From NCBI GenBank assembly GCA_003427395.1, contig BFEA01000015.1, forward strand, positions 2,016,025 through 2,080,024: a stretch of 64,000 nucleotides of DNA, written 5' to 3'. A model generated the notes under the pieces. The model saw only the letters and a program-made list of their open reading frames with translations. It was not told where the DNA came from and searched no databases. The position numbers and the translations under genes are program-made. Source of the stretch: Chara braunii. Its lineage: Eukaryota; Plantae; Charophyceae. This document shows positions 1 through 64,000 of the stretch, piece after piece. The number at the start of each line of letters is the position of its first letter. Within the stretch, counting starts at the first letter, position 1.

Positions 1-12439: not shown

Positions 12440-12698
12440 ATAATCACATAATACTACTGCAATATAACCAACCGCCCACGGCAGGAGCTAAGCTTCTTTC
12501 GTTGTCATTCAGTCTCCCTACGGCATGACAGCTTGTTGTTACTGCAATATAACCAATCCTTCGCGCTCCCCTATAGCGGGATAGCCTGTTATTGTCTTTC
12601 TTTTCGCTTTCGTACCTGATTACAGCAGGATTCGAACTCATTACCTGTCTGTTCCTCAGAAGATGCTTCATGCGCGTAGCCATTCAGCCACATTAGGC
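12440..12698 (-). mobile_element. tRNA-related SINE-like element
   Basis: Minus strand has A-box TGGCTGAATGG (12690-12680) and B-box GTTCGAATCC (12637-12628). No intact cloverleaf. Tail contains two ggttatattgcagta copies. The 3' boundary is uncertain. Confidence 0.55.
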
Positions 12699-12851
12699 GG
12701 GGGCTTCTTCCATCGTCGGACACCCAATTCTCACTACCCTACCTCTCTCTCTCTCTTTCTGGTCGTGCTGCGAGCTCTGAAGAACAAGCGCCACCTCATG
12801 CGCGGTGCCGGGGTCCCCCCCTTCCTGCTGCAACAGCCAGAAGCGGCCTAA

Positions 12852-13438
12852 GGGCACGCTCACACTAGGTACCAAATCCCCATTTTCCCCCAAAAAAAGG
12901 GTTCCCGGACAGTCGCACATGGCGAACATCTGCCCAAATTCTCAAAAGGGGTGACCATTTGTCAGCGGCCTGCGAAGCCGCGGGGGAAGGAAATTTGCGG
13001 TGACCTCCGGAGGTTACCGCAAATTCTCAAATCATTTTCTGAATTACCGTGCAAAATTGGAGAAAAAATGGAACCCCACGATATTAGCGGCCTATCAATT
13101 GAAGAAAAGGAAATTTGGGGAAATGGGTGCACGCACGGAGCGGTCAGACGCGCGGAGCACGAGCAGAGAGGTTCGTCTGGACACCCGTTGCCAGCAGTAA
13201 CGACCCAAAAAAAAAAAAGGAAAAAACAGATTGTAAAAACTGAACAATTGCATTTCCCATTTGAGGTACCACCGTGTGACCGGCGCCCTCCACAAGCACC
13301 TCGCAGAGAGCGATGTCGCGACCTTGTCTTTAGCGTGTTGGGAACACAGTGTGACCGGCCAGGGCCACATTTCCTCAAAACGGCCGTTCCCATTTTCCCA
13401 TTTTTTTGGGAATTTGGGTACCTAGTGTGAGCGTGCCC
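12852..13438. mobile_element. PIF/Harbinger (Tourist-like) MITE
   Basis: Perfect 22-bp TIR gggcacgctcacactaggtacc with TAA duplicated on both sides. Confidence 0.92.
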
Positions 13439-13894
13439 TAACAAGCGCAATTGCCATCTCATTCTCTGATCGTGCGCCGGCCTGGATTGCCATCTCCTTC
13501 TCTGATCGTGCGCCGGCCTGGATCGCGCTGTCTGTCCGCCCGTGCGCGCAACAAGCTCGGCCCCGCCCCTGCCCCTTCCGTCCGTGCGGCCATTGAAGCC
13601 GCGGTCGCCCGCCGTAGACTGCCCCCCCACGGGCACATCGGCGCCTCCACCGTTGTTCACGTCCTTCACTCCGTTGTCAGAGCGCTATTTGTTTTCCAAA
13701 TTAAAAAGGAATGAAAAAACAGAGCCAATAAAAAAAAAAAAAAAAAACAGAGCCATCTACCACCCCGCCAGCAGCCGGGATCTCGGATCTTGTTCCCCCG
13801 ACGGCCTCACAGGTGGACAGCGCAGCAGCAATCCCGGAGATACCCTAATGCCCTGGGATGTTTTTTTTCTTTTTTCTTCTGGGATTCCTTGACC

Positions 13895-14244
13895 CAATCT
13901 GGCGCCAAATATGCGTTCGTCATCGTACTAAAGACTCGTAACAGTCACATTAGGCGGGACGGAGGGGCCAGTTTATTTTATTTCAATAGCACCCGGCGGG
14001 TGCCAACAGAATCTGGACGCAAATACGGGCATATACACTCATTACAGTCCAATTCCACAATTTTATGCCCTACGACTGCAATTTGGTTGCACGGAGGGGC
14101 CAGCCCATTTGAACAGCACCGCGCGCCGACAGAATCTAGCGCCAAATACGGGCATATGCACTCACGAGAGTCCAATTGCACGATTATATGTCCCACGAGT
14201 GAAATTTGGTGGCATAGAGGGACTGACACATTTGAATAGCACCC
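13895..14244 (+). repeat. ~120-bp tandem repeat, 3 diverged units
   Basis: aatct(g/a)g..caaata.g ... gagggg ... tagcacc units at ~13895, 14010 and 14132. Confidence 0.75.
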
Positions 14245-14411
14245 GGGGCTGAGGTCCCAATAGCAAATAGGATTGGACGAAGATCCTGAATCTGATTGTG
14301 TTTTGAGCATAGGTGCAGAAAGCAGATCAATCTCGATTTTCTGCACCTTTCCACAACCACGTCTAGATTCAGGCGTTCAATCCAATCAAATTTTCCACTG
14401 GGACCTCGCCC
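14245..14411. mobile_element. Hairpin MITE, Harbinger-related family
   Basis: gggctgaggtccca...tgggacctcgccc ends; body is homologous to 26722-26893. Confidence 0.8.
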
Positions 14412-14649
14412 CGGGTGCCAACAGGAGACAACTGTTCCCCTCCACACGCGGGTGTGGAGAATGCCCTCCCACTTGGACTCTGGCAAATGCACCTGCCGGC
14501 TGTGGGGCCCACATTCCCTCGGAAAAGTCCCTGCGTGAATATGGCTAGGGGCCCATCACTGTAGGCTATCGAAATTTCAAGAGTCCTGCATGCTGTTGAG
14601 GGAGCATCGTCCAGAGTGACCATCTGGCACCCTCCCTCGCCCCGGCTAA

Positions 14650-16262
14650 AGCCTATTGACTATGACTTTGTCGACAAGACGGCAGATGGGTCTACCTCAA
14701 AGCAGTCTTGGGGGAGGAAATAGTGTGCATAGCAAGAGTCTACGGTCCTAATGATCCCAAAGACAGGATCAAGTTTCTGCAGACCCTCTACCACACCTTA
14801 CCCACCGACTGCCCCCTCATCATAGCAGGGGTCTTCAACATCACTCCAGACCTGCTGCTAGACAGAAAATCCACCTTTCAACCAACAGGGGGAGATATAA
14901 CACTGGACATCCTCATGCTGTCCCAATTGATTGACAAGTCGCAAATGTGTGACATATACAGGCTTCTCCACCCCTCTGAAGGGGCATACAACTGCCCTTT
15001 GCTCCAGGGGAGAGGCAGGGCTCTCCAACTCTAGCATAAACTTCTACCTCATACCTTAAACCACCAGTACTTCCTAAAGCCATGCCTGTTAACAAGCCAC
15101 CATTTTAGGAAACGTACGGTCCACTACAGGAGTGCCCAAATTCATCCGACTAGAAATGTTTCTACTCTATTTTTTCCACGGCCAATAGCTGCGCAAAGTA
15201 CGGGTGGTTTAATCCATGATGGCCTTGGTGACGGTTGCTGAGATGCAATCAATCAGCTCATGTCAGCCTTTTGACCGCAGAGGGATACCACTCAGCCTAC
15301 CAACACTTATCATGTGGGCCAAGTTTCTATAAACTCGATACGTTGTTGTTGAAACTTTGGCCACTGAATCAAATGGTGGAAGAGTATTGGGTATACTGCA
15401 AGACACAAAAGGATAGCCACCCCTCACAGGTAGACTGGTTTAAACTACCAGTACCTTTCTCGGCTATTGATGCCGAGCCTAAAATCACCCTGCGTGCCAA
15501 AAAAAAGCGAACCGGCGCGGGCCTCATTTTGGCTGGTGCTGCCAGCCATTTCCATCCGGTAGCACCGAATCCCGCTGCCCTCCCGCATCACCGGCCGCAT
15601 CGCAGCAAAATAGCTGGGAAAGTTACTCAGTCTGGTGGCTTAACATAGGGATTGTCGACCTAAGAGAAAGAGTCAAAGAATTCTCAATAGCACATACAAC
15701 AGACAAGAAGGCAATGATTGAAAAGCTGCTGCACATTCTGGAACAATAGGGCCTCAGGATGTTGGACCACCCACTAGACCAATGAACCACCTCCAAGCTT
15801 ATCTGGACCGGCAGAAGGAGGCATGGAAGACTCAGGCAAGAATTAACAAATCAGACATCCAAGGAACTACATCCTCAACTTTTTTCAAACAAGCACAGAG
15901 CAGAGCAAACCAAAATATGGTCGCATCCTAGCATCGCCCGTTTTATTCTCAGCAAAGGGACACCATTGACCCATACAGAATGGTCGATTATGTTGCACAA
16001 TACTATCAGAACCTCCTCACCTTGGAAAACGCCCAATGGGGTGAAGAGGCGTTGGAGCATGCAAGACATATACTCTTGCAGAATCTCGCTGCGTTGCTAT
16101 CCCACCAACAGAGATAAGCATTGGAAACATCCATCACAACCTAGGAAGTCCTCACAGCACTACAAGATATGGAAGAGGAGAAAACCCCGGGTCTTGACTC
16201 CTTCCAATAGAATTATGGATCCAACTTTAGAAGCTCCTTCACGACGATCTGTTGGACTACAT
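14650..16262 (+). pseudogene. Degraded L1-type LINE ORF2 (APE endonuclease to start of RT), interrupted by insertions
   Basis: GRWVYLKAVLGEEIVCIARVYGPND...PLIIAGVFN...DIYRLLHP; PGLD motif near 16190. Confidence 0.8.
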
Positions 16263-16274
16263 GACAGGCATCGC

Positions 16275-19200
16275 GCCTCAGAGAGATATCAGGATTACCG
16301 ATGGATAAACGACCAACTACAGAAGCGTAAAATTGACGGATCGGGATTATGTTTGACGGTTCCACATCCGTTTCAACGGTATAATTGGACCCGACTCGGA
16401 TCCGCTCACGAAGAACAGGCCGCTCATTTCGCAATACGTGTCACAGAAGGAACTATCGATCGAAATCGATGGTTCTGGTCTAATATTCGCGAACATGTTA
16501 GGCACGTGGTCGGTAACTGTCTAGTTTGTGCCGTAGATCGAGCCTCGATCCGCGGGCCAAATACTACAGTTCCGACAGAGGTAGAACGTCCCTTCCAGAG
16601 TGTCAGTATGCATGCAACAGATATTGGCGTGCCACCTGACCCAAATTATTGCGAATATTCGATTTGACTGGTTTTAATTGATCATATTTTCAAAATACAT
16701 AGAAGTTTATCCATGCAAGACACGCAAGGCCTCGGAAATAGCTACCTACATCGATCGATTCCTCAGTACTCATCTGGATACAGAGGAGATCTTAACTGAT
16801 AATGAGCCTGAGTTTAAGGCTGAGGTAGAGGAACTGTTGACACGTAGAGGCGTGACCCTCCGACACACTGTTGCGCATGTCTGAGTCTCTCAATCCAATG
16901 GACTCGCTAAAAAAACACGAACCATGTGATTAAAACCGCCCTGCGTCGGAATCTAGCAGCTAACGACACGCATTCCTGGCCCGAGATACTAGTATACCAG
17001 ATCATGGGAATTCATTGGACCACACGTCATAAATAAACAGGGTTCAACCCCTTCAAGCTACGAACCAACAATATTCCCTCCGTCATCAACCGAGATACCT
17101 CGGAAAGTGTCGAGCCAAGGGGAAAGAACATGAGGGCTTCCTTTAAGGCTAAGGCCAAAAGATACACCGAATTAATGGAAAAGGCACTCCCTAGATTGGC
17201 CCGTAAAAGACAAAAGATGACCGAATCGGCCCACGGTAAACAGGTTCGTAGCTATGAGGCCTGAAACAAGAACGCGGACCCTCAAATCGAGTATAAATTG
17301 AGGGACCTGGTACAAATACGTATATGTGCATGCGACCTGAAACTCCCTCCCAAGTTTTTTGGTTGCTTCCTCGTAGTTGAGCTAAGGCCTAATGGGGCGG
17401 ATACGGTGCGCATTGTTTCTGAAACGAGCGCCAATCATAGTTCCCTTCCTATCGTACGCGATATCTCTTATCTTTGTCCTTTTCCCTCACCTGATCCTTT
17501 CGCTCCTTCTTCCTCATCTCTCTCCACTCCCGACATAGATTTTGTTCTTCCTTCCTCTTCCTCATCTGATACTTTTTGCTCGCAACCACCGCCATGAGCT
17601 TCGCACTTGAACTTGTCCGAGTCATCTCTGCTCGACTTCTTCAACCTCCACCATCCCTGCAGTTTTGATAAGTGGTTCATTCGTGACTCAACCACGATCT
17701 ACTGTGATTCACGCAGTTATTCAGTCGACAATTAGGTACACAACAATGGAAGTAACGATCTCAACGGATCGTGGTTCAACGGTGATCGTGGTGAAAGAGT
17801 CCCTGTTTCTGTATTTCTCTCAGCCAAGGCAAAGTGACGTGACAGTGGTAGTCGTGTTTAGGGGCGATTTGTGCAGCATTGGCCCTGAACAGCGCAAGGA
17901 CGTGATTGGGAATCTCTACAAGTGGGGGCAAGAATTGGTGACAGATTAGCGGCAACGACTAGCCAGGCCACGCAATTAGGTAGTGGGTACGGAGTCTATC
18001 GACACCTTCTCGCTGCGATCGAGTACCTCGGATCTGCCAACCCCACTGCTTCTCTTCGTCCTTTCCACCCTCCTCGCCGATGAATCGCCTCTCTACCTTC
18101 TCTCTCTCCTGTAACCTTCCAACCCTCTGGCCGTCTTGGGCGGATCCTCCGAGTCTACTTTCTATCGAAATCCATCAAATAGCCATCCCTCCCTTTCGTC
18201 CTTGATATCTTTGTGATTGGGTTGGACTGTGGCCACGAGCTTCTGTCTACTCTCGGTGAAGGCACATTGGGCGCGCTATTACGAAAATCGTGAGGTAGTA
18301 TTTTCATACGAGATTACTGTGCTCCTAACCCAAGTCTGGCCATATGATACAACTGGACTGCTGGTGGGACTCTTGTTTGGTGAGGTGGCACCGCGAGGAC
18401 GTTTGGTCACACAACGAAATATTGGTCTTCTTAGCGTTGATCGTTGACGGTCTGCCTCTAAGCATCATCTCTTTCAATCCTAGTGATCCGAGCCGAACGG
18501 ATCCAGTAACCGTGGAGTGGACGCTAGCACCGACGGTCATCTGGACTAGCTGCACGGAGGACGTTGGACACTTCCTGGCCCACCACGACCCAACCGGGTG
18601 GAACTTTCTTGACTTGGACGACGATTCCCCGACAGTTTCGATGTGGAAGACTTTTGGACAACCCACAAAGACAACGGGGAAGTGTAATCTCACGACCATC
18701 CCGAATCCATACTAGCTCCCCCTGATCAGCAAGAAGAAGACGAGGAAGTCGAAGCCGAGTCTGCAACTGAAGAGGACGAGGAAGAAGAAAAAGAAGCAGA
18801 GAGTGGGAACGAGCCATCGACAGAGAAATTCAAAGTAGTGCTGCCAACAAGCTCGCGTCTAGCCATACCAGGGGATTCCACTCGGAATCCCGAGTTACCT
18901 AAGGAATTGGCTAGTCGCCACGATGTTGCAGAATCCTTCTGCCTTCGCCGCCGATCTCGCTCACCTTCTCCCTCCTCTTCCACCCTCTCCGCGCTTTGTC
19001 CCCGTCCTCCTCCCAGCGTGAGCGCTCCTTCCTCGTCTCGAATTCCTTTGTCCTCTTGATTACCCCTCTTCCTCCTTGCTCCCCCAGATCGAGTTTCCCC
19101 TCAATTACCGCACCTTCGCCAACCAACTTTTTTATCGTCACTGTGTTCAGTGTTGCATGGAGGCAGTACAACCATATGGAGTTGTATTGCATTATTTTCG

Positions 19201-22200
19201 GAACCTTCCCCATCGTGGAAGATTACAAGTCTCTGCGTGATAGCACCCTGCGCACGATCCCCACCTTGTATGTTGAATACCTCTCTTCCCTCCCCCAACC
19301 CAATCATTAATTCCCCCAAGCTCACCGGATCGTCCATTTCGTCGATCTCGGTGGCAAAGCTTCTTGTTGCTTTCCCCCGCCTCCCCCAGAATGGCCCCAA
19401 CCCCCTCCCCCTCCCCTCCTCGTTAACTACAACCGAGCGGAGCATCAATAAGCCAGCGAGAAGGATCCTGATGATGCCATCTGGAAGACAACAAGGCACT
19501 CCTGGACAGTGGACGATTACCGGCGAGACACGGCGACAGACTTCGCGAGGATATTGCAATTGAAGTTCGTGCCAATACGTGCTTCTCTTTGCTCGCTGAT
19601 ATGGTAGCATGCGTTCCTCTGCTTGTTGATACGTTGGGTTCCTCTCTCTCTCATTCCCTTTGTTTCTCATGTAAATTAGCTAGACCTGCATGCACGCAAT
19701 CAGGAGATCACATAATTTTGGAACCTCTTGAACATCACATATGTGACGTACCAGCTTCTGTACCCGAACGATGGCCTGAGTTTTTGTTGTTCCTACTCTT
19801 CAGATTTCCCTTTTTTTTTCTTGGTACCCCTTCCTTTTTGCTATCCCTTCAATGCACAAAATCACAAGCCAACCAGACCCTCTCACGTCTAAGACAATGC
19901 TTCTTTTGGATTTCTTTGGAATTTGCTTTCGACAATCCATGCATCTACGTAGGAATTATGCGCGCCTTAGCGAGCGCGCTAGGAATTTTGTTCGGCAGTT
20001 GGAAACTCCAGAAACTATGAACGCTCGTCCCATTAACATGTCCTTTCTTCCAAATTAAAATTTCCCACACTCTACCTTGAAAGATCTGTGAATTTTCTGT
20101 AGGAACCTAGATAGACGTAGGATTTTCACGCGCTTAATTTCGTGCATTAATGTTGCTTTGATTTTTCAATCTTGAAATAAGTTTTCCCTGCTTCCCCCTA
20201 CGACCCATGCCGTCTTCACCCTTCTCCTCTTCGTGCCTCCCCTCCTTCACCCGTAACTATTTTTCATCCCCTCTCCCTTTTTGCTTCGCCCCCACTCCTT
20301 TTCGTCTGAATCTTGGTTCTGCTCCGCGCTACTCTTCTCGCTCTCCTCCTTTCCGCCTTCATCCCCGTACAAGAACTCCCTACAGATCCCCCCCCAGGGT
20401 ATTCGAAGTCGAGGCGACGTCGTGTAAGGAGGATACTCCCCGCACGCTGTAATCTGATTGGCTGCGAAGGAACTCACGGGGATCGATAAGGCTTTCTCCG
20501 GGCGATTAACCAAAACTCTCTCCTCACCCCCTCCTATCTCCACCCCACTTTCCCCCATCTTCTATTCTTATCTTCGCAATTATAAAACCCGCAAGCGCGT
20601 CCCCAAAACGCTCTCTCAACCCATCTGCCAGCTTCAGGGAAGTCGTGGCTAGGTGTTGTGTAAGTAGCAAGTCGGAAAGTCCTGACGAGACGACGAAAGT
20701 GTATGTAAGGTTGTGTGTTGGGTGGTCACAACAAACTGCCGGATTTGGGCAAGTTAGTGCAAAAGCTGAGTTGGCGGGGTGACGATCGCTGTGGTTTGGA
20801 GGTTGGTACGTGGCGGCCAAAATCGTCAGTATTGAAGTGAGAAGAGGGTGTGTGTACGAGTGGGTTCATGGCCAGGGGTCATTATCAAAGAGCAGAAGGC
20901 TGGTGCACCTTGATTTTCAGATTCTTCTTCCTTTGGTTCTCATAAGCGACGTCCATGGCGAATAGCCAAGTGCTCCCCTTCAAGATTGTCTGTATGACCA
21001 GAGTTCTCTCCCTCTCTTATCAGTGCTATTTTCCGGTCAAGCTACGCTTCCGTCTCCCCCCCCCCCCCCCCCCTCTCTCTCTCGTTCCCTTGCTCTTATC
21101 TATCTGATGAATACCAAAATAACCCAAGATTTCCTTAATCTCGCTCGCCCCTGTTGAATTCCATCGGATCTCATACGGACGAGCATTGTTGAATTCAAAG
21201 GGACTAGTAAGCCACATGAGATCTTATTGGTTTTCTTTTGTTGACGTATCTCTCAAACAGTTGAGGATTCATGTATGTGAGATTTGTTTACACATATGCA
21301 TCGATTGGGCTAACTACGCACAAATTCCGCTGAGATTATGGGAATGGATGCTTGTCGCTCCCTTAATGAATGATGATTGTTGTTGTGATTGGATCAAACT
21401 CGCACTTTTCTTTTTGATCGGTTCACCGGATGGGTGAAAGGCAATAAAGCATGTACTACTAGCATTGCGACTGTTTACTTTTGTGATTGAACAACTGATT
21501 GGGTAGACTCACGTACTCAGAGTTTGTTTGTGCTATATGGACCGATTGTCCTACTAATAACCCGACAGGGTGCCGACTCCCGAGATCCCCATCGCGACCA
21601 TTTTTGTAAAATGAGGAAATGATACATTTATGCGAGTATGACATACGGGAAACCGTCGCCAAGATCGGTGAACGTTACTATTTTCCACCCGAAACGAGGT
21701 GTTCGAGATTCGTTGGCGTTGGTTTTGTCATTATCGATACCATTTTCCCCCGTACTCTTTATTATTGCCTTTTAACGAACTGATTGTCAGCCCGTGAACG
21801 GCAGTAGCGCCCCATTGGCCCAACACTATGTGCAGTGATTGTTGCCGCACCGAATGTTATCGGGAGAAGGGGTTATACTACTTGACACGTGGCGAGGACG
21901 AACACAGGGAAAGAGCGACCATCCACGTCGGATTCCAGACTCTATAGCGAACGGCATTGGGACTTGATTCAAAAACGAGATCCCACTCGCCCTTCCATTC
22001 AAAAAGACGACGAGTAACTCGTGCCATTTCTTTCCCACGCGCTTATGGTCCTTCCTCACTTAAACTGAAATCGCACAGGGGCTTTCAGTTCTCTATGTGG
22101 CCTCATACTAAGTATTCCCAAATCATTGGTACACCCCATTTTTCAGTCCTTCAGGGCCTATTCCGCACAAATTATCACTCCGAACGAAGGACGGGACAGG

Positions 22201-22221
22201 GCGTGAGGTTTGAACGTCACA
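16275..22221 (+). mobile_element. Gypsy-like element A, 5'-truncated: integrase pseudogene (16275-17480), three accessory ORF remnants (17593-19750), att junction (19728-19748), 3' LTR (19742-22221)
   Basis: HHCC (AHEEQAAHF...CLVC), FSKYIEVYP, EEILTDN and a GPY/F-like region, colinear with element B. LTR runs TGTGACG...GAGGTTTGAACGTCACA. Confidence 0.85.
21500..21950 (+). pseudogene. LTR-encoded CxxC protein homolog (LTR A)
   Basis: From 21625, one frame reads HLCEYDIRETV...GFVIIDTIFPRTLLLLPFNELIVSP*TAVAPHWPNTMCSDCCRTECYR; the stop replaces the conserved Trp. Confidence 0.75.
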
Positions 22222-23004
22222 AGTCCGCAATGAAATTCGGAAGTCCCATTTGGATAATTGAAAGTGAATATCTGTAATTTTAAATGGAGAAATATGTTTT
22301 CTGCCACTATAGATCGAACCTTCATGGTTTCCTCCTCCAAACCGGAGAAGATTGTGTATGCGAGTGGGATATCCAGCGGTATTTGGATCAAAGCACTCAA
22401 CCCACTCAATATCCTGACAACCGAAAGCTGCATGTGTTTACTATTCTGGGTTTGTCGCCATTGAAATTGAGTTTCCCCTTCACTATCTCCTCCTCCCGTA
22501 TCATAATATAATTGTTATCCCCTGGTGAGCGATTGCCCCTTTTTGGGCGCATCTTCATGCTCTGAATGTATATATTACTATGCCTATCGTGTGCAAGGAT
22601 TTGCCCAGTGGCACCAAACTCATAGGGAATTCGAGCATCGAGGAGCCTTCAATTGAGGCTCTCATCGACGGACTCGGAGCTCTGTGAGTCCCGTAGGCGC
22701 CACGTGTTGGAGCAACGAGATACCCAATGTGTCCCCCTCGTACACCGTCTGCGGGACCGACCCAGGCGGAGGTGTAAGTCGGGCCCTTCGCCCAGCCCTA
22801 AGAACCCCACTGCGTCATGAACCCTCCCCTCCCCGACAAACTACATTTTTGTCCTTGGAACCCCGACATATAGGATTCCAGTTTCGATCTGGGACTCCAT
22901 CCCCACTTTCCTAAAATCCTTGGCACACCCCCTTTTTGTAACACTTTCGGGCCTATACCCGCTCCGATCAGGAAGTTGTGTTGGGTGTGAGGTTCGACAT
23001 CACA
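22222..23004 (+). mobile_element. 3' half of another LTR (E) with a degraded LTR-ORF; probably the target of element A
   Basis: WIIESEYL, CVCEWDI, LLLPYHNIIVIPW, CSEC motifs. Last ~120 bp match the end of LTR B. Ends GAGGTTCGACATCACA. Confidence 0.8.
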
Positions 23005-23054
23005 AGACTAGGTACGAGCTTGGTTTGCTCTTGAATTGTTTGGCTTTTAAGGCC

Positions 23055-25694
23055 TGTGACATAACCTTTTTTTTTCAGGGACAGTAATTCTCTTCCCATA
23101 TTTTTCTCACTCTCTGCACCGAAGTTGCTTAATGGTCCTAGTACTCCGGGGTGTTTGTTGCGGTGGAGGGATTCCCGGCGTCCTCTGCTTTTTCAAATAA
23201 ATGGTTTGCTTTGATTAAGGAAAGGGGAAACGTTAATACCCCTCCCCGCAACTTGAACGAAACCTTTGTATTCATTTCCCCCCAACTGGGCAAAAAGTGT
23301 TGCAAGGCCCATAATGACTCTTGGCGTCATTTTTGCACCCTGTAAAACACTTTCCCATAATTTTTGCACAGTGGGCGACGGGCGTTACCAGCCCAGCCAG
23401 GGTGCGAAAATGACATGAAAAGTCGTTTCGGGGTCTGCAACACTCTTTGCCCCGTTGGAGGGGAAATAAATACAAAGGTTTCATCGTGGGGAGGTTTTAT
23501 AACTTTTTCCAAGAAAGAGACTTTGCACATGCGAAGTAAATTTACAGAGAAAGTAGTTGCCATGTTCTATCAGGCCTCGCTCCAGTACTCACCACATGCA
23601 CAAAAGACACGAAATATGGCATTGTATATTTCCATGTTCTAGCAGAAGATTCTTTCTCGCACATTTGGTGAATAGTGGAGTGTGTGATGCGCAACCTCAC
23701 ACCATGCACGATGTCCCGTACCGGTGAATGTCGATCAGAGCAATTGGGGGTGTGGCCGAGGATTTTTGGTCGGTGGGGTTGAATCGCCCGGATGCAACGG
23801 AGGATTCTTGTTTTGTACCGAGGCCTTTCTTGGGTTCGAACCTTCGCTGAGGGCAAAAGAGAGATACAAGGAAATGAGAGGGGTTATTCTGAAAAGACAC
23901 GCTCTGTTTCGATTCAAAAGTGTCCGCTCACCTGAGAGGACTGACAACGGCACGCTACTCGGTCGACCATTGACAAAACCAAAAGGAGGGGAAAAAGGAC
24001 AAGGAAGAGTCGAATTCACCGCTCTTTTCGCGATAAGCTAACTCGAAGGCGGAAGCCCTGAGGCATGGAGCTTTTAGGCCTCTGAGTCAGATTCATCGAA
24101 TCCCCACGGACAACCAGGTGTGGCACCGTTTGATTTGGGCTGGGCTGGGGGAACCCAAGTCTGAAAGTTAGCTGGGCGTGCGCCCGCGCTGCGGGAGAGA
24201 TCTGGGAATCGGGCCGCACCTTCATATCCCATCACTAGTCTTCGCCAGGAACACGAATCTCCTTGCCGACACCAACGACACTTAAACTGAGGCTGCCACG
24301 TGGCATGGGCCGCAGACCAGGGTAGACGCGCCAGGTCGGTGTAAGGCAGGATCAGGGGAGGGGAGGAGAACCGATCAATCAGAACAAACCCACTTCCCCC
24401 TACATGGCGGGCCATGGTGGGGTTATATAGATTAATCTGCTCAGTTTGTCGCAGGGTGTTCCGTATGTCCGCATCGCAGGACAAGTTTTTGTCGTTTGCG
24501 ATCGGGAAGCACGGTAGCATGCTGGAACGGACCGACGAGGGGGACGAGCGCGGGCAGTTCCCCGTGCCAACGTTCACCGAGGCGAACACGGACTCCGTAT
24601 AAAACTCAGTGGAAATTACCTCACCCTCTCTGTCCTAGTCAGAGTGCACGCTCAGGAATACAGAGTCGTGATCACCAATTAGTTGTCGGGACAGAGGTGA
24701 CTAGGACAGAGGCGCGGAGATATCAGTCGCGTCGTGGGGCCACGTGCGACTGGTGTCCCCGGTTGTTGGATGTAAGTCGTGGAGAAACACCATCCCAATT
24801 AACCCGGGTTACCTGCTCATCCAAAGGGAGAGGAGGGAAGAGTTAGTGACGATCCCTGCGCATACACGTGGCACCGGGATCGGCAAGGGTCGGGGAAGAG
24901 AGGGGGTTCCAACACACTCATGCATTCATGCAGATGGTCGACACCCAGTGTTCCCCAGAGTTGCGCTTGTAAGCGCCCACACACCTTTACATTCATCTAT
25001 CTTGGACAGCGAGACATTTAACATCCATAGACTCTCATACCAATCAGCTTGCATACAATTATGTACCCCGCCCTCAGGACACTGCACACACCACACTTGG
25101 ACAAAGCAGCAATGGAGATACACCATCCCACACTTGGACGCCGCGGACTTCACGCATAGCTCGCGCAGCATTGCAGCCAAGATCAAAGAGAGGGGGAGGA
25201 AGGGAATGCGAGAATTTATAGCGCGGAAGGCGGCGGAGTGCGAGCGTGAGGTGCGGGTAGCAAGGGGTGTAGATGAGCAGGACAGAAGAAGGGCAGGGAT
25301 TCAAGGAGGATTGAAAGAGGCGAGTAGATAGTTCTGTGTAATTGGGGTGGTCGTTCAAGTGATGCGCGCGCTCTGCCTCCACCGCATTGATCTGACCATC
25401 CCAACTAGACAACCAGTCGCTCGCGTTGATAGGTAAGGAGGGGATCAGGCATAATCGTTGGGGGAAGACGAGGAGACACGCACAAAGGAGTGCACAGCAA
25501 GAAGGGAAGATGGCATGTAGATGTAGAGCAGGAAGCGGGTTTGTGCGACGCGCAAGAAATTTTAAAAACGGCCGCGCACTCCTTATTACGAAGAAAATTA
25601 AAAATTCCAACCCCCGTAATTCCTAACTGTTTCTTGGATTTCTCGGTGCGGTCGCTAACCGTCCGCACGGAGAAATTAACCGGGACAGGTCACA
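23055..25694 (-). mobile_element. Solo LTR D (2.64 kb) of a diverged subfamily
   Basis: TGTGAC/GTCACA termini, flanks ggcc/ggtc (4-bp TSD with 1 mismatch), minus-strand end AGGTTATGTCACA. ORF 24074-24589 carries LSCDADI..GFVLID..LILPYTDLARLPW..W..CRWC..SDSEA. Confidence 0.8.
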
Positions 25695-26721
25695 GGTCAG
25701 CCCGTAGCATCAGGACTGAGCTTCTTCGATGGGTCAGTCACTGCGCCTCCCCTCGAGTCCCCTCCCCCTATGGACATCAGCAGTCTCTGCTCAATGCCAC
25801 TCGGGGGGCTTTGGCGAGGGAAATCACGCCCCTTCAAAAAAAAAAGGAAAAGAAGAAAAGAAAAGGAAACAACAACTCGTTCTGCGTGTCAGTCTGTGAA
25901 AGCAAAAAAATACCAAAAGAAAAACAAAACTAAGCAACTGAGATCTGTCCGTTGGATCATGCTCGTTGGACCCAGGTCCAAACATCTGACGGGATCCCTT
26001 TTTTTTTTTTTTTTGACGGGATCCATTTTGATGTACTTTTTTCTCGTTTTTTTCTGATGTTTTTGATCTACTGTTCTGACATAACCGTTCCAGAAATGCA
26101 CAGAACGAGTCTGTACGCCGTTCGGCTACAGACCATCCTGCCAAGCGAAAAGACGTCCAGGTACATTCTGACAGGAGCGTCTGTGAGAATCTGATTGTCA
26201 GAAACCTCAGCAGCATGACTACTGAGTACTGTGGCTGGACAGTTCCACGTGTTCACTTTTTTTGTTTTCCTTCGGAAATAAATATAAGCCCCGACCTGGG
26301 CCCAGCCCTCCTTACAAGACAGAAAAAAAAAAAAGAAAAAAAAGCCCTCCTTACAAGGAAGAAGAAGGCCCGACAGTACGAGCACGTGTTCGCTATTAGC
26401 CGCCTCCCTCCACTACTCAACATTCTGCATGCATTGGGACAGGACTCCAATATTTTGAATGCACTGGGACAGCTCCGATGTCCGGATACATATGAAGTCT
26501 CGTGTAGTAGACCGAGACCCCATCACTTACGAGCAGGTAACGATAGTTCTCGCCCCCCAACCCCCCCCGGCAACAGAGTTTTGTGACGTTACTTGTGAGG
26601 CTGCATGTAGGTTATGTGGAGCGTATCAATCTCANAAAAAAAAAAAAAAAAAAAAAAAGCGTATCAATCCTATCGGGCCAGAGGCACGTTTTTAGGGCCC
26701 CCTCTGTTGAACGTCCTTCGG

Positions 26722-26893
26722 GGGGCCAGGTCCCACTAGCAAAGAGGATTGGATTAAGCTCCTGAATCTGGACGTGTTTTAAGCAGAGGTGCAGAAATTT
26801 AAAGCAGTTCAATCTCGATTTTTTGCACCTCTCCACAAACACGTCCTGATGCAGGCAGTCAATCCAATCCTCTTTGCTGGTGTGACCTCGCCC
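26722..26893. mobile_element. Hairpin MITE, Harbinger-related family
   Basis: gggccaggtcccactagcaaagaggattgga ... tccaatcctctttgctggtgtgacctcgccc. Confidence 0.85.
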
Positions 26894-27021
26894 CAGGTTA
26901 GTATTGAGGGTGATATGAGCATCCCTCAATATGTCCTTGCGAACAGTTGATGTCCTATATCAAATCAGAACTGTACTTGCAGGTAATGCCTCGTACAGAA
27001 GCCGGAACCAGCTCTGACCTG

Positions 27022-27118
27022 GGGCTAGGTCCCACTTACACGAATTACGCGACATTGACCGTAGATTGGAAAGATCAACGGCCAGAATCTCTTAATCCGT
27101 GCAAGTGGGACCTTGCCC
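27022..27118. mobile_element. 97-bp mini-MITE of the same TIR family
   Basis: gggctaggtcccactt...aagtgggaccttgccc with CTG duplicated on both sides. Confidence 0.75.
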
Positions 27119-27319
27119 CTGTGCTGTGGAGAAGAAGAAGTGATAAACTCCATGCATACATATGACATAGGGATAAACTCCATGCATACATATGACATAG
27201 GGCCTTGACACACCAATGTCGAAACATCACGACATTCTACATATGTCAGGAAATTCTCTACATTGCCTCTTTCAACAGAAAAACCGTCTTCGCCACACAG
27301 CATGTCGAAGTGAAGAACT

Positions 27320-27747
27320 TACACAAGTCCCGTGCACGAGATTACCACATTATTTTCTACAACTGGTTTGATATCCAGCCAGGAGCTTCCTTGAGATCAC
27401 CTGAGTGTTTTTCTGACCCTTTTCCTCCATCTGCTCTGGCTCTAGTGGATCTGGGATGGTTTGGGGGGGAAGAGGGAGGATAGGTGATTTTATTAGAAAG
27501 GTGGGAGTTTATGGAAATAGATGCTAGGTTAATCTTTTTTTCTTCTGGCGGTCATTTTTGTATGGCTGAAGAGGCATCTAGAGTTCCATGAATAGTACAA
27601 CACCATTCTAGGATATGAGGATTTTGGATTGAGATTTTGTTCAATCAAAGTTATATGTAAGGGACGCTGGACCCGTTTTCCAGCAGGTGTTGCTCCCCAC
27701 CAATAGATCGGAGCTTTTTCAAAAAAAAAAAAGAAAAAAAAAAAAAA
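27320..27747 (+). mobile_element. Strongly 5'-truncated LINE (ORF2 C-terminus, 3'UTR motif, poly-A)
   Basis: RDYHIIFYNW...FSDPFPP matches the ORF2 C-termini at ~30077 and ~34320. Tail motif 27661-27714; poly-A 27721-27747. Confidence 0.75.
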
Positions 27748-28630
27748 GAGACAAACTGGGGTGAAGATAGGACAAGCGTTGGTCCGTTCTCCTTTTCGAC
27801 ATTCGGGCAAGAACTCGACATCCCATCGGAGAACTGTTGAAATGTCCAAGTTGCAGGCTGGGAAACGAACCCTGCTCGAGAGGAGGCGTCAAAACCCTTT
27901 CCCTGACAGCTCCTGATTTTTTTTTTGCGACTTTGGATTTCGACACGCTGTGTGGCGAGGAGAAAATGTCAAAAAAATGGTGTGGTGGATTTCGACCGCT
28001 TTCGACAGTGGTGTGGTGAGGCCAATAGCCAAGTGTAAAGGGCACTCAAAGCCAAAGAAGCAGTCATGGTAGACGAGGATAATGAAACAAGGAAGAAGAA
28101 GACGAGTGTGAGAAAGAGACGAAGTAGAAAGTAACCCCGAGCGCATCAGCTCATGATATTATGATAAGCACAAAAAAAAAGAAAAATGATGCCTATCAGC
28201 CATGAGAGCGTCATGCCAAAACATGAAGCACACTGGCAAGTCCCGACAGCTGTTTCGGCCGGCTGCGAGTAGGCTGGCTCTCCTCAGGGGCCGGCTGTGC
28301 TGTGGACCAGTCGGTGAGGCTCGGCCGCACTACGCAGCCTGGGGCAGTGGAGGCTGCAGATTGCTGCTGTCCTTGCCGCTGGTCATCCCTGCGCCCCCCT
28401 TGTCATCGTTGAGGCGACGATGGTGGGCTGTCCACCTGGCACAGAAGGAGACAGTAGGTCAGCGTGTGGCACTTCTATTCAATTTGTTGAATTGATGATG
28501 CGTTCCCCTTCACTGGGTGTTTGACTTGGCAAGACAGTTGTTGTTTTGTGCCTTGGGGTGTACCGTGTTGTTTAGGATGGTGTCTACTGCGGATCTGCCA
28601 TGCGATGCAGAAGGCTGCCTTGCAACCTTA

Positions 28631-29238
28631 GGGCCTCGTTCCACTACTCGCCATCCGCCACACCTGGCGAACGCGACTTCTTTCCATTGCATCGCCAATA
28701 GCCACAAAACGGTCTATGTCAGAAATTCGGTCCCAAAGCACTTGGCGGTAGGTCGCCACGGCCTCCCTATACCCCCGCCTGCAATGGGCTTTCATGGAGG
28801 GTGGCACTGGTCACCCTTCCACGAACTGCTACATGTGGCGACCGGCCCTGACACCGCGGCCCTGGCAGTAGGCCTGGCTTGTACCGTAGTGCTGGCGAGC
28901 GTGGTGTGAATTTCTGTGGCCTCACCACACCACTCCCAAAATGTGAAAAAGGAGCGGGTGCATCCGGCCATGTTCTAGTACTAAGTTCATTCCCATTTTG
29001 CACATTTCGAGCGTGGTGTGGCAATGCCCCTGGTCCCGTGTACATGTGGAGAAAAGCCAGCACCTTTCCACCGGTCCGCCATCCGCCACAGTGTTCAGGC
29101 CGGGACGGTTACCACAACTTGTGTGGCGGGGGCGACCATATGGAACCATGCTTCGTTTTCCGCCACGATTTTCATGTTCTCGGCCTCGCCAAGACTCGCC
29201 ACGATTCGTGGCAGATGGCGAGTAGTGGAATGAGGCCC
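28631..29238. mobile_element. PIF/Harbinger MITE
   Basis: ~30-bp TIR gggcctcgttccactactcgccatccgccac (2 mismatches) with TTA duplicated on both sides. Confidence 0.9.
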
Positions 29239-29586
29239 TTATCCTCTAGTAACTGTTCTGCTTTCTTAGGTTGCCCTGGATTGGACTGAAGTTGATCCAG
29301 GGGCGCTTCACTCACCGCTGGGTTCGGATGCTGTGATGCAATGCTTGCTCAACATCGTTTGGGAGATTGAGTAGCCGCCTGCGCCTCACTTAGCTGACTT
29401 GATGGATGGGCAGTCAGCGGATGTTCTTTCTTTCTTTCTGTTTGAGAAAACTAGGGCGTGGTCATGGTTTGAGTTTCAAAATGCATTCTGAACACAGTTT
29501 CTGCAGTCCAGTCCGGTCGGCAGTTTACAATGCAGTCGAAACTCCGTTGTGCAGAAAAGTCGCACCGCAAAGTTTGTAACTACAGC

Positions 29587-30400
29587 TCGAACATATATTT
29601 CTGCAATGCCTGGGAGCATTATGGATGTGGAGATGGTGGGACAAAATCTGGGACCAACTAGGCACAAACACACCGTGGCCATGGGAATGGAAGGCACTGC
29701 TATGCGAAGCCTGGCCCGGGGGACACACTGAGGACCTTGAGGAATTCACCATCAACATGTTCAAACTAGGACGCAGAGTGGTCCTCTGGGCACTATGGAG
29801 ACGGCGCTGTACCTACGAGATGGAAGGGGTGAGATTAGAAGGCCCTGATTTCACTGAAAGCGTAATACAGCAGATTCAAATAGAAATAACGGCCAAATCG
29901 AAAGCGGTCAAAACTCACATTCGATCACTACAAACAAAAAAAGACATCAATAAAAAAAGACAAGATTTCAACTCAAGCTGGCTGGGCGGACCAAACGGAG
30001 GGAGAATCGAGAAGGTGGAATGGAAAGGAGAGTCCAAGGAGCCAGGAGAGGGTCGACAGGGAGCAGAGATGCAAAGAGACTACAGTCTGACATTTTATGA
30101 CTGGGCCAAAATCGATGCAGAGATCCCCGTAAGACCCCCCGGAGAATTCCCCGACCCTTTCTCCCCCCCCCCTCCAACTGCCTAGTGGGGATGCAATGGT
30201 ATGGTATGTAGAAGGGCAAAAGGAAACTAAGGAGCTGAGTCGTACAACGGCCTGTAGGAGGGGCAGTGCAACACAGACAGGGAGGAACTGGTCCACAACA
30301 TCAACGCCCCGGTCTGCTCTAGCATAGCACAACGATCTGACAGCAATACAGCTGAGAGGAGCACGACTGCGGCTAAGAAGTCCAGCAAAGGTTAGCCAGA
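29587..30400 (+). pseudogene. 5'-truncated L1-type LINE (ORF2 C-terminus and part of the 3'UTR)
   Basis: EHIFLQC..WDKIWDQL..GRRVVLWALWRRRC, closely related to 33734-34430. Confidence 0.85.
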
Positions 30401-30504
30401 ATAAGTAGTGCAGGCTAACTTAGGCAGGGGTGAGAGGGGGGTACATCCTTCCACAAGGAAGTAATCAATGCCGCACTACTTATTCTGGCAGAATAAGTAA
30501 TCAA

Positions 30505-31250
30505 CCAGGCTTCTCAATTTTTGTTGCACGACGCTTCTTGCTTGCGCACGCCTTGCCGTGCCAGGATCTGTGTTCTGACTTTTCCGCGCCTTTATCCTTG
30601 TGTGTAACTGTAATTTTTGTTTTAGCGGGCATAATTATAACTGCAATCCTCCTGTTCTTGATATCTTTTGTGGCGTCCATATGCGCGTGTACTTCTTCCT
30701 CTGTCCTAATTGACCGAAACGCTTGCATGACTGGATCAATGTGTGGAGTGAGGTTACGTCCCCCACGCCGCGACCTGGCTATGCAGACGTAGGCACTTCC
30801 TTCCTCCTCCTTCTTTTTCTACTTAGCCACAACCCCGGGTATATTGCGCAAGCATGCATGCTATAAATCTTGCAAGCGCGATTAACTCGCTCTCTAAGAA
30901 TTCTGGAAGTTAGCCCGGTCGAGAGGATCAACTAACAAGCGAGATTTGGAAGGTGAGTAGAGAGTTGGGCGATCCGACGAGCTGGTGTTGGGCATGCGGG
31001 GTTGACGTGGGGCCGTGACGGACTGTGGCACACGGGCGAACCTGTCGTGCATGCTCGGACTAAGCGGGGTGACAATTCTGTGTGGGTGCGAGGCGACGGA
31101 CTGCCCACATCGGGATGTTGTGAAAAGAGAGAGAGAGAGAGAGAGANNNNNNNNNNNNNNNNNNNNNNNNNNNNNNNNNNNNNNNNNNNNNNNNNNNNNN
31201 NNNNNNNNNNNNNNNNNNNNNNNNNNNNNNNNNNNNNNNNNNNNNNNNNN

Positions 31251-31327
<77 letters not shown>

Positions 31328-34300
31328 GGGGTGTATTGTGGTGATGTTCTCTTCCATTCGTCTGAGTAATTTTGGTATCGGTGTCACTCGCCTTGTCCTT
31401 CTTTTTTATCGGCGTCTTGGATTTTTCGTTTTCCTTGCTTCCTTTCTTCGGAAACAGACATGTGGATTGCTTTTCCCCACTCCCCGTCTTTGTTTTTTTT
31501 AATCCACAAATCTGATTGATTGGTTCCCCGCGATCGAGCTTTGTGTGATCTCGGGGCCTTTTGGCCAAAAAATTGTTGCATGATCCTCGATTCTTTCTGT
31601 TTGTATGTGAGCTAGATGCATGTATGATAGGCATGATTATGTCTGTGTATGAATTGGATGGGCATGCTAGACTATTTGACAACCGTCTCACTATAGGATG
31701 ATCCATCTCACGAATCGCCGACTTTCACCCATCTGATAAAAGGACAGGTCCTGCGCACGCATGTGTAGGCTCGACCAAAGACGATCGCTGCCTACACCCT
31801 CCTCTTCGAAACCTGAACGTGACTAATTTCCCGAATGGCTGGCGTTCCACCCCGCCTTGCAGCATGAATTTCGACGTTCTCTTTCGTGTCACTAACCGCG
31901 AATGTTTGAGGGATCGGGAATTATGGGAATATTGGGAGCACTCTTGTTTGCCTGCACGACCCTGGGCGGAACCTCCGAAATTTCCCTACTTTACGGGGAA
32001 TGAACGTATTTGCGAGTGGGACCTCAATCAGGCCTTGGGACGTAACCTCCATCCCCCCAGCTACTCTAGCCCATACACGTGTCAAGTCTTCGTGGAACAT
32101 GGAATCATTATCTTAGGGACCGAATGCCCTATGTATCACCGCATCTTGCCCTACCACTCCCTAACCATCGTCCCCTTTATCACAATCGCTCCTTACTGGC
32201 CCCAACCCCCGTGCTCAGAGTGTCTGTGGGACCACGGGTACCGAGCCTCCGACTTCATTCGGCGAACTCATTCAAAGGAAGAACGATGGGTGCACGGTCT
32301 TAGATTAAGGCCAACCGCAGAAGGAAGGCTGCCTACCAACAATGAATGGATCATGGGCCCATCCTTGGCAAAAATGACGCTTTGGAAAGACAAACATACC
32401 TCCCTGTTTGGGCGCTCCTTGATAATCAGCAACGTGGTGCTGGCCACGCTGTGGTACAAATCAGCAATCTGGGCATTGGATAAGAAAGACTTGCGGCCCC
32501 TGCAACGGAAGATAACCGCCTTTCTGTGAAGAGGTGACCACGAGAAATAGAACGTGATCAGTCATGTAGTGTGGCGATCCATCACCCAGCCTAGAACCAG
32601 AGGCGGACTTGGTATCATTGACCCCCTGTTAGAGACCAAAGCGTTAGCAATAGAATGACTTAAATGCCTGCTGTTCAACTCTGAGTCTCCATGGAGAGGG
32701 CTGACCCTGGAACAAATATCTTGCCTGGCCCCGCAGACATCTGACGACAAGGATCCGCTGATGTGGTTTGAGAACAGGGGATGGCCTATTCCAAGAGCAA
32801 AAGTACAGCCACAGGACGTCAGCTCCGACTCTCCAAGGCAAGCAGCAAGGTCTGATTTACGGAAGGATCCATTTTGGCCCAACCTCCTTAAAACATGGAG
32901 AAACCTCCCTTTGCTAGACAAATCCCCGCCGGAAAGATGGGAGGAAGTGGCAAGACAACCCTTATTTGGTAACAAATGGGTGGTGGATTCAAGGGGCCAG
33001 ACCCTTAATTGTATGGTCTTCCCTTGGCGGGGTTGGGTCAGAAAAGGAATAACAAGGATAAAAGATATATGGGACACAACCAAAAATGACCAGATTAGCC
33101 CGGGCCAGCTAAGGGAGAGACTACGGTATTGTCACCGGCCCCAAGAAGCCTTGGAAGAGATAGTGGATAAAATCCCGCTGGATTGGTGGAGGTCATGCGC
33201 AAAGGCCCTTCCCTGCAACAATAAGACTGGGTTGCCTTCCGGGATCTTCAAGGAGAGGTGGGGAATGTGGCATGCGGTCACCCAGACGGAACAGTGGAGG
33301 TGAGGCTCTATCAAATAGGAAGGGGTAATGTCATGGAAAAGAGCAAACCAGAAGAACGAAGATATGTCAGAAGGAGGAAATATTCAGAATCAGAGTACTT
33401 AGAGAGGGAGAGCAATGGATGACTGTCCTCCCCTCCACGCCAATCCACCATTTGGCCTTGGACCCGGTGGAATGGAAATGGACGACCCGAATAGGGAAGG
33501 GCAGGAATCACACCAAGTCGTTGTACAGCCTAACAGTCAAATCCACCTACAGACTTCTGAGGCCAAAGATCCATCTTCGAGACCAAGTAGAGGAGCGATG
33601 GAGAAAGCACCTGAATACCAGCAAGGAGGAACTAAGGCCAATTAAATGGTTCAGTATGGCAAAGACGAAACCAGCCAAGTTTGCCTCACTTCAATGACAG
33701 ATTGAGCATCGCTGGCTACCAATCAACAACTGGTTGATAGACAGAACGTCCCTGGAACAAAAAGGGCGACCTCTACCCTGGTGCAAGTTGTGCACAAACG
33801 CATTCCCATCCAGAAAACGTCCAGAGACAATCGAGCACATATTCCTACAATGTCTAGACGCACTCTGGCTGTGGAGATGGCGGGATAAAATTTGGGACCA
33901 ACTAGAGACAAATATCACGTGGCCCTCGGATTGGCGGGCCCTGCTGTGCGAAGTATGGCCCAAGAATCAGGTTGATCCCCACGACGAATTCACCTGCAAT
34001 TTGTTCAAACTGGGAAGAAGGGCGGTGCTTTGGGCACTGTGGAGAAGACGCTGTACATATGAGATGAAAAAAGCAAGATTAGACGGGCCGGAATTTACAG
34101 AGAGTGTAATACAATAGATTCAAATTGAAATAACGGCAAAATGAGAGGATATTAGAACACGCATTCGCTCCTTTAACAAAAAGAAAGATATCGAGCAAAG
34201 AATCGAAGAATTTTCCTTAAGCTGGCTGGGGGGGATTCCCGACGGAAAGATAGGAAGGATAAAATGGAAAGGGGCACAACAGGAAGTCGAGGAGGGCCAA

Positions 34301-35126
34301 GGGAGAATGAAAATAGTAAGGGACTACCGACTGATATTCCACAACTGGACTGACATTGATATAACTATACCACTAAAATCCCTGGAGAACTTTCCCGATC
34401 TCTTCCCCCCCCCATCAAATTGTCTAGTTGGAATGCAGTGGTATGGGATGGATGGATAATCCGTAGAATATGTGTCAGTTGCGCTGCAACGGAGGGGAGA
34501 AAAGAGGTTAGGTAGACAGTTTAGTCAGACGCCCAACAGCAGGGTGAAGAGGCCTCTGGGTCAAAAGTTCTCCTCAAGCTCATTCCTGATCAGCCAATCC
34601 CCTGGTTTTAGGGTAGTCAATGCTGGCAGGCGTCACTTGGAAAAGATCATGTTCAGGGACGCTGGACCCGATTTCCGGCAGGTGCAGCTCCCCACCAATA
34701 GATGGAGCCGCCCGGGAATGGTAGGGGTGTCTGCTCTTATCAGCACCTCTAGCAAATCCTAGGGTGCTTTAAAAAAAAAAAAAAAAAAAAAAGATTGAGG
34801 CCAACCGCATCAGATTTGAAGGCTTGCGAAATTCGACGTCGACAAGTGACGAATCGGCGAGACACCCATAGCGTCTTGATAGTGCATCAGATATAACCCC
34901 GACCCGGGCGACGAAACCAATGGAGGCGGTAGCTCTGTTCCCCAAAGCAAAGACCGTGCCTACCCTCCTGCATTCGTATCCCAGAGCTTGCCACAGGGGA
35001 TCTTAGTTCCGATCTGGGACTCCACCCCCACTTTCCTAAAATCATTGGCACACCCCCTTTTCGCACTTCCAGGCCCACTCACACTCCAATCAGGAAGTCG
35101 CGTCGGGCGTGAGGTTGGGCGTCACA
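30505..35126 (+). mobile_element. LTR C (5'-truncated), split by a LINE
   Basis: Homologous to LTR B (TATA region, (GA)n, terminal ~130 bp). LTR-ORF spans 31864-32319 plus 34810-34932. Ends GAGGTTGGGCGTCACA. Confidence 0.85.
32320..34792 (+). mobile_element. 5'-truncated L1/Tx1-type LINE with TSD
   Basis: SLFGRSLII, RGGLGIID, CKLC..ETIEHIFLQC motifs; poly-A 34771-34792; 17-bp TSD gatt(a/g)aggccaaccgca at 32303-32319 and 34793-34809. Confidence 0.93.
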
Positions 35127-35385
35127 AGGTAGGGGGCCCAAAGTGCAATTGTAAACTGTATCTTGCCCCACAGTGCAATTATAACTCATTTTTGTGACTC
35201 TACTGAAGTTACCCCCCCCAAAGAAACAGCCACATGCCTGACTGAACTGCAGTTACAAACTGCGCAGAGCGACTTTTCTGCATAGCGGAGCATTTGAAAC
35301 TCGCGCTCTGATTAGACTGCTAAAACGCTGTTTGAAATGCATTTAGAAAGTGCTTTTGTGACTGCGCCCTAGTTACCTGTTTTCC

Positions 35386-38300
35386 CTTTTTTTTTGAGAG
35401 AGAAAGACCCTTTTGCAAGGCGTCTCTCCCGGCAGTGGTTAGAGAACCACCAGGATTGAGGCCTTTATTGGTGGGGAGCGACACCTGTTGGAAACTGGGT
35501 CAAGCGTCCCTTGAATACATCACTTAATTACAAAGTTGTGGGCTATGGCCATTTTATTTCCTTCTCTGGAGTTCTGTTCTTCCCATGAAGCTGTAAATGT
35601 CATGTTCTTACTTGCCGATGTTATGCTCTCTTTGAGGCAAGATGCAATTTGTGTGATAAGATTGTGACTGAGCGGAGGAAGGGTTGCTCGACCAAGCAGC
35701 TCTGGTTGATCAGTTGTATGAAGGAGCCGCTATGGGAGACATTGAAGACCAACAATTTTTATTATTATTATTATTTTTTAAATAGTCCCAAAGTAACACC
35801 TCTATCCCAGTGGCGGTAAGAGAACCATCAGGATTGAGGTCTTATCTGTTGGGGCTGCTCCATCTATTGGTGGGGAGCGGCACCTGCCGGGAACCGGGCC
35901 CGGTGTCCCATTAAAATATCACGAGGAGCAGGATTGATTGTTTATGAACCTAGGGCTGTAGAAAACTCTTCTCTCCCCGGGGACACCCTTTTCCTTGGAG
36001 CTGCTAAGATACCCAACCCGTTGATTATCTGTGTCTTCTCGCCTTAGCCCAACATACTGCTTTTGCCCCCGTCCTGTCCAAGCGAGTTTGCTGTCGTGGG
36101 AAACCTAATTCCTGCTTAAACCCTGCTAAAACCCTGCAGTCTTGCCAGTGTCTTGTCAACTCAGTCATCGCAGTCACCACCTTCCCAAGACAGCAACTGC
36201 GCTCTCCCCCCTTCTTTTTGTTGTTGACCCCACAGGCTGTTCTCAACCTCTGATCTGCGTGCTAAACTTGCCGGTCCGCTCCTCAGTCTTATCGTCGACG
36301 CTATTGCACTTCCTCCTTATAGGTCCAAGCTCCCCCTCCTTGTCTCCATCTTCTGATCCTATTCTCCAACTCTCCTCCTATTACGGTATTGCTGATCCGT
36401 CGGCATGGGTTTCGGGTGGTGGGGTGGAGGGGTGGGGTTACAAGAGGCGGGGGGGGGGAGGGGGGGGAGGGGGGGAAGGGACAGGGAAGGGGGGTATTGA
36501 AGACACAGACAGTTTTATCACGGAAGCAAGATAAAAGAAGGGGGGGTTGCAGCATACGGGACTGAGAAGTGAGCATATGGTTTCAAGGGCCATTTATGCT
36601 CATCCATCCGCCAATTTTTCCATCGAAGCTGGGAGTCTACGAGATCCGCCATGGCTCTTTTTGGGCCCAACCAATCTTATGAGAATCGGTTGGTCAGTTC
36701 ACTTTCTTTGTTCAGTTTCTGTGACACTGTAAGGGTCGGGTCTTCCTGTACCTTTCTGATTTGTTGCTTGGCCCGGTCCCATGCCGCTCTTATCCTCCCA
36801 ACAAGGTACTGTGACAGGTGTTCCCTTGCATGGGGGGCAGTAAAGGCGTGTTTATTTCGCTCAAATGAACAGCGAATATGCCAGGCGAGCATCAACAACT
36901 CTATTCTCGTGATGTGGAACAGATTGTTCTCGTAGGGGACCAGTCCACCAGAGCTTCTGTCGGGTATCCCAAAAGCAGCAATTTTGGACCAGTCCACCAG
37001 AGCTTCTGTCGGGTATCCCAAAAGCAGCAATTTTGGTGCCCATAGGAATTGGGATCCAATGAGGAATGTCTAGGCTGCATCCCACCACCTCCAGATCTGA
37101 GGCACCATGGGGCATCCAAGTAAGCAACGCTCCAGTGTGGCGCGGGAGGGTTGGAAGAACCGGTCCCAATATCTACAGATGGGGGAGAGAAGACCTCTCT
37201 GCTTCAGGTCGGTCCTCGAGATGAGTCAGTCAGGGGTGGGCAGGCAGCGGTACAGGATCTGCCATTGGAGGGCCCGGTGGGACGTCGACATTATGTTTGT
37301 GTAGCGGTCCCACCTGAAATCAGCCAGCTCTCCCGACGAAAGGATATAATTTTTTTCCCATCTCTTTTGCACAGTCTTTCTTGTGGGCTGCGTCTTGTGA
37401 ATGATTTTATACCCCTGTTTGACCTTATCGACCGAGTCAAAGCTTCCCCGGGGCAGTGGTGGCCCCCTCCTGGGGTTACAACCACTCTGCTGGATCAAAG
37501 GGGAGGGTTGAGATCAAGGACCATGGCTGAAATACGAAGTGGGAGTGATATGTTCCCTCCAGTACTCTCACTCTGACCAGGCTGGCCCAGTTGCGGTAAC
37601 TTCCTGGTAAGTGTCCCCCGCTTGATTTCTTTGCAATGCGGACCATGTGGCTCTTGGGGATGAAATGTCATAAGCTTCAATATGGGCTGTCTGATCAGTC
37701 ACTTTTACTACCTTGCCGACCGAATGTGGGAGATTGGTCTGGGGCCAGTGAACCACCAAGTCACCTTCTTCAATCGAGGGGCCGTTTTTCAAGGGATGGA
37801 TCCATGCGAGGGGGATGGATTCTTGGAGTTGGGTCAGGTTTTCTTCCCGTCCCCTGACATATTTCAGTTGGTCCTTTGGTTCGTTGTTTTCCATATTCCA
37901 TACTGGCAATCCCAGATATCGCCCATAGTGAAGACACCTTTGGTGACCCATTGTCTCCAATGTGAGCATTTTGATAGGTGGAATGGTCTCCCTGTCTCAT
38001 CGCATATAAGTGAGTTACCAAACAATGGCTGTCTCACTATGTCATGTCAGTGCAGGGGAGGGGGTTTGCGTTGGGGGCCCATCTCCCTCCAATTTTACCA
38101 TATTGGGCCATAGTGGGTCGTTGGCTATATCTTTTATTGTTTGGGCTTGTTCAGAGAGGCGGGTAGTTGATTTGGTTGGCTCGGGGATCGACCATGCTGG
38201 GTAGGTCAACCATTGCAGCAAATGGACCGGCTTCTCCGATGGTGAGGTGGGGGCCATATTGGCAATCTGAATATGGGTGTAAGGGGCCACAAGACATCAT

Positions 38301-40830
38301 TCCCCATTAGTAATCGGGTGATAATTTTGAAAAAAATGCTTTTAACTGGTCTTGTGGTTCCAAGATTGTCAGGCCCCCTTTTGATCGAGGTCGGGCTATA
38401 CTATCACAAGCTACTTTAGAGAGAAACGAGGGATCCTCATGGTCATTTTTCAGATGTATGTTGCTGCCGCTTTCCTCAATCTTTGGAGCCGCTTAGGCAG
38501 GATAGGTCACCATGCCGCTTTATACCACATTGCCACATTGCCGAAAAAATTGTTGTATTCAGTGCCAGCGCTCGCCCTACTATTGAAGTGTGTAGGCCCT
38601 TCCACCTGGCCATTCTTCGCAGGGCCTCGTCCACGAGGGAAGCCCCATGGTTCGGTGGGGGACCCAACGCTGTAAGGCGCATACCCAATATCCGTATAGC
38701 CTCCTCTCTATGTTTCCATGCAATTGACGGGTCACGGGGGGAAGGTCTTGGGGGTGGAGCCACCAGCCCTCGGTTTTGGCCCCCCAATTGACTACCATAC
38801 TAGACGTCATTGAGAACATATGTATGGTAGTGATGAGCGTCTGTAAGGAAGAACGGTTGGCCTTGATCAACACCGTCAGATCATCATCGAAAAGCGATGT
38901 CATCGGTATGTTGTGGATTGGGATTTCAGACACGTCCATCTTTTCTATCTTGGGGTTTGCTCTCATGCTCATGGCAAGGGTCTCCACTACTATGACGAAT
39001 AGCAACGGGGCGATAAGATCCCCTTGTCTTACTGACCTTTGAAGTGGGAACGGATTGGATAGGTGGCCGTTCGCCATCACGTTAGTCGTTGCTGTTCTGT
39101 GGAGGGTGTCCACCCACCTCCTGAAATTAGGACCAAAATTTAGTTTTTCATGCACAGTTCCAGGAAGACCCAATCCACATGGTCATAAACTTTTTCAAAG
39201 TTGATGAAAATGACTGTTGCTTCCTTTCCTCTTTGTCTTGCATATTTGATAGTCTCATTCACCAGAAGAATGTTGTCTTGTATATTCCTCTTGGGTATAA
39301 ACCCGGACTGGTCAAGGTGGATGAGGTGAGTTATGTGAGGAAGCATACGGTTAGTGAGCGCCTTCGCCACCATTTTGTAAGGAACGGGCAATAGTGTTAT
39401 GGGCCTGTAGTTTCTAACTTCATTCTTCGAGCCCTTCTTGTACAAAAGCGTGGTAACCCCTTGATTGAGGAGACCTCCAAACGTGCCTTTTATCAGAACA
39501 CCATTTTTATAGTCCATGAGGTTCGTTCCAATCATATCCCAGAAGGCCAACCATAATTCTTTGGGGAACGAGTCTAGACCCGATGTTTTTTCATCCTCCA
39601 TTTGTTGGAGGGCGGTGTGAATATCGGTCCGGGTCAGCGGACATTCCAGTGTGGAACGATGCTCCGGTGAAAGTACAGATTTCAGGTTCTGCAACACTTG
39701 TTGTCTCGCATCTTTTACGTTTTTCGCTGTCCACTGAGATATTTTAGAGGTGAACAATTCTTTGTAGTATTTTGTTGCGTAATCGGTCACTGCATACGGG
39801 TTTGTAGCTTCAGAGCGGTCAACTTGGAGCGGATGTTTAAGCAAAATTATGGCAGCCTGTTTCGCTCTCGCCTTAGCTTTTTGAAAAAAAAAAATTGCCA
39901 TAGTCCCATCCATCTAGGTATGCTTGATCCTGGCTTGAATTTGCCACGCCTCTGCTTGAGCATCGAGATGTTCTTGGAGACGGTCCCTTGCCTGTTGCAG
40001 ATTGCAGTATGCAGTATTGTCCAATGGAGACGAGGATAACTTGTCATCCCATTGTTCCAAGGTACTGAGGAGGTCCTTCAGGATCGCTTTCTATTCCCTC
40101 GCCCTCTTTAAAGAAAAAATTTTCACTCTTTCTCTCAGTTGGGTCACCCCTTGATTAAACCATTCGACCACCGATCCAACATACATTAAATCCAGGGGGG
40201 GCAATAATCTGTCAAATTCAAGAATCGATCTGATGCTCCTTTCCAAGGACCTGTTGGGATCATTGATAGAGGCCGCCATACTCCCTTTTAGCCCCTCCCG
40301 CTCCTTCGACCACAAGATGATAGTCATCGGCCTCGTCACACGCCCACTATTCGCAAGAGGGCCCAATTTTTTTTAACCAATTACCAGCATTCCAACAGTG
40401 TGTAAAAGAACACCGGGCATACTGGGAGTCAACCAACTGCAATTGTGCCATGAGTTGGTTGAACATAAGAGTGTCAAGCCCCTGGTGCGGTAGCAACTGC
40501 CCCGACCCGTCGGATTGGGTTTGGTTTCTTCTATCAATCGTGGGGTCTGACGCTAAGTTGAAATCGTCTGCCAGGATCAGGGGGGAGTCAGTAGGCAACA
40601 CATGCATAAGCTGTAGAAAAAAATCAGCTCTTTCTGCCGACATGTTAGGAGCATATACGCTTGCGAGGTAGATTTCCTCCTCATCCCATAGGACCTTAAT
40701 GAATAACCATCTCCCATGGTTTCCATCCTTGAAAAGCTGAAGGGGTTTAATTCTCGTTGTGGGGGATCCACTCTCCCTTGAGAAAAGACCCGGCTTTCTC
40801 CTCAGGGTTCGATGGCTGAGGTTCCTCATC
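35386..40830 (-). pseudogene. Degraded L1/Tx1-type LINE ORF2 (EN-RT-C-terminus) with two tandem 3' tails
   Basis: ASVYAPN, ADDFN, NYRPITLL, QSGFIPKRNIQDN, SVRQGDLIAPLLF, LFDDD. Tail motifs at 35466-35510 and 35857-35909 with T-rich ends at ~35386 and ~35756. Confidence 0.9.
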
Positions 40831-41566
40831 GAATTTTCGCGGTGACCACAAGCACAACAATTATGATGACTACTACAACAACAATACCAACAACACAGAT
40901 TGCAATATTAACAACAATAACAACAACAACAAGTGAGGAATCGCTTGTTTGGGGGGAGACCATGGTTAGTGGTGCAGGGGAAGGTGAGTGTGAGGATGCT
41001 GATTGCCCACCCTCGCAAAAAAAAGTTGACACGCCACGTTTTGGTGAGGATGTCTAGGTTAATAAAAAATCCCCATCGCACCCTTCATGGTCACTGGAGG
41101 GTACAAGGACAAGATGAAGCTTCTGATGATTGTAATCAGAAAGACGGTAAAGAATCTGAAAATTGGGGGGACACAACAGAGGGATAGGGAAGAGAACGAA
41201 GGAAGAAACGAAGAGGGCTTCTCAAAATTTGTTGTTGCGCCGCGGTTCTCACTCGCGCACATCTTGCGGCGCTATGAACTGGGCTTTGACTGGACCGCGC
41301 CCGTAATCTTGTGTAACTATCGCTTTATGTGGGCCCAATTGTAACATTATCTTTCTTCTTTCTTGATTTCCTCGTGTTTGCCCGCCTTCTTCTTCTTTGT
41401 CGTGCATGCTTAATACTCTGTTCTAATTGGCCTAAACGTCTGTACAACTGGATCGATGTTTGGAGTGCAGCTACGACCCCCACGCCGCAGCCTGGCTATG
41501 TAGACGTAGGCACTTCCTCTCTTCTCCTCCTCACCAGTTGGGCTTAATCCTATATGTTTAGCGCAA

Positions 41567-41672
41567 GCATGCATGCTATAAATTTTGCAAGCGCGATTAG
41601 TTTGCTCTCTATGGACCTTGGAGTAAGCGCGATCAGTGAGGGCTGACTGATGAGTCACCTTGACAGGTAGGT
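41567..41672 (+). promoter_or_regulatory. Putative LTR core promoter (GCATGCATGC-TATAAA) and downstream splice donor; also at 30852-30958 and 52417-52522
   Basis: Motif is identical in three LTR copies, with AG|GT(GA/AG)GT about 90 nt downstream in each. Confidence 0.55.
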
Positions 41673-41841
41673 CGATGAGAGAGTTAGGCGATCCGACGAG
41701 TTGGTGTCGGGTATGCGGGGTTGACAAGCGGGCCGCGACGAAATGTGGCACACGGGCGAACTTGGCTTGCATGCTCGAACCAAGCGGGTTGACAACTCTG
41801 TGTTGATGCGCGGCGACGGACTGCCCGCATCAGGAGAGTGT

Positions 41842-41997
<156 letters not shown>

Positions 41998-43443
41998 AAC
42001 TATGTGTGGGATGAGGTCTCTTCTTCCAGTTATCTGTATAATTTTGATTTCTACTTTAGTCGATCTTGTTGCGGCCCTCTCAGACTTTCCTTGTAAATCG
42101 TTTCGGGTTTTTCTTTGACGTTTTTGCCTCATATGCATGCATGAATGGATGAGAACCTTTTTCCAGTGATCTTTTCAGATTTTTTATCTTGTTCTGTGAT
42201 GCCTGCTTAATTCAAATCTCGTCACTTTCTAGTATCCAACTGTGTCGAGCAATAATCCGGGTCTGATTGAAAACACTCGCTATAGATGGTTTGGGTTTAA
42301 TTGTTAGCCTTTGATCGTCATCAGATCACTGAGAATGTTGTGATGTGTTGATCCTCGATGCCAGGACAATTGCCCCCCCCTCCCCTTCTCTTTCTTTTTG
42401 TCACATGAATGGCATGAATGTGAATGTAATGGCTGGATTGCATTCGAAATAGCGTGGGTAGAATAGTTGCATGCAGGCAGGACACAATCGATACACCGAC
42501 GCGAGAAACCCGAGTCTGATCCACTTTTGTACGTGTGCACGCTCGCGTACGACCACGATCTCAACAAAACCGAGTCGAAGTGTACGCGCGCGTCTGCATG
42601 AGTCGACCTCGATCCTGGCTCATTATCATGATAAGGGATGTGGGAGACCAAGTTCACTAGTCAGATATGGTTGTAGAAATTCCCTTTTGGATCACCGATC
42701 GTGAGAGTATAAGGAACCGAGAGTATCGCGAATATTGGAAGGGTGAGCACCTCAGACAACGGGGAAACTTGAGAAACTCGGAATTCCCCTGTCTGACGTA
42801 GAACGACCGACTGTGCGCGGGGGATTTTCACTGGGCCGTAACTAGCGATCCTAGGGGCCCAGACTATCTGAATACTAACAACGCTCAGTATTACATATCT
42901 CCAGGCTTCATTGTTATTAATACCAGTTTCCCTCTCTTCCATCTCCTCCTTTCATATCACCAACTCACAGTGGTACCGTGGAATCCCGTAGCTCTCTATT
43001 TGCCCCGCACACAGTGTGAAGAGTGCCAGCGGTACCAGGTATATCGAGGTTCGGGATTTGTCCGACGAACTTGAACCGAAGTCGAGCAGCGGTTACACAG
43101 CTTCCGCTTAAGGCCAGCCTCGTCGCATTTCGAAGCTTGTTACGAGCGGCGCCGACAACTGTTCGAACAGCGCAACAGCCATCGTGTCCCACCGGTCCAC
43201 CAGATAAGGGACCGACCACGGCGACGCAACTGGCAAATGCAATAATCCCATCCCCGAAGGATGAAACGCCAAATACGATCTTCGAGTACCATTTTGCACC
43301 ATTATCCATAAACTTGCCACCAAAGATCTCAGTTCCGACCTGGGACTCCACCCCCACTTTCCTAAAATCCTTGGCACACCCCCTTTTCGCACTTTGGGGC
43401 CCCCCATCCCACTCCGATCAGGAAGTCGCGTTGGGCGTGAGGT

Positions 43444-43456
43444 TGGTATCGGAGCC
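43444..43456 (+). promoter_or_regulatory. Primer binding site complementary to initiator tRNA-Met
   Basis: TGGTATCGGAGCC (canonical TGGTATCAGAGC) exactly where LTR homology ends. Confidence 0.9.
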
Positions 43457-43499
43457 GACACGTGGCAGGTTTACGGATTAACACGGAAGGTGATTATAC

Positions 43500-44650
43500 C
43501 GAACGATCTGGCGAACAGAGGACGACTGAGGCAGCGGGACGCGCCGCGCCACGATCCTTTAGTAACATGAAGTAGGTCGGCTGGGCGGCAGGCAGTCCAT
43601 ATGAATGCGAATTAGAACCATAATCCGAATCCTGGTCCAGTCCCGGCCCCACGAGCTCGTGCGCCCATAGCCCCACCGGACCTCTATCTTTTCGACCCTG
43701 CACATCATTTGGTCGGGGCATGGCTAGCCACGCTATGCATGCAACAGTACGATAACGATGAAGCTCAATTAACATCCCCGCTAGATTGGGAGGGGACGTG
43801 CATCATTGGTTCAACACTTACGTTTGGGTAGATCTCCCAACTTTTGAACGAAATTTCTTGAACCGATTTGACTACATTCATCCGGAACAAGCCTTGTTCA
43901 TGATTAAAGATCGGGTACAAAAGCCACTCGAATCTGTCACAGAATATCGAAACCGGTTTTATAGGATGTTTGTCAAAACCGAACGAGGAGAGGAAGGCGA
44001 CATGAATCTATTCATCGACGGGCTCCGCAGCAGGACCATGAGGGCGAAATTGCGAAAGCAATTTTCCCCGATCAATCATACCCTGCAACATATTATGTCT
44101 GCAGCAGAAGAAATGGAGCGGCCGCCAATTTCCTAGAGGGGGACGATTATCTTAGAGAGGGAGACTCCTCGGAACTGGCTAGAGCAAGGGCCGAGCTGGC
44201 CGCGCTTCAAAATAAGTTAAAAAACATGGGTTTTGTCTCTGGTCCCGTCACCTATTTAGAGCACATCGTAACCAAAAAAACCGGAGCAGACGCAACCGCA
44301 GGGTTGCCCATGCCAGCGATGGCCGCTCCCGTACATGTCGTGCCCATTCTTGCAACCCTTCAGATATGACGAGTAGAGTCAGTGAGCCAAACACGATATT
44401 AGAGTTGACCCAGACTTTAGTCAGCCTAATACGAGAATGCAAGGAGCAACGGGAGTACAACGCCCGGATGGAATCGTTGATGCGATCTATGCGCCCCATT
44501 GCTATTAGAGCCGCCCCAGTGACACAAGGCATTGCCCCCGCCCAACCAGTAGGAGGAATGACAGCCAATCTGAGTGTCTGTTACACATGTCATCAGTCGG
44601 GCCACATCGCTCAGGACTGTCTACATCGATCTGCGCAAGATTGAGTCGGG
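43500..44650 (+). pseudogene. gag: gag (capsid-like domain and CCHC knuckle)
   Basis: WF..FERNFLNRF..QKPLESVTEYRNRF..FIDGL; CYTCHQSGHIAQDC at ~44578. Confidence 0.85.
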
Positions 44651-45199
44651 GCTGCCCCTGTGGCCGCTACGCCAGTGGCCAACGGTCAAGGGAGGGTAGG
44701 AACGATGCTTGAAGAGATAGAAGGAAGGGGAAGCACGATAGCTACTATCGAGGAAGCAGCGAAACTTATCCCGCTCGATCAATATATCGCCTTAAGGATA
44801 TCCGGGGTTGGGAATGATCGGAACCATCCGACCGACGGACGAGCGAAAAGAAGTAGCCGAATGGAGACCTTCCTCAAGTGAAATGGAGTCAGGCGGTCCT
44901 ACCTTCGTTACGGGAGAAATTGACATTTTGAACATTGTTCGGGCCTTAGACCATCGGATTCCATTGTCGATTGGCCATTTGCCATCAATATCAGAACAAG
45001 CTAATGAACGCATGTTGCAACATTGCAAGGCGAACAGAAAATGATTCGCTCTTAGTAAACTGACAATGACGAAAGGGAAAGCCCCAACTCCCGATGACAA
45101 ACCCGAAAACCCCAGCACGATCGACCCAATATGGTTGGGACTGATCCAGAAAGATGATCATTTCCTATGTATCAAAGCCATTCCGTAGAAATCCGCAGA

Positions 45200-47790
45200 A
45201 TGTGACATTGAAGTATGGGGAGTTCCGTAAAATGCTGTCATCGATTCAGGAGCAGCTGTTCAGGCTGTATCACTGAAGGTAGTGGAAAAAGCAGGACGAC
45301 AGAAAAATATGATCACGTTAGCCGAAAAAGACCATTTCGTCTCTGCGGACGTTGCTTTTCGGTTAGGAAAGGTTCATGCCTTAGGGGATGTGGTGGTATT
45401 GGATGTCAATACCTATGATGTACTTCTGGGATTACCGACGTTCGTCGCGCTACGAGCCAGTCTGGACTTCGAACGACGATCGATAATCCTACGAAATACA
45501 GGCGTGAAACCTTATGTTATTCCAATGCGTCTAACTCTACGAACCATGATGCTTGCGACTCGGAAAGTTCCTCCGACACCTGGAGTCGCTCTCCAAGTAA
45601 TCACCTGGCAACTTGGAAAGTCGAGCAGGAGGATGAGAAACACGATTCCTCAAGCGAGTCCGACAACGAAAATGAAGTTGATTTCGATAAGACTCAACAA
45701 CTGATTCGCTACCTAATCCGACAGAAGACTCCTAAAACATTTGTCCTTACGGAAAGAAACCTACAACGAACTCGGGCTTTAATTTTTGGAGAACCCCTCG
45801 TACATGTATCCCGGATGATTGACTCTTTGGAACTCCCCCGAACCTTGTATGAAACCACGACCCCACTTCTTTCAAGATACCGAGAGAAGAAGGCGTTATG
45901 CGACATTACGGGATTGCCCGTTCCTTACTGTCGTCCGAGAAAGAGGTGCGATTATTACACTTAGGGGTCGAAAGAAAGCTTTGGAACCCCCTGAGCGCGA
46001 CGACCCTACGCTCTATGAGCTCGGCATCAAGATCGTCGAAAAGTCGGTTCCCTGGCAAGACATCAACGACGGTGTGACCCCGGAAGAACACGTGGCCATC
46101 CGAGAAGAGGACGCCCAGATGGTCGCCACTGTGTTCTCCTGGCGGTTGGATAATTCAAGTTCCTTCCTTTCTGCTCCCCCTGCCGAGAACAACCGCAGAG
46201 TGAACATGAAACACATGATGGTTACCATACACGGAAGGCCGTACGAACTGCATGTACCTCAATATGTACCTAACAAAACTCATTGACTGATTGCATATAT
46301 TTTGACTGAATATCAAGATGTTATTAGCGTAATGGATACAAATATTGGATTGTCTTTAGTTATTCAACACGGGATTCAGATCGAAACGCATCTCCGATCC
46401 ACTGTAAGCCATACCGATATTCTCTTGCAGAGAGAAAAGTTGCATTACAAAGGATCAGGGAGTTTGAGGCTAACGGATGGCTCGAACCGGCAACAAGACC
46501 TTCGTCATTTCCCGTGGTCTTAGTCCCGAAAAAAGTGGGTCGATTCGCATTTGCATTTGTTACGGGAAATTGAATGACATCACGATCAAGGATGTGCATC
46601 CCCTTCCCTGGATTGATGATTTGTTGGATGCGATTGGGTGTGTGAATTATTTCAGTAAGTTTGATATTCGCCATGGATTTTATTACATCTTGGTCAAAGA
46701 AGAAGATCGGTCGAAGACGGTCTTTGTGCTGTTTGAGGGCACCTAGCGGTGGATTCATTGTCCGATGAGAATCTGCAATGCACCGGCCACGTTCCAAAGG
46801 GCGATGAACGTAACCTTTCAGATTTTCGTTAACAAGACCCGACTGATGCAGGGGATGATTAATTTCTGCGTTATTGTGTACATGGATGATATTCTGGTCT
46901 ATTCGGAATCATTTCACGTGCATGCGCAACATATTGAATGGACGTTGGGAGCGCTGCGGGACACTGGGTTCAAAATTGCACTGGAAAAGAGTGAGTTTTT
47001 CCTCTTGGAAATCTCGTTCTTGGGTTACGTAGTAACGCGAGGCAGTTTAAGGCCATATTCAAAAAAGGTCGCGGTTGTTCGAGAAACCCTCACGCCCACG
47101 TCACTGACACAGGTTCGGGCCTTTTTGGGACTGGCGTCGTACTACCACAAATTTATCAAGGGTTTCGTGGCAGTCGCACGACCTCTAAAGAATCTTCTGC
47201 ACAAGGACCAGCCCCTGCGGTGGGATATTGAGTGCGAGCGAACCTGTATTGCTTTAAAGGAGGCCCTGGTTACTGCGCCTATTTTGATCCGGTCGGACCC
47301 ACAAAAACAGTTCATACTCATTACGGACTGGCAGCTTGAAGCGATCTCCGCTATCCTAGCCAAGAAGGGGAAAGACGGCTGCGAACACGTCATTGAGTAT
47401 GCTTCTCGGACAGTGCCTGACGAAAGGAGAAACGATTCAGCTCCTCAGGGAGAGTGTTACGCAGTGGTTTGGGGAATTCAACATTTCCATCTGTATCTCT
47501 ACGGACAGAAGTTCCTTCTTGTCACGGATCATGAGCCCTTGCTGGTCCTCAAGAGGCTCACCAATTACACGGGTACGATTGGACGTTGGGCTGTATGACT
47601 GCAAGAGTACGACTTCGATATCGTCCATCGGAAGACGGAGCAGCACGGGAACGCTGACGGCTTGACACATCTGCATCGACCTGACAAGGTGACTAAAGGG
47701 GAGGAGATTACCTCGTGGAAGGAACCAGAACCCGCCAACGAGCGTTCATATGGACAGGTGGCCATCCTTCCTCGAAATCCCAAGGGGTGA
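45200..47790 (+). pseudogene. pol: pol: aspartic protease, reverse transcriptase, RNase H (stops and frameshifts)
   Basis: AVIDSGA, DVLLG, PLPWIDDLLD, NAPATFQRAMN, VYMDDILVY, ITDW..EYASR..ECYAVVWG..TDHEPL..NADGL. Confidence 0.95.
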
Positions 47791-47922
47791 TTGACACGAT
47801 GGAGATGGGGCGCGAAGGTCATTCCGAAGGTCCCCTTTCTCCTCTCTCATCCTCCTCCTTTCCCTCCCTCCCTGATAAATTTTGCTATTTTTCCGAGGCA
47901 ATTTCGAGAGTACTCGGTCCCT

Positions 47923-49400
47923 ATGCGACCAAGCGGGGAAGGTTATGCCGAGTGGGTAGATTGTAGGCGGTGTGTTTCCCGAGCCCATGGTTCCTGTATC
48001 AAGTACCGGAATGCGGACAAACCCCGGTTGTGTCCTATGTGTCGCACCGATGAAATCCCGACGGAGGCTCGATTTCTCGAAGCCACGTCCGAAGGACTAG
48101 AAAAGACCCGACGGCTTAGAAGGGCTGAAGTGTGGACAAATGTCGTCTTGGTAGCTAAGGTAGTTGGGAACCCCCTCCGAGATTTCACAAGGGAGAATTG
48201 GAGACGGGCCAATGAGAGAGCTCAGGATTACCGATGGAATGAGGAATGGTTAGAAAAACGGAAAACGGACGGGAGCGGGATTTGGATGTATGTCCCGCAT
48301 CCGTTTGTGAAGTATGACTGGGTTAAGTCAGCCCACGAGGAGACTGCGGCCCATTTCGCTGTCCGAATCACAGAGGCGGCAATTGATAAAAATAAGTGGT
48401 ATTGGACCAGGTCCAACATTCGCGACGATGTTAAGTTCATCGTCTGAAATTGTCAGGTCTGCGCCGCCGACAAAGCGCCAATTCAGCCGCCTAGGTCGAT
48501 AGTGCCTACCGTAGTCAAACGACCATTCCAGAGGGTTAGTATGGATACCACCGATATTGTCATACCCCCTGGACCGAATAGCTGTGAGTATTCCATTCTG
48601 TTGGTATTCGTGGAATACTTTTCGAAATGGATCGAGGCGTATCCATGTAAGACGCGACAGGCGGCTGAAATTGCGAGATACATCAACCGTTTTCTCGAAA
48701 TGCACCAAGACACAGAGGAGATCCTTACGGACAATGGGGCACAATTTAGATGGGAAGTCTTGAGGAATCTAGTCTTACACGGTGTCTCTATCCGCAATAC
48801 TGCTCCCCACATGTCGCAATCTAACGGACTGGTGGAGAACGCCAATCGAGTGATTAAGACCGCTTTGCGACGCAATATCGCGGCAAATGACACGAGGCTG
48901 TGGTCTGATATCGTGGACCATATCCTGGCCATCCACCGGGGGACACCCCACAAATCCACGGGTCTGACCCCCTTCCAACTACGGACCAGTAGTCTGCCCT
49001 GTGTAGCCCTACCGAGCCTAAATGATGAAACGGCCCTTCCGTGACGGACCACTAGGGCGACAGATAAGGATAAAGCCCAACGCCACATAGAACTGATGGA
49101 AAAGGTCCTCCCCCGATTGGCCCGAAAAAGACAATGAATGACAGAAATGGCCCATGGGAGACAGGTCAGGAGTTACGAGGCCCGGAATGGGAACGCTGGG
49201 CATCGGCCCCAATATAAATTAGGGGACATCGTGCAGGTGAGGAAATGTGCTCGCCTGGGCAAGCTAGCGCTATGATTCTTCGGGCGATTTCGCGTGGTCG
49301 AGCTCAGTCCCAACGGGGTGAACACGATGCGGCTTGCGCCGGAGGTGTCGAGAAGTCGATCGGCTCGTCCGATCATTCGACACGCGTCCTGCCTTCGTCC
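47923..49400 (+). pseudogene. int: Integrase with N-terminal PHD-like Cys/His module
   Basis: WVDCRRC..HGSC..CPMC; HHCC zinc finger; D (VSMD), D (TDNG), E (GLVE); STGLTPFQL; GPY/F-like region. Confidence 0.92.
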
Positions 49401-49520
49401 TTTCCCCTCTTCCCCTTCTCCTCCATCATTTGCATTGTCCCTCGGTCAAGAATAGGACGACGACTCTCTAGAATCCTTTTTTCTCTCTCGACCACCGTCT
49501 TCGACTCCGCCTTCATCGCC

Positions 49521-51690
49521 ATGAGTTTTTCGACGGAGCAGGTGATCAACGAGCGTCTGATGATCCCGAGGGGGCGTTTAGCGACAATTCGGCAGGTGAA
49601 GCGACCTTGGTCGAGTTCCGATCTCCTTCAATTCGCAGCCTTCTTCAACACAGCAGCCATCCACGCAGCAGCAGAGTTCCGTTTCGTACACGCAGGGTCG
49701 ATGCGTGTACTGGCCGAGATTTCGACTTTCCAGCGCTTGTCCTCGCCCGGCGTAAGCCACATATCCGTCATCGTCACTTTCATGGGTGATATCACGGTGC
49801 TACACCCGACAATTCATGCAGACATCTATCGGCAGTTGCGGGGTTGAACCGAGGAGATCACGGCCGCGTGGGTCGAGTTGCTGGCTCGACCGAGGGAAAT
49901 AATCGTGACCTTGAACGATATAGACCTCCGACTCCGCATCTCCAGCAGCGCGCCAGAGATCTTTTTCCCGGAGCTCCTCCCCTTTGAGTGGCCCCAATGA
50001 ACCGTCATCGTCGCTCCCTCTTCAACCTTCCGTCTGATCTCCCCACCTTCTGGCAATCTGCTATCGATCCCGCCCTCTCCTTCAGGATCCAGGAGCTCAG
50101 CGTGCCGATCTTGGACTAAGATAAGTGGAACGGGTGGTGGGACGCTTACATAAAACTCAGCTTTTGTTTGGTGTGTGTGGTATTTCACTGGGCGGAGCTA
50201 GCCCCAAAAGGTGAAGGGGATGAGGTCCAGGACAACGAGGTGGAACTATTGATCGTGCAGGCTTGGCGGACGAGTACAAAGGGAGAATTGTTGGGTATAT
50301 TATTCGGCGAGGTGGAAGAAGGCCATCTCGACGCAGTCAAGGACGAGTTGTTGGTGCTCTTGGCGCAGCTGGTGGACGACTTGCCCTTCAACATCCTGTC
50401 GAGGTGTGACGGGAAGCCTGGGACAGACGTGCTCATCGGCACTCTTGCGCGGCATTTTTTGTGGCCCACATATACGGAGCTGGACGGGGATAACTGCTTT
50501 TACCCGTCCCCGAGCCTCTATCTCGAAATTGACGTCACCGATGTCACACTGTGGGACCCTTTTGTCCGGCGAGGAAACGCGCTAGGAGCCAGTGACGAAG
50601 AAGAAGAAGACGAAGAAGAAGAAGAAGAGGAGTCAGAGGAAGAAAAATCAGGCACTAGTCGGGACTGACCCCGACTATATTGGGTCCGAGGAAGAGGAAG
50701 AGGAAAGTGGATCGGGAGAACAGAGTGGCCGTCCCCCTCCAAGCAAAGAGGAGGAAGACTCGGAGGCCGAAGCTTAATGGAGGCGGGAGAAAACGGAGGC
50801 CAAACGACCAGTCGAAGAATCTGAAAGGCCGCCACCACAGTTGTTGCTAGGCGATCCATCGCTAAATCCGGAGCTGCCGCGCGAAGAGTTTGAAGGAAAT
50901 GGAACCGCAGCAGAGGGGTCAGGAAGTCGACGCCGCCAAAGGAGTGAATCCCCGACTCCGTCTTCTCCGCCATCCCGAGCCACTCTTCGCCTTCGTGGAA
51001 ATACGGACGATCGGGCTTCGTCCCCGATCGTTATCCCGCCGTCCCCTTGACTTCCTCACCCCTCACCAACTCCTGGGTCGACCCCCGTTCCCAGATGGAT
51101 GGTGCCCTTTCCCACCCTCTCTCTTCCACCAGTTTTACGTCACCCGCCTTCTCGTCACGGTCGTCCCGCATGCTACCACCCGCTCCTTCGCCGCCTCCTT
51201 CCCTCTCCATGTCCTTCTCTTCAGCGCGACCTGGCAGGAATTTAGTAATATAGAAGTTTATTGCATCATCTCGGGCACGATCCCCGCCTGTGAAAATTAC
51301 AAGAACTTCCACGCTGCTATCCCTCGCACCCTCTCCACCCTCTACCCCAACTATCTCGCCTCTCTCCCTCATCAACGAGAGCACCCCCGATTCCCCCACA
51401 TCCACCGCACCATCCACTACACCCGGATCCCCACCGACGATAGGGAGATTCGCCGCTTCATACCTCCCCTCCCCCAAGCCCATCCACCACCTCCTCCGCC
51501 CGTTATCAGATTGCCCTTCCCCGGAAATGTTTAGGATAGAGCCCGTGAATGCCAAACTGAGTGACATCCACACTCTTATCTTACGGTAAGTAGCACGTGC
51601 GAGTTCCACGTCGATCCTCGGGTTATACGGGAGCTTGCTCAAGATTGGAACCCCCTAGGCGTCACATATGTGACGAACCATTTTCTGTAA
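49521..51690 (+). pseudogene. Three accessory ORFs of unknown function downstream of integrase
   Basis: Protein-level conservation with element A (see findings). Confidence 0.75.
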
Positions 51691-52692
51691 TCGCGCGACT
51701 TTCTGCGCGAAGCTGCTTTGGGGAAATGGGACGGGCTAGATGGGTGAGTTGTGGAAAGATGGGTCAGTAAGGCAAGTTGCATGGATAACCTCGTTTCTTT
51801 TTGTTTTCTGTGGAATCTGTTGGGTTGGTGTCGAGAAAGTCCCACGCCGACGATTGGGTAACCGCGCCTTAACAAGCGTGATGGACAACGGTTGTCATGA
51901 CTTCCTTCTTGTTCTGCTGTGAGCACTAGGAATTTTTGGTGCGATCATCGCGCGGGAGTATCATTTTTTGAATTTTCAACTGATGTCGAGCCCCTACACG
52001 CTCACGGAATTGTTTTTGGGCTTCTCGGAATTTCTTTTTGCAATTAGGACTTGGACTAGGAATTTAGGTACTCTGAATTTTGCTGCGCCACGCTTCTCAC
52101 TCGCGCACATCTTGCGGCGCTAGGAACTGGGCTCTGATTGGACCGCGCCCTTAATCTTATGTAACTGTTGCTTTTGGCGGGCGCGATAGTAACTGTATCT
52201 TTCTTCTTTCTTGATTTCCTCGTGTTTGCCCGCCTTCTTCTTCTTTGTCTTGCATGCTTAATACTCTGTTCTAATTGGCATGAACACCTATACAAAACCG
52301 GATCGATGCGTGGAGTGCGGCTACAACCCCCACGTCGTGGCCTGGCCATGCAGACGTAGGCACTTCCTCTCTTCTCCTCCTGACCACTTGGGCTTAATCC
52401 CATATCTTTCGCGCAAGCATGCATGCTATAAAATTTGCAAGCGCGATTAGTTTGCTCTCTATGGACCTTGGAGTTAGCGCGATCAGTGAGGGTCGGCTAA
52501 CGAGTCAGCTTGAGAGGTGAGTCGACGAGAGAGTTGGGCGATCCAACGAGCTGGTGTCGGGTATGCGGGGTTGACGTGCGGGCTGCGACAGACTGTGGCG
52601 CACGGGCGAACCTGGCTTACATGCTCGAACCAAGCGGGGTGACAACTCTATGTTGATGCGCGACGACGGACTGCCCGCATCGGGAAAGTGTG

Positions 52693-52755
<63 letters not shown>

Positions 52756-54187
52756 AGCTATGTGTGGGATGAGATCCCTTCTTCCAATTATCTGTATAAT
52801 TTTGATTTCTACTTTGGTCGATCTTGTTGCGACTCTCTCGGACTTTCCTTGTAAATCGTTTCGGGTTTTTCTTTGACGTTTTTGCCTCGTATGCATGCAT
52901 GAATGAATGCGAACCCTTTTCGAGTGATCTTTTCGGATTCTTAATCTTGTTCTGTGATGCCTGCTTAATTCAAATCTCGTCACTTTCTAGTATCCATCTG
53001 CGTCGAGCAATAATCCGGAGTCTGATTGAAAACACTCGCTATGGATGGTTTGGGTTTAATTGTTAGCCTTTTATCGTCATCAGATCACTGAGAATGCTAT
53101 GATGTGTTGGCCCTCGATGCCAGGACGATTGCCCCCCCCTCCCCTTCTCTTTCCCTTCGTCACATGAATGGCATGGATGTGAATGTAATGGCTGGATCTC
53201 ACCCGAAATAGCATGGGTAGGATAGTTGCATGCAGGTAGGACACAATCGATATACCGACGTGAGAAACCTGAGTCTGATCCACTTTCGTTCATGTGCACT
53301 TGAGAAAACCGAGTCGCAGCGTACGTGCGTGTCTGCATGAGTCAACCTCGATCCTAACTCACTATAAGGGATGTGGGAGACCGAGTTCAGTAGTCGGATA
53401 TGGCTGTAGAAATTCCCTTTTGGATCATCGATCGTGAGAGCCTGAGGGACCCAGAGTATCGCGAATACTGGGAGGGTGAGCACCTCAGACAACGGGGAAA
53501 CTTGAGAAACCCGGAATTCCTGTGTCTGATGGAGAACGACCGACTGTGCGCGGGGGATTTTCACTGGGCCGTAACTAGCGATCCTAGGGGCCCAGACTAT
53601 CCGAATACTAACAACACTCAATATTACATATCTCCGGGCTTCATTGTTATTAATACCAGTTTCCATCTCTTCCATCTCCTCCTTCCATATCACCAGCTCA
53701 TAGTGGTACCGTGGAACTCCTTAGCTCGCTATTGGCCCCGCACACCGTGTGAAGAGTGTCAGCGGTACCAGGTGTATCGAGCTTCGGGATTTATCCGACG
53801 AACCTGGACCGAAGTCGAGCAGCGATTACACAGCTTCCGCTTAAGGCCAGCCTCGTCGGATTCCGAAGCTTGTTACGAGCGGCGCCGACAACTGTTCGAA
53901 CAGCGCAACAGCCATGGTGTCCGACCGGTCCACCAGATAAGGGACCGACCACGGCGACGCAACTGGCAGAGGCGATAATCCCATCCCCGAAGGATGAAAC
54001 ACCAGATACGATCTTCGCGTACCATCTTGCACCATTGTCCCTAAATTTGCCGCCAGAGATCTCAGCTCTGACCTGGGACTCCACCCCCACTTTCCTAAAA
54101 TCCTTGGCACACCCCCTTTTCGCACTTCCGGGCCCCCCATCCCACTCCGATCAGGAAGTCGCGCTGGGCGTGAGGTTGGGCGTCACA
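51669..54187 (+). repeat. 3' LTR of element B (2519 bp)
   Basis: TGTGACG...CGTCACA inverted termini. Confidence 0.9.
53400..53978 (+). CDS. Intact LTR-encoded 192-aa CxxC protein of unknown function
   Basis: ATG-initiated open frame; homologs in all other LTRs of the window. The 5' LTR copy (from 42667) has a premature TAG. Confidence 0.75.
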   Translation: MAVEIPFWIIDRESLRDPEYREYWEGEHLRQRGNLRNPEFLCLMENDRLCAGDFHWAVTSDPRGPDYPNTNNTQYYISPGFIVINTSFHLFHLLLPYHQLIVVPWNSLARYWPRTPCEECQRYQVYRASGFIRRTWTEVEQRLHSFRLRPASSDSEACYERRRQLFEQRNSHGVRPVHQIRDRPRRRNWQRR

Positions 54188-55185
54188 GCGAGGCCCTAAC
54201 ACATTTCTAGTAACCTTTTACACATATCCTACTGCAGTTACGGCCGGATCATCCCGGATGTGGATGACTCTGACTGAAGTCATGTCCAAAGCTTTGTAGA
54301 ATAAGTCCTAGAACACGTTTTAGACTTCAGCTAGAAGACCCACCTCCCCGGAGGATAGAGACCTTGCTCTACAACCCACCAAATGTGCAAAATGAGAATG
54401 AATCTAAGACTTCCGTTAGAGGACGGAAAGATACACCACCGTTAGTTTTGTCTTTTCTGCATGTAGTGAGTGACGGATTACCACTGACACAGCAAGATAA
54501 CATTCATTGATGACCACAAACTTTGAACCGAAGTAGACCAATCATAAAAGGTAGGAAGAAGAAGAAGAAGAAGAAAAAGAAGAAGAAGAAGAAGGAGAAG
54601 AAGAGGATACCCCTAAGGCGGCTGGTGTGGCGATCAGCCTAAACCGGTCCGGTTCACTCACAGTTTTGCTTGAGTTCTCTCGCCAGGATTGTTTTTGTTT
54701 TTTTTTTCACTCGGCAAATGAAGTCGTGTTCGGGATATTTTCTTACCATCTCGTGTACCTTCTCTCTTGTCCTTTCTCTCTCTTCCTTTTTTTTTTTTCT
54801 TTTTTTTTCTTTTTTCGTTTTTTTTTCTTGAAATGGATTTGCTTATTATACAAAGCCGAGAACCGGGCCCGGCGTCCCTCGCAAAAGAGAAAGGTGAGAC
54901 CTCTGAACGAGGCATCATCGGCCCAGGTCAGAGGGCCCACCTAGTGTGATGTACCCAACAATCACCTATACCCCATCTCCCCCATGCACACTGCTTTACC
55001 CCGTTGTTTATTACCACTTCCAGTTTCCATCTGCTAATTCAAAGGTAACACAAAGCTTACAAGCCTACAACAAACCTACAACACCTACAACACCACAAAG
55101 TTATGAACCTACAAAACTACCCACACTGCCTGTGCTGCCTGTTCTGCTTGTACTACATGTACTGCCTGTACTACCTGTTCTCTCC

Positions 55186-55248
55186 TTCTTTTTCTTCTTC
55201 TTCTTCTTCTTCTTCTTCTTCTTCTTCTTCTTCTTCTTCTTCTTCTTG
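55186..55248 (+). repeat. (TTC)n microsatellite; (GAA)n at 54555-54603; (GT)n at 1-40
   Basis: Seen directly. Confidence 0.98.
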
Positions 55249-55981
55249 CTCTTCTTTTCTTCCTACCTTTTCTGGCCTGTCTACTGCTGTTCAGAGTTTT
55301 GGTCATCAATGAATGTTATCTTGCTGGGTCAGTAGTTACATGCTACGGACACATGTGGCCAGTGGTGGAGTGACGCCCAAGGTCCCAGTTCCAGCACTAG
55401 CCTAAGGGTCTGGTTCCACCACAAGATTTTGAGTCCATGGACAACGTCTATGCCCAGACGCGCTCAAAATCGTTTGTTTGTTTGTTTGTTTTTTTTTTTT
55501 TTGTTTTTTTTTTTTTAAACCAACTAGTACCTTTGCCGCTGTGAAAATAGCGGGCCTCGGGTAGGCGTCCGACCTTTTCAGAGGCCGAAACGAAATGACG
55601 GCTGCCGATCAGATTTATCAATGGCAGTCGTCGTTGGGCCCGACCTCCGAATATTCAGGAGTTTGGGAAAACTGCCAGTTTTCCCTATTTTCCCACGCGG
55701 GAAAGGTACGCAATTTTTTTTTTAACAGTGGCCCAGTGCCCAAGGCTCAAATTATCAAGTGGAAATGCAAGGCAAACACACCCCTCTTCCCATGAGGGCT
55801 GGAAGAGCCTCGGGCACTGCGGGTGGTGCAAGCAGGCCCTAAGCTGGGCTTTGGCCCCAGTATTTCCGAATTGATTGTCTAAGATTGCCGGGTAGACTGT
55901 GAGGACCTCGGCCTCAGATTAATAAATTATAAGGGACGTTGGGCCCGATTCCCAACTCCTGCAGCTCCCCACGAATAGAAA

Positions 55982-56035
55982 GGAGCTATACACAGAAGGT
56001 AGATTAGCATGGGCCCTGCGCATAAATTCGAGAAT
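55982..56035 (+). pseudogene. U6: Degenerate U6 snRNA fragment
   Basis: ATACAcAGAAGgtagATTAGCATGGgCCCTGCGCA|TAAATtCGAGAA; 13-nt deletion between CGCA microhomologies. Confidence 0.65.
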
Positions 56036-57044
56036 CCGGTCGCTGTCAAGTAGATGGAGTTATCAGGGGAATAGGGAGATTTTAGGGAGCTTAGCTCGTA
56101 AACTAAACTGGCTGATGCGGCCAGGATAACTCCGGGTCGAATTGTGAGGCCCCCAGCCTCGTTTCATCCTTTTTGCAATATTATGGTAATGCTTTCCAAA
56201 AAAAATAATAATAATAATAAAATATAAAAAAAAATCGAGAATCCCTTGATTGACCAACTCGCCGATCTCTGTTGAAATACAGACCTAAGTTCTAAAACTC
56301 CGCTGGGGCTATCGAGTCAAATCCTACAGGGAACGGGGTGTTGTCAGCAGTAGAGTGGCCTTGTCGTCACGATCTGTTGAGATTCGGCCCTTTGTTCCAA
56401 AGGTTTCCTAAAGAAAAAACTCCGCTGGGGCTATCCAGTCAAATCCTACAATTCTTAATTAGATGGAATCTGGCGCAGCAACCCAGTCCACAAAACAGTT
56501 CAAATCCGACGATTCTGAATTACCTATGGCCGGCCGGTCAGTTGGGTGAGTGATGGTATCCCAAGGCCCAAAAGAAACGAAAAAAAGAGAATCACTTTAT
56601 TGGCAATATTTTATGCAACTGTTTTTATTTGGGAAAAAGAAAAGACATGTGGAGAATCTCGGCCGCGCGGCAGTACTGACAAAAAACACGTTGTAATCTA
56701 TTCTGCCGTCTGAACATGTTTTTTTTTGTTTTTTTTTTCTGAAAATGTTAACCAGATTGCGAATCCTGTCGGACATGGCGAAGGAAACGCAACTCCGACT
56801 CGGCGGCTTTTGGCCCATGAGGGCATTCTCGCACCAGCTGAGGGCTTTTCCAACTAAGATCTGGTCGTGATGCTGTCAGATTCGTGCAGGTGTGGTCGCA
56901 TTTGCGGTCAGATGCATTTAGGAAAGCAATACCATCTTCACTCGATAGCGCCCGGTCATTATGGCTGCATATGGACTATTCGGGTGGAAACGGAAGACTT
57001 AGTGTGAGTATGCCCTGAGATTATAAAGTGTAGTAGCCGCTCCG

Positions 57045-57208
57045 GGGCCAGGTCCCACGAGCAGCGTTGAGTTTTCTCAACGCCTGAATCTGGACGCGTT
57101 CGTGGAGATGTGCGGTTGAGAAAACTCAACGCGATTTCTGCACATATCCACAGACACGTCCAGATTCAGGCGTTGAGGAAACTCAACGCTGCTAGTGGGA
57201 CCTGGCCC
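57045..57208. mobile_element. Near-perfect hairpin MITE, Harbinger-related family
   Basis: ~70-bp inverted arms with CCG duplicated on both sides. Confidence 0.92.
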
Positions 57209-57240
57209 CCGATCTGTTTTCCGATCCGATGATCTGGGTG

Positions 57241-57286
<46 letters not shown>

Positions 57287-57897
57287 NNNNNNNNNNNNNN
57301 NNNNNNNNNNNNGTTATCCTGGCAGCCTCAGCCAGTTTCGCTTACGAGCAATGCTCGATTCACAATGAGTGCCCTACCAAACAGACCAGAAGCTGGAAAC
57401 CGGGTCCAGCGTCCCTTTCTTCTGCACTCTTTCTTAGATGCTACCTTAGAAAAACTCAGAGTGATCCTATCCTTACCGCATAACCATTAAAATCGTCAGC
57501 TATACTGGAAATGAGGTCCAGCGTCCTGTCTTTTTCTGCTTCCCCAAAAAAAAGGGATATATACTTAAAGCTCAGTAAAAAAAAAAAGGTAGGGGGGCTT
57601 AAGGGAGCTATCCTAACCAGACAAGCTCTCTTAGTCTCACAAAATTGTCGTCAAAAAGTACGACTGTGGTATATGCCACCCCATACAGCTACGTACTGCA
57701 ATCACAGCTGTTGTCTTCACTGTATTGTTGATCATTTCTGCTCATGGTTTCTGGGGTCCGTACCTCCGGAGGCAGAGTACCAGATTCCCTGAGTAGGAAA
57801 ACTCCCACCCTTGTTTCAGTCTTCCTTCTCCCTAGGTCGGCCTAATGCGGCCTAACATTGGCTTAAGAAAAGGTCCCATCCTGGAGCTGTCTGTTTC

Positions 57898-60800
57898 TTA
57901 CAGGTCGTGTAATAGCCACGGAGCATACTTCATTCTCCCATCATTTGAGACAGATGCAAATGCCTCTTTCTTGGCCCATGTCATTGAGAACCAGATAATT
58001 CCTTTCATTCTCCAATCCGCTGACACCACTAGCCTAATTGCTGCTTTTATCTGATTAAAGGACTGAGGAGCAGAGATTGTTTCGCTTTGGAAAACTTTGG
58101 CATTTCTTGCTGCCCAGATTACCTCAAAAATAATTCCTCTACATATCAGGGACATGTATCCTTCCCCGCTTGTGAAGTTACTATTCCCTGTAGATTTTGC
58201 ATGTAGTATGAATTCCTCCCCCCACACCTCCTCCAACTCTGAAACTCTTTTCCACTTCTCTTTCCACCATTCCCAGATTCCTTTCGACAGAGGACAGTGT
58301 AGCCAGAGATGGGTTGCATTCTCCCAGCCCCAGCCACAACGAGCACAGGTGGTAGGGATATCCATTCCCCTCAAATTTAGCCAAGTAGCAGATGCTGTGA
58401 CTTGCAAGGATTGTAACCATTGCAGAGCCGCCTGCTTCTGTGAAGGAATTTTTTTTAAGACTTTCCACAGCTTGTACAAATCTGTACTTTGGACTGCCAC
58501 ATTTTGGCAGTGCATCAGCCTTCTCTGAGCCGTGGCTAAAGGCTTCTTAGTAACATTCCGCTGTTGAACTTGAACGCCTATTTTTGGTTTGTAGTTGATC
58601 ATGGGTGTACTTGGATTAGGGAGCCTACCTACTTTCCACCCATATAAGGTCGGCTCTACCAGAATCCTTTCTAAACTTATTTTAATTAATGAGCAGTCTG
58701 TCTGTTTTAGTCCCTGAACTCAAAGAGTTACCCCTTCCGCTGAGTCCCCATTTCGAAACCTTAATCCCCTCTGGTATATCTGGGCCTACCACTTTCAGGA
58801 AATGATCCTGCTCTCTGGGGTCCTTCAGCCAACACCCCGGATTAAACTCCCTCTCCTTACTCAGAGCATTAATCCAACGTTGCGGGACCGATTCCTTCAA
58901 TTTTTGGAAGTTCTGTTCCACTCTGTGAATTCGTGGTCGTTTGGCCCTGATCTCCGCTTCTGTCGCCCAGTCATCAGTCTGGGAATCCCAAACATCTTTC
59001 AATTGTATGATCCCATGTTCGACCCAGGTTCTCCCAAATGAGCCGGAGCTACCATCCGCTAGGAGTTCGGATCCTTGGTACTTTACATACCCGTTCTCCC
59101 ACAAAATCTGATTGAGTATTTCTCTTTGAGGCTTAGGTTCTTCCAACTGCACGGGGCTTACTCTAGACCAGGCCTGTAGTATCCCTCTCCATAGTCTAGA
59201 TTTGGGTTTCCTATGGCAGAAGGACTTAATCATAAAGCATAACCACACTTGAGACCCCTCCTTTAGATTCCATTCCTGCTGCAATATAAATTCTGCCATT
59301 AAGACCCAGTCTTTATCATTCTGTCCAAACATGGCCAAAATAGGCCATTTAGCCAGCAGGGCCACATTTTGAAAGAGGGGGTCTAGAATTCCCAACCCCC
59401 CTTCTTCTCTGGCACAGGCTATGGTTTCCCAAGCCACTTTAACTATAAACCCCTGATCCTCCAAGGCTTGGGGCTTCCACAAGTATCTGGCCGCAGTTCT
59501 CTTAATCATCTTATACGCCTCCTCACTAATTAAATGCACTGTCATAGGAAACCATAAGATCGAAAAGGCGGCAGTTGACAGGACCAAGGCTCTACCAAAC
59601 AACGAAAGCTGATGATTGCGAACCCATCCTGAGATGCGGGCAACCACTTTATCTGTCAGCAGTGTGTCTTGGGTGCTAAAGCAGTCAGATAGGGAAACGT
59701 GAACTCCGAGAAAGCGGTCCGATGTATTGGCCGGGACTTGACGCAGGCCCCAATTCACACAAAGATCATACTGGGGGGGTAAGAAATAAGACCGATTTGT
59801 CCCAGTTAATTGACGCTTCAGAAAGTACACAGTATTCATCCAGAACTTCCCTAAGGACCTGCAAGGCTCCGGGAGTATTACGACACGCCAAGGTAAGATC
59901 GTCAGCTAGCGCTCCCCCTTTCCACTGAATCTTGGGAGAGATATACAAGCCCTCAACTTGTTTGTTTATTCTAATATTCAATAATAAAACCTCTAACTGA
60001 ACCACAAACAATAGAGGTGCAAGGGGGCAGCCTTGACGCAGAGATCTGGTCAAGGGGAAATCCTCTGAGAGTCGCCCATTAACCATCACTACCGAGGAGG
60101 CTCCCGAATACATTGCCTTGGCCCAGGTACAGAACCCCTTACCAAAACCCATCCTCTCCAGTGTTGTAAACACAAAGGCCCACCCGACTTTATCGTAGGC
60201 CTTTTCCATATCCAATAGAAGGATGGCTACATCTCTTTCCTCCTTGCCCATTATCTCCAACGCCTGGATAGTTGACATAATATTATCAAAGATCGTTCTG
60301 CCTTTTACAAATGCCCCTTGTTCCCGCCCTACCAGGGTCGGAAGGAACGTTGCCAACCTGATTGTCAGAGCCTTGGCCAAGATCTTATATGCCACATTTA
60401 AAACAGAGATCGGTCTATAATTTCTAACCTCTCTCTTATCCCCCTTCTTATATATGAGGGAGATAACTCCCGTCAGCCAGGCTTTGGGTAAGGACCCAGT
60501 AAGAAGTGTTTGATTAAAGATCTGAGTTAAAAACGGCCCGAAAGAGTCCCACGAGACCAAGAACAATTCTAAAGGGAGTCCATCAATACCTGGACATTTC
60601 CCTTTGGCCATTCGCTTCGCCGCCCGCAAAAGTTCCTGGGAGGAGAACGGAGCATCCAACAGATCCCTTTCCTGAGAACGTAGTTTAACCTGAACATTCT
60701 CCCAGAAGTTAGATGCTGCTGCTAGATCTGAGTCCACTGAGTCCCACAACCGTCTTGTAGAAACAATGTCCTTAAAATAGGATGTCGCATATGAACACAT

Positions 60801-62045
60801 TTCTTTGGAATCCTTAGCCAGAGGGGCATTCAGAGAGAAAGGATGAACCAGTTCTCGGAGCCTCGGTTTGGCCTGCTTAAGGATAATAGATCTAAACGTG
60901 ATCTTTGTCATCCGATCGTATCCTACTAGTCCTCTCAGCTTTAACCACTGAAGCCATTGTTCTTGTTTTTTGGCCTCTATTTTTTCCAGTTGGATTAGCA
61001 GGTCTTTCCTTTTCTCAGACCAGTAGTAGTCTGAGAAAGGGTTCCCCCCCATCTTGTGTTCAGCCTCTACTATCTCCTCGCGCAAGGACTGTTCCTTCCA
61101 TGTGCGATTGGTTGCACTTATACGGGAGAAGGTACTCAAGGCAGATGTTACAATACCCAGGCCCACCTCGGCCCATGTCCCAGCATCCTCAAAGAGATCC
61201 TGAGCTCTCATCCATTTCTTCATCTGGTTATCTACCCACTCCGGAATCCCTTTAGAATTCAGCAGGTTCACATTAAGTTTGAAAGGAGGGCGGCAGGAGT
61301 CCAACTGCTCCTTGGTCAAAATGTCCATCATCACCGGGTAATGGTCCGACATGTGGTCAATTTCCAGGTCGCACCACATACATCTATCCCACAGGGCACC
61401 CCTTGCCAGGAAGAAGTCCAATCTTCTTCTAGGAATAGGGGTCGTGGGGGAAGGGCGAGGGCCGTGCCAGGTGAATCCATTTGACTCTGGGTTCAGTATC
61501 CTGAAAACATCAATCAAGTTCTGTGAATCCACTAAGGCAGACAGCAGGAGTGTATCTTGTCTAATTGCGGTAGTAGTTGGCGAATCCAGCCCAGGGTTAA
61601 AAATAGTATTCCAGTCCCCGGCCATCACCAAATTCTCTACGTCCGGGATCCACGAGGGTAGAGCAGCGAAAAATTCTAGTCTTTCTTTATAACACACCGG
61701 GGCGTAGACTGACATTACAACCCAGTCTTCTTCCCCAACTGCCATTTTAACCCATACACACCTCCCTCTAGGATCTGCAAAATAATCAATAACCTCCACG
61801 TCTAGGTCCTTATTTATCAGAATCGCTACTCCTCCACGCGACCCTTCCGCCGGGGCCCAAAATTGAGGGCCCTTCCACCAAACGGCACATTCCTGAATTT
61901 TTTCCACATTTAACTTTGTCTCTTGAAGGCACGTAATCTGTGCATTTGGCGTGTGGATCCAGTTTGCCAGACCACTTCTTTTCACAAAGTCTCCAATACC
62001 TCTAACATTCCAGCATGCCAAACGAATCTTATTAGGCAGGACCAT
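57898..62045 (-). pseudogene. LINE ORF2 (APE endonuclease, RT, C-terminal zinc finger), broken near 59770 and 58680
   Basis: CWNVRG, CLQETK, GDWN, RLDFFL, SDHYPV, NYRPIS, LDMEKAYD, RQGCPLAP, LADD, CARC..HLWLHC. Confidence 0.95.
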
Positions 62046-64000
62046 GAAGCTGGTCACTGCCGCCCTGAGGTTGGATGCGGTTTGGACCTGCCGCTTCGGC
62101 CTCCAGTTCCTCTCCCAACAATTCTGCTTCAGTATTGTTCGGGGGACTCTGAGGACCAAACTGGCTTACAAAAGTTTGTGTTTCAAGTATATCACTAGAG
62201 CCTGACACCCTTAACCAATCCGCTATATGGGCAGCAGACAAGCATGACCCCAGTCGTATACCTTTTAAGCTTGCTGACTCTGGGGATCCAAGGGCATCCA
62301 GGGAATACCAATGAAAGCTGGACTGAGCCCATTGCTCTTTCGTCCCTTCCATAGTTACCATCTTTAGGAAGGCCAGATGAAGAACATATTTGCCCTTGTC
62401 TTCTGTCTCTACCACATATCTTCCCCTTTTAGGATCTGACAGACATTGGATAGAACCCATTCCTTTCAAGACCGAGGTCTGTGTTACCTCAACCACCTGG
62501 GAGTCTGTTGGCTGAGTACGCACCCTTATTGAGGGGAGGCTCAGTGATTCATCCTCCGCTACTAGAGTCAGGAACTTTGGTCCTTGTTGTGAGTTTACAC
62601 AGATCAGTGGAACTAGTAGGTCTATTGACTTCTTAGCCTCCTTGTTTGCTCTTGATAGAGTAGTCATGGGGGCCGCGAACGCAAGATCCCACTGAAGACC
62701 ACCTTTCTCCATTGGTCTCTTCTTTGACGGAATCTTAGTCGGGGATTTTTCCTCAGGCAAATCATCTTGATATGATTTCCGCATTACTATTCCCATATCA
62801 TTTAGTTTGCCCTTCTTTACTGGAGGGTTCTCACAACTGAGTTCCCCCGTTTGTCCGTTCCCCTTTTCCCCAGTCCGTCTTTCTCTTCTCTTCCCTGTCT
62901 CTTTGGTTTTCTTTCCTTTTTTTAAGTCTGCCTTTTTAATGGTCGATCTAGCTTTAAAGAGAATTTCAGCAGCTTTGACCACCTCCATTTCATCAGACTG
63001 TATATCCTCAGTGAGGGCAGCCTTCTTCAGCCCAGATCCTTCTCCCAGTATAACAGGAGGTTGGTCTGGTTTTAAGGGCAGATCTGTAGCTTCCGACTCA
63101 GGTAAGCCCAATTTGGCTTCTTCAATCATTTTGGAGCAATCTTTGAAAATTGCTGCCGCTTCGCTGCTCATCGTGATATCCTTAGCTTCTCTCTGTGTCT
63201 TTGTTATCCTCGAATCCCCTTTCTCCTCCTCCGCCTTGTGTCCCTCCCCCTCTGACTGCCCCTTATCATTTTGCTTGACCTCCTCTTCCTCCACCGGGAT
63301 TCTTCCTTTCCCGTCTCCTCTAGGGGTCTTTTTCCCTTTCATAGCAACAGTCCATTTCTGGACTAGGCGGCTCTTCTCCTTACGGATTTTCGGCCTTCCC
63401 GTCCCTCCCTTCGACCCTTTTCCCAATGCTTCCCTTGTGTCCTTATCCTTAACCTCTGACTTCTGGGTTTGTTCTGAGCCCCTTTTCTCCCCATTCTCCC
63501 CCTTCTCTCCTTTATCCCCTTCCTCACCTTTCCTTTCCCGTTCCATGTCTTCGTCCTTCTTCTGGTCTTGGAGCTCACTCCCCTTCATCAGAGCTTTTTT
63601 GTAATCCATCTTCTCGTTTGTGGTAGAGTCCTTTTTTGCCTCCGTTCTCACAGCCAAGGGACAGGCCGGGTTGTTTTCCTCATGGAAAAAATGTTTGCAC
63701 GCCCTACACCAAGGTGAGTCAGGGCAAGCCACGTTCAACTCAACATAGCCATGATCCCCCAGATCAATAATCAAGACTTTTTTGTACGCCACACGTGCAG
63801 AAGGCACCAAATCAAACCTGACATTCCAGAGGTCAGGCGAGATTGGGTCTGCAAACGCTGGGGCTACTCTTAACACCTTTCCAAATGCCTTTGCTACTGC
63901 GCCTCTCAGATGAGGGAGTGCTGCAATTGGGACCTGAATTACCCTGATCCAGAAAAACTGAAACTTCAGGGATTCATTCCATTCGTACAACTCATATTCG
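62032..64000 (-). CDS. LINE ORF1 (at least 652 aa, N-terminus probably outside the window)
   Basis: FWIRVIQVP...FGKV, CRACKHFFHEENNPAC knuckle, charged linker, globular-looking C-terminus; overlaps the ORF2 start by 14 nt. Confidence 0.85.
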   Translation of the reverse strand, partial: EYELYEWNESLKFQFFWIRVIQVPIAALPHLRGAVAKAFGKVLRVAPAFADPISPDLWNVRFDLVPSARVAYKKVLIIDLGDHGYVELNVACPDSPWCRACKHFFHEENNPACPLAVRTEAKKDSTTNEKMDYKKALMKGSELQDQKKDEDMERERKGEEGDKGEKGENGEKRGSEQTQKSEVKDKDTREALGKGSKGGTGRPKIRKEKSRLVQKWTVAMKGKKTPRGDGKGRIPVEEEEVKQNDKGQSEGEGHKAEEEKGDSRITKTQREAKDITMSSEAAAIFKDCSKMIEEAKLGLPESEATDLPLKPDQPPVILGEGSGLKKAALTEDIQSDEMEVVKAAEILFKARSTIKKADLKKGKKTKETGKRRERRTGEKGNGQTGELSCENPPVKKGKLNDMGIVMRKSYQDDLPEEKSPTKIPSKKRPMEKGGLQWDLAFAAPMTTLSRANKEAKKSIDLLVPLICVNSQQGPKFLTLVAEDESLSLPSIRVRTQPTDSQVVEVTQTSVLKGMGSIQCLSDPKRGRYVVETEDKGKYVLHLAFLKMVTMEGTKEQWAQSSFHWYSLDALGSPESASLKGIRLGSCLSAAHIADWLRVSGSSDILETQTFVSQFGPQSPPNNTEAELLGEELEAEAAGPNRIQPQGGSDQLHGPA

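Follow-up and report, generated by a model that had tools for sequence, protein, structure and literature searches.

In the reverse transcription of LTR retrotransposons, the boundary between U5 and the primer-binding site (PBS) sets the right end of the cDNA and the plus-strand primer sets its left end, and in the standard model both LTRs are identical and their outer ends are the substrates of the integrase. In IS3 and IS30, the DDE enzyme acts on terminal inverted repeats that abut, with a gap of a few bp between them (2 bp for IS30). In hepadnaviruses, which use 11-nt direct repeats, and in caulimoviruses, which use a tRNA-Met PBS, template switches lead to open circles, with no LTRs and no integrase-dependent insertion. 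The PAT, Ngaro and DIRS elements are not known to make a target-site duplication (TSD), and the B segments of PAT, Ngaro and TOC-type elements are long. Split direct repeats of the form A1-B1A2-B2 define the PAT/Ngaro/TOC-type tyrosine-recombinase retroelements (PMC4157794). It was also found that the foamy-virus integrase cleaves the palindrome of the LTR-LTR junction, in which 2 nt lie between CA and TG, to yield both processed ends (PMC1180852), and the 2-LTR circles of HIV have been considered as a reserve integration substrate (PMC4372172).

Here we analyse a stretch of 64,000 nucleotides of the stonewort alga Chara braunii (the window) together with 10 related loci of the same assembly, GCA_003427395.1, giving about 12 elements, with the relatives drawn from this one assembly. 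The elements resemble canonical Ty3/gypsy elements (Metaviridae) in the order gag-PR-RT-RNaseH-integrase, in the kb-sized direct LTRs, in the PBS that starts with TGG and follows the 5' LTR, in the short terminal inverted repeats at its TG...CA termini and in the short (4-bp) TSD. Unlike in canonical Ty3/gypsy elements, the Chara 5' LTR lacks the 11 nt with which the element closes. This 11-nt piece stands, with a 2-nt spacer, before the 3' LTR at the position of the polypurine tract (PPT). The outer limits of the LTRs therefore do not coincide with those of the element, and the predicted linear cDNA would have no CA at its right end.

With A denoting the LTR and B the 11-nt segment, the layout reads A1-body-B1-A2-B2, as in PAT/Ngaro, with the internal B-A junction keeping the sequence of the joined termini. 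In contrast to PAT/Ngaro/DIRS elements, the Chara elements have a DDE integrase, TSDs and a B of 11 nt with a 2-nt spacer. The split-direct-repeat analogy drawn in a preliminary description of this locus is thus formally correct for the layout, but the elements are not PAT/Ngaro, having TSDs and no tyrosine recombinase. The sequence CACA-TA-TGTG resembles the abutted ends with short spacer of IS3/IS30; whereas in these bacterial DNA transposons the junction is formed by the transposase, in Chara the retroelement itself carries the junction sequence, which would be regenerated once the cDNA has been made. The PBS of caulimoviruses is nearly the same in sequence as that of the Chara elements. 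Retroviral linear cDNA bears both att ends, the circle being optional or disputed, whereas the predicted linear cDNA in Chara would be without the right att end. The likeness to PFV lies in the palindromic LTR-LTR junction with conserved CA...TG and 2 nt between them (PMC1180852), the Chara junction being known from integrated copies.

Results

The right end of element B

The features of element B, in window coordinates, are as follows.

41232-43443, + strand: 5' LTR, with its left part missing (89-91% identity to the 3' LTR by self-BLAST)
43444-43456, + strand: PBS TGGTATCGGAGCC, directly abutting GAGGT of the 5' LTR
43457-51644, + strand: degenerate internal region (Pfam matches on ORF pieces)
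45827-45837, + strand: second central copy of TTGGAACCCCC, with one mismatch
45981-45991, + strand: central copy of TTGGAACCCCC, then TGAGCG, in pol
51645-51655, + strand: TTGGAACCCCC motif upstream of the 3' LTR, stopping exactly at the start of B1
51656-51666, + strand: B1, internal copy of the element's right end, TAGGCGTCACA (10/11 positions match B2)
51667-51668, + strand: spacer TA, where the two ends abut as CACA-TA-TGTG
51669-54176, + strand: 3' LTR proper (A2), from TGTGACG (51669-51675) to GTGAGGT (GAGGT at 54172-54176)
54177-54187, + strand: B2, terminal TGGGCGTCACA, missing from the 5' LTR

The 5' LTR has as its last bases ...GGGCGTGAGGT, with GAGGT stopping at 43443 and the terminal CGTCACA absent. 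For the integrase, the right end of the element is B2. The end of B1, the TA spacer and TGTGACG form a perfect palindrome at 51660-51675, and no purine run longer than 5 is present in the 30 nt upstream of the B1/palindrome site. The coordinates that the preliminary description had given for the end of the 5' LTR, B1, B2 and the palindrome all hold. The match of B1 to B2 in 10 of 11 positions at one fixed place has a chance probability of 8e-6. A palindrome with 7-nt arms, taken as a generic pattern, is not rare in 64 kb, and loose pattern scans of the window return what is expected by chance and carry no weight on their own; the weight therefore rests on position and recurrence.

Element B is an old, dead copy, with an LTR pair only 88-95% identical, broken ORFs and left homology that begins at 41232, and its own TSD is unreadable because its 5' LTR is truncated. 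In its internal region, Pfam recognises remains of gag, protease, RT, RNase H and DDE integrase; the roughly 2 kb that come next gave no domain match.

Further copies in the window

The window also holds the 3' part of a second element (C) and the ends of three related LTRs.

19718-22221, + strand: 3' part of element C, with the same layout as element B and a different B sequence
19718-19728, + strand: element C motif TTGGAACCTCT
19729-19739, + strand: element C B1 TGAACATCACA, then TA
19742-22209, + strand: element C LTR
22210-22221, + strand: element C B2 TTGAACGTCACA, 12 nt
22879-23004, + strand: terminal fragment of another related LTR, ending in GAGGT plus TCGACATCACA
23683-23700, - strand: end of a related LTR, GTGAGGT plus TGCGCATCACA
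34987-35126, + strand: end of a further related LTR, GAGGT plus TGGGCGTCACA, with B2 at 35116-35126

The B of element C (TGAAC[A/G]TCACA) is unlike that of element B, yet B1 and B2 of element C agree with each other.

Recurrence in the family

Counting the window and its relatives together, ...GTGAGGT abuts the PBS TGGTATCGGAGCC with B absent in 10/10 5' LTRs, an 11-nt B1 and a 2-nt spacer precede the 3' LTR in 11/11 cases, and 13/13 3' ends run on for 11-15 nt past GAGGT, through B2 to CGTCACA/CACA. The spacer is TA in 10/11 elements and TT in L002. The layout spans subfamilies with RT identities from 48% to 82%, and it is shown by one young copy that has LTRs 98% identical and an open gag-pol of 1298 aa. 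The permuted layout is thus confirmed as real and family-wide. None of the 5' LTRs has CGTCACA at its end, next to the PBS (0/10), no normal PPT stands before a 3' LTR (0/11), and the internal and terminal B segments covary (permutation p = 0.012), so that on these three points, at which it had exposed itself to refutation, the preliminary description stands.

The relatives found for this lineage are all from Chara braunii. Of two metagenome scans for relatives, one gave 0 hits and the other one internal fragment of 2.4 kb.

The B segment and its seam

The integrated 5' ends begin with TGTGACG right after the TSD and the 3' ends stop at CACA, with the 2-nt spacer lost. TSDs of 4 bp flank TGTGACG...CGTCACA in L001, L002 and L008, and therefore B2 belongs to the element. 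The TSD sequences in the relatives are AGCC, CCCT and AACC, all outside B2, and TCAG in L006 agrees as a TSD although the 5' end of this copy is damaged. TGTGACG and CGTCACA make up 7-nt terminal inverted repeats.

The covariation noted above comes from subfamily-specific variants (TGGGCG, TGCGCG, TGAAC) common to B1 and B2. In old copies 1-2 mismatches separate the two; in both element B of the window and L007, B1 has TAGGCG where B2 has TGGGCG. B1 is always 11 nt long, whereas B2 is of 11-15 nt and differs from 11 nt in 4/13 cases (Fisher p = 0.067 for the difference in length variability). The extra bases of B2 sit at the GAGGT/B seam and always start with T, which is the first base of the PBS; in L006, B2 is T+CCC+B and includes three C's from the tract upstream of B1. 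Such a variable seam would fit with an imprecise joining of cDNA ends.

Priming sites

The PBS 13-mer follows GAGGT with 0-2 changes in 10/10 5' LTRs, and we take it to resemble the plant PBS for initiator tRNA-Met; no tRNA gene was found in the window or the related loci. A PPT adjoins the 3' LTR in 0/11 elements, the 13 nt before TGTGACG being B1 and TA, preceded by GGAACCCCC. Upstream of B1, (G/A)GAAC/GCAAC and then a C-rich tract occur in 11/11 elements. Our guess is that the GGAACCCCC motif (TTGGAACCCCC in element B), which is not purine-rich, may be the 3' end of the plus-strand primer in replacement of the PPT. Thus, of the earlier claim that a palindromic junction stands in place of a PPT, the absence of the PPT is borne out, while the conserved GGAACCCCC is what sits at the expected end of the plus-strand primer. 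Every subfamily has a further copy of the motif in pol, 2.4-2.6 kb downstream of the PBS, at which the plus strand might also be primed centrally. Two other possibilities, a tRNA-like second PBS in TGGAACCCCC and a hairpin-primed plus strand at the palindrome, were considered and dropped, with nothing to support them.

Proteins and class

By Pfam, the domain order gag - protease - RT - RNase H - DDE integrase is found in the window copy, L001, L003 and L010, and the intact relatives have a gag zf-CCHC, PR, RT, RNase H and an integrase with H2C2 and rve. No tyrosine recombinase domain was found in 26 ORFs on both strands of four elements. The elements are Ty3/gypsy-type LTR retrotransposons, from which they depart in the PPT that normally abuts the 3' LTR and in LTRs that reach both element termini (U5 ending in CA before the PBS).

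Discussion

A proposed route through joined cDNA ends

The integrated form is TSD-TGTGACG..A..GTGAGGT-PBS-body-GGAACCCCC-B1-TA-TGTGACG..A..GTGAGGT-B2-TSD. Judging from this form, the LTR as defined by reverse transcription is out of register with the integrase's ends, being permuted against them by about 11-13 nt, and for the whole lineage the sequence rules out the model of identical LTRs with their outer ends as substrates. As an explanation we propose that the sites defining the cDNA ends have shifted, that the ends are joined and that the integrase cuts the resulting junction of abutted ends, to which as a whole we give a probability of about 0.55. The mechanism is inferred wholly from integrated copies.

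According to this proposal, the tRNA at the PBS would prime the minus strand, giving a right cDNA end ...GAGGT, possibly with 1-3 more nt of the PBS, and the plus strand would begin right after GGAACCCCC, giving the left cDNA end B-TA-TGTGACG. The start of the cDNA about 13 nt upstream of TGTGACG, as suggested earlier, fits with B2 having the sequence of B1, which begins at the boundary of the C-tract. The linear cDNA would be [B-TA-A]-PBS-body-[B-TA-A], with no usable CA end on the right side, so that some end joining would be required by the sequence. Two processes may link the U5 end with the B end: end joining by the host, which gives a 2-LTR circle, or a template switch of the reverse transcriptase, which gives an open circle. 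Either would produce GAGGT-B-TA-TGTGACG, the junction of abutted ends. The DDE integrase would then cut after CA on both strands of CACA-TA-TGTG, leaving 3'-processed ends with 2-nt 5' overhangs, which would be inserted with a 4-bp target duplication. It is thus expected that B2 would be rebuilt from B1 in every cycle rather than inherited.

A circle is probably the leading, still unproven, route for joining the ends. The junction sequence is seen solely as the internal B1-TA-A2 copy, and GAGGT-B-TA-TGTG occurs in 0/11. The permuted forms predicted earlier were accordingly not seen: the tandem-LTR form A-B-TA-A-PBS-body-B accounts for 0/11 palindromes, none of which lies behind GAGGT, and an unbiased opening of a 2-LTR circle is rejected (p = 0.0005). 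A 2-LTR circle would contain the same palindrome twice. With the tandem-LTR form missing, the integrase would have to recognise the newly made junction and spare the internal one, perhaps through the conserved U5 block or a nick. The stronger reading, that this is a long-lived integrase-bearing lineage unable to integrate linear cDNA, which needs an LTR-LTR junction (in a closed or open circle) opened by its DDE integrase, we put at slightly below even odds.

Alternative explanations

The same integrated sequence, with its TSD and its imprecise GAGGT/B seam, would also result with no circle if the palindrome, which lies 13 bp inside the left terminus of the linear cDNA, is cut by the integrase, if the 11-bp B duplex set free in this way is kept as the 'U5 end' and inserted into the target with the TGTG end, and if host repair then connects the loose cDNA terminus ...GAGGT with that of B. 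The earlier statement that the element must integrate via a circle is for this reason not forced. Such a route also accounts for the use of the end-proximal palindrome alone and for the missing tandem-LTR form (0/11). However, it leaves a chromosome break that needs repair at each insertion, 11 bp of duplex is, judged by in vitro work, very little for an integrase to act on, and we know of no precedent, so that we regard it as unlikely. It is also conceivable, although we consider it similarly unlikely, that reverse transcription by itself already furnishes the linear cDNA with B on its right side, for example by a switch of the plus strand from the 5' to the 3' end of the minus strand or by re-priming on B1 through TGG, and that the linear molecule integrates. 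TGG is common to the PBS start and the B start in many copies, the extra seam bases look like template-switch additions, and hepadnaviruses circularise by such a strand switch. Yet the TGCGCG, TGAAC and TCGAC subfamilies have the same layout without the TGG homology, and the added B would stay single-stranded unless the molecule is effectively an open circle, which is the case of the explanation we propose.

The remaining readings take the layout as an accident or place it in another class. The window copy by itself, being old (LTRs 88-95% identical), truncated and broken, with TGG in both PBS and B, could be read as an ordinary LTR element whose 5' LTR lost CGTCACA by a TGG...TGG microhomology deletion or by an assembly error; this is very improbable given 10/10 identical GAGGT/PBS junctions on different contigs and in different subfamilies, the TGG-less ones included, it is contradicted by the copy with LTRs 98% identical, and it leaves B1 before the 3' LTR unexplained. 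Recombination through the TGGGCGT repeat of the U5 end and the B start is rejected, the product of which would be without GAGGT-TGGGCGT, yet GAGGT-TGGGCGT is present. That B2 is a preferred target sequence, with site-specific insertion beside ...CGTCACA, is suggested by its position after the last base common to both LTRs, where an automatic LTR caller would call flank, but is hardly credible in view of the 4-bp direct repeats outside B2 in the three loci named above, the covariation of B2 with its own B1 and the 7-nt terminal inverted repeats. The formal A1-body-B1-A2-B2 layout (PMC4157794) recalls elements of the DIRS/PAT/Ngaro type, in which a circle enters the genome through site-specific recombination by a tyrosine recombinase. 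The chance of this is close to negligible: the ORFs of four elements hold no recombinase domain while H2C2 and rve are present, the 4-bp TSDs and TG...CA ends mark a DDE integrase, and B is just 11 nt.

Implications

In the openly accessible literature, we came across no account of such a layout in LTR elements that carry an integrase. The candidate plus-strand priming signal would be unusual in not being purine-rich, and split direct repeats could arise by a mere shift of the priming sites. LTR finders that use LTR-LTR similarity would set the right boundary 11 nt early and overlook the TSD, and would thereby mis-call an abundant Chara family. The family offers a natural system in which to ask whether LTR-LTR junctions are true integration intermediates. 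If the reading of an obligate junction is true, these elements would show in a living lineage the circle-junction route that was at one time put forward for retroviruses, and would be a possible intermediate from LTR elements to split-repeat elements that integrate as circles.

Layout of element B and of other copies in the window

In the following, A is the LTR, B1 is the 11-nt segment before the 3' LTR and B2 is the extra terminal segment that follows GAGGT of the 3' LTR, so that the layout reads TSD-A-PBS-body-B1-TA-A-B2-TSD (TSD, target duplication; PBS, primer-binding site). For element B, the Ty3/gypsy copy first noted in the window, all bases reported in the preliminary description are present at their positions, as listed below.

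Features of element B
up to 43443, + strand: 5' LTR end, ...GGGCGTGAGGT, by direct sequence reading
43444-43456, + strand: PBS, TGGTATCGGAGCC, adjoining the 5' LTR end without a gap
51656-51666, + strand: B1, TAGGCGTCACA, upstream of the 3' LTR
51667-51668, + strand: spacer TA, between B1 and the 3' LTR
51669-51675, + strand: 3' LTR start, TGTGACG, directly after the TA spacer
54172-54176, + strand: GAGGT of the 3' LTR, the same as the 5' LTR end
54177-54187, + strand: B2, TGGGCGTCACA, directly after GAGGT of the 3' LTR

B1, TA and TGTGACG give a perfect palindrome at 51660-51675, and a polypurine tract (PPT) before the 3' LTR is indeed lacking, with purine runs of at most 5 within the 30 nt upstream. 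Element B is an old copy, with an LTR pair 88-95% identical, a 5' LTR that has no left part (homology starts at 41232) and a fragmented coding region where the matches run in the order gag, protease, RT, RNase H and rve integrase. The (GA)n microsatellite in its two LTRs (41848-41997 versus 52699-52755) differs about threefold in length, and in a related LTR of the window another (GA)n run adjoins the N gap at 31251. Because a microhomology deletion of the type TGG...TGG could account for the layout in one old copy, element B alone is insufficient for the claim, and further copies were therefore sought.

Self-comparison of the window showed repeats of the final ~130 bp of the element B LTR at 22879-23004, 34987-35126 and 43313-43443, with a further minus-strand repeat near 23700. 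Where no PBS follows, the LTR end in every case continues past GAGGT for 11-12 nt, terminating in (C/T)CACA. In element C, the second copy in the window, the B sequence is unlike that of element B, yet its own internal and terminal copies match.

Features of element C
19718-19748: 3' LTR junction, TTGGAACCTCT, then TGAACATCACA, TA and TGTGACG, a complete second junction in the window
ending at 22209: LTR end, GAGGT
22210-22221: B2, TTGAACGTCACA, following GAGGT

It is noted that the last ~130 bp of U5 are 83-90% identical among LTRs that are otherwise unalignable (22879-23004, 34987-35126, 43313-43443, 54058-54176), and the block is constrained much more strongly than the remaining LTR. Note also that an LTR terminal fragment (22222-23004) directly adjoins the end of element C and that a reverse-oriented LTR end (23683-23700, minus strand) lies ~680 bp beyond it; related elements have inserted here in a stacked or nested arrangement.

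Constancy of the layout among relatives

With the RT-RNase H piece of element B (window 46765-47598) as query, many proteins were matched at ~80% identity and others at identities as low as 48%. Twelve matched relatives were located, all in the gap-rich Chara braunii assembly GCA_003427395.1, and the DNA was compared for ten loci (L001-L010), so that the sample is about a dozen elements from the window and from loci of one assembly. In the compiled junction table the 5' LTR ends with GTGAGGT directly against the PBS in 10/10 copies, with no terminal B, as the preliminary description had expected. All of the 11 internal junctions consist of (G/A)GAAC with a C-rich tract, an 11-nt B1 ending in CACA, a 2-nt spacer (TA in 10, TT in 1) and TGTGACG, while the 3' ends (13/13) have GTGAGGT and then a B2 of 11-15 nt terminating in CACA. 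This recurrence rules out the decay of a single copy as the source of the layout. The same layout is present in L001, where the LTR parts are 98% identical and gag-pol reads through 1298 codons without interruption, and is shared by subfamilies at only 48-66% RT identity (L005, L006, L009). Since it occurs both in a young copy and in divergent subfamilies, the layout is a feature that the lineage maintains stably.

Some further observations were made at these loci. At L008:15411-15438 the junction unit TCACATATGTGACG is doubled in tandem before the 3' LTR (B1-TA-TGTGACG-TCACA-TA-TGTGACG...), although the 5' LTR start is normal, directly after the TSD AACC; the doubling could be palindrome slippage or the trace of an aberrant junction event. 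U5 ends of the GTGTGAGGT type, at L002 (4736-4760) and near 25861 on the minus strand of L001, continue into differing strings starting with TGG (TGGTGCCAGAG..., TGGCATGATTTTGG...), which may represent sister families with other primers. The Chara gene models at L004, L005, L007, L008 and two more loci, with ranges up to 170 kb, join pol fragments to host domains (HSP20, protein kinase, peptidase M16/S8, Myb, Gpr1/Fun34) and are probably chimeric gene calls.

Integrated ends and class of the element

In L001, L002 and L008, 4-bp direct repeats (AGCC, CCCT and AACC, respectively) lie directly outside the left TGTGACG and the right CGTCACA, and in L006, where the 5' end is damaged, the repeat TCAG is consistent with a TSD outside B2. 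Since the TSDs lie outside CGTCACA, the inserted ends are TGTGACG...CGTCACA, and B2 is part of the element. Such ends, 7-nt terminal inverted repeats with a 4-bp TSD, typify DDE integrases. The ORFs contain H2C2 and rve integrase domains, and a scan of 26 ORFs on both strands gave no tyrosine recombinase. Judged by its proteins, LTRs, PBS, TG...CA ends and TSD, the element belongs to the Ty3/gypsy retrotransposons but lacks two structural features of this class, a PPT adjoining the 3' LTR and a U5 ending in CA at the PBS; the tRNA assignment of the PBS is one that we presume. A weak zf-4CXXC_R1-like match lies upstream of the H2C2 domain. Between the integrase core and B1 there is ~2 kb of ORF-rich sequence (window 49245-51534; L001 13129-15550; L010 15437-17422), where no Pfam match was found in these three copies.

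PAT/Ngaro elements are not known to produce a TSD, and both TSD-less insertion and their enzyme are absent from the Chara element. What the two have in common is the formal A1-B1A2-B2 layout (PMC4157794). In the open literature, with Repbase, GyDB and non-open journals outside the search, no description of such an element was found.

Origin of B2 and the candidate plus-strand primer

The B types differ by subfamily (TGGGCG.., TAGGCG.., TGCGCG.., TGAAC..). The covariation of internal and terminal B proposed in the preliminary description is borne out, with a mean of 1.0 B1-B2 mismatches within the same element versus 1.7 between different elements (permutation p = 0.012), a weak signal as related copies share B. 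For the copying of B2 from B1, the B2 of L006, T-CCC-TGCGCGTCACA, which includes three C's of the tract upstream of B1, is more telling than the permutation test. B1 is 11 nt in 11/11, whereas B2 is 11 nt in 9, 12 nt in 2, 13 nt in 1 and 15 nt in 1 (n = 13); taken by itself, this difference in length has a Fisher p of 0.067. The surplus bases are always at the GAGGT|B seam and the first is always T, the initial PBS base. Such seam bases would be expected of imprecise joining, with the U5 end keeping ~1 primer-site base and the plus-strand 5' end varying by a few bases. In element B and L007, B1 has TAGGCG versus TGGGCG in B2, which could come from a later CHG-site mutation or from a seam of PBS-derived TG(G) and a shortened B.

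Where a purine tract would be expected, (T)TGGAACCCCC is present in every element and ends exactly at B1, with minor variants in two. One or two 9-11-mer copies of this motif lie in pol, 2.4-2.6 kb past the PBS, in all subfamilies.

Copies of GGAACCCCC(T) in pol
window: 45827-45837, 45981-45991
L001: 10295, 10451
L003: 12290, 12446
L005: 9035
L006: 17152
L009: 9187
L010: 11764, 11920

The second copy often runs on as TG(A/G)GCG, which is B1-like. The pol copies are in frame, encoding Leu-Glu-Pro-Pro, and thus protein constraint contributes to their conservation; nevertheless, the match to the 3' motif is exact at the nucleotide level although the adjacent codons vary. Lentiviruses and Ty1 have central and 3' plus-strand priming sites, which the paired motifs resemble, and GGAACCCCC is the likely candidate for the plus-strand primer site.

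Proposed mechanism of end formation

In LTR reverse transcription the base next to the PBS sets the right cDNA end and the 3' end of the plus-strand primer sets the left one. With the PBS at GAGGT and the B2 homology starting after the C tract, the cDNA is therefore expected to be [B-TA-A]-PBS-body-[B-TA-A]. In this predicted cDNA the left att (integrase) end would lie 13 bp inside the left terminus and the right att end would be absent. The integrated form, as read from genomic copies, would then be the cDNA permuted by 13 nt, with the left B-TA lost and the right B gained, and thus a link between the U5 end and the B end has to be made. Most simply, joining would occur before cutting, either through host end joining, giving a 2-LTR circle, or through template switching by the reverse transcriptase, giving an open circle. 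After the joining, the integrase would cleave CACA-TA-TGTG behind the CA of each strand; with the 2-nt spacer, the paired cuts would yield 3'-processed ends of the usual kind, each bearing a 2-nt 5' overhang. As a substrate, the junction is similar in form to those of the IS30/IS3 junction intermediates and of the foamy-virus junction route. Foamy-virus integrase cuts its own LTR-LTR junction, which has a 2-nt spacer, in vitro (PMC1180852), and for HIV it has been proposed that circles act as a reserve substrate (PMC4372172).

A 2-LTR circle formed from the predicted cDNA would, however, hold two identical palindromes, and A-B-TA-A-PBS-body-B would result if the internal palindrome were the one opened. 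This tandem-LTR form, predicted in the preliminary description, was not seen, with GAGGT preceding 0/11 of the palindromes examined; under equal use of the palindromes this outcome has a probability of 0.0005, and the data allow up to ~24% of such forms. Therefore, either the integrase discriminates the new junction, which could be via the conserved ~130-bp U5 block or a nick at the seam, or the permuted products are lost, or the order of events differs. If the order differs, the integrase may first cut at the left of the cDNA, in the palindrome close to that end, and take the released 11-bp B duplex as the right end, after which host repair may join GAGGT to B. The integrated sequence would be identical and the bias against tandem-LTR forms would be accounted for, but this order requires a very short donor and entails a chromosome break per insertion. 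Since cutting before joining yields the same sequence, a circle need not be the obligatory route that had been proposed, while the linking of the U5 end to the B end stands, being required by the layout.

Follow-up and report, generated by a model that had tools for sequence, protein, structure and literature searches.

The window analysed here is a 64,000-nt stretch of a Chara braunii contig. An ATG-to-TAA frame at 53400–53978 (+) is open and encodes 192 amino acids; it sits in the 3′ LTR of element B, which is a dead Ty3/gypsy element. Comparison of the two direct LTRs of this element (41232–43446 vs. 52080–54179) revealed 86% identity. The 5′ LTR is followed by the primer-binding site TGGTATCGGAGCC (43444–43456, +), which we take, by consensus, to be of the initiator-Met tRNA type. 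In the pol region, the Pfam domains RVT_1 and RT_RNaseH (46747–47595), rve (48448–49041), and, weakly, RVP_2 (45231–45701, E 0.0018) were identified, and the best PDB sequence matches were Ty3-type reverse transcriptases. The extra coding segments located between integrase and the 3′ LTR are 31–50% alike at the amino acid level between elements A and B; one of them is acidic and rich in Ser and Pro, and those at 49522–51560 had no match in Pfam.

The ends of the 3′ LTR of element B were set by DNA contigs of run X1, of which 154 diverge before 51669 and 175 beyond 54187. The LTR thus proved larger than the two-LTR match had implied, its left end being TGTGACG at 51669; a start near 52070 was discarded, since the contig breakpoints place it at 51669. 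The remaining LTRs of the window are less complete. The left ends of the B 5′ LTR, LTR C, and LTR E are missing, and element A is without its 5′ half, with no flank pair for a target-site duplication. The right end of A meets LTR E at 22221–22230, eight bases before the E start codon, as if A had inserted into the older, related LTR E. The truncation points of the B 5′ LTR (41215–41230) and LTR C (30510–30520) nearly coincide within the LTR, approximately 400 bp in from its left end, and LINE sequence adjoins each of them. ORF2 of L1-type LINEs (endonuclease, reverse transcriptase, zf-RVT) was observed at 57898–62165 (-), in three long frames, and at 36570–41200 (-). The window also includes a Harbinger-type DDE_Tnp_4 transposase fragment (2806–3429) and a stop-free frame of 716 codons (6820–8970, -) with no Pfam match. 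The coordinates of the features are collected in Table 1.

Table 1. Positions of the LTR gene, its copies, and the surrounding retrotransposon features in the window.
Feature	Position	Strand	Remarks
LTR gene, element B 3′ LTR (B3′)	53400–53978	+	intact; 192 aa; C50-x-x-D53, C117-x-x-C120, SSDSE, Arg-rich tail
Gene copy B5′	42667–43245	+	86% aa over the match at 42667–43236; two premature stops; found by tblastn
Gene copy C	31864–32319 and 34792–34929 (span to 34932)	+	split by LINE
Gene copy E	22230–22775	+	frameshifted; found by tblastn
Gene copy A	21535–21990	+	frameshifted; found by tblastn
Gene copy D	24077–24634	-	open frame; most divergent copy
Element B 5′ LTR	41230–43443	+	first ~400 bp lost; adjoins LINE
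Broken gag-pol of B	43601–49500	+	protease, RT, RNase H, integrase; gypsy order
Extra coding segments, integrase to 3′ LTR	B 49522–51560; A 17595–19500	+	at least three segments
Internal near-copy of extension plus TA	51656–51668	+	palindrome with LTR start, where polypurine tract expected
Element B 3′ LTR	51669–54187	+	2519 bp; TGTGACG...CGTCACA
TATA box CTATAAAA	52426–52433	+	putative promoter
Leader	52460–53399	+	~940 nt; (GA)n tract; 30 ATGs
Conserved U5 end	54046–54176	+	common to all six copies
Terminal extension	54177–54187	+	11 nt ending in CACA; absent from 5′ LTR
LTR C	30510–35126	+	left ~400 bp lost
Element A 3′ LTR	19742–22221	+	own junction palindrome (19728–19741) ahead of LTR
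LTR E, right part	22222–23004	+	directly past end of A
LTR D	23683–25694	-	left end uncertain

Copies of the LTR gene and selection on its protein

The original prediction had claimed an accessory gene conserved at the protein level within the LTRs, and homologues were indeed present at all six LTR places that it named. Because B5′ and B3′ come from the paired LTRs of a single element, the six copies represent five independent subfamilies, and the statement that every subfamily carries the gene holds true with the 64-kb window as its scope. By tblastn, copy D was detected weakly (E 0.015); however, it reached E 1.2e-9 with a profile made without D or B5′. The input of this profile consisted of B3′, C, E, and A together with two matches from outside the window, so that these four copies match it by construction. 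Among 2371 six-frame pieces of the window, 15 matched at E < 1e-5, all of them inside the six LTRs. The next-ranked piece had E 1.2; among reversed decoys, the best value was E 0.17. Copy D can be aligned through the core only; past CxxC its alignment is unconvincing and the Arg-rich tail is not clear. Copy C is interrupted by a LINE (32320–34809) that has a poly(A) tail and is flanked by a target duplication of 18 bp (32302–32319 and 34792–34809).

The core motifs listed in the prediction recur in the copies, although they are looser than claimed: YR is absent in D, and SDSE is exact only in B3′ and D, standing in the latter 60 residues past CxxC and not 33. In the six-copy alignment, ten residues are invariant (R32, F40, C50, D53, G80, L95, P104, C117, C120, and R161). 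R32 and R161 fall in poorly aligned regions, which leaves F40, C50, D53, G80, L95, P104, C117, and C120 as firm invariants. The stop codons of B3′, B5′, and C lie no more than two codons apart, E and the database protein P0004 end shortly after, and in all five the stop is preceded by the conserved basic tail.

Copies B3′ and C were aligned ungapped over 152 codons, with a DNA identity of 53%, and their differences are distributed over the first, second, and third codon positions as 67, 52, and 96 (p 1.8e-6). The number of identical residues was 58, compared with 37.9 ± 4.0 (maximum 53) in 10,000 neutral simulations, which were indel-free and matched to the pair in the number and kind of changes. 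The gene frame of B3′ and C contains no stops, against a simulated mean of 6.4 (P 0.0012). The other five frames hold 3–12 stops per copy, and an antisense reading of the ORF was ruled out by the stops in every other frame. A dN/dS near 1 between subfamilies had been set as the refuting test; it was run, and the gene survived it, the codon model giving omega 0.24 for B3′, C, and E. The value omega = 1 was rejected with a 2dL of 69 when three copies were used, 86 with four, and 90 with six. For the 14 between-subfamily pairs, pS was 0.67–0.78 (saturated) and pN 0.37–0.52, on alignments built on the protein, a choice that favours the selection result; the bootstrap interval of pN/pS touched 1 for two of these pairs (B3′–D and C–D). 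Both the omega and the pN/pS figures contain neutral decay after insertion. Between subfamilies, the protein is under purifying selection.

The comparison of B5′ with B3′ yielded a different picture, with 12, 14, and 14 differences by codon position and a pN/pS of 0.66 (95% interval 0.34–1.41). Once inserted, the copies decay neutrally. Under such decay, a stop-free copy is expected by chance in 33% of trials; therefore, the intact state of B3′ is probably a matter of luck. Domestication of the B3′ copy was considered and rejected, because the 20 sites at which it deviates from the other DNA split into 5 synonymous and 15 nonsynonymous, as under neutral decay. These are sites at which at least 85% of the other DNA depth has another letter; 20 of 23 ORF sites were kept and three below 85% were dropped, the 23 being among the sites listed (40 of 346). 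The gene also evolves faster than integrase (36% vs. 48–67% at the amino acid level between A and B). It is in the active lineages that the gene is selected, and we consider it nearly certain that it is a real accessory gene encoded by the element.

Relatives and predicted structure of the protein

The B3′ protein contains 29 Arg and no Lys and has a pI of 9.3; the pI range of the family is 9.2–9.6. By composition alone, 9–12 residues of the final 40 are Arg or Lys (12 in B3′ and P0004, 9 in P0002). Its C-terminal part is arranged in the order SSDSE-type motif, RRR helix, and Arg-rich tail. No clear transmembrane stretch was found (maximum KD19 1.43), and the second residue is A, N, K, or W, so that the Gly2 of myristoylated proteins is absent. 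Judged by the invariant CxxD and CxxC and by the arginine-rich tail, the protein may be an accessory regulator that binds metal and nucleic acid.

When searching for homologues among 1.84 billion representatives, we identified five matches, three of which were clear: P0002, P0004, and a segment of P0003. The first two are NCBI records on contigs of 2.7 and 4.0 kb. P0003 is GBG61242.1, a Chara braunii gene model (CBR_g19774) of 1077 amino acids that bears a WH1-domain name and is the sole named homologue; the LTR gene corresponds to its internal segment, residues ~425–580. This model is probably a chimeric annotation, and its fusion illustrates how the LTR gene contaminates gene annotation. The two other matches, P0005 (E 3e-4) and P0006 (E 5e-4), are repetitive and do not have the motifs, and were dropped as chance. 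Outside the three Chara-type records, no cellular or viral homologue was present among these representatives.

Pfam contained no family at E ≤ 1 for the query protein, and scanning of 17 of the 18 alignment members returned three families, each for one member, with a best E of 0.039. The word-based search with the single protein revealed no homologue among 12 candidates, and that with the alignment revealed P0004 alone among 724; among 4253 longer proteins none was found, by a search insensitive enough to miss P0003. The best E among PDB sequences was 2.7, the ESM Atlas offered no usable match for P0001 or P0004, and scans of metagenome and viral contigs gave 96 and 10 pattern matches, respectively, none of them confirmed. 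The LTR gene thus defines a protein family without a match in the libraries searched.

The AlphaFold model of the full-length protein had a pLDDT of 50 and a pTM of 0.28; for the core, the pLDDT was 60, and a pTM of 0.51 was reached in one of five models. In fold searches with these low-confidence models, no match rose above noise (the best Z scores were 4.2 and 3.3, and none had E ≤ 0.001), and no nuclease or ligase fold was seen in them, the models being uninformative. Matches to F420-hydrogenase-beta and PUA-like folds were discarded as uninformative.

Putative promoter, transcripts, and ends of the LTR

The motif TATAAA is invariant in five LTR copies, namely B3′, B5′ (41576), C (30861), A (20580), and D (25221, minus strand), around which A and D otherwise align poorly. 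The start codon lies 954–1090 nt from the TATA box in the four copies measured, and the stop codon approximately 200 nt ahead of the LTR end and ~360 nt ahead of the likely gag start, an interval that contains the primer site. Since the ORF is downstream of the shared TATA box, the gene would belong to R/U5, ahead of the primer site and gag, and not to U3, a placement that assumes TATAAA to be the promoter and a transcription start predicted from it. The analogy drawn originally with the U3 genes sag of MMTV and nef of lentiviruses is therefore not supported, the ORF lying downstream of a TATA box that five LTRs share.

The promoter part and the U5 end of the B and C LTRs align well, unlike the leader between them, which cannot be aligned between B and C past the GA tract, yet has a similar length. 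It contains 17–30 ATGs across the copies. A candidate intron was recognized in it by eye, with AG|GTGAGT at ~52517 and an AG nine bases before the ATG; a leader that is unalignable but kept in length resembles an intron. The (GA)n tract, approximately 270 nt past the TATA box in the B and C LTRs, is of variable length (52697–52754, 41847–41996, and 31127–31326). A hairpin in U5 is weakly supported (two-sided change in 4 of 22 pairs, covariation term +0.36).

Transcripts were sought in three poly(A) RNA runs of one study (X5, X6, and X7), of which 6–13% each was read, at 80% likeness. In X6, reads of one direction covered the ORF to a mean depth of up to ~20 and those of the other to 12; in X5 and X7 the cover was up to ~4, all of it in the orientation usually indicative of antisense RNA. 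Among the positions listed for the two stretches covered (51560–52690 and 52760–54300, with the candidate intron divided between them), no splice joint and no sharp start or end of RNA was present. The reads show a low level of LTR sequence in RNA, pooled from many copies, and their support for a dedicated mRNA of the LTR gene is weak. Expression of the gene by solo LTRs from their own promoter, as had been proposed, is plausible by anatomy, but the RNA is thin and of mixed or opposite strand. A 40-nt LTR motif (52963–53002) was covered by ~900 reads of X6, nearly all in one direction and with uniform non-LTR flanks; the motif belongs to one abundant transcript, in which it is probably reversed.

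The ends of the LTRs have an unusual arrangement. Integrases need a CA end; however, the 5′ LTR of B ends with GTGAGGT flush with the primer site, with no CA end (43437–43456), and 79 DNA contigs share this junction. At the right ends of B3′, C, A, E, and D, an extra 11–12 nt ending in CACA are present. The polypurine tract before the 3′ LTR is absent in both A and B, and a copy of the extension followed by TA precedes TGTGACG instead. Two exact junction palindromes, in A and B, compare with 0.07 expected by chance even when one mismatch is allowed. The near-copies match the end of their own element in 11 of 12 and 10 of 11 bases, vs. 8 of 11 for the other element. The palindrome resembles the junction of a two-LTR circle (51656–51675, 19728–19748, and 54169–54187) and is family-wide in the DNA contigs. 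In the simplest reading, the DNA copy would join its two ends, or switch template between them, and integrase would cut CACA-TA-TGTG. The permuted ends bear on end-joined DNA as a possible normal precursor of integration.

Possible functions of the LTR gene and comparison with known systems

Among the functions considered, we favour a nuclear, zinc-stabilised, arginine-rich regulator that would aid the production or export of the full-length RNA of the element in a Tat- or Rev-like manner, and we assign to it a probability of about 0.35. Transcription would start ~30 nt past the TATA box, so that the LTR gene would come first among the cistrons of the genomic RNA; 3′ and solo LTRs would carry it as well. 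To form the mRNA, the ATG-rich leader of ~950 nt would likely be spliced out as an intron, but it must stay in the replicating RNA, because it is copied into every new LTR. A single metal ion is likely coordinated by C50/D53 together with C117/C120, and RNA binding and nuclear import are the likely tasks of the basic tail. Acting in trans, the protein would promote the unspliced genomic RNA and be selected at the level of active elements. It counts against this reading that the predicted metal site needs Asp as a fourth ligand, only three Cys being invariant; in addition, no homologue, family, or fold in Pfam, PDB, the ESM Atlas, or the searches with low-confidence models points to Tat, Rev, or another regulator. 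The thin RNA cover with no splice joint among the positions listed, the unclear tail of copy D, and the scant covariation of the U5 hairpin weigh against it as well.

A weaker but serious candidate is an anti-silencing factor, which would shield the elements from silencing by the host through binding to LTR DNA, silencing proteins, or small RNAs. Comparable proteins would be the VANC proteins of VANDAL transposons and the silencing suppressors of plant viruses that are small and rich in cysteine and arginine. The between-subfamily selection data fit this function equally well, evolution faster than that of integrase suits a conflict with the host, the protein is small, basic, and Cys-containing, and a gene located right behind the promoter would permit early expression. 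On the other hand, the Pfam results for the query and the 17 alignment members did not connect the protein with any such family.

We regard it as rather unlikely that the gene was captured from a host or virus and has an enzymatic or host-modulating role apart from the element RNA. In its favour, charophyte retrotransposons are reported to have acquired DNA methyltransferases (PMC5890265); however, the 1.84 billion representatives held no cellular or viral homologue past the three Chara-type records, the word-based searches yielded P0004 alone, and the PDB sequences yielded none. Only slightly less favoured is a helper for the joining of ends, or for the recognition or targeting of the joined CACA-TA-TGTG site by integrase. 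The gene occurs in the very elements that have no CA end by the primer site and whose 3′ LTR is preceded by a junction-like palindrome; the two oddities of this clade, gene and ends, may be linked, and the protein is basic. Against this, co-occurrence is the sole support, and the uninformative models displayed no nuclease or ligase fold. An equally speculative extension would see in these elements a “complex” retrotransposon, in which the LTR is a self-contained trans-acting cassette spread by solo LTRs and its product serves an end-joined, palindrome-cut integration.

It is also improbable that the ORF opens a longer protein as its first coding exon, joined by splicing or readthrough to gag or to the extra ORFs farther downstream. 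Its position on the sense strand just upstream of gag agrees with such a role, whereas the shared stop position of B3′, B5′, and C, with E and P0004 ending soon after, past the conserved basic tail, and the ~360 nt between the stop and the likely gag start, with the primer site intervening, argue against it. Finally, similarity from DNA-level constraint or chance, with no selected protein, has very little to commend it: the B3′/B5′ pair does show no selection, stop-free copies are expected a third of the time, and the RNA support is thin, but that pair gauges decay after insertion, the subfamilies at 53% DNA identity are yet colinear in one open frame with third-position bias, and the codon-position simulation, the 2dL tests, and the omega of 0.24 largely refute it.

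The LTRs of plant-lineage retrotransposons are treated as non-coding. A whole gene under selection in R/U5 implies that each 3′ and solo LTR holds a promoter followed by a gene. Whether as the favoured regulator of element RNA or as a factor of silencing evasion, the LTR gene is a small, testable candidate in an algal relative of land plants.

Several known systems share single features with the LTR gene. The sag gene of MMTV and the nef gene of lentiviruses are situated in U3 or overlap it, and both are expressed from the 3′ LTR via spliced mRNA. The Chara gene resembles them as a protein-coding sequence inside an LTR; however, it is downstream of the TATA box, and there is no sequence match, membrane anchor, or Gly2. 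With the arginine-rich-motif regulators Rev and Tat of HIV, it has in common that the protein is small, basic, and Lys-poor, with an Arg-rich stretch, and that the genomic RNA would have to retain a candidate intron; it differs from them in its location inside the LTR and in the absence of a sequence or fold match. The gag of Ty1 begins within the LTR, and in both elements coding sequence thus occupies R/U5 upstream of the primer site, but in Ty1 it is the start of gag, whereas the Chara LTR gene is a separate ORF that ends ~200 nt short of the LTR end.

The literature searched listed no report of the gene described here or of any ORF within the LTRs of Chara, and an earlier annotation may exist in the Chara genome paper, Repbase, or Dfam. 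Extra ORFs of plant LTR retrotransposons as such are already known. They include the env-like aORF-3S and the antisense aORF-3R of Grande, RIRE2, and Retand, which are placed in the internal part of the element, chiefly in the stretch from pol to the 3′ LTR, with none named inside an LTR (PMC7264820). Like the Chara gene, the aORFs are conserved accessory ORFs of obscure origin with proposed roles similar to those of retroviral accessory genes (PMC7264820); unlike them, the Chara gene is entirely within the LTR, in the 5′ LTR ahead of the primer site. Conservation across copies and subfamilies, selection, and the lack of a cellular homologue, by which accessory ORFs are recognized, were all found for it. 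In rice, ORF0 of Retrosat2, FRetro3, RIRE3, and RIRE8 is described as lying upstream of gag-pol and evolving faster than pol (PMC3485330). As far as that description extends, ORF0 and the Chara gene are alike as extra sense ORFs ahead of gag-pol in long-LTR Ty3/gypsy elements, lineage-restricted and fast-evolving (PMC3485330). No ORF0 protein was among the five matches to the 1.84 billion representatives. In contrast to ORF0 as described there, the Chara gene is wholly 5′ of the primer site and so is doubled in both LTRs and carried by solo LTRs. The gene of Chara is thus a selected accessory gene whose location is unusual, as are the ends of the clade that carries it.
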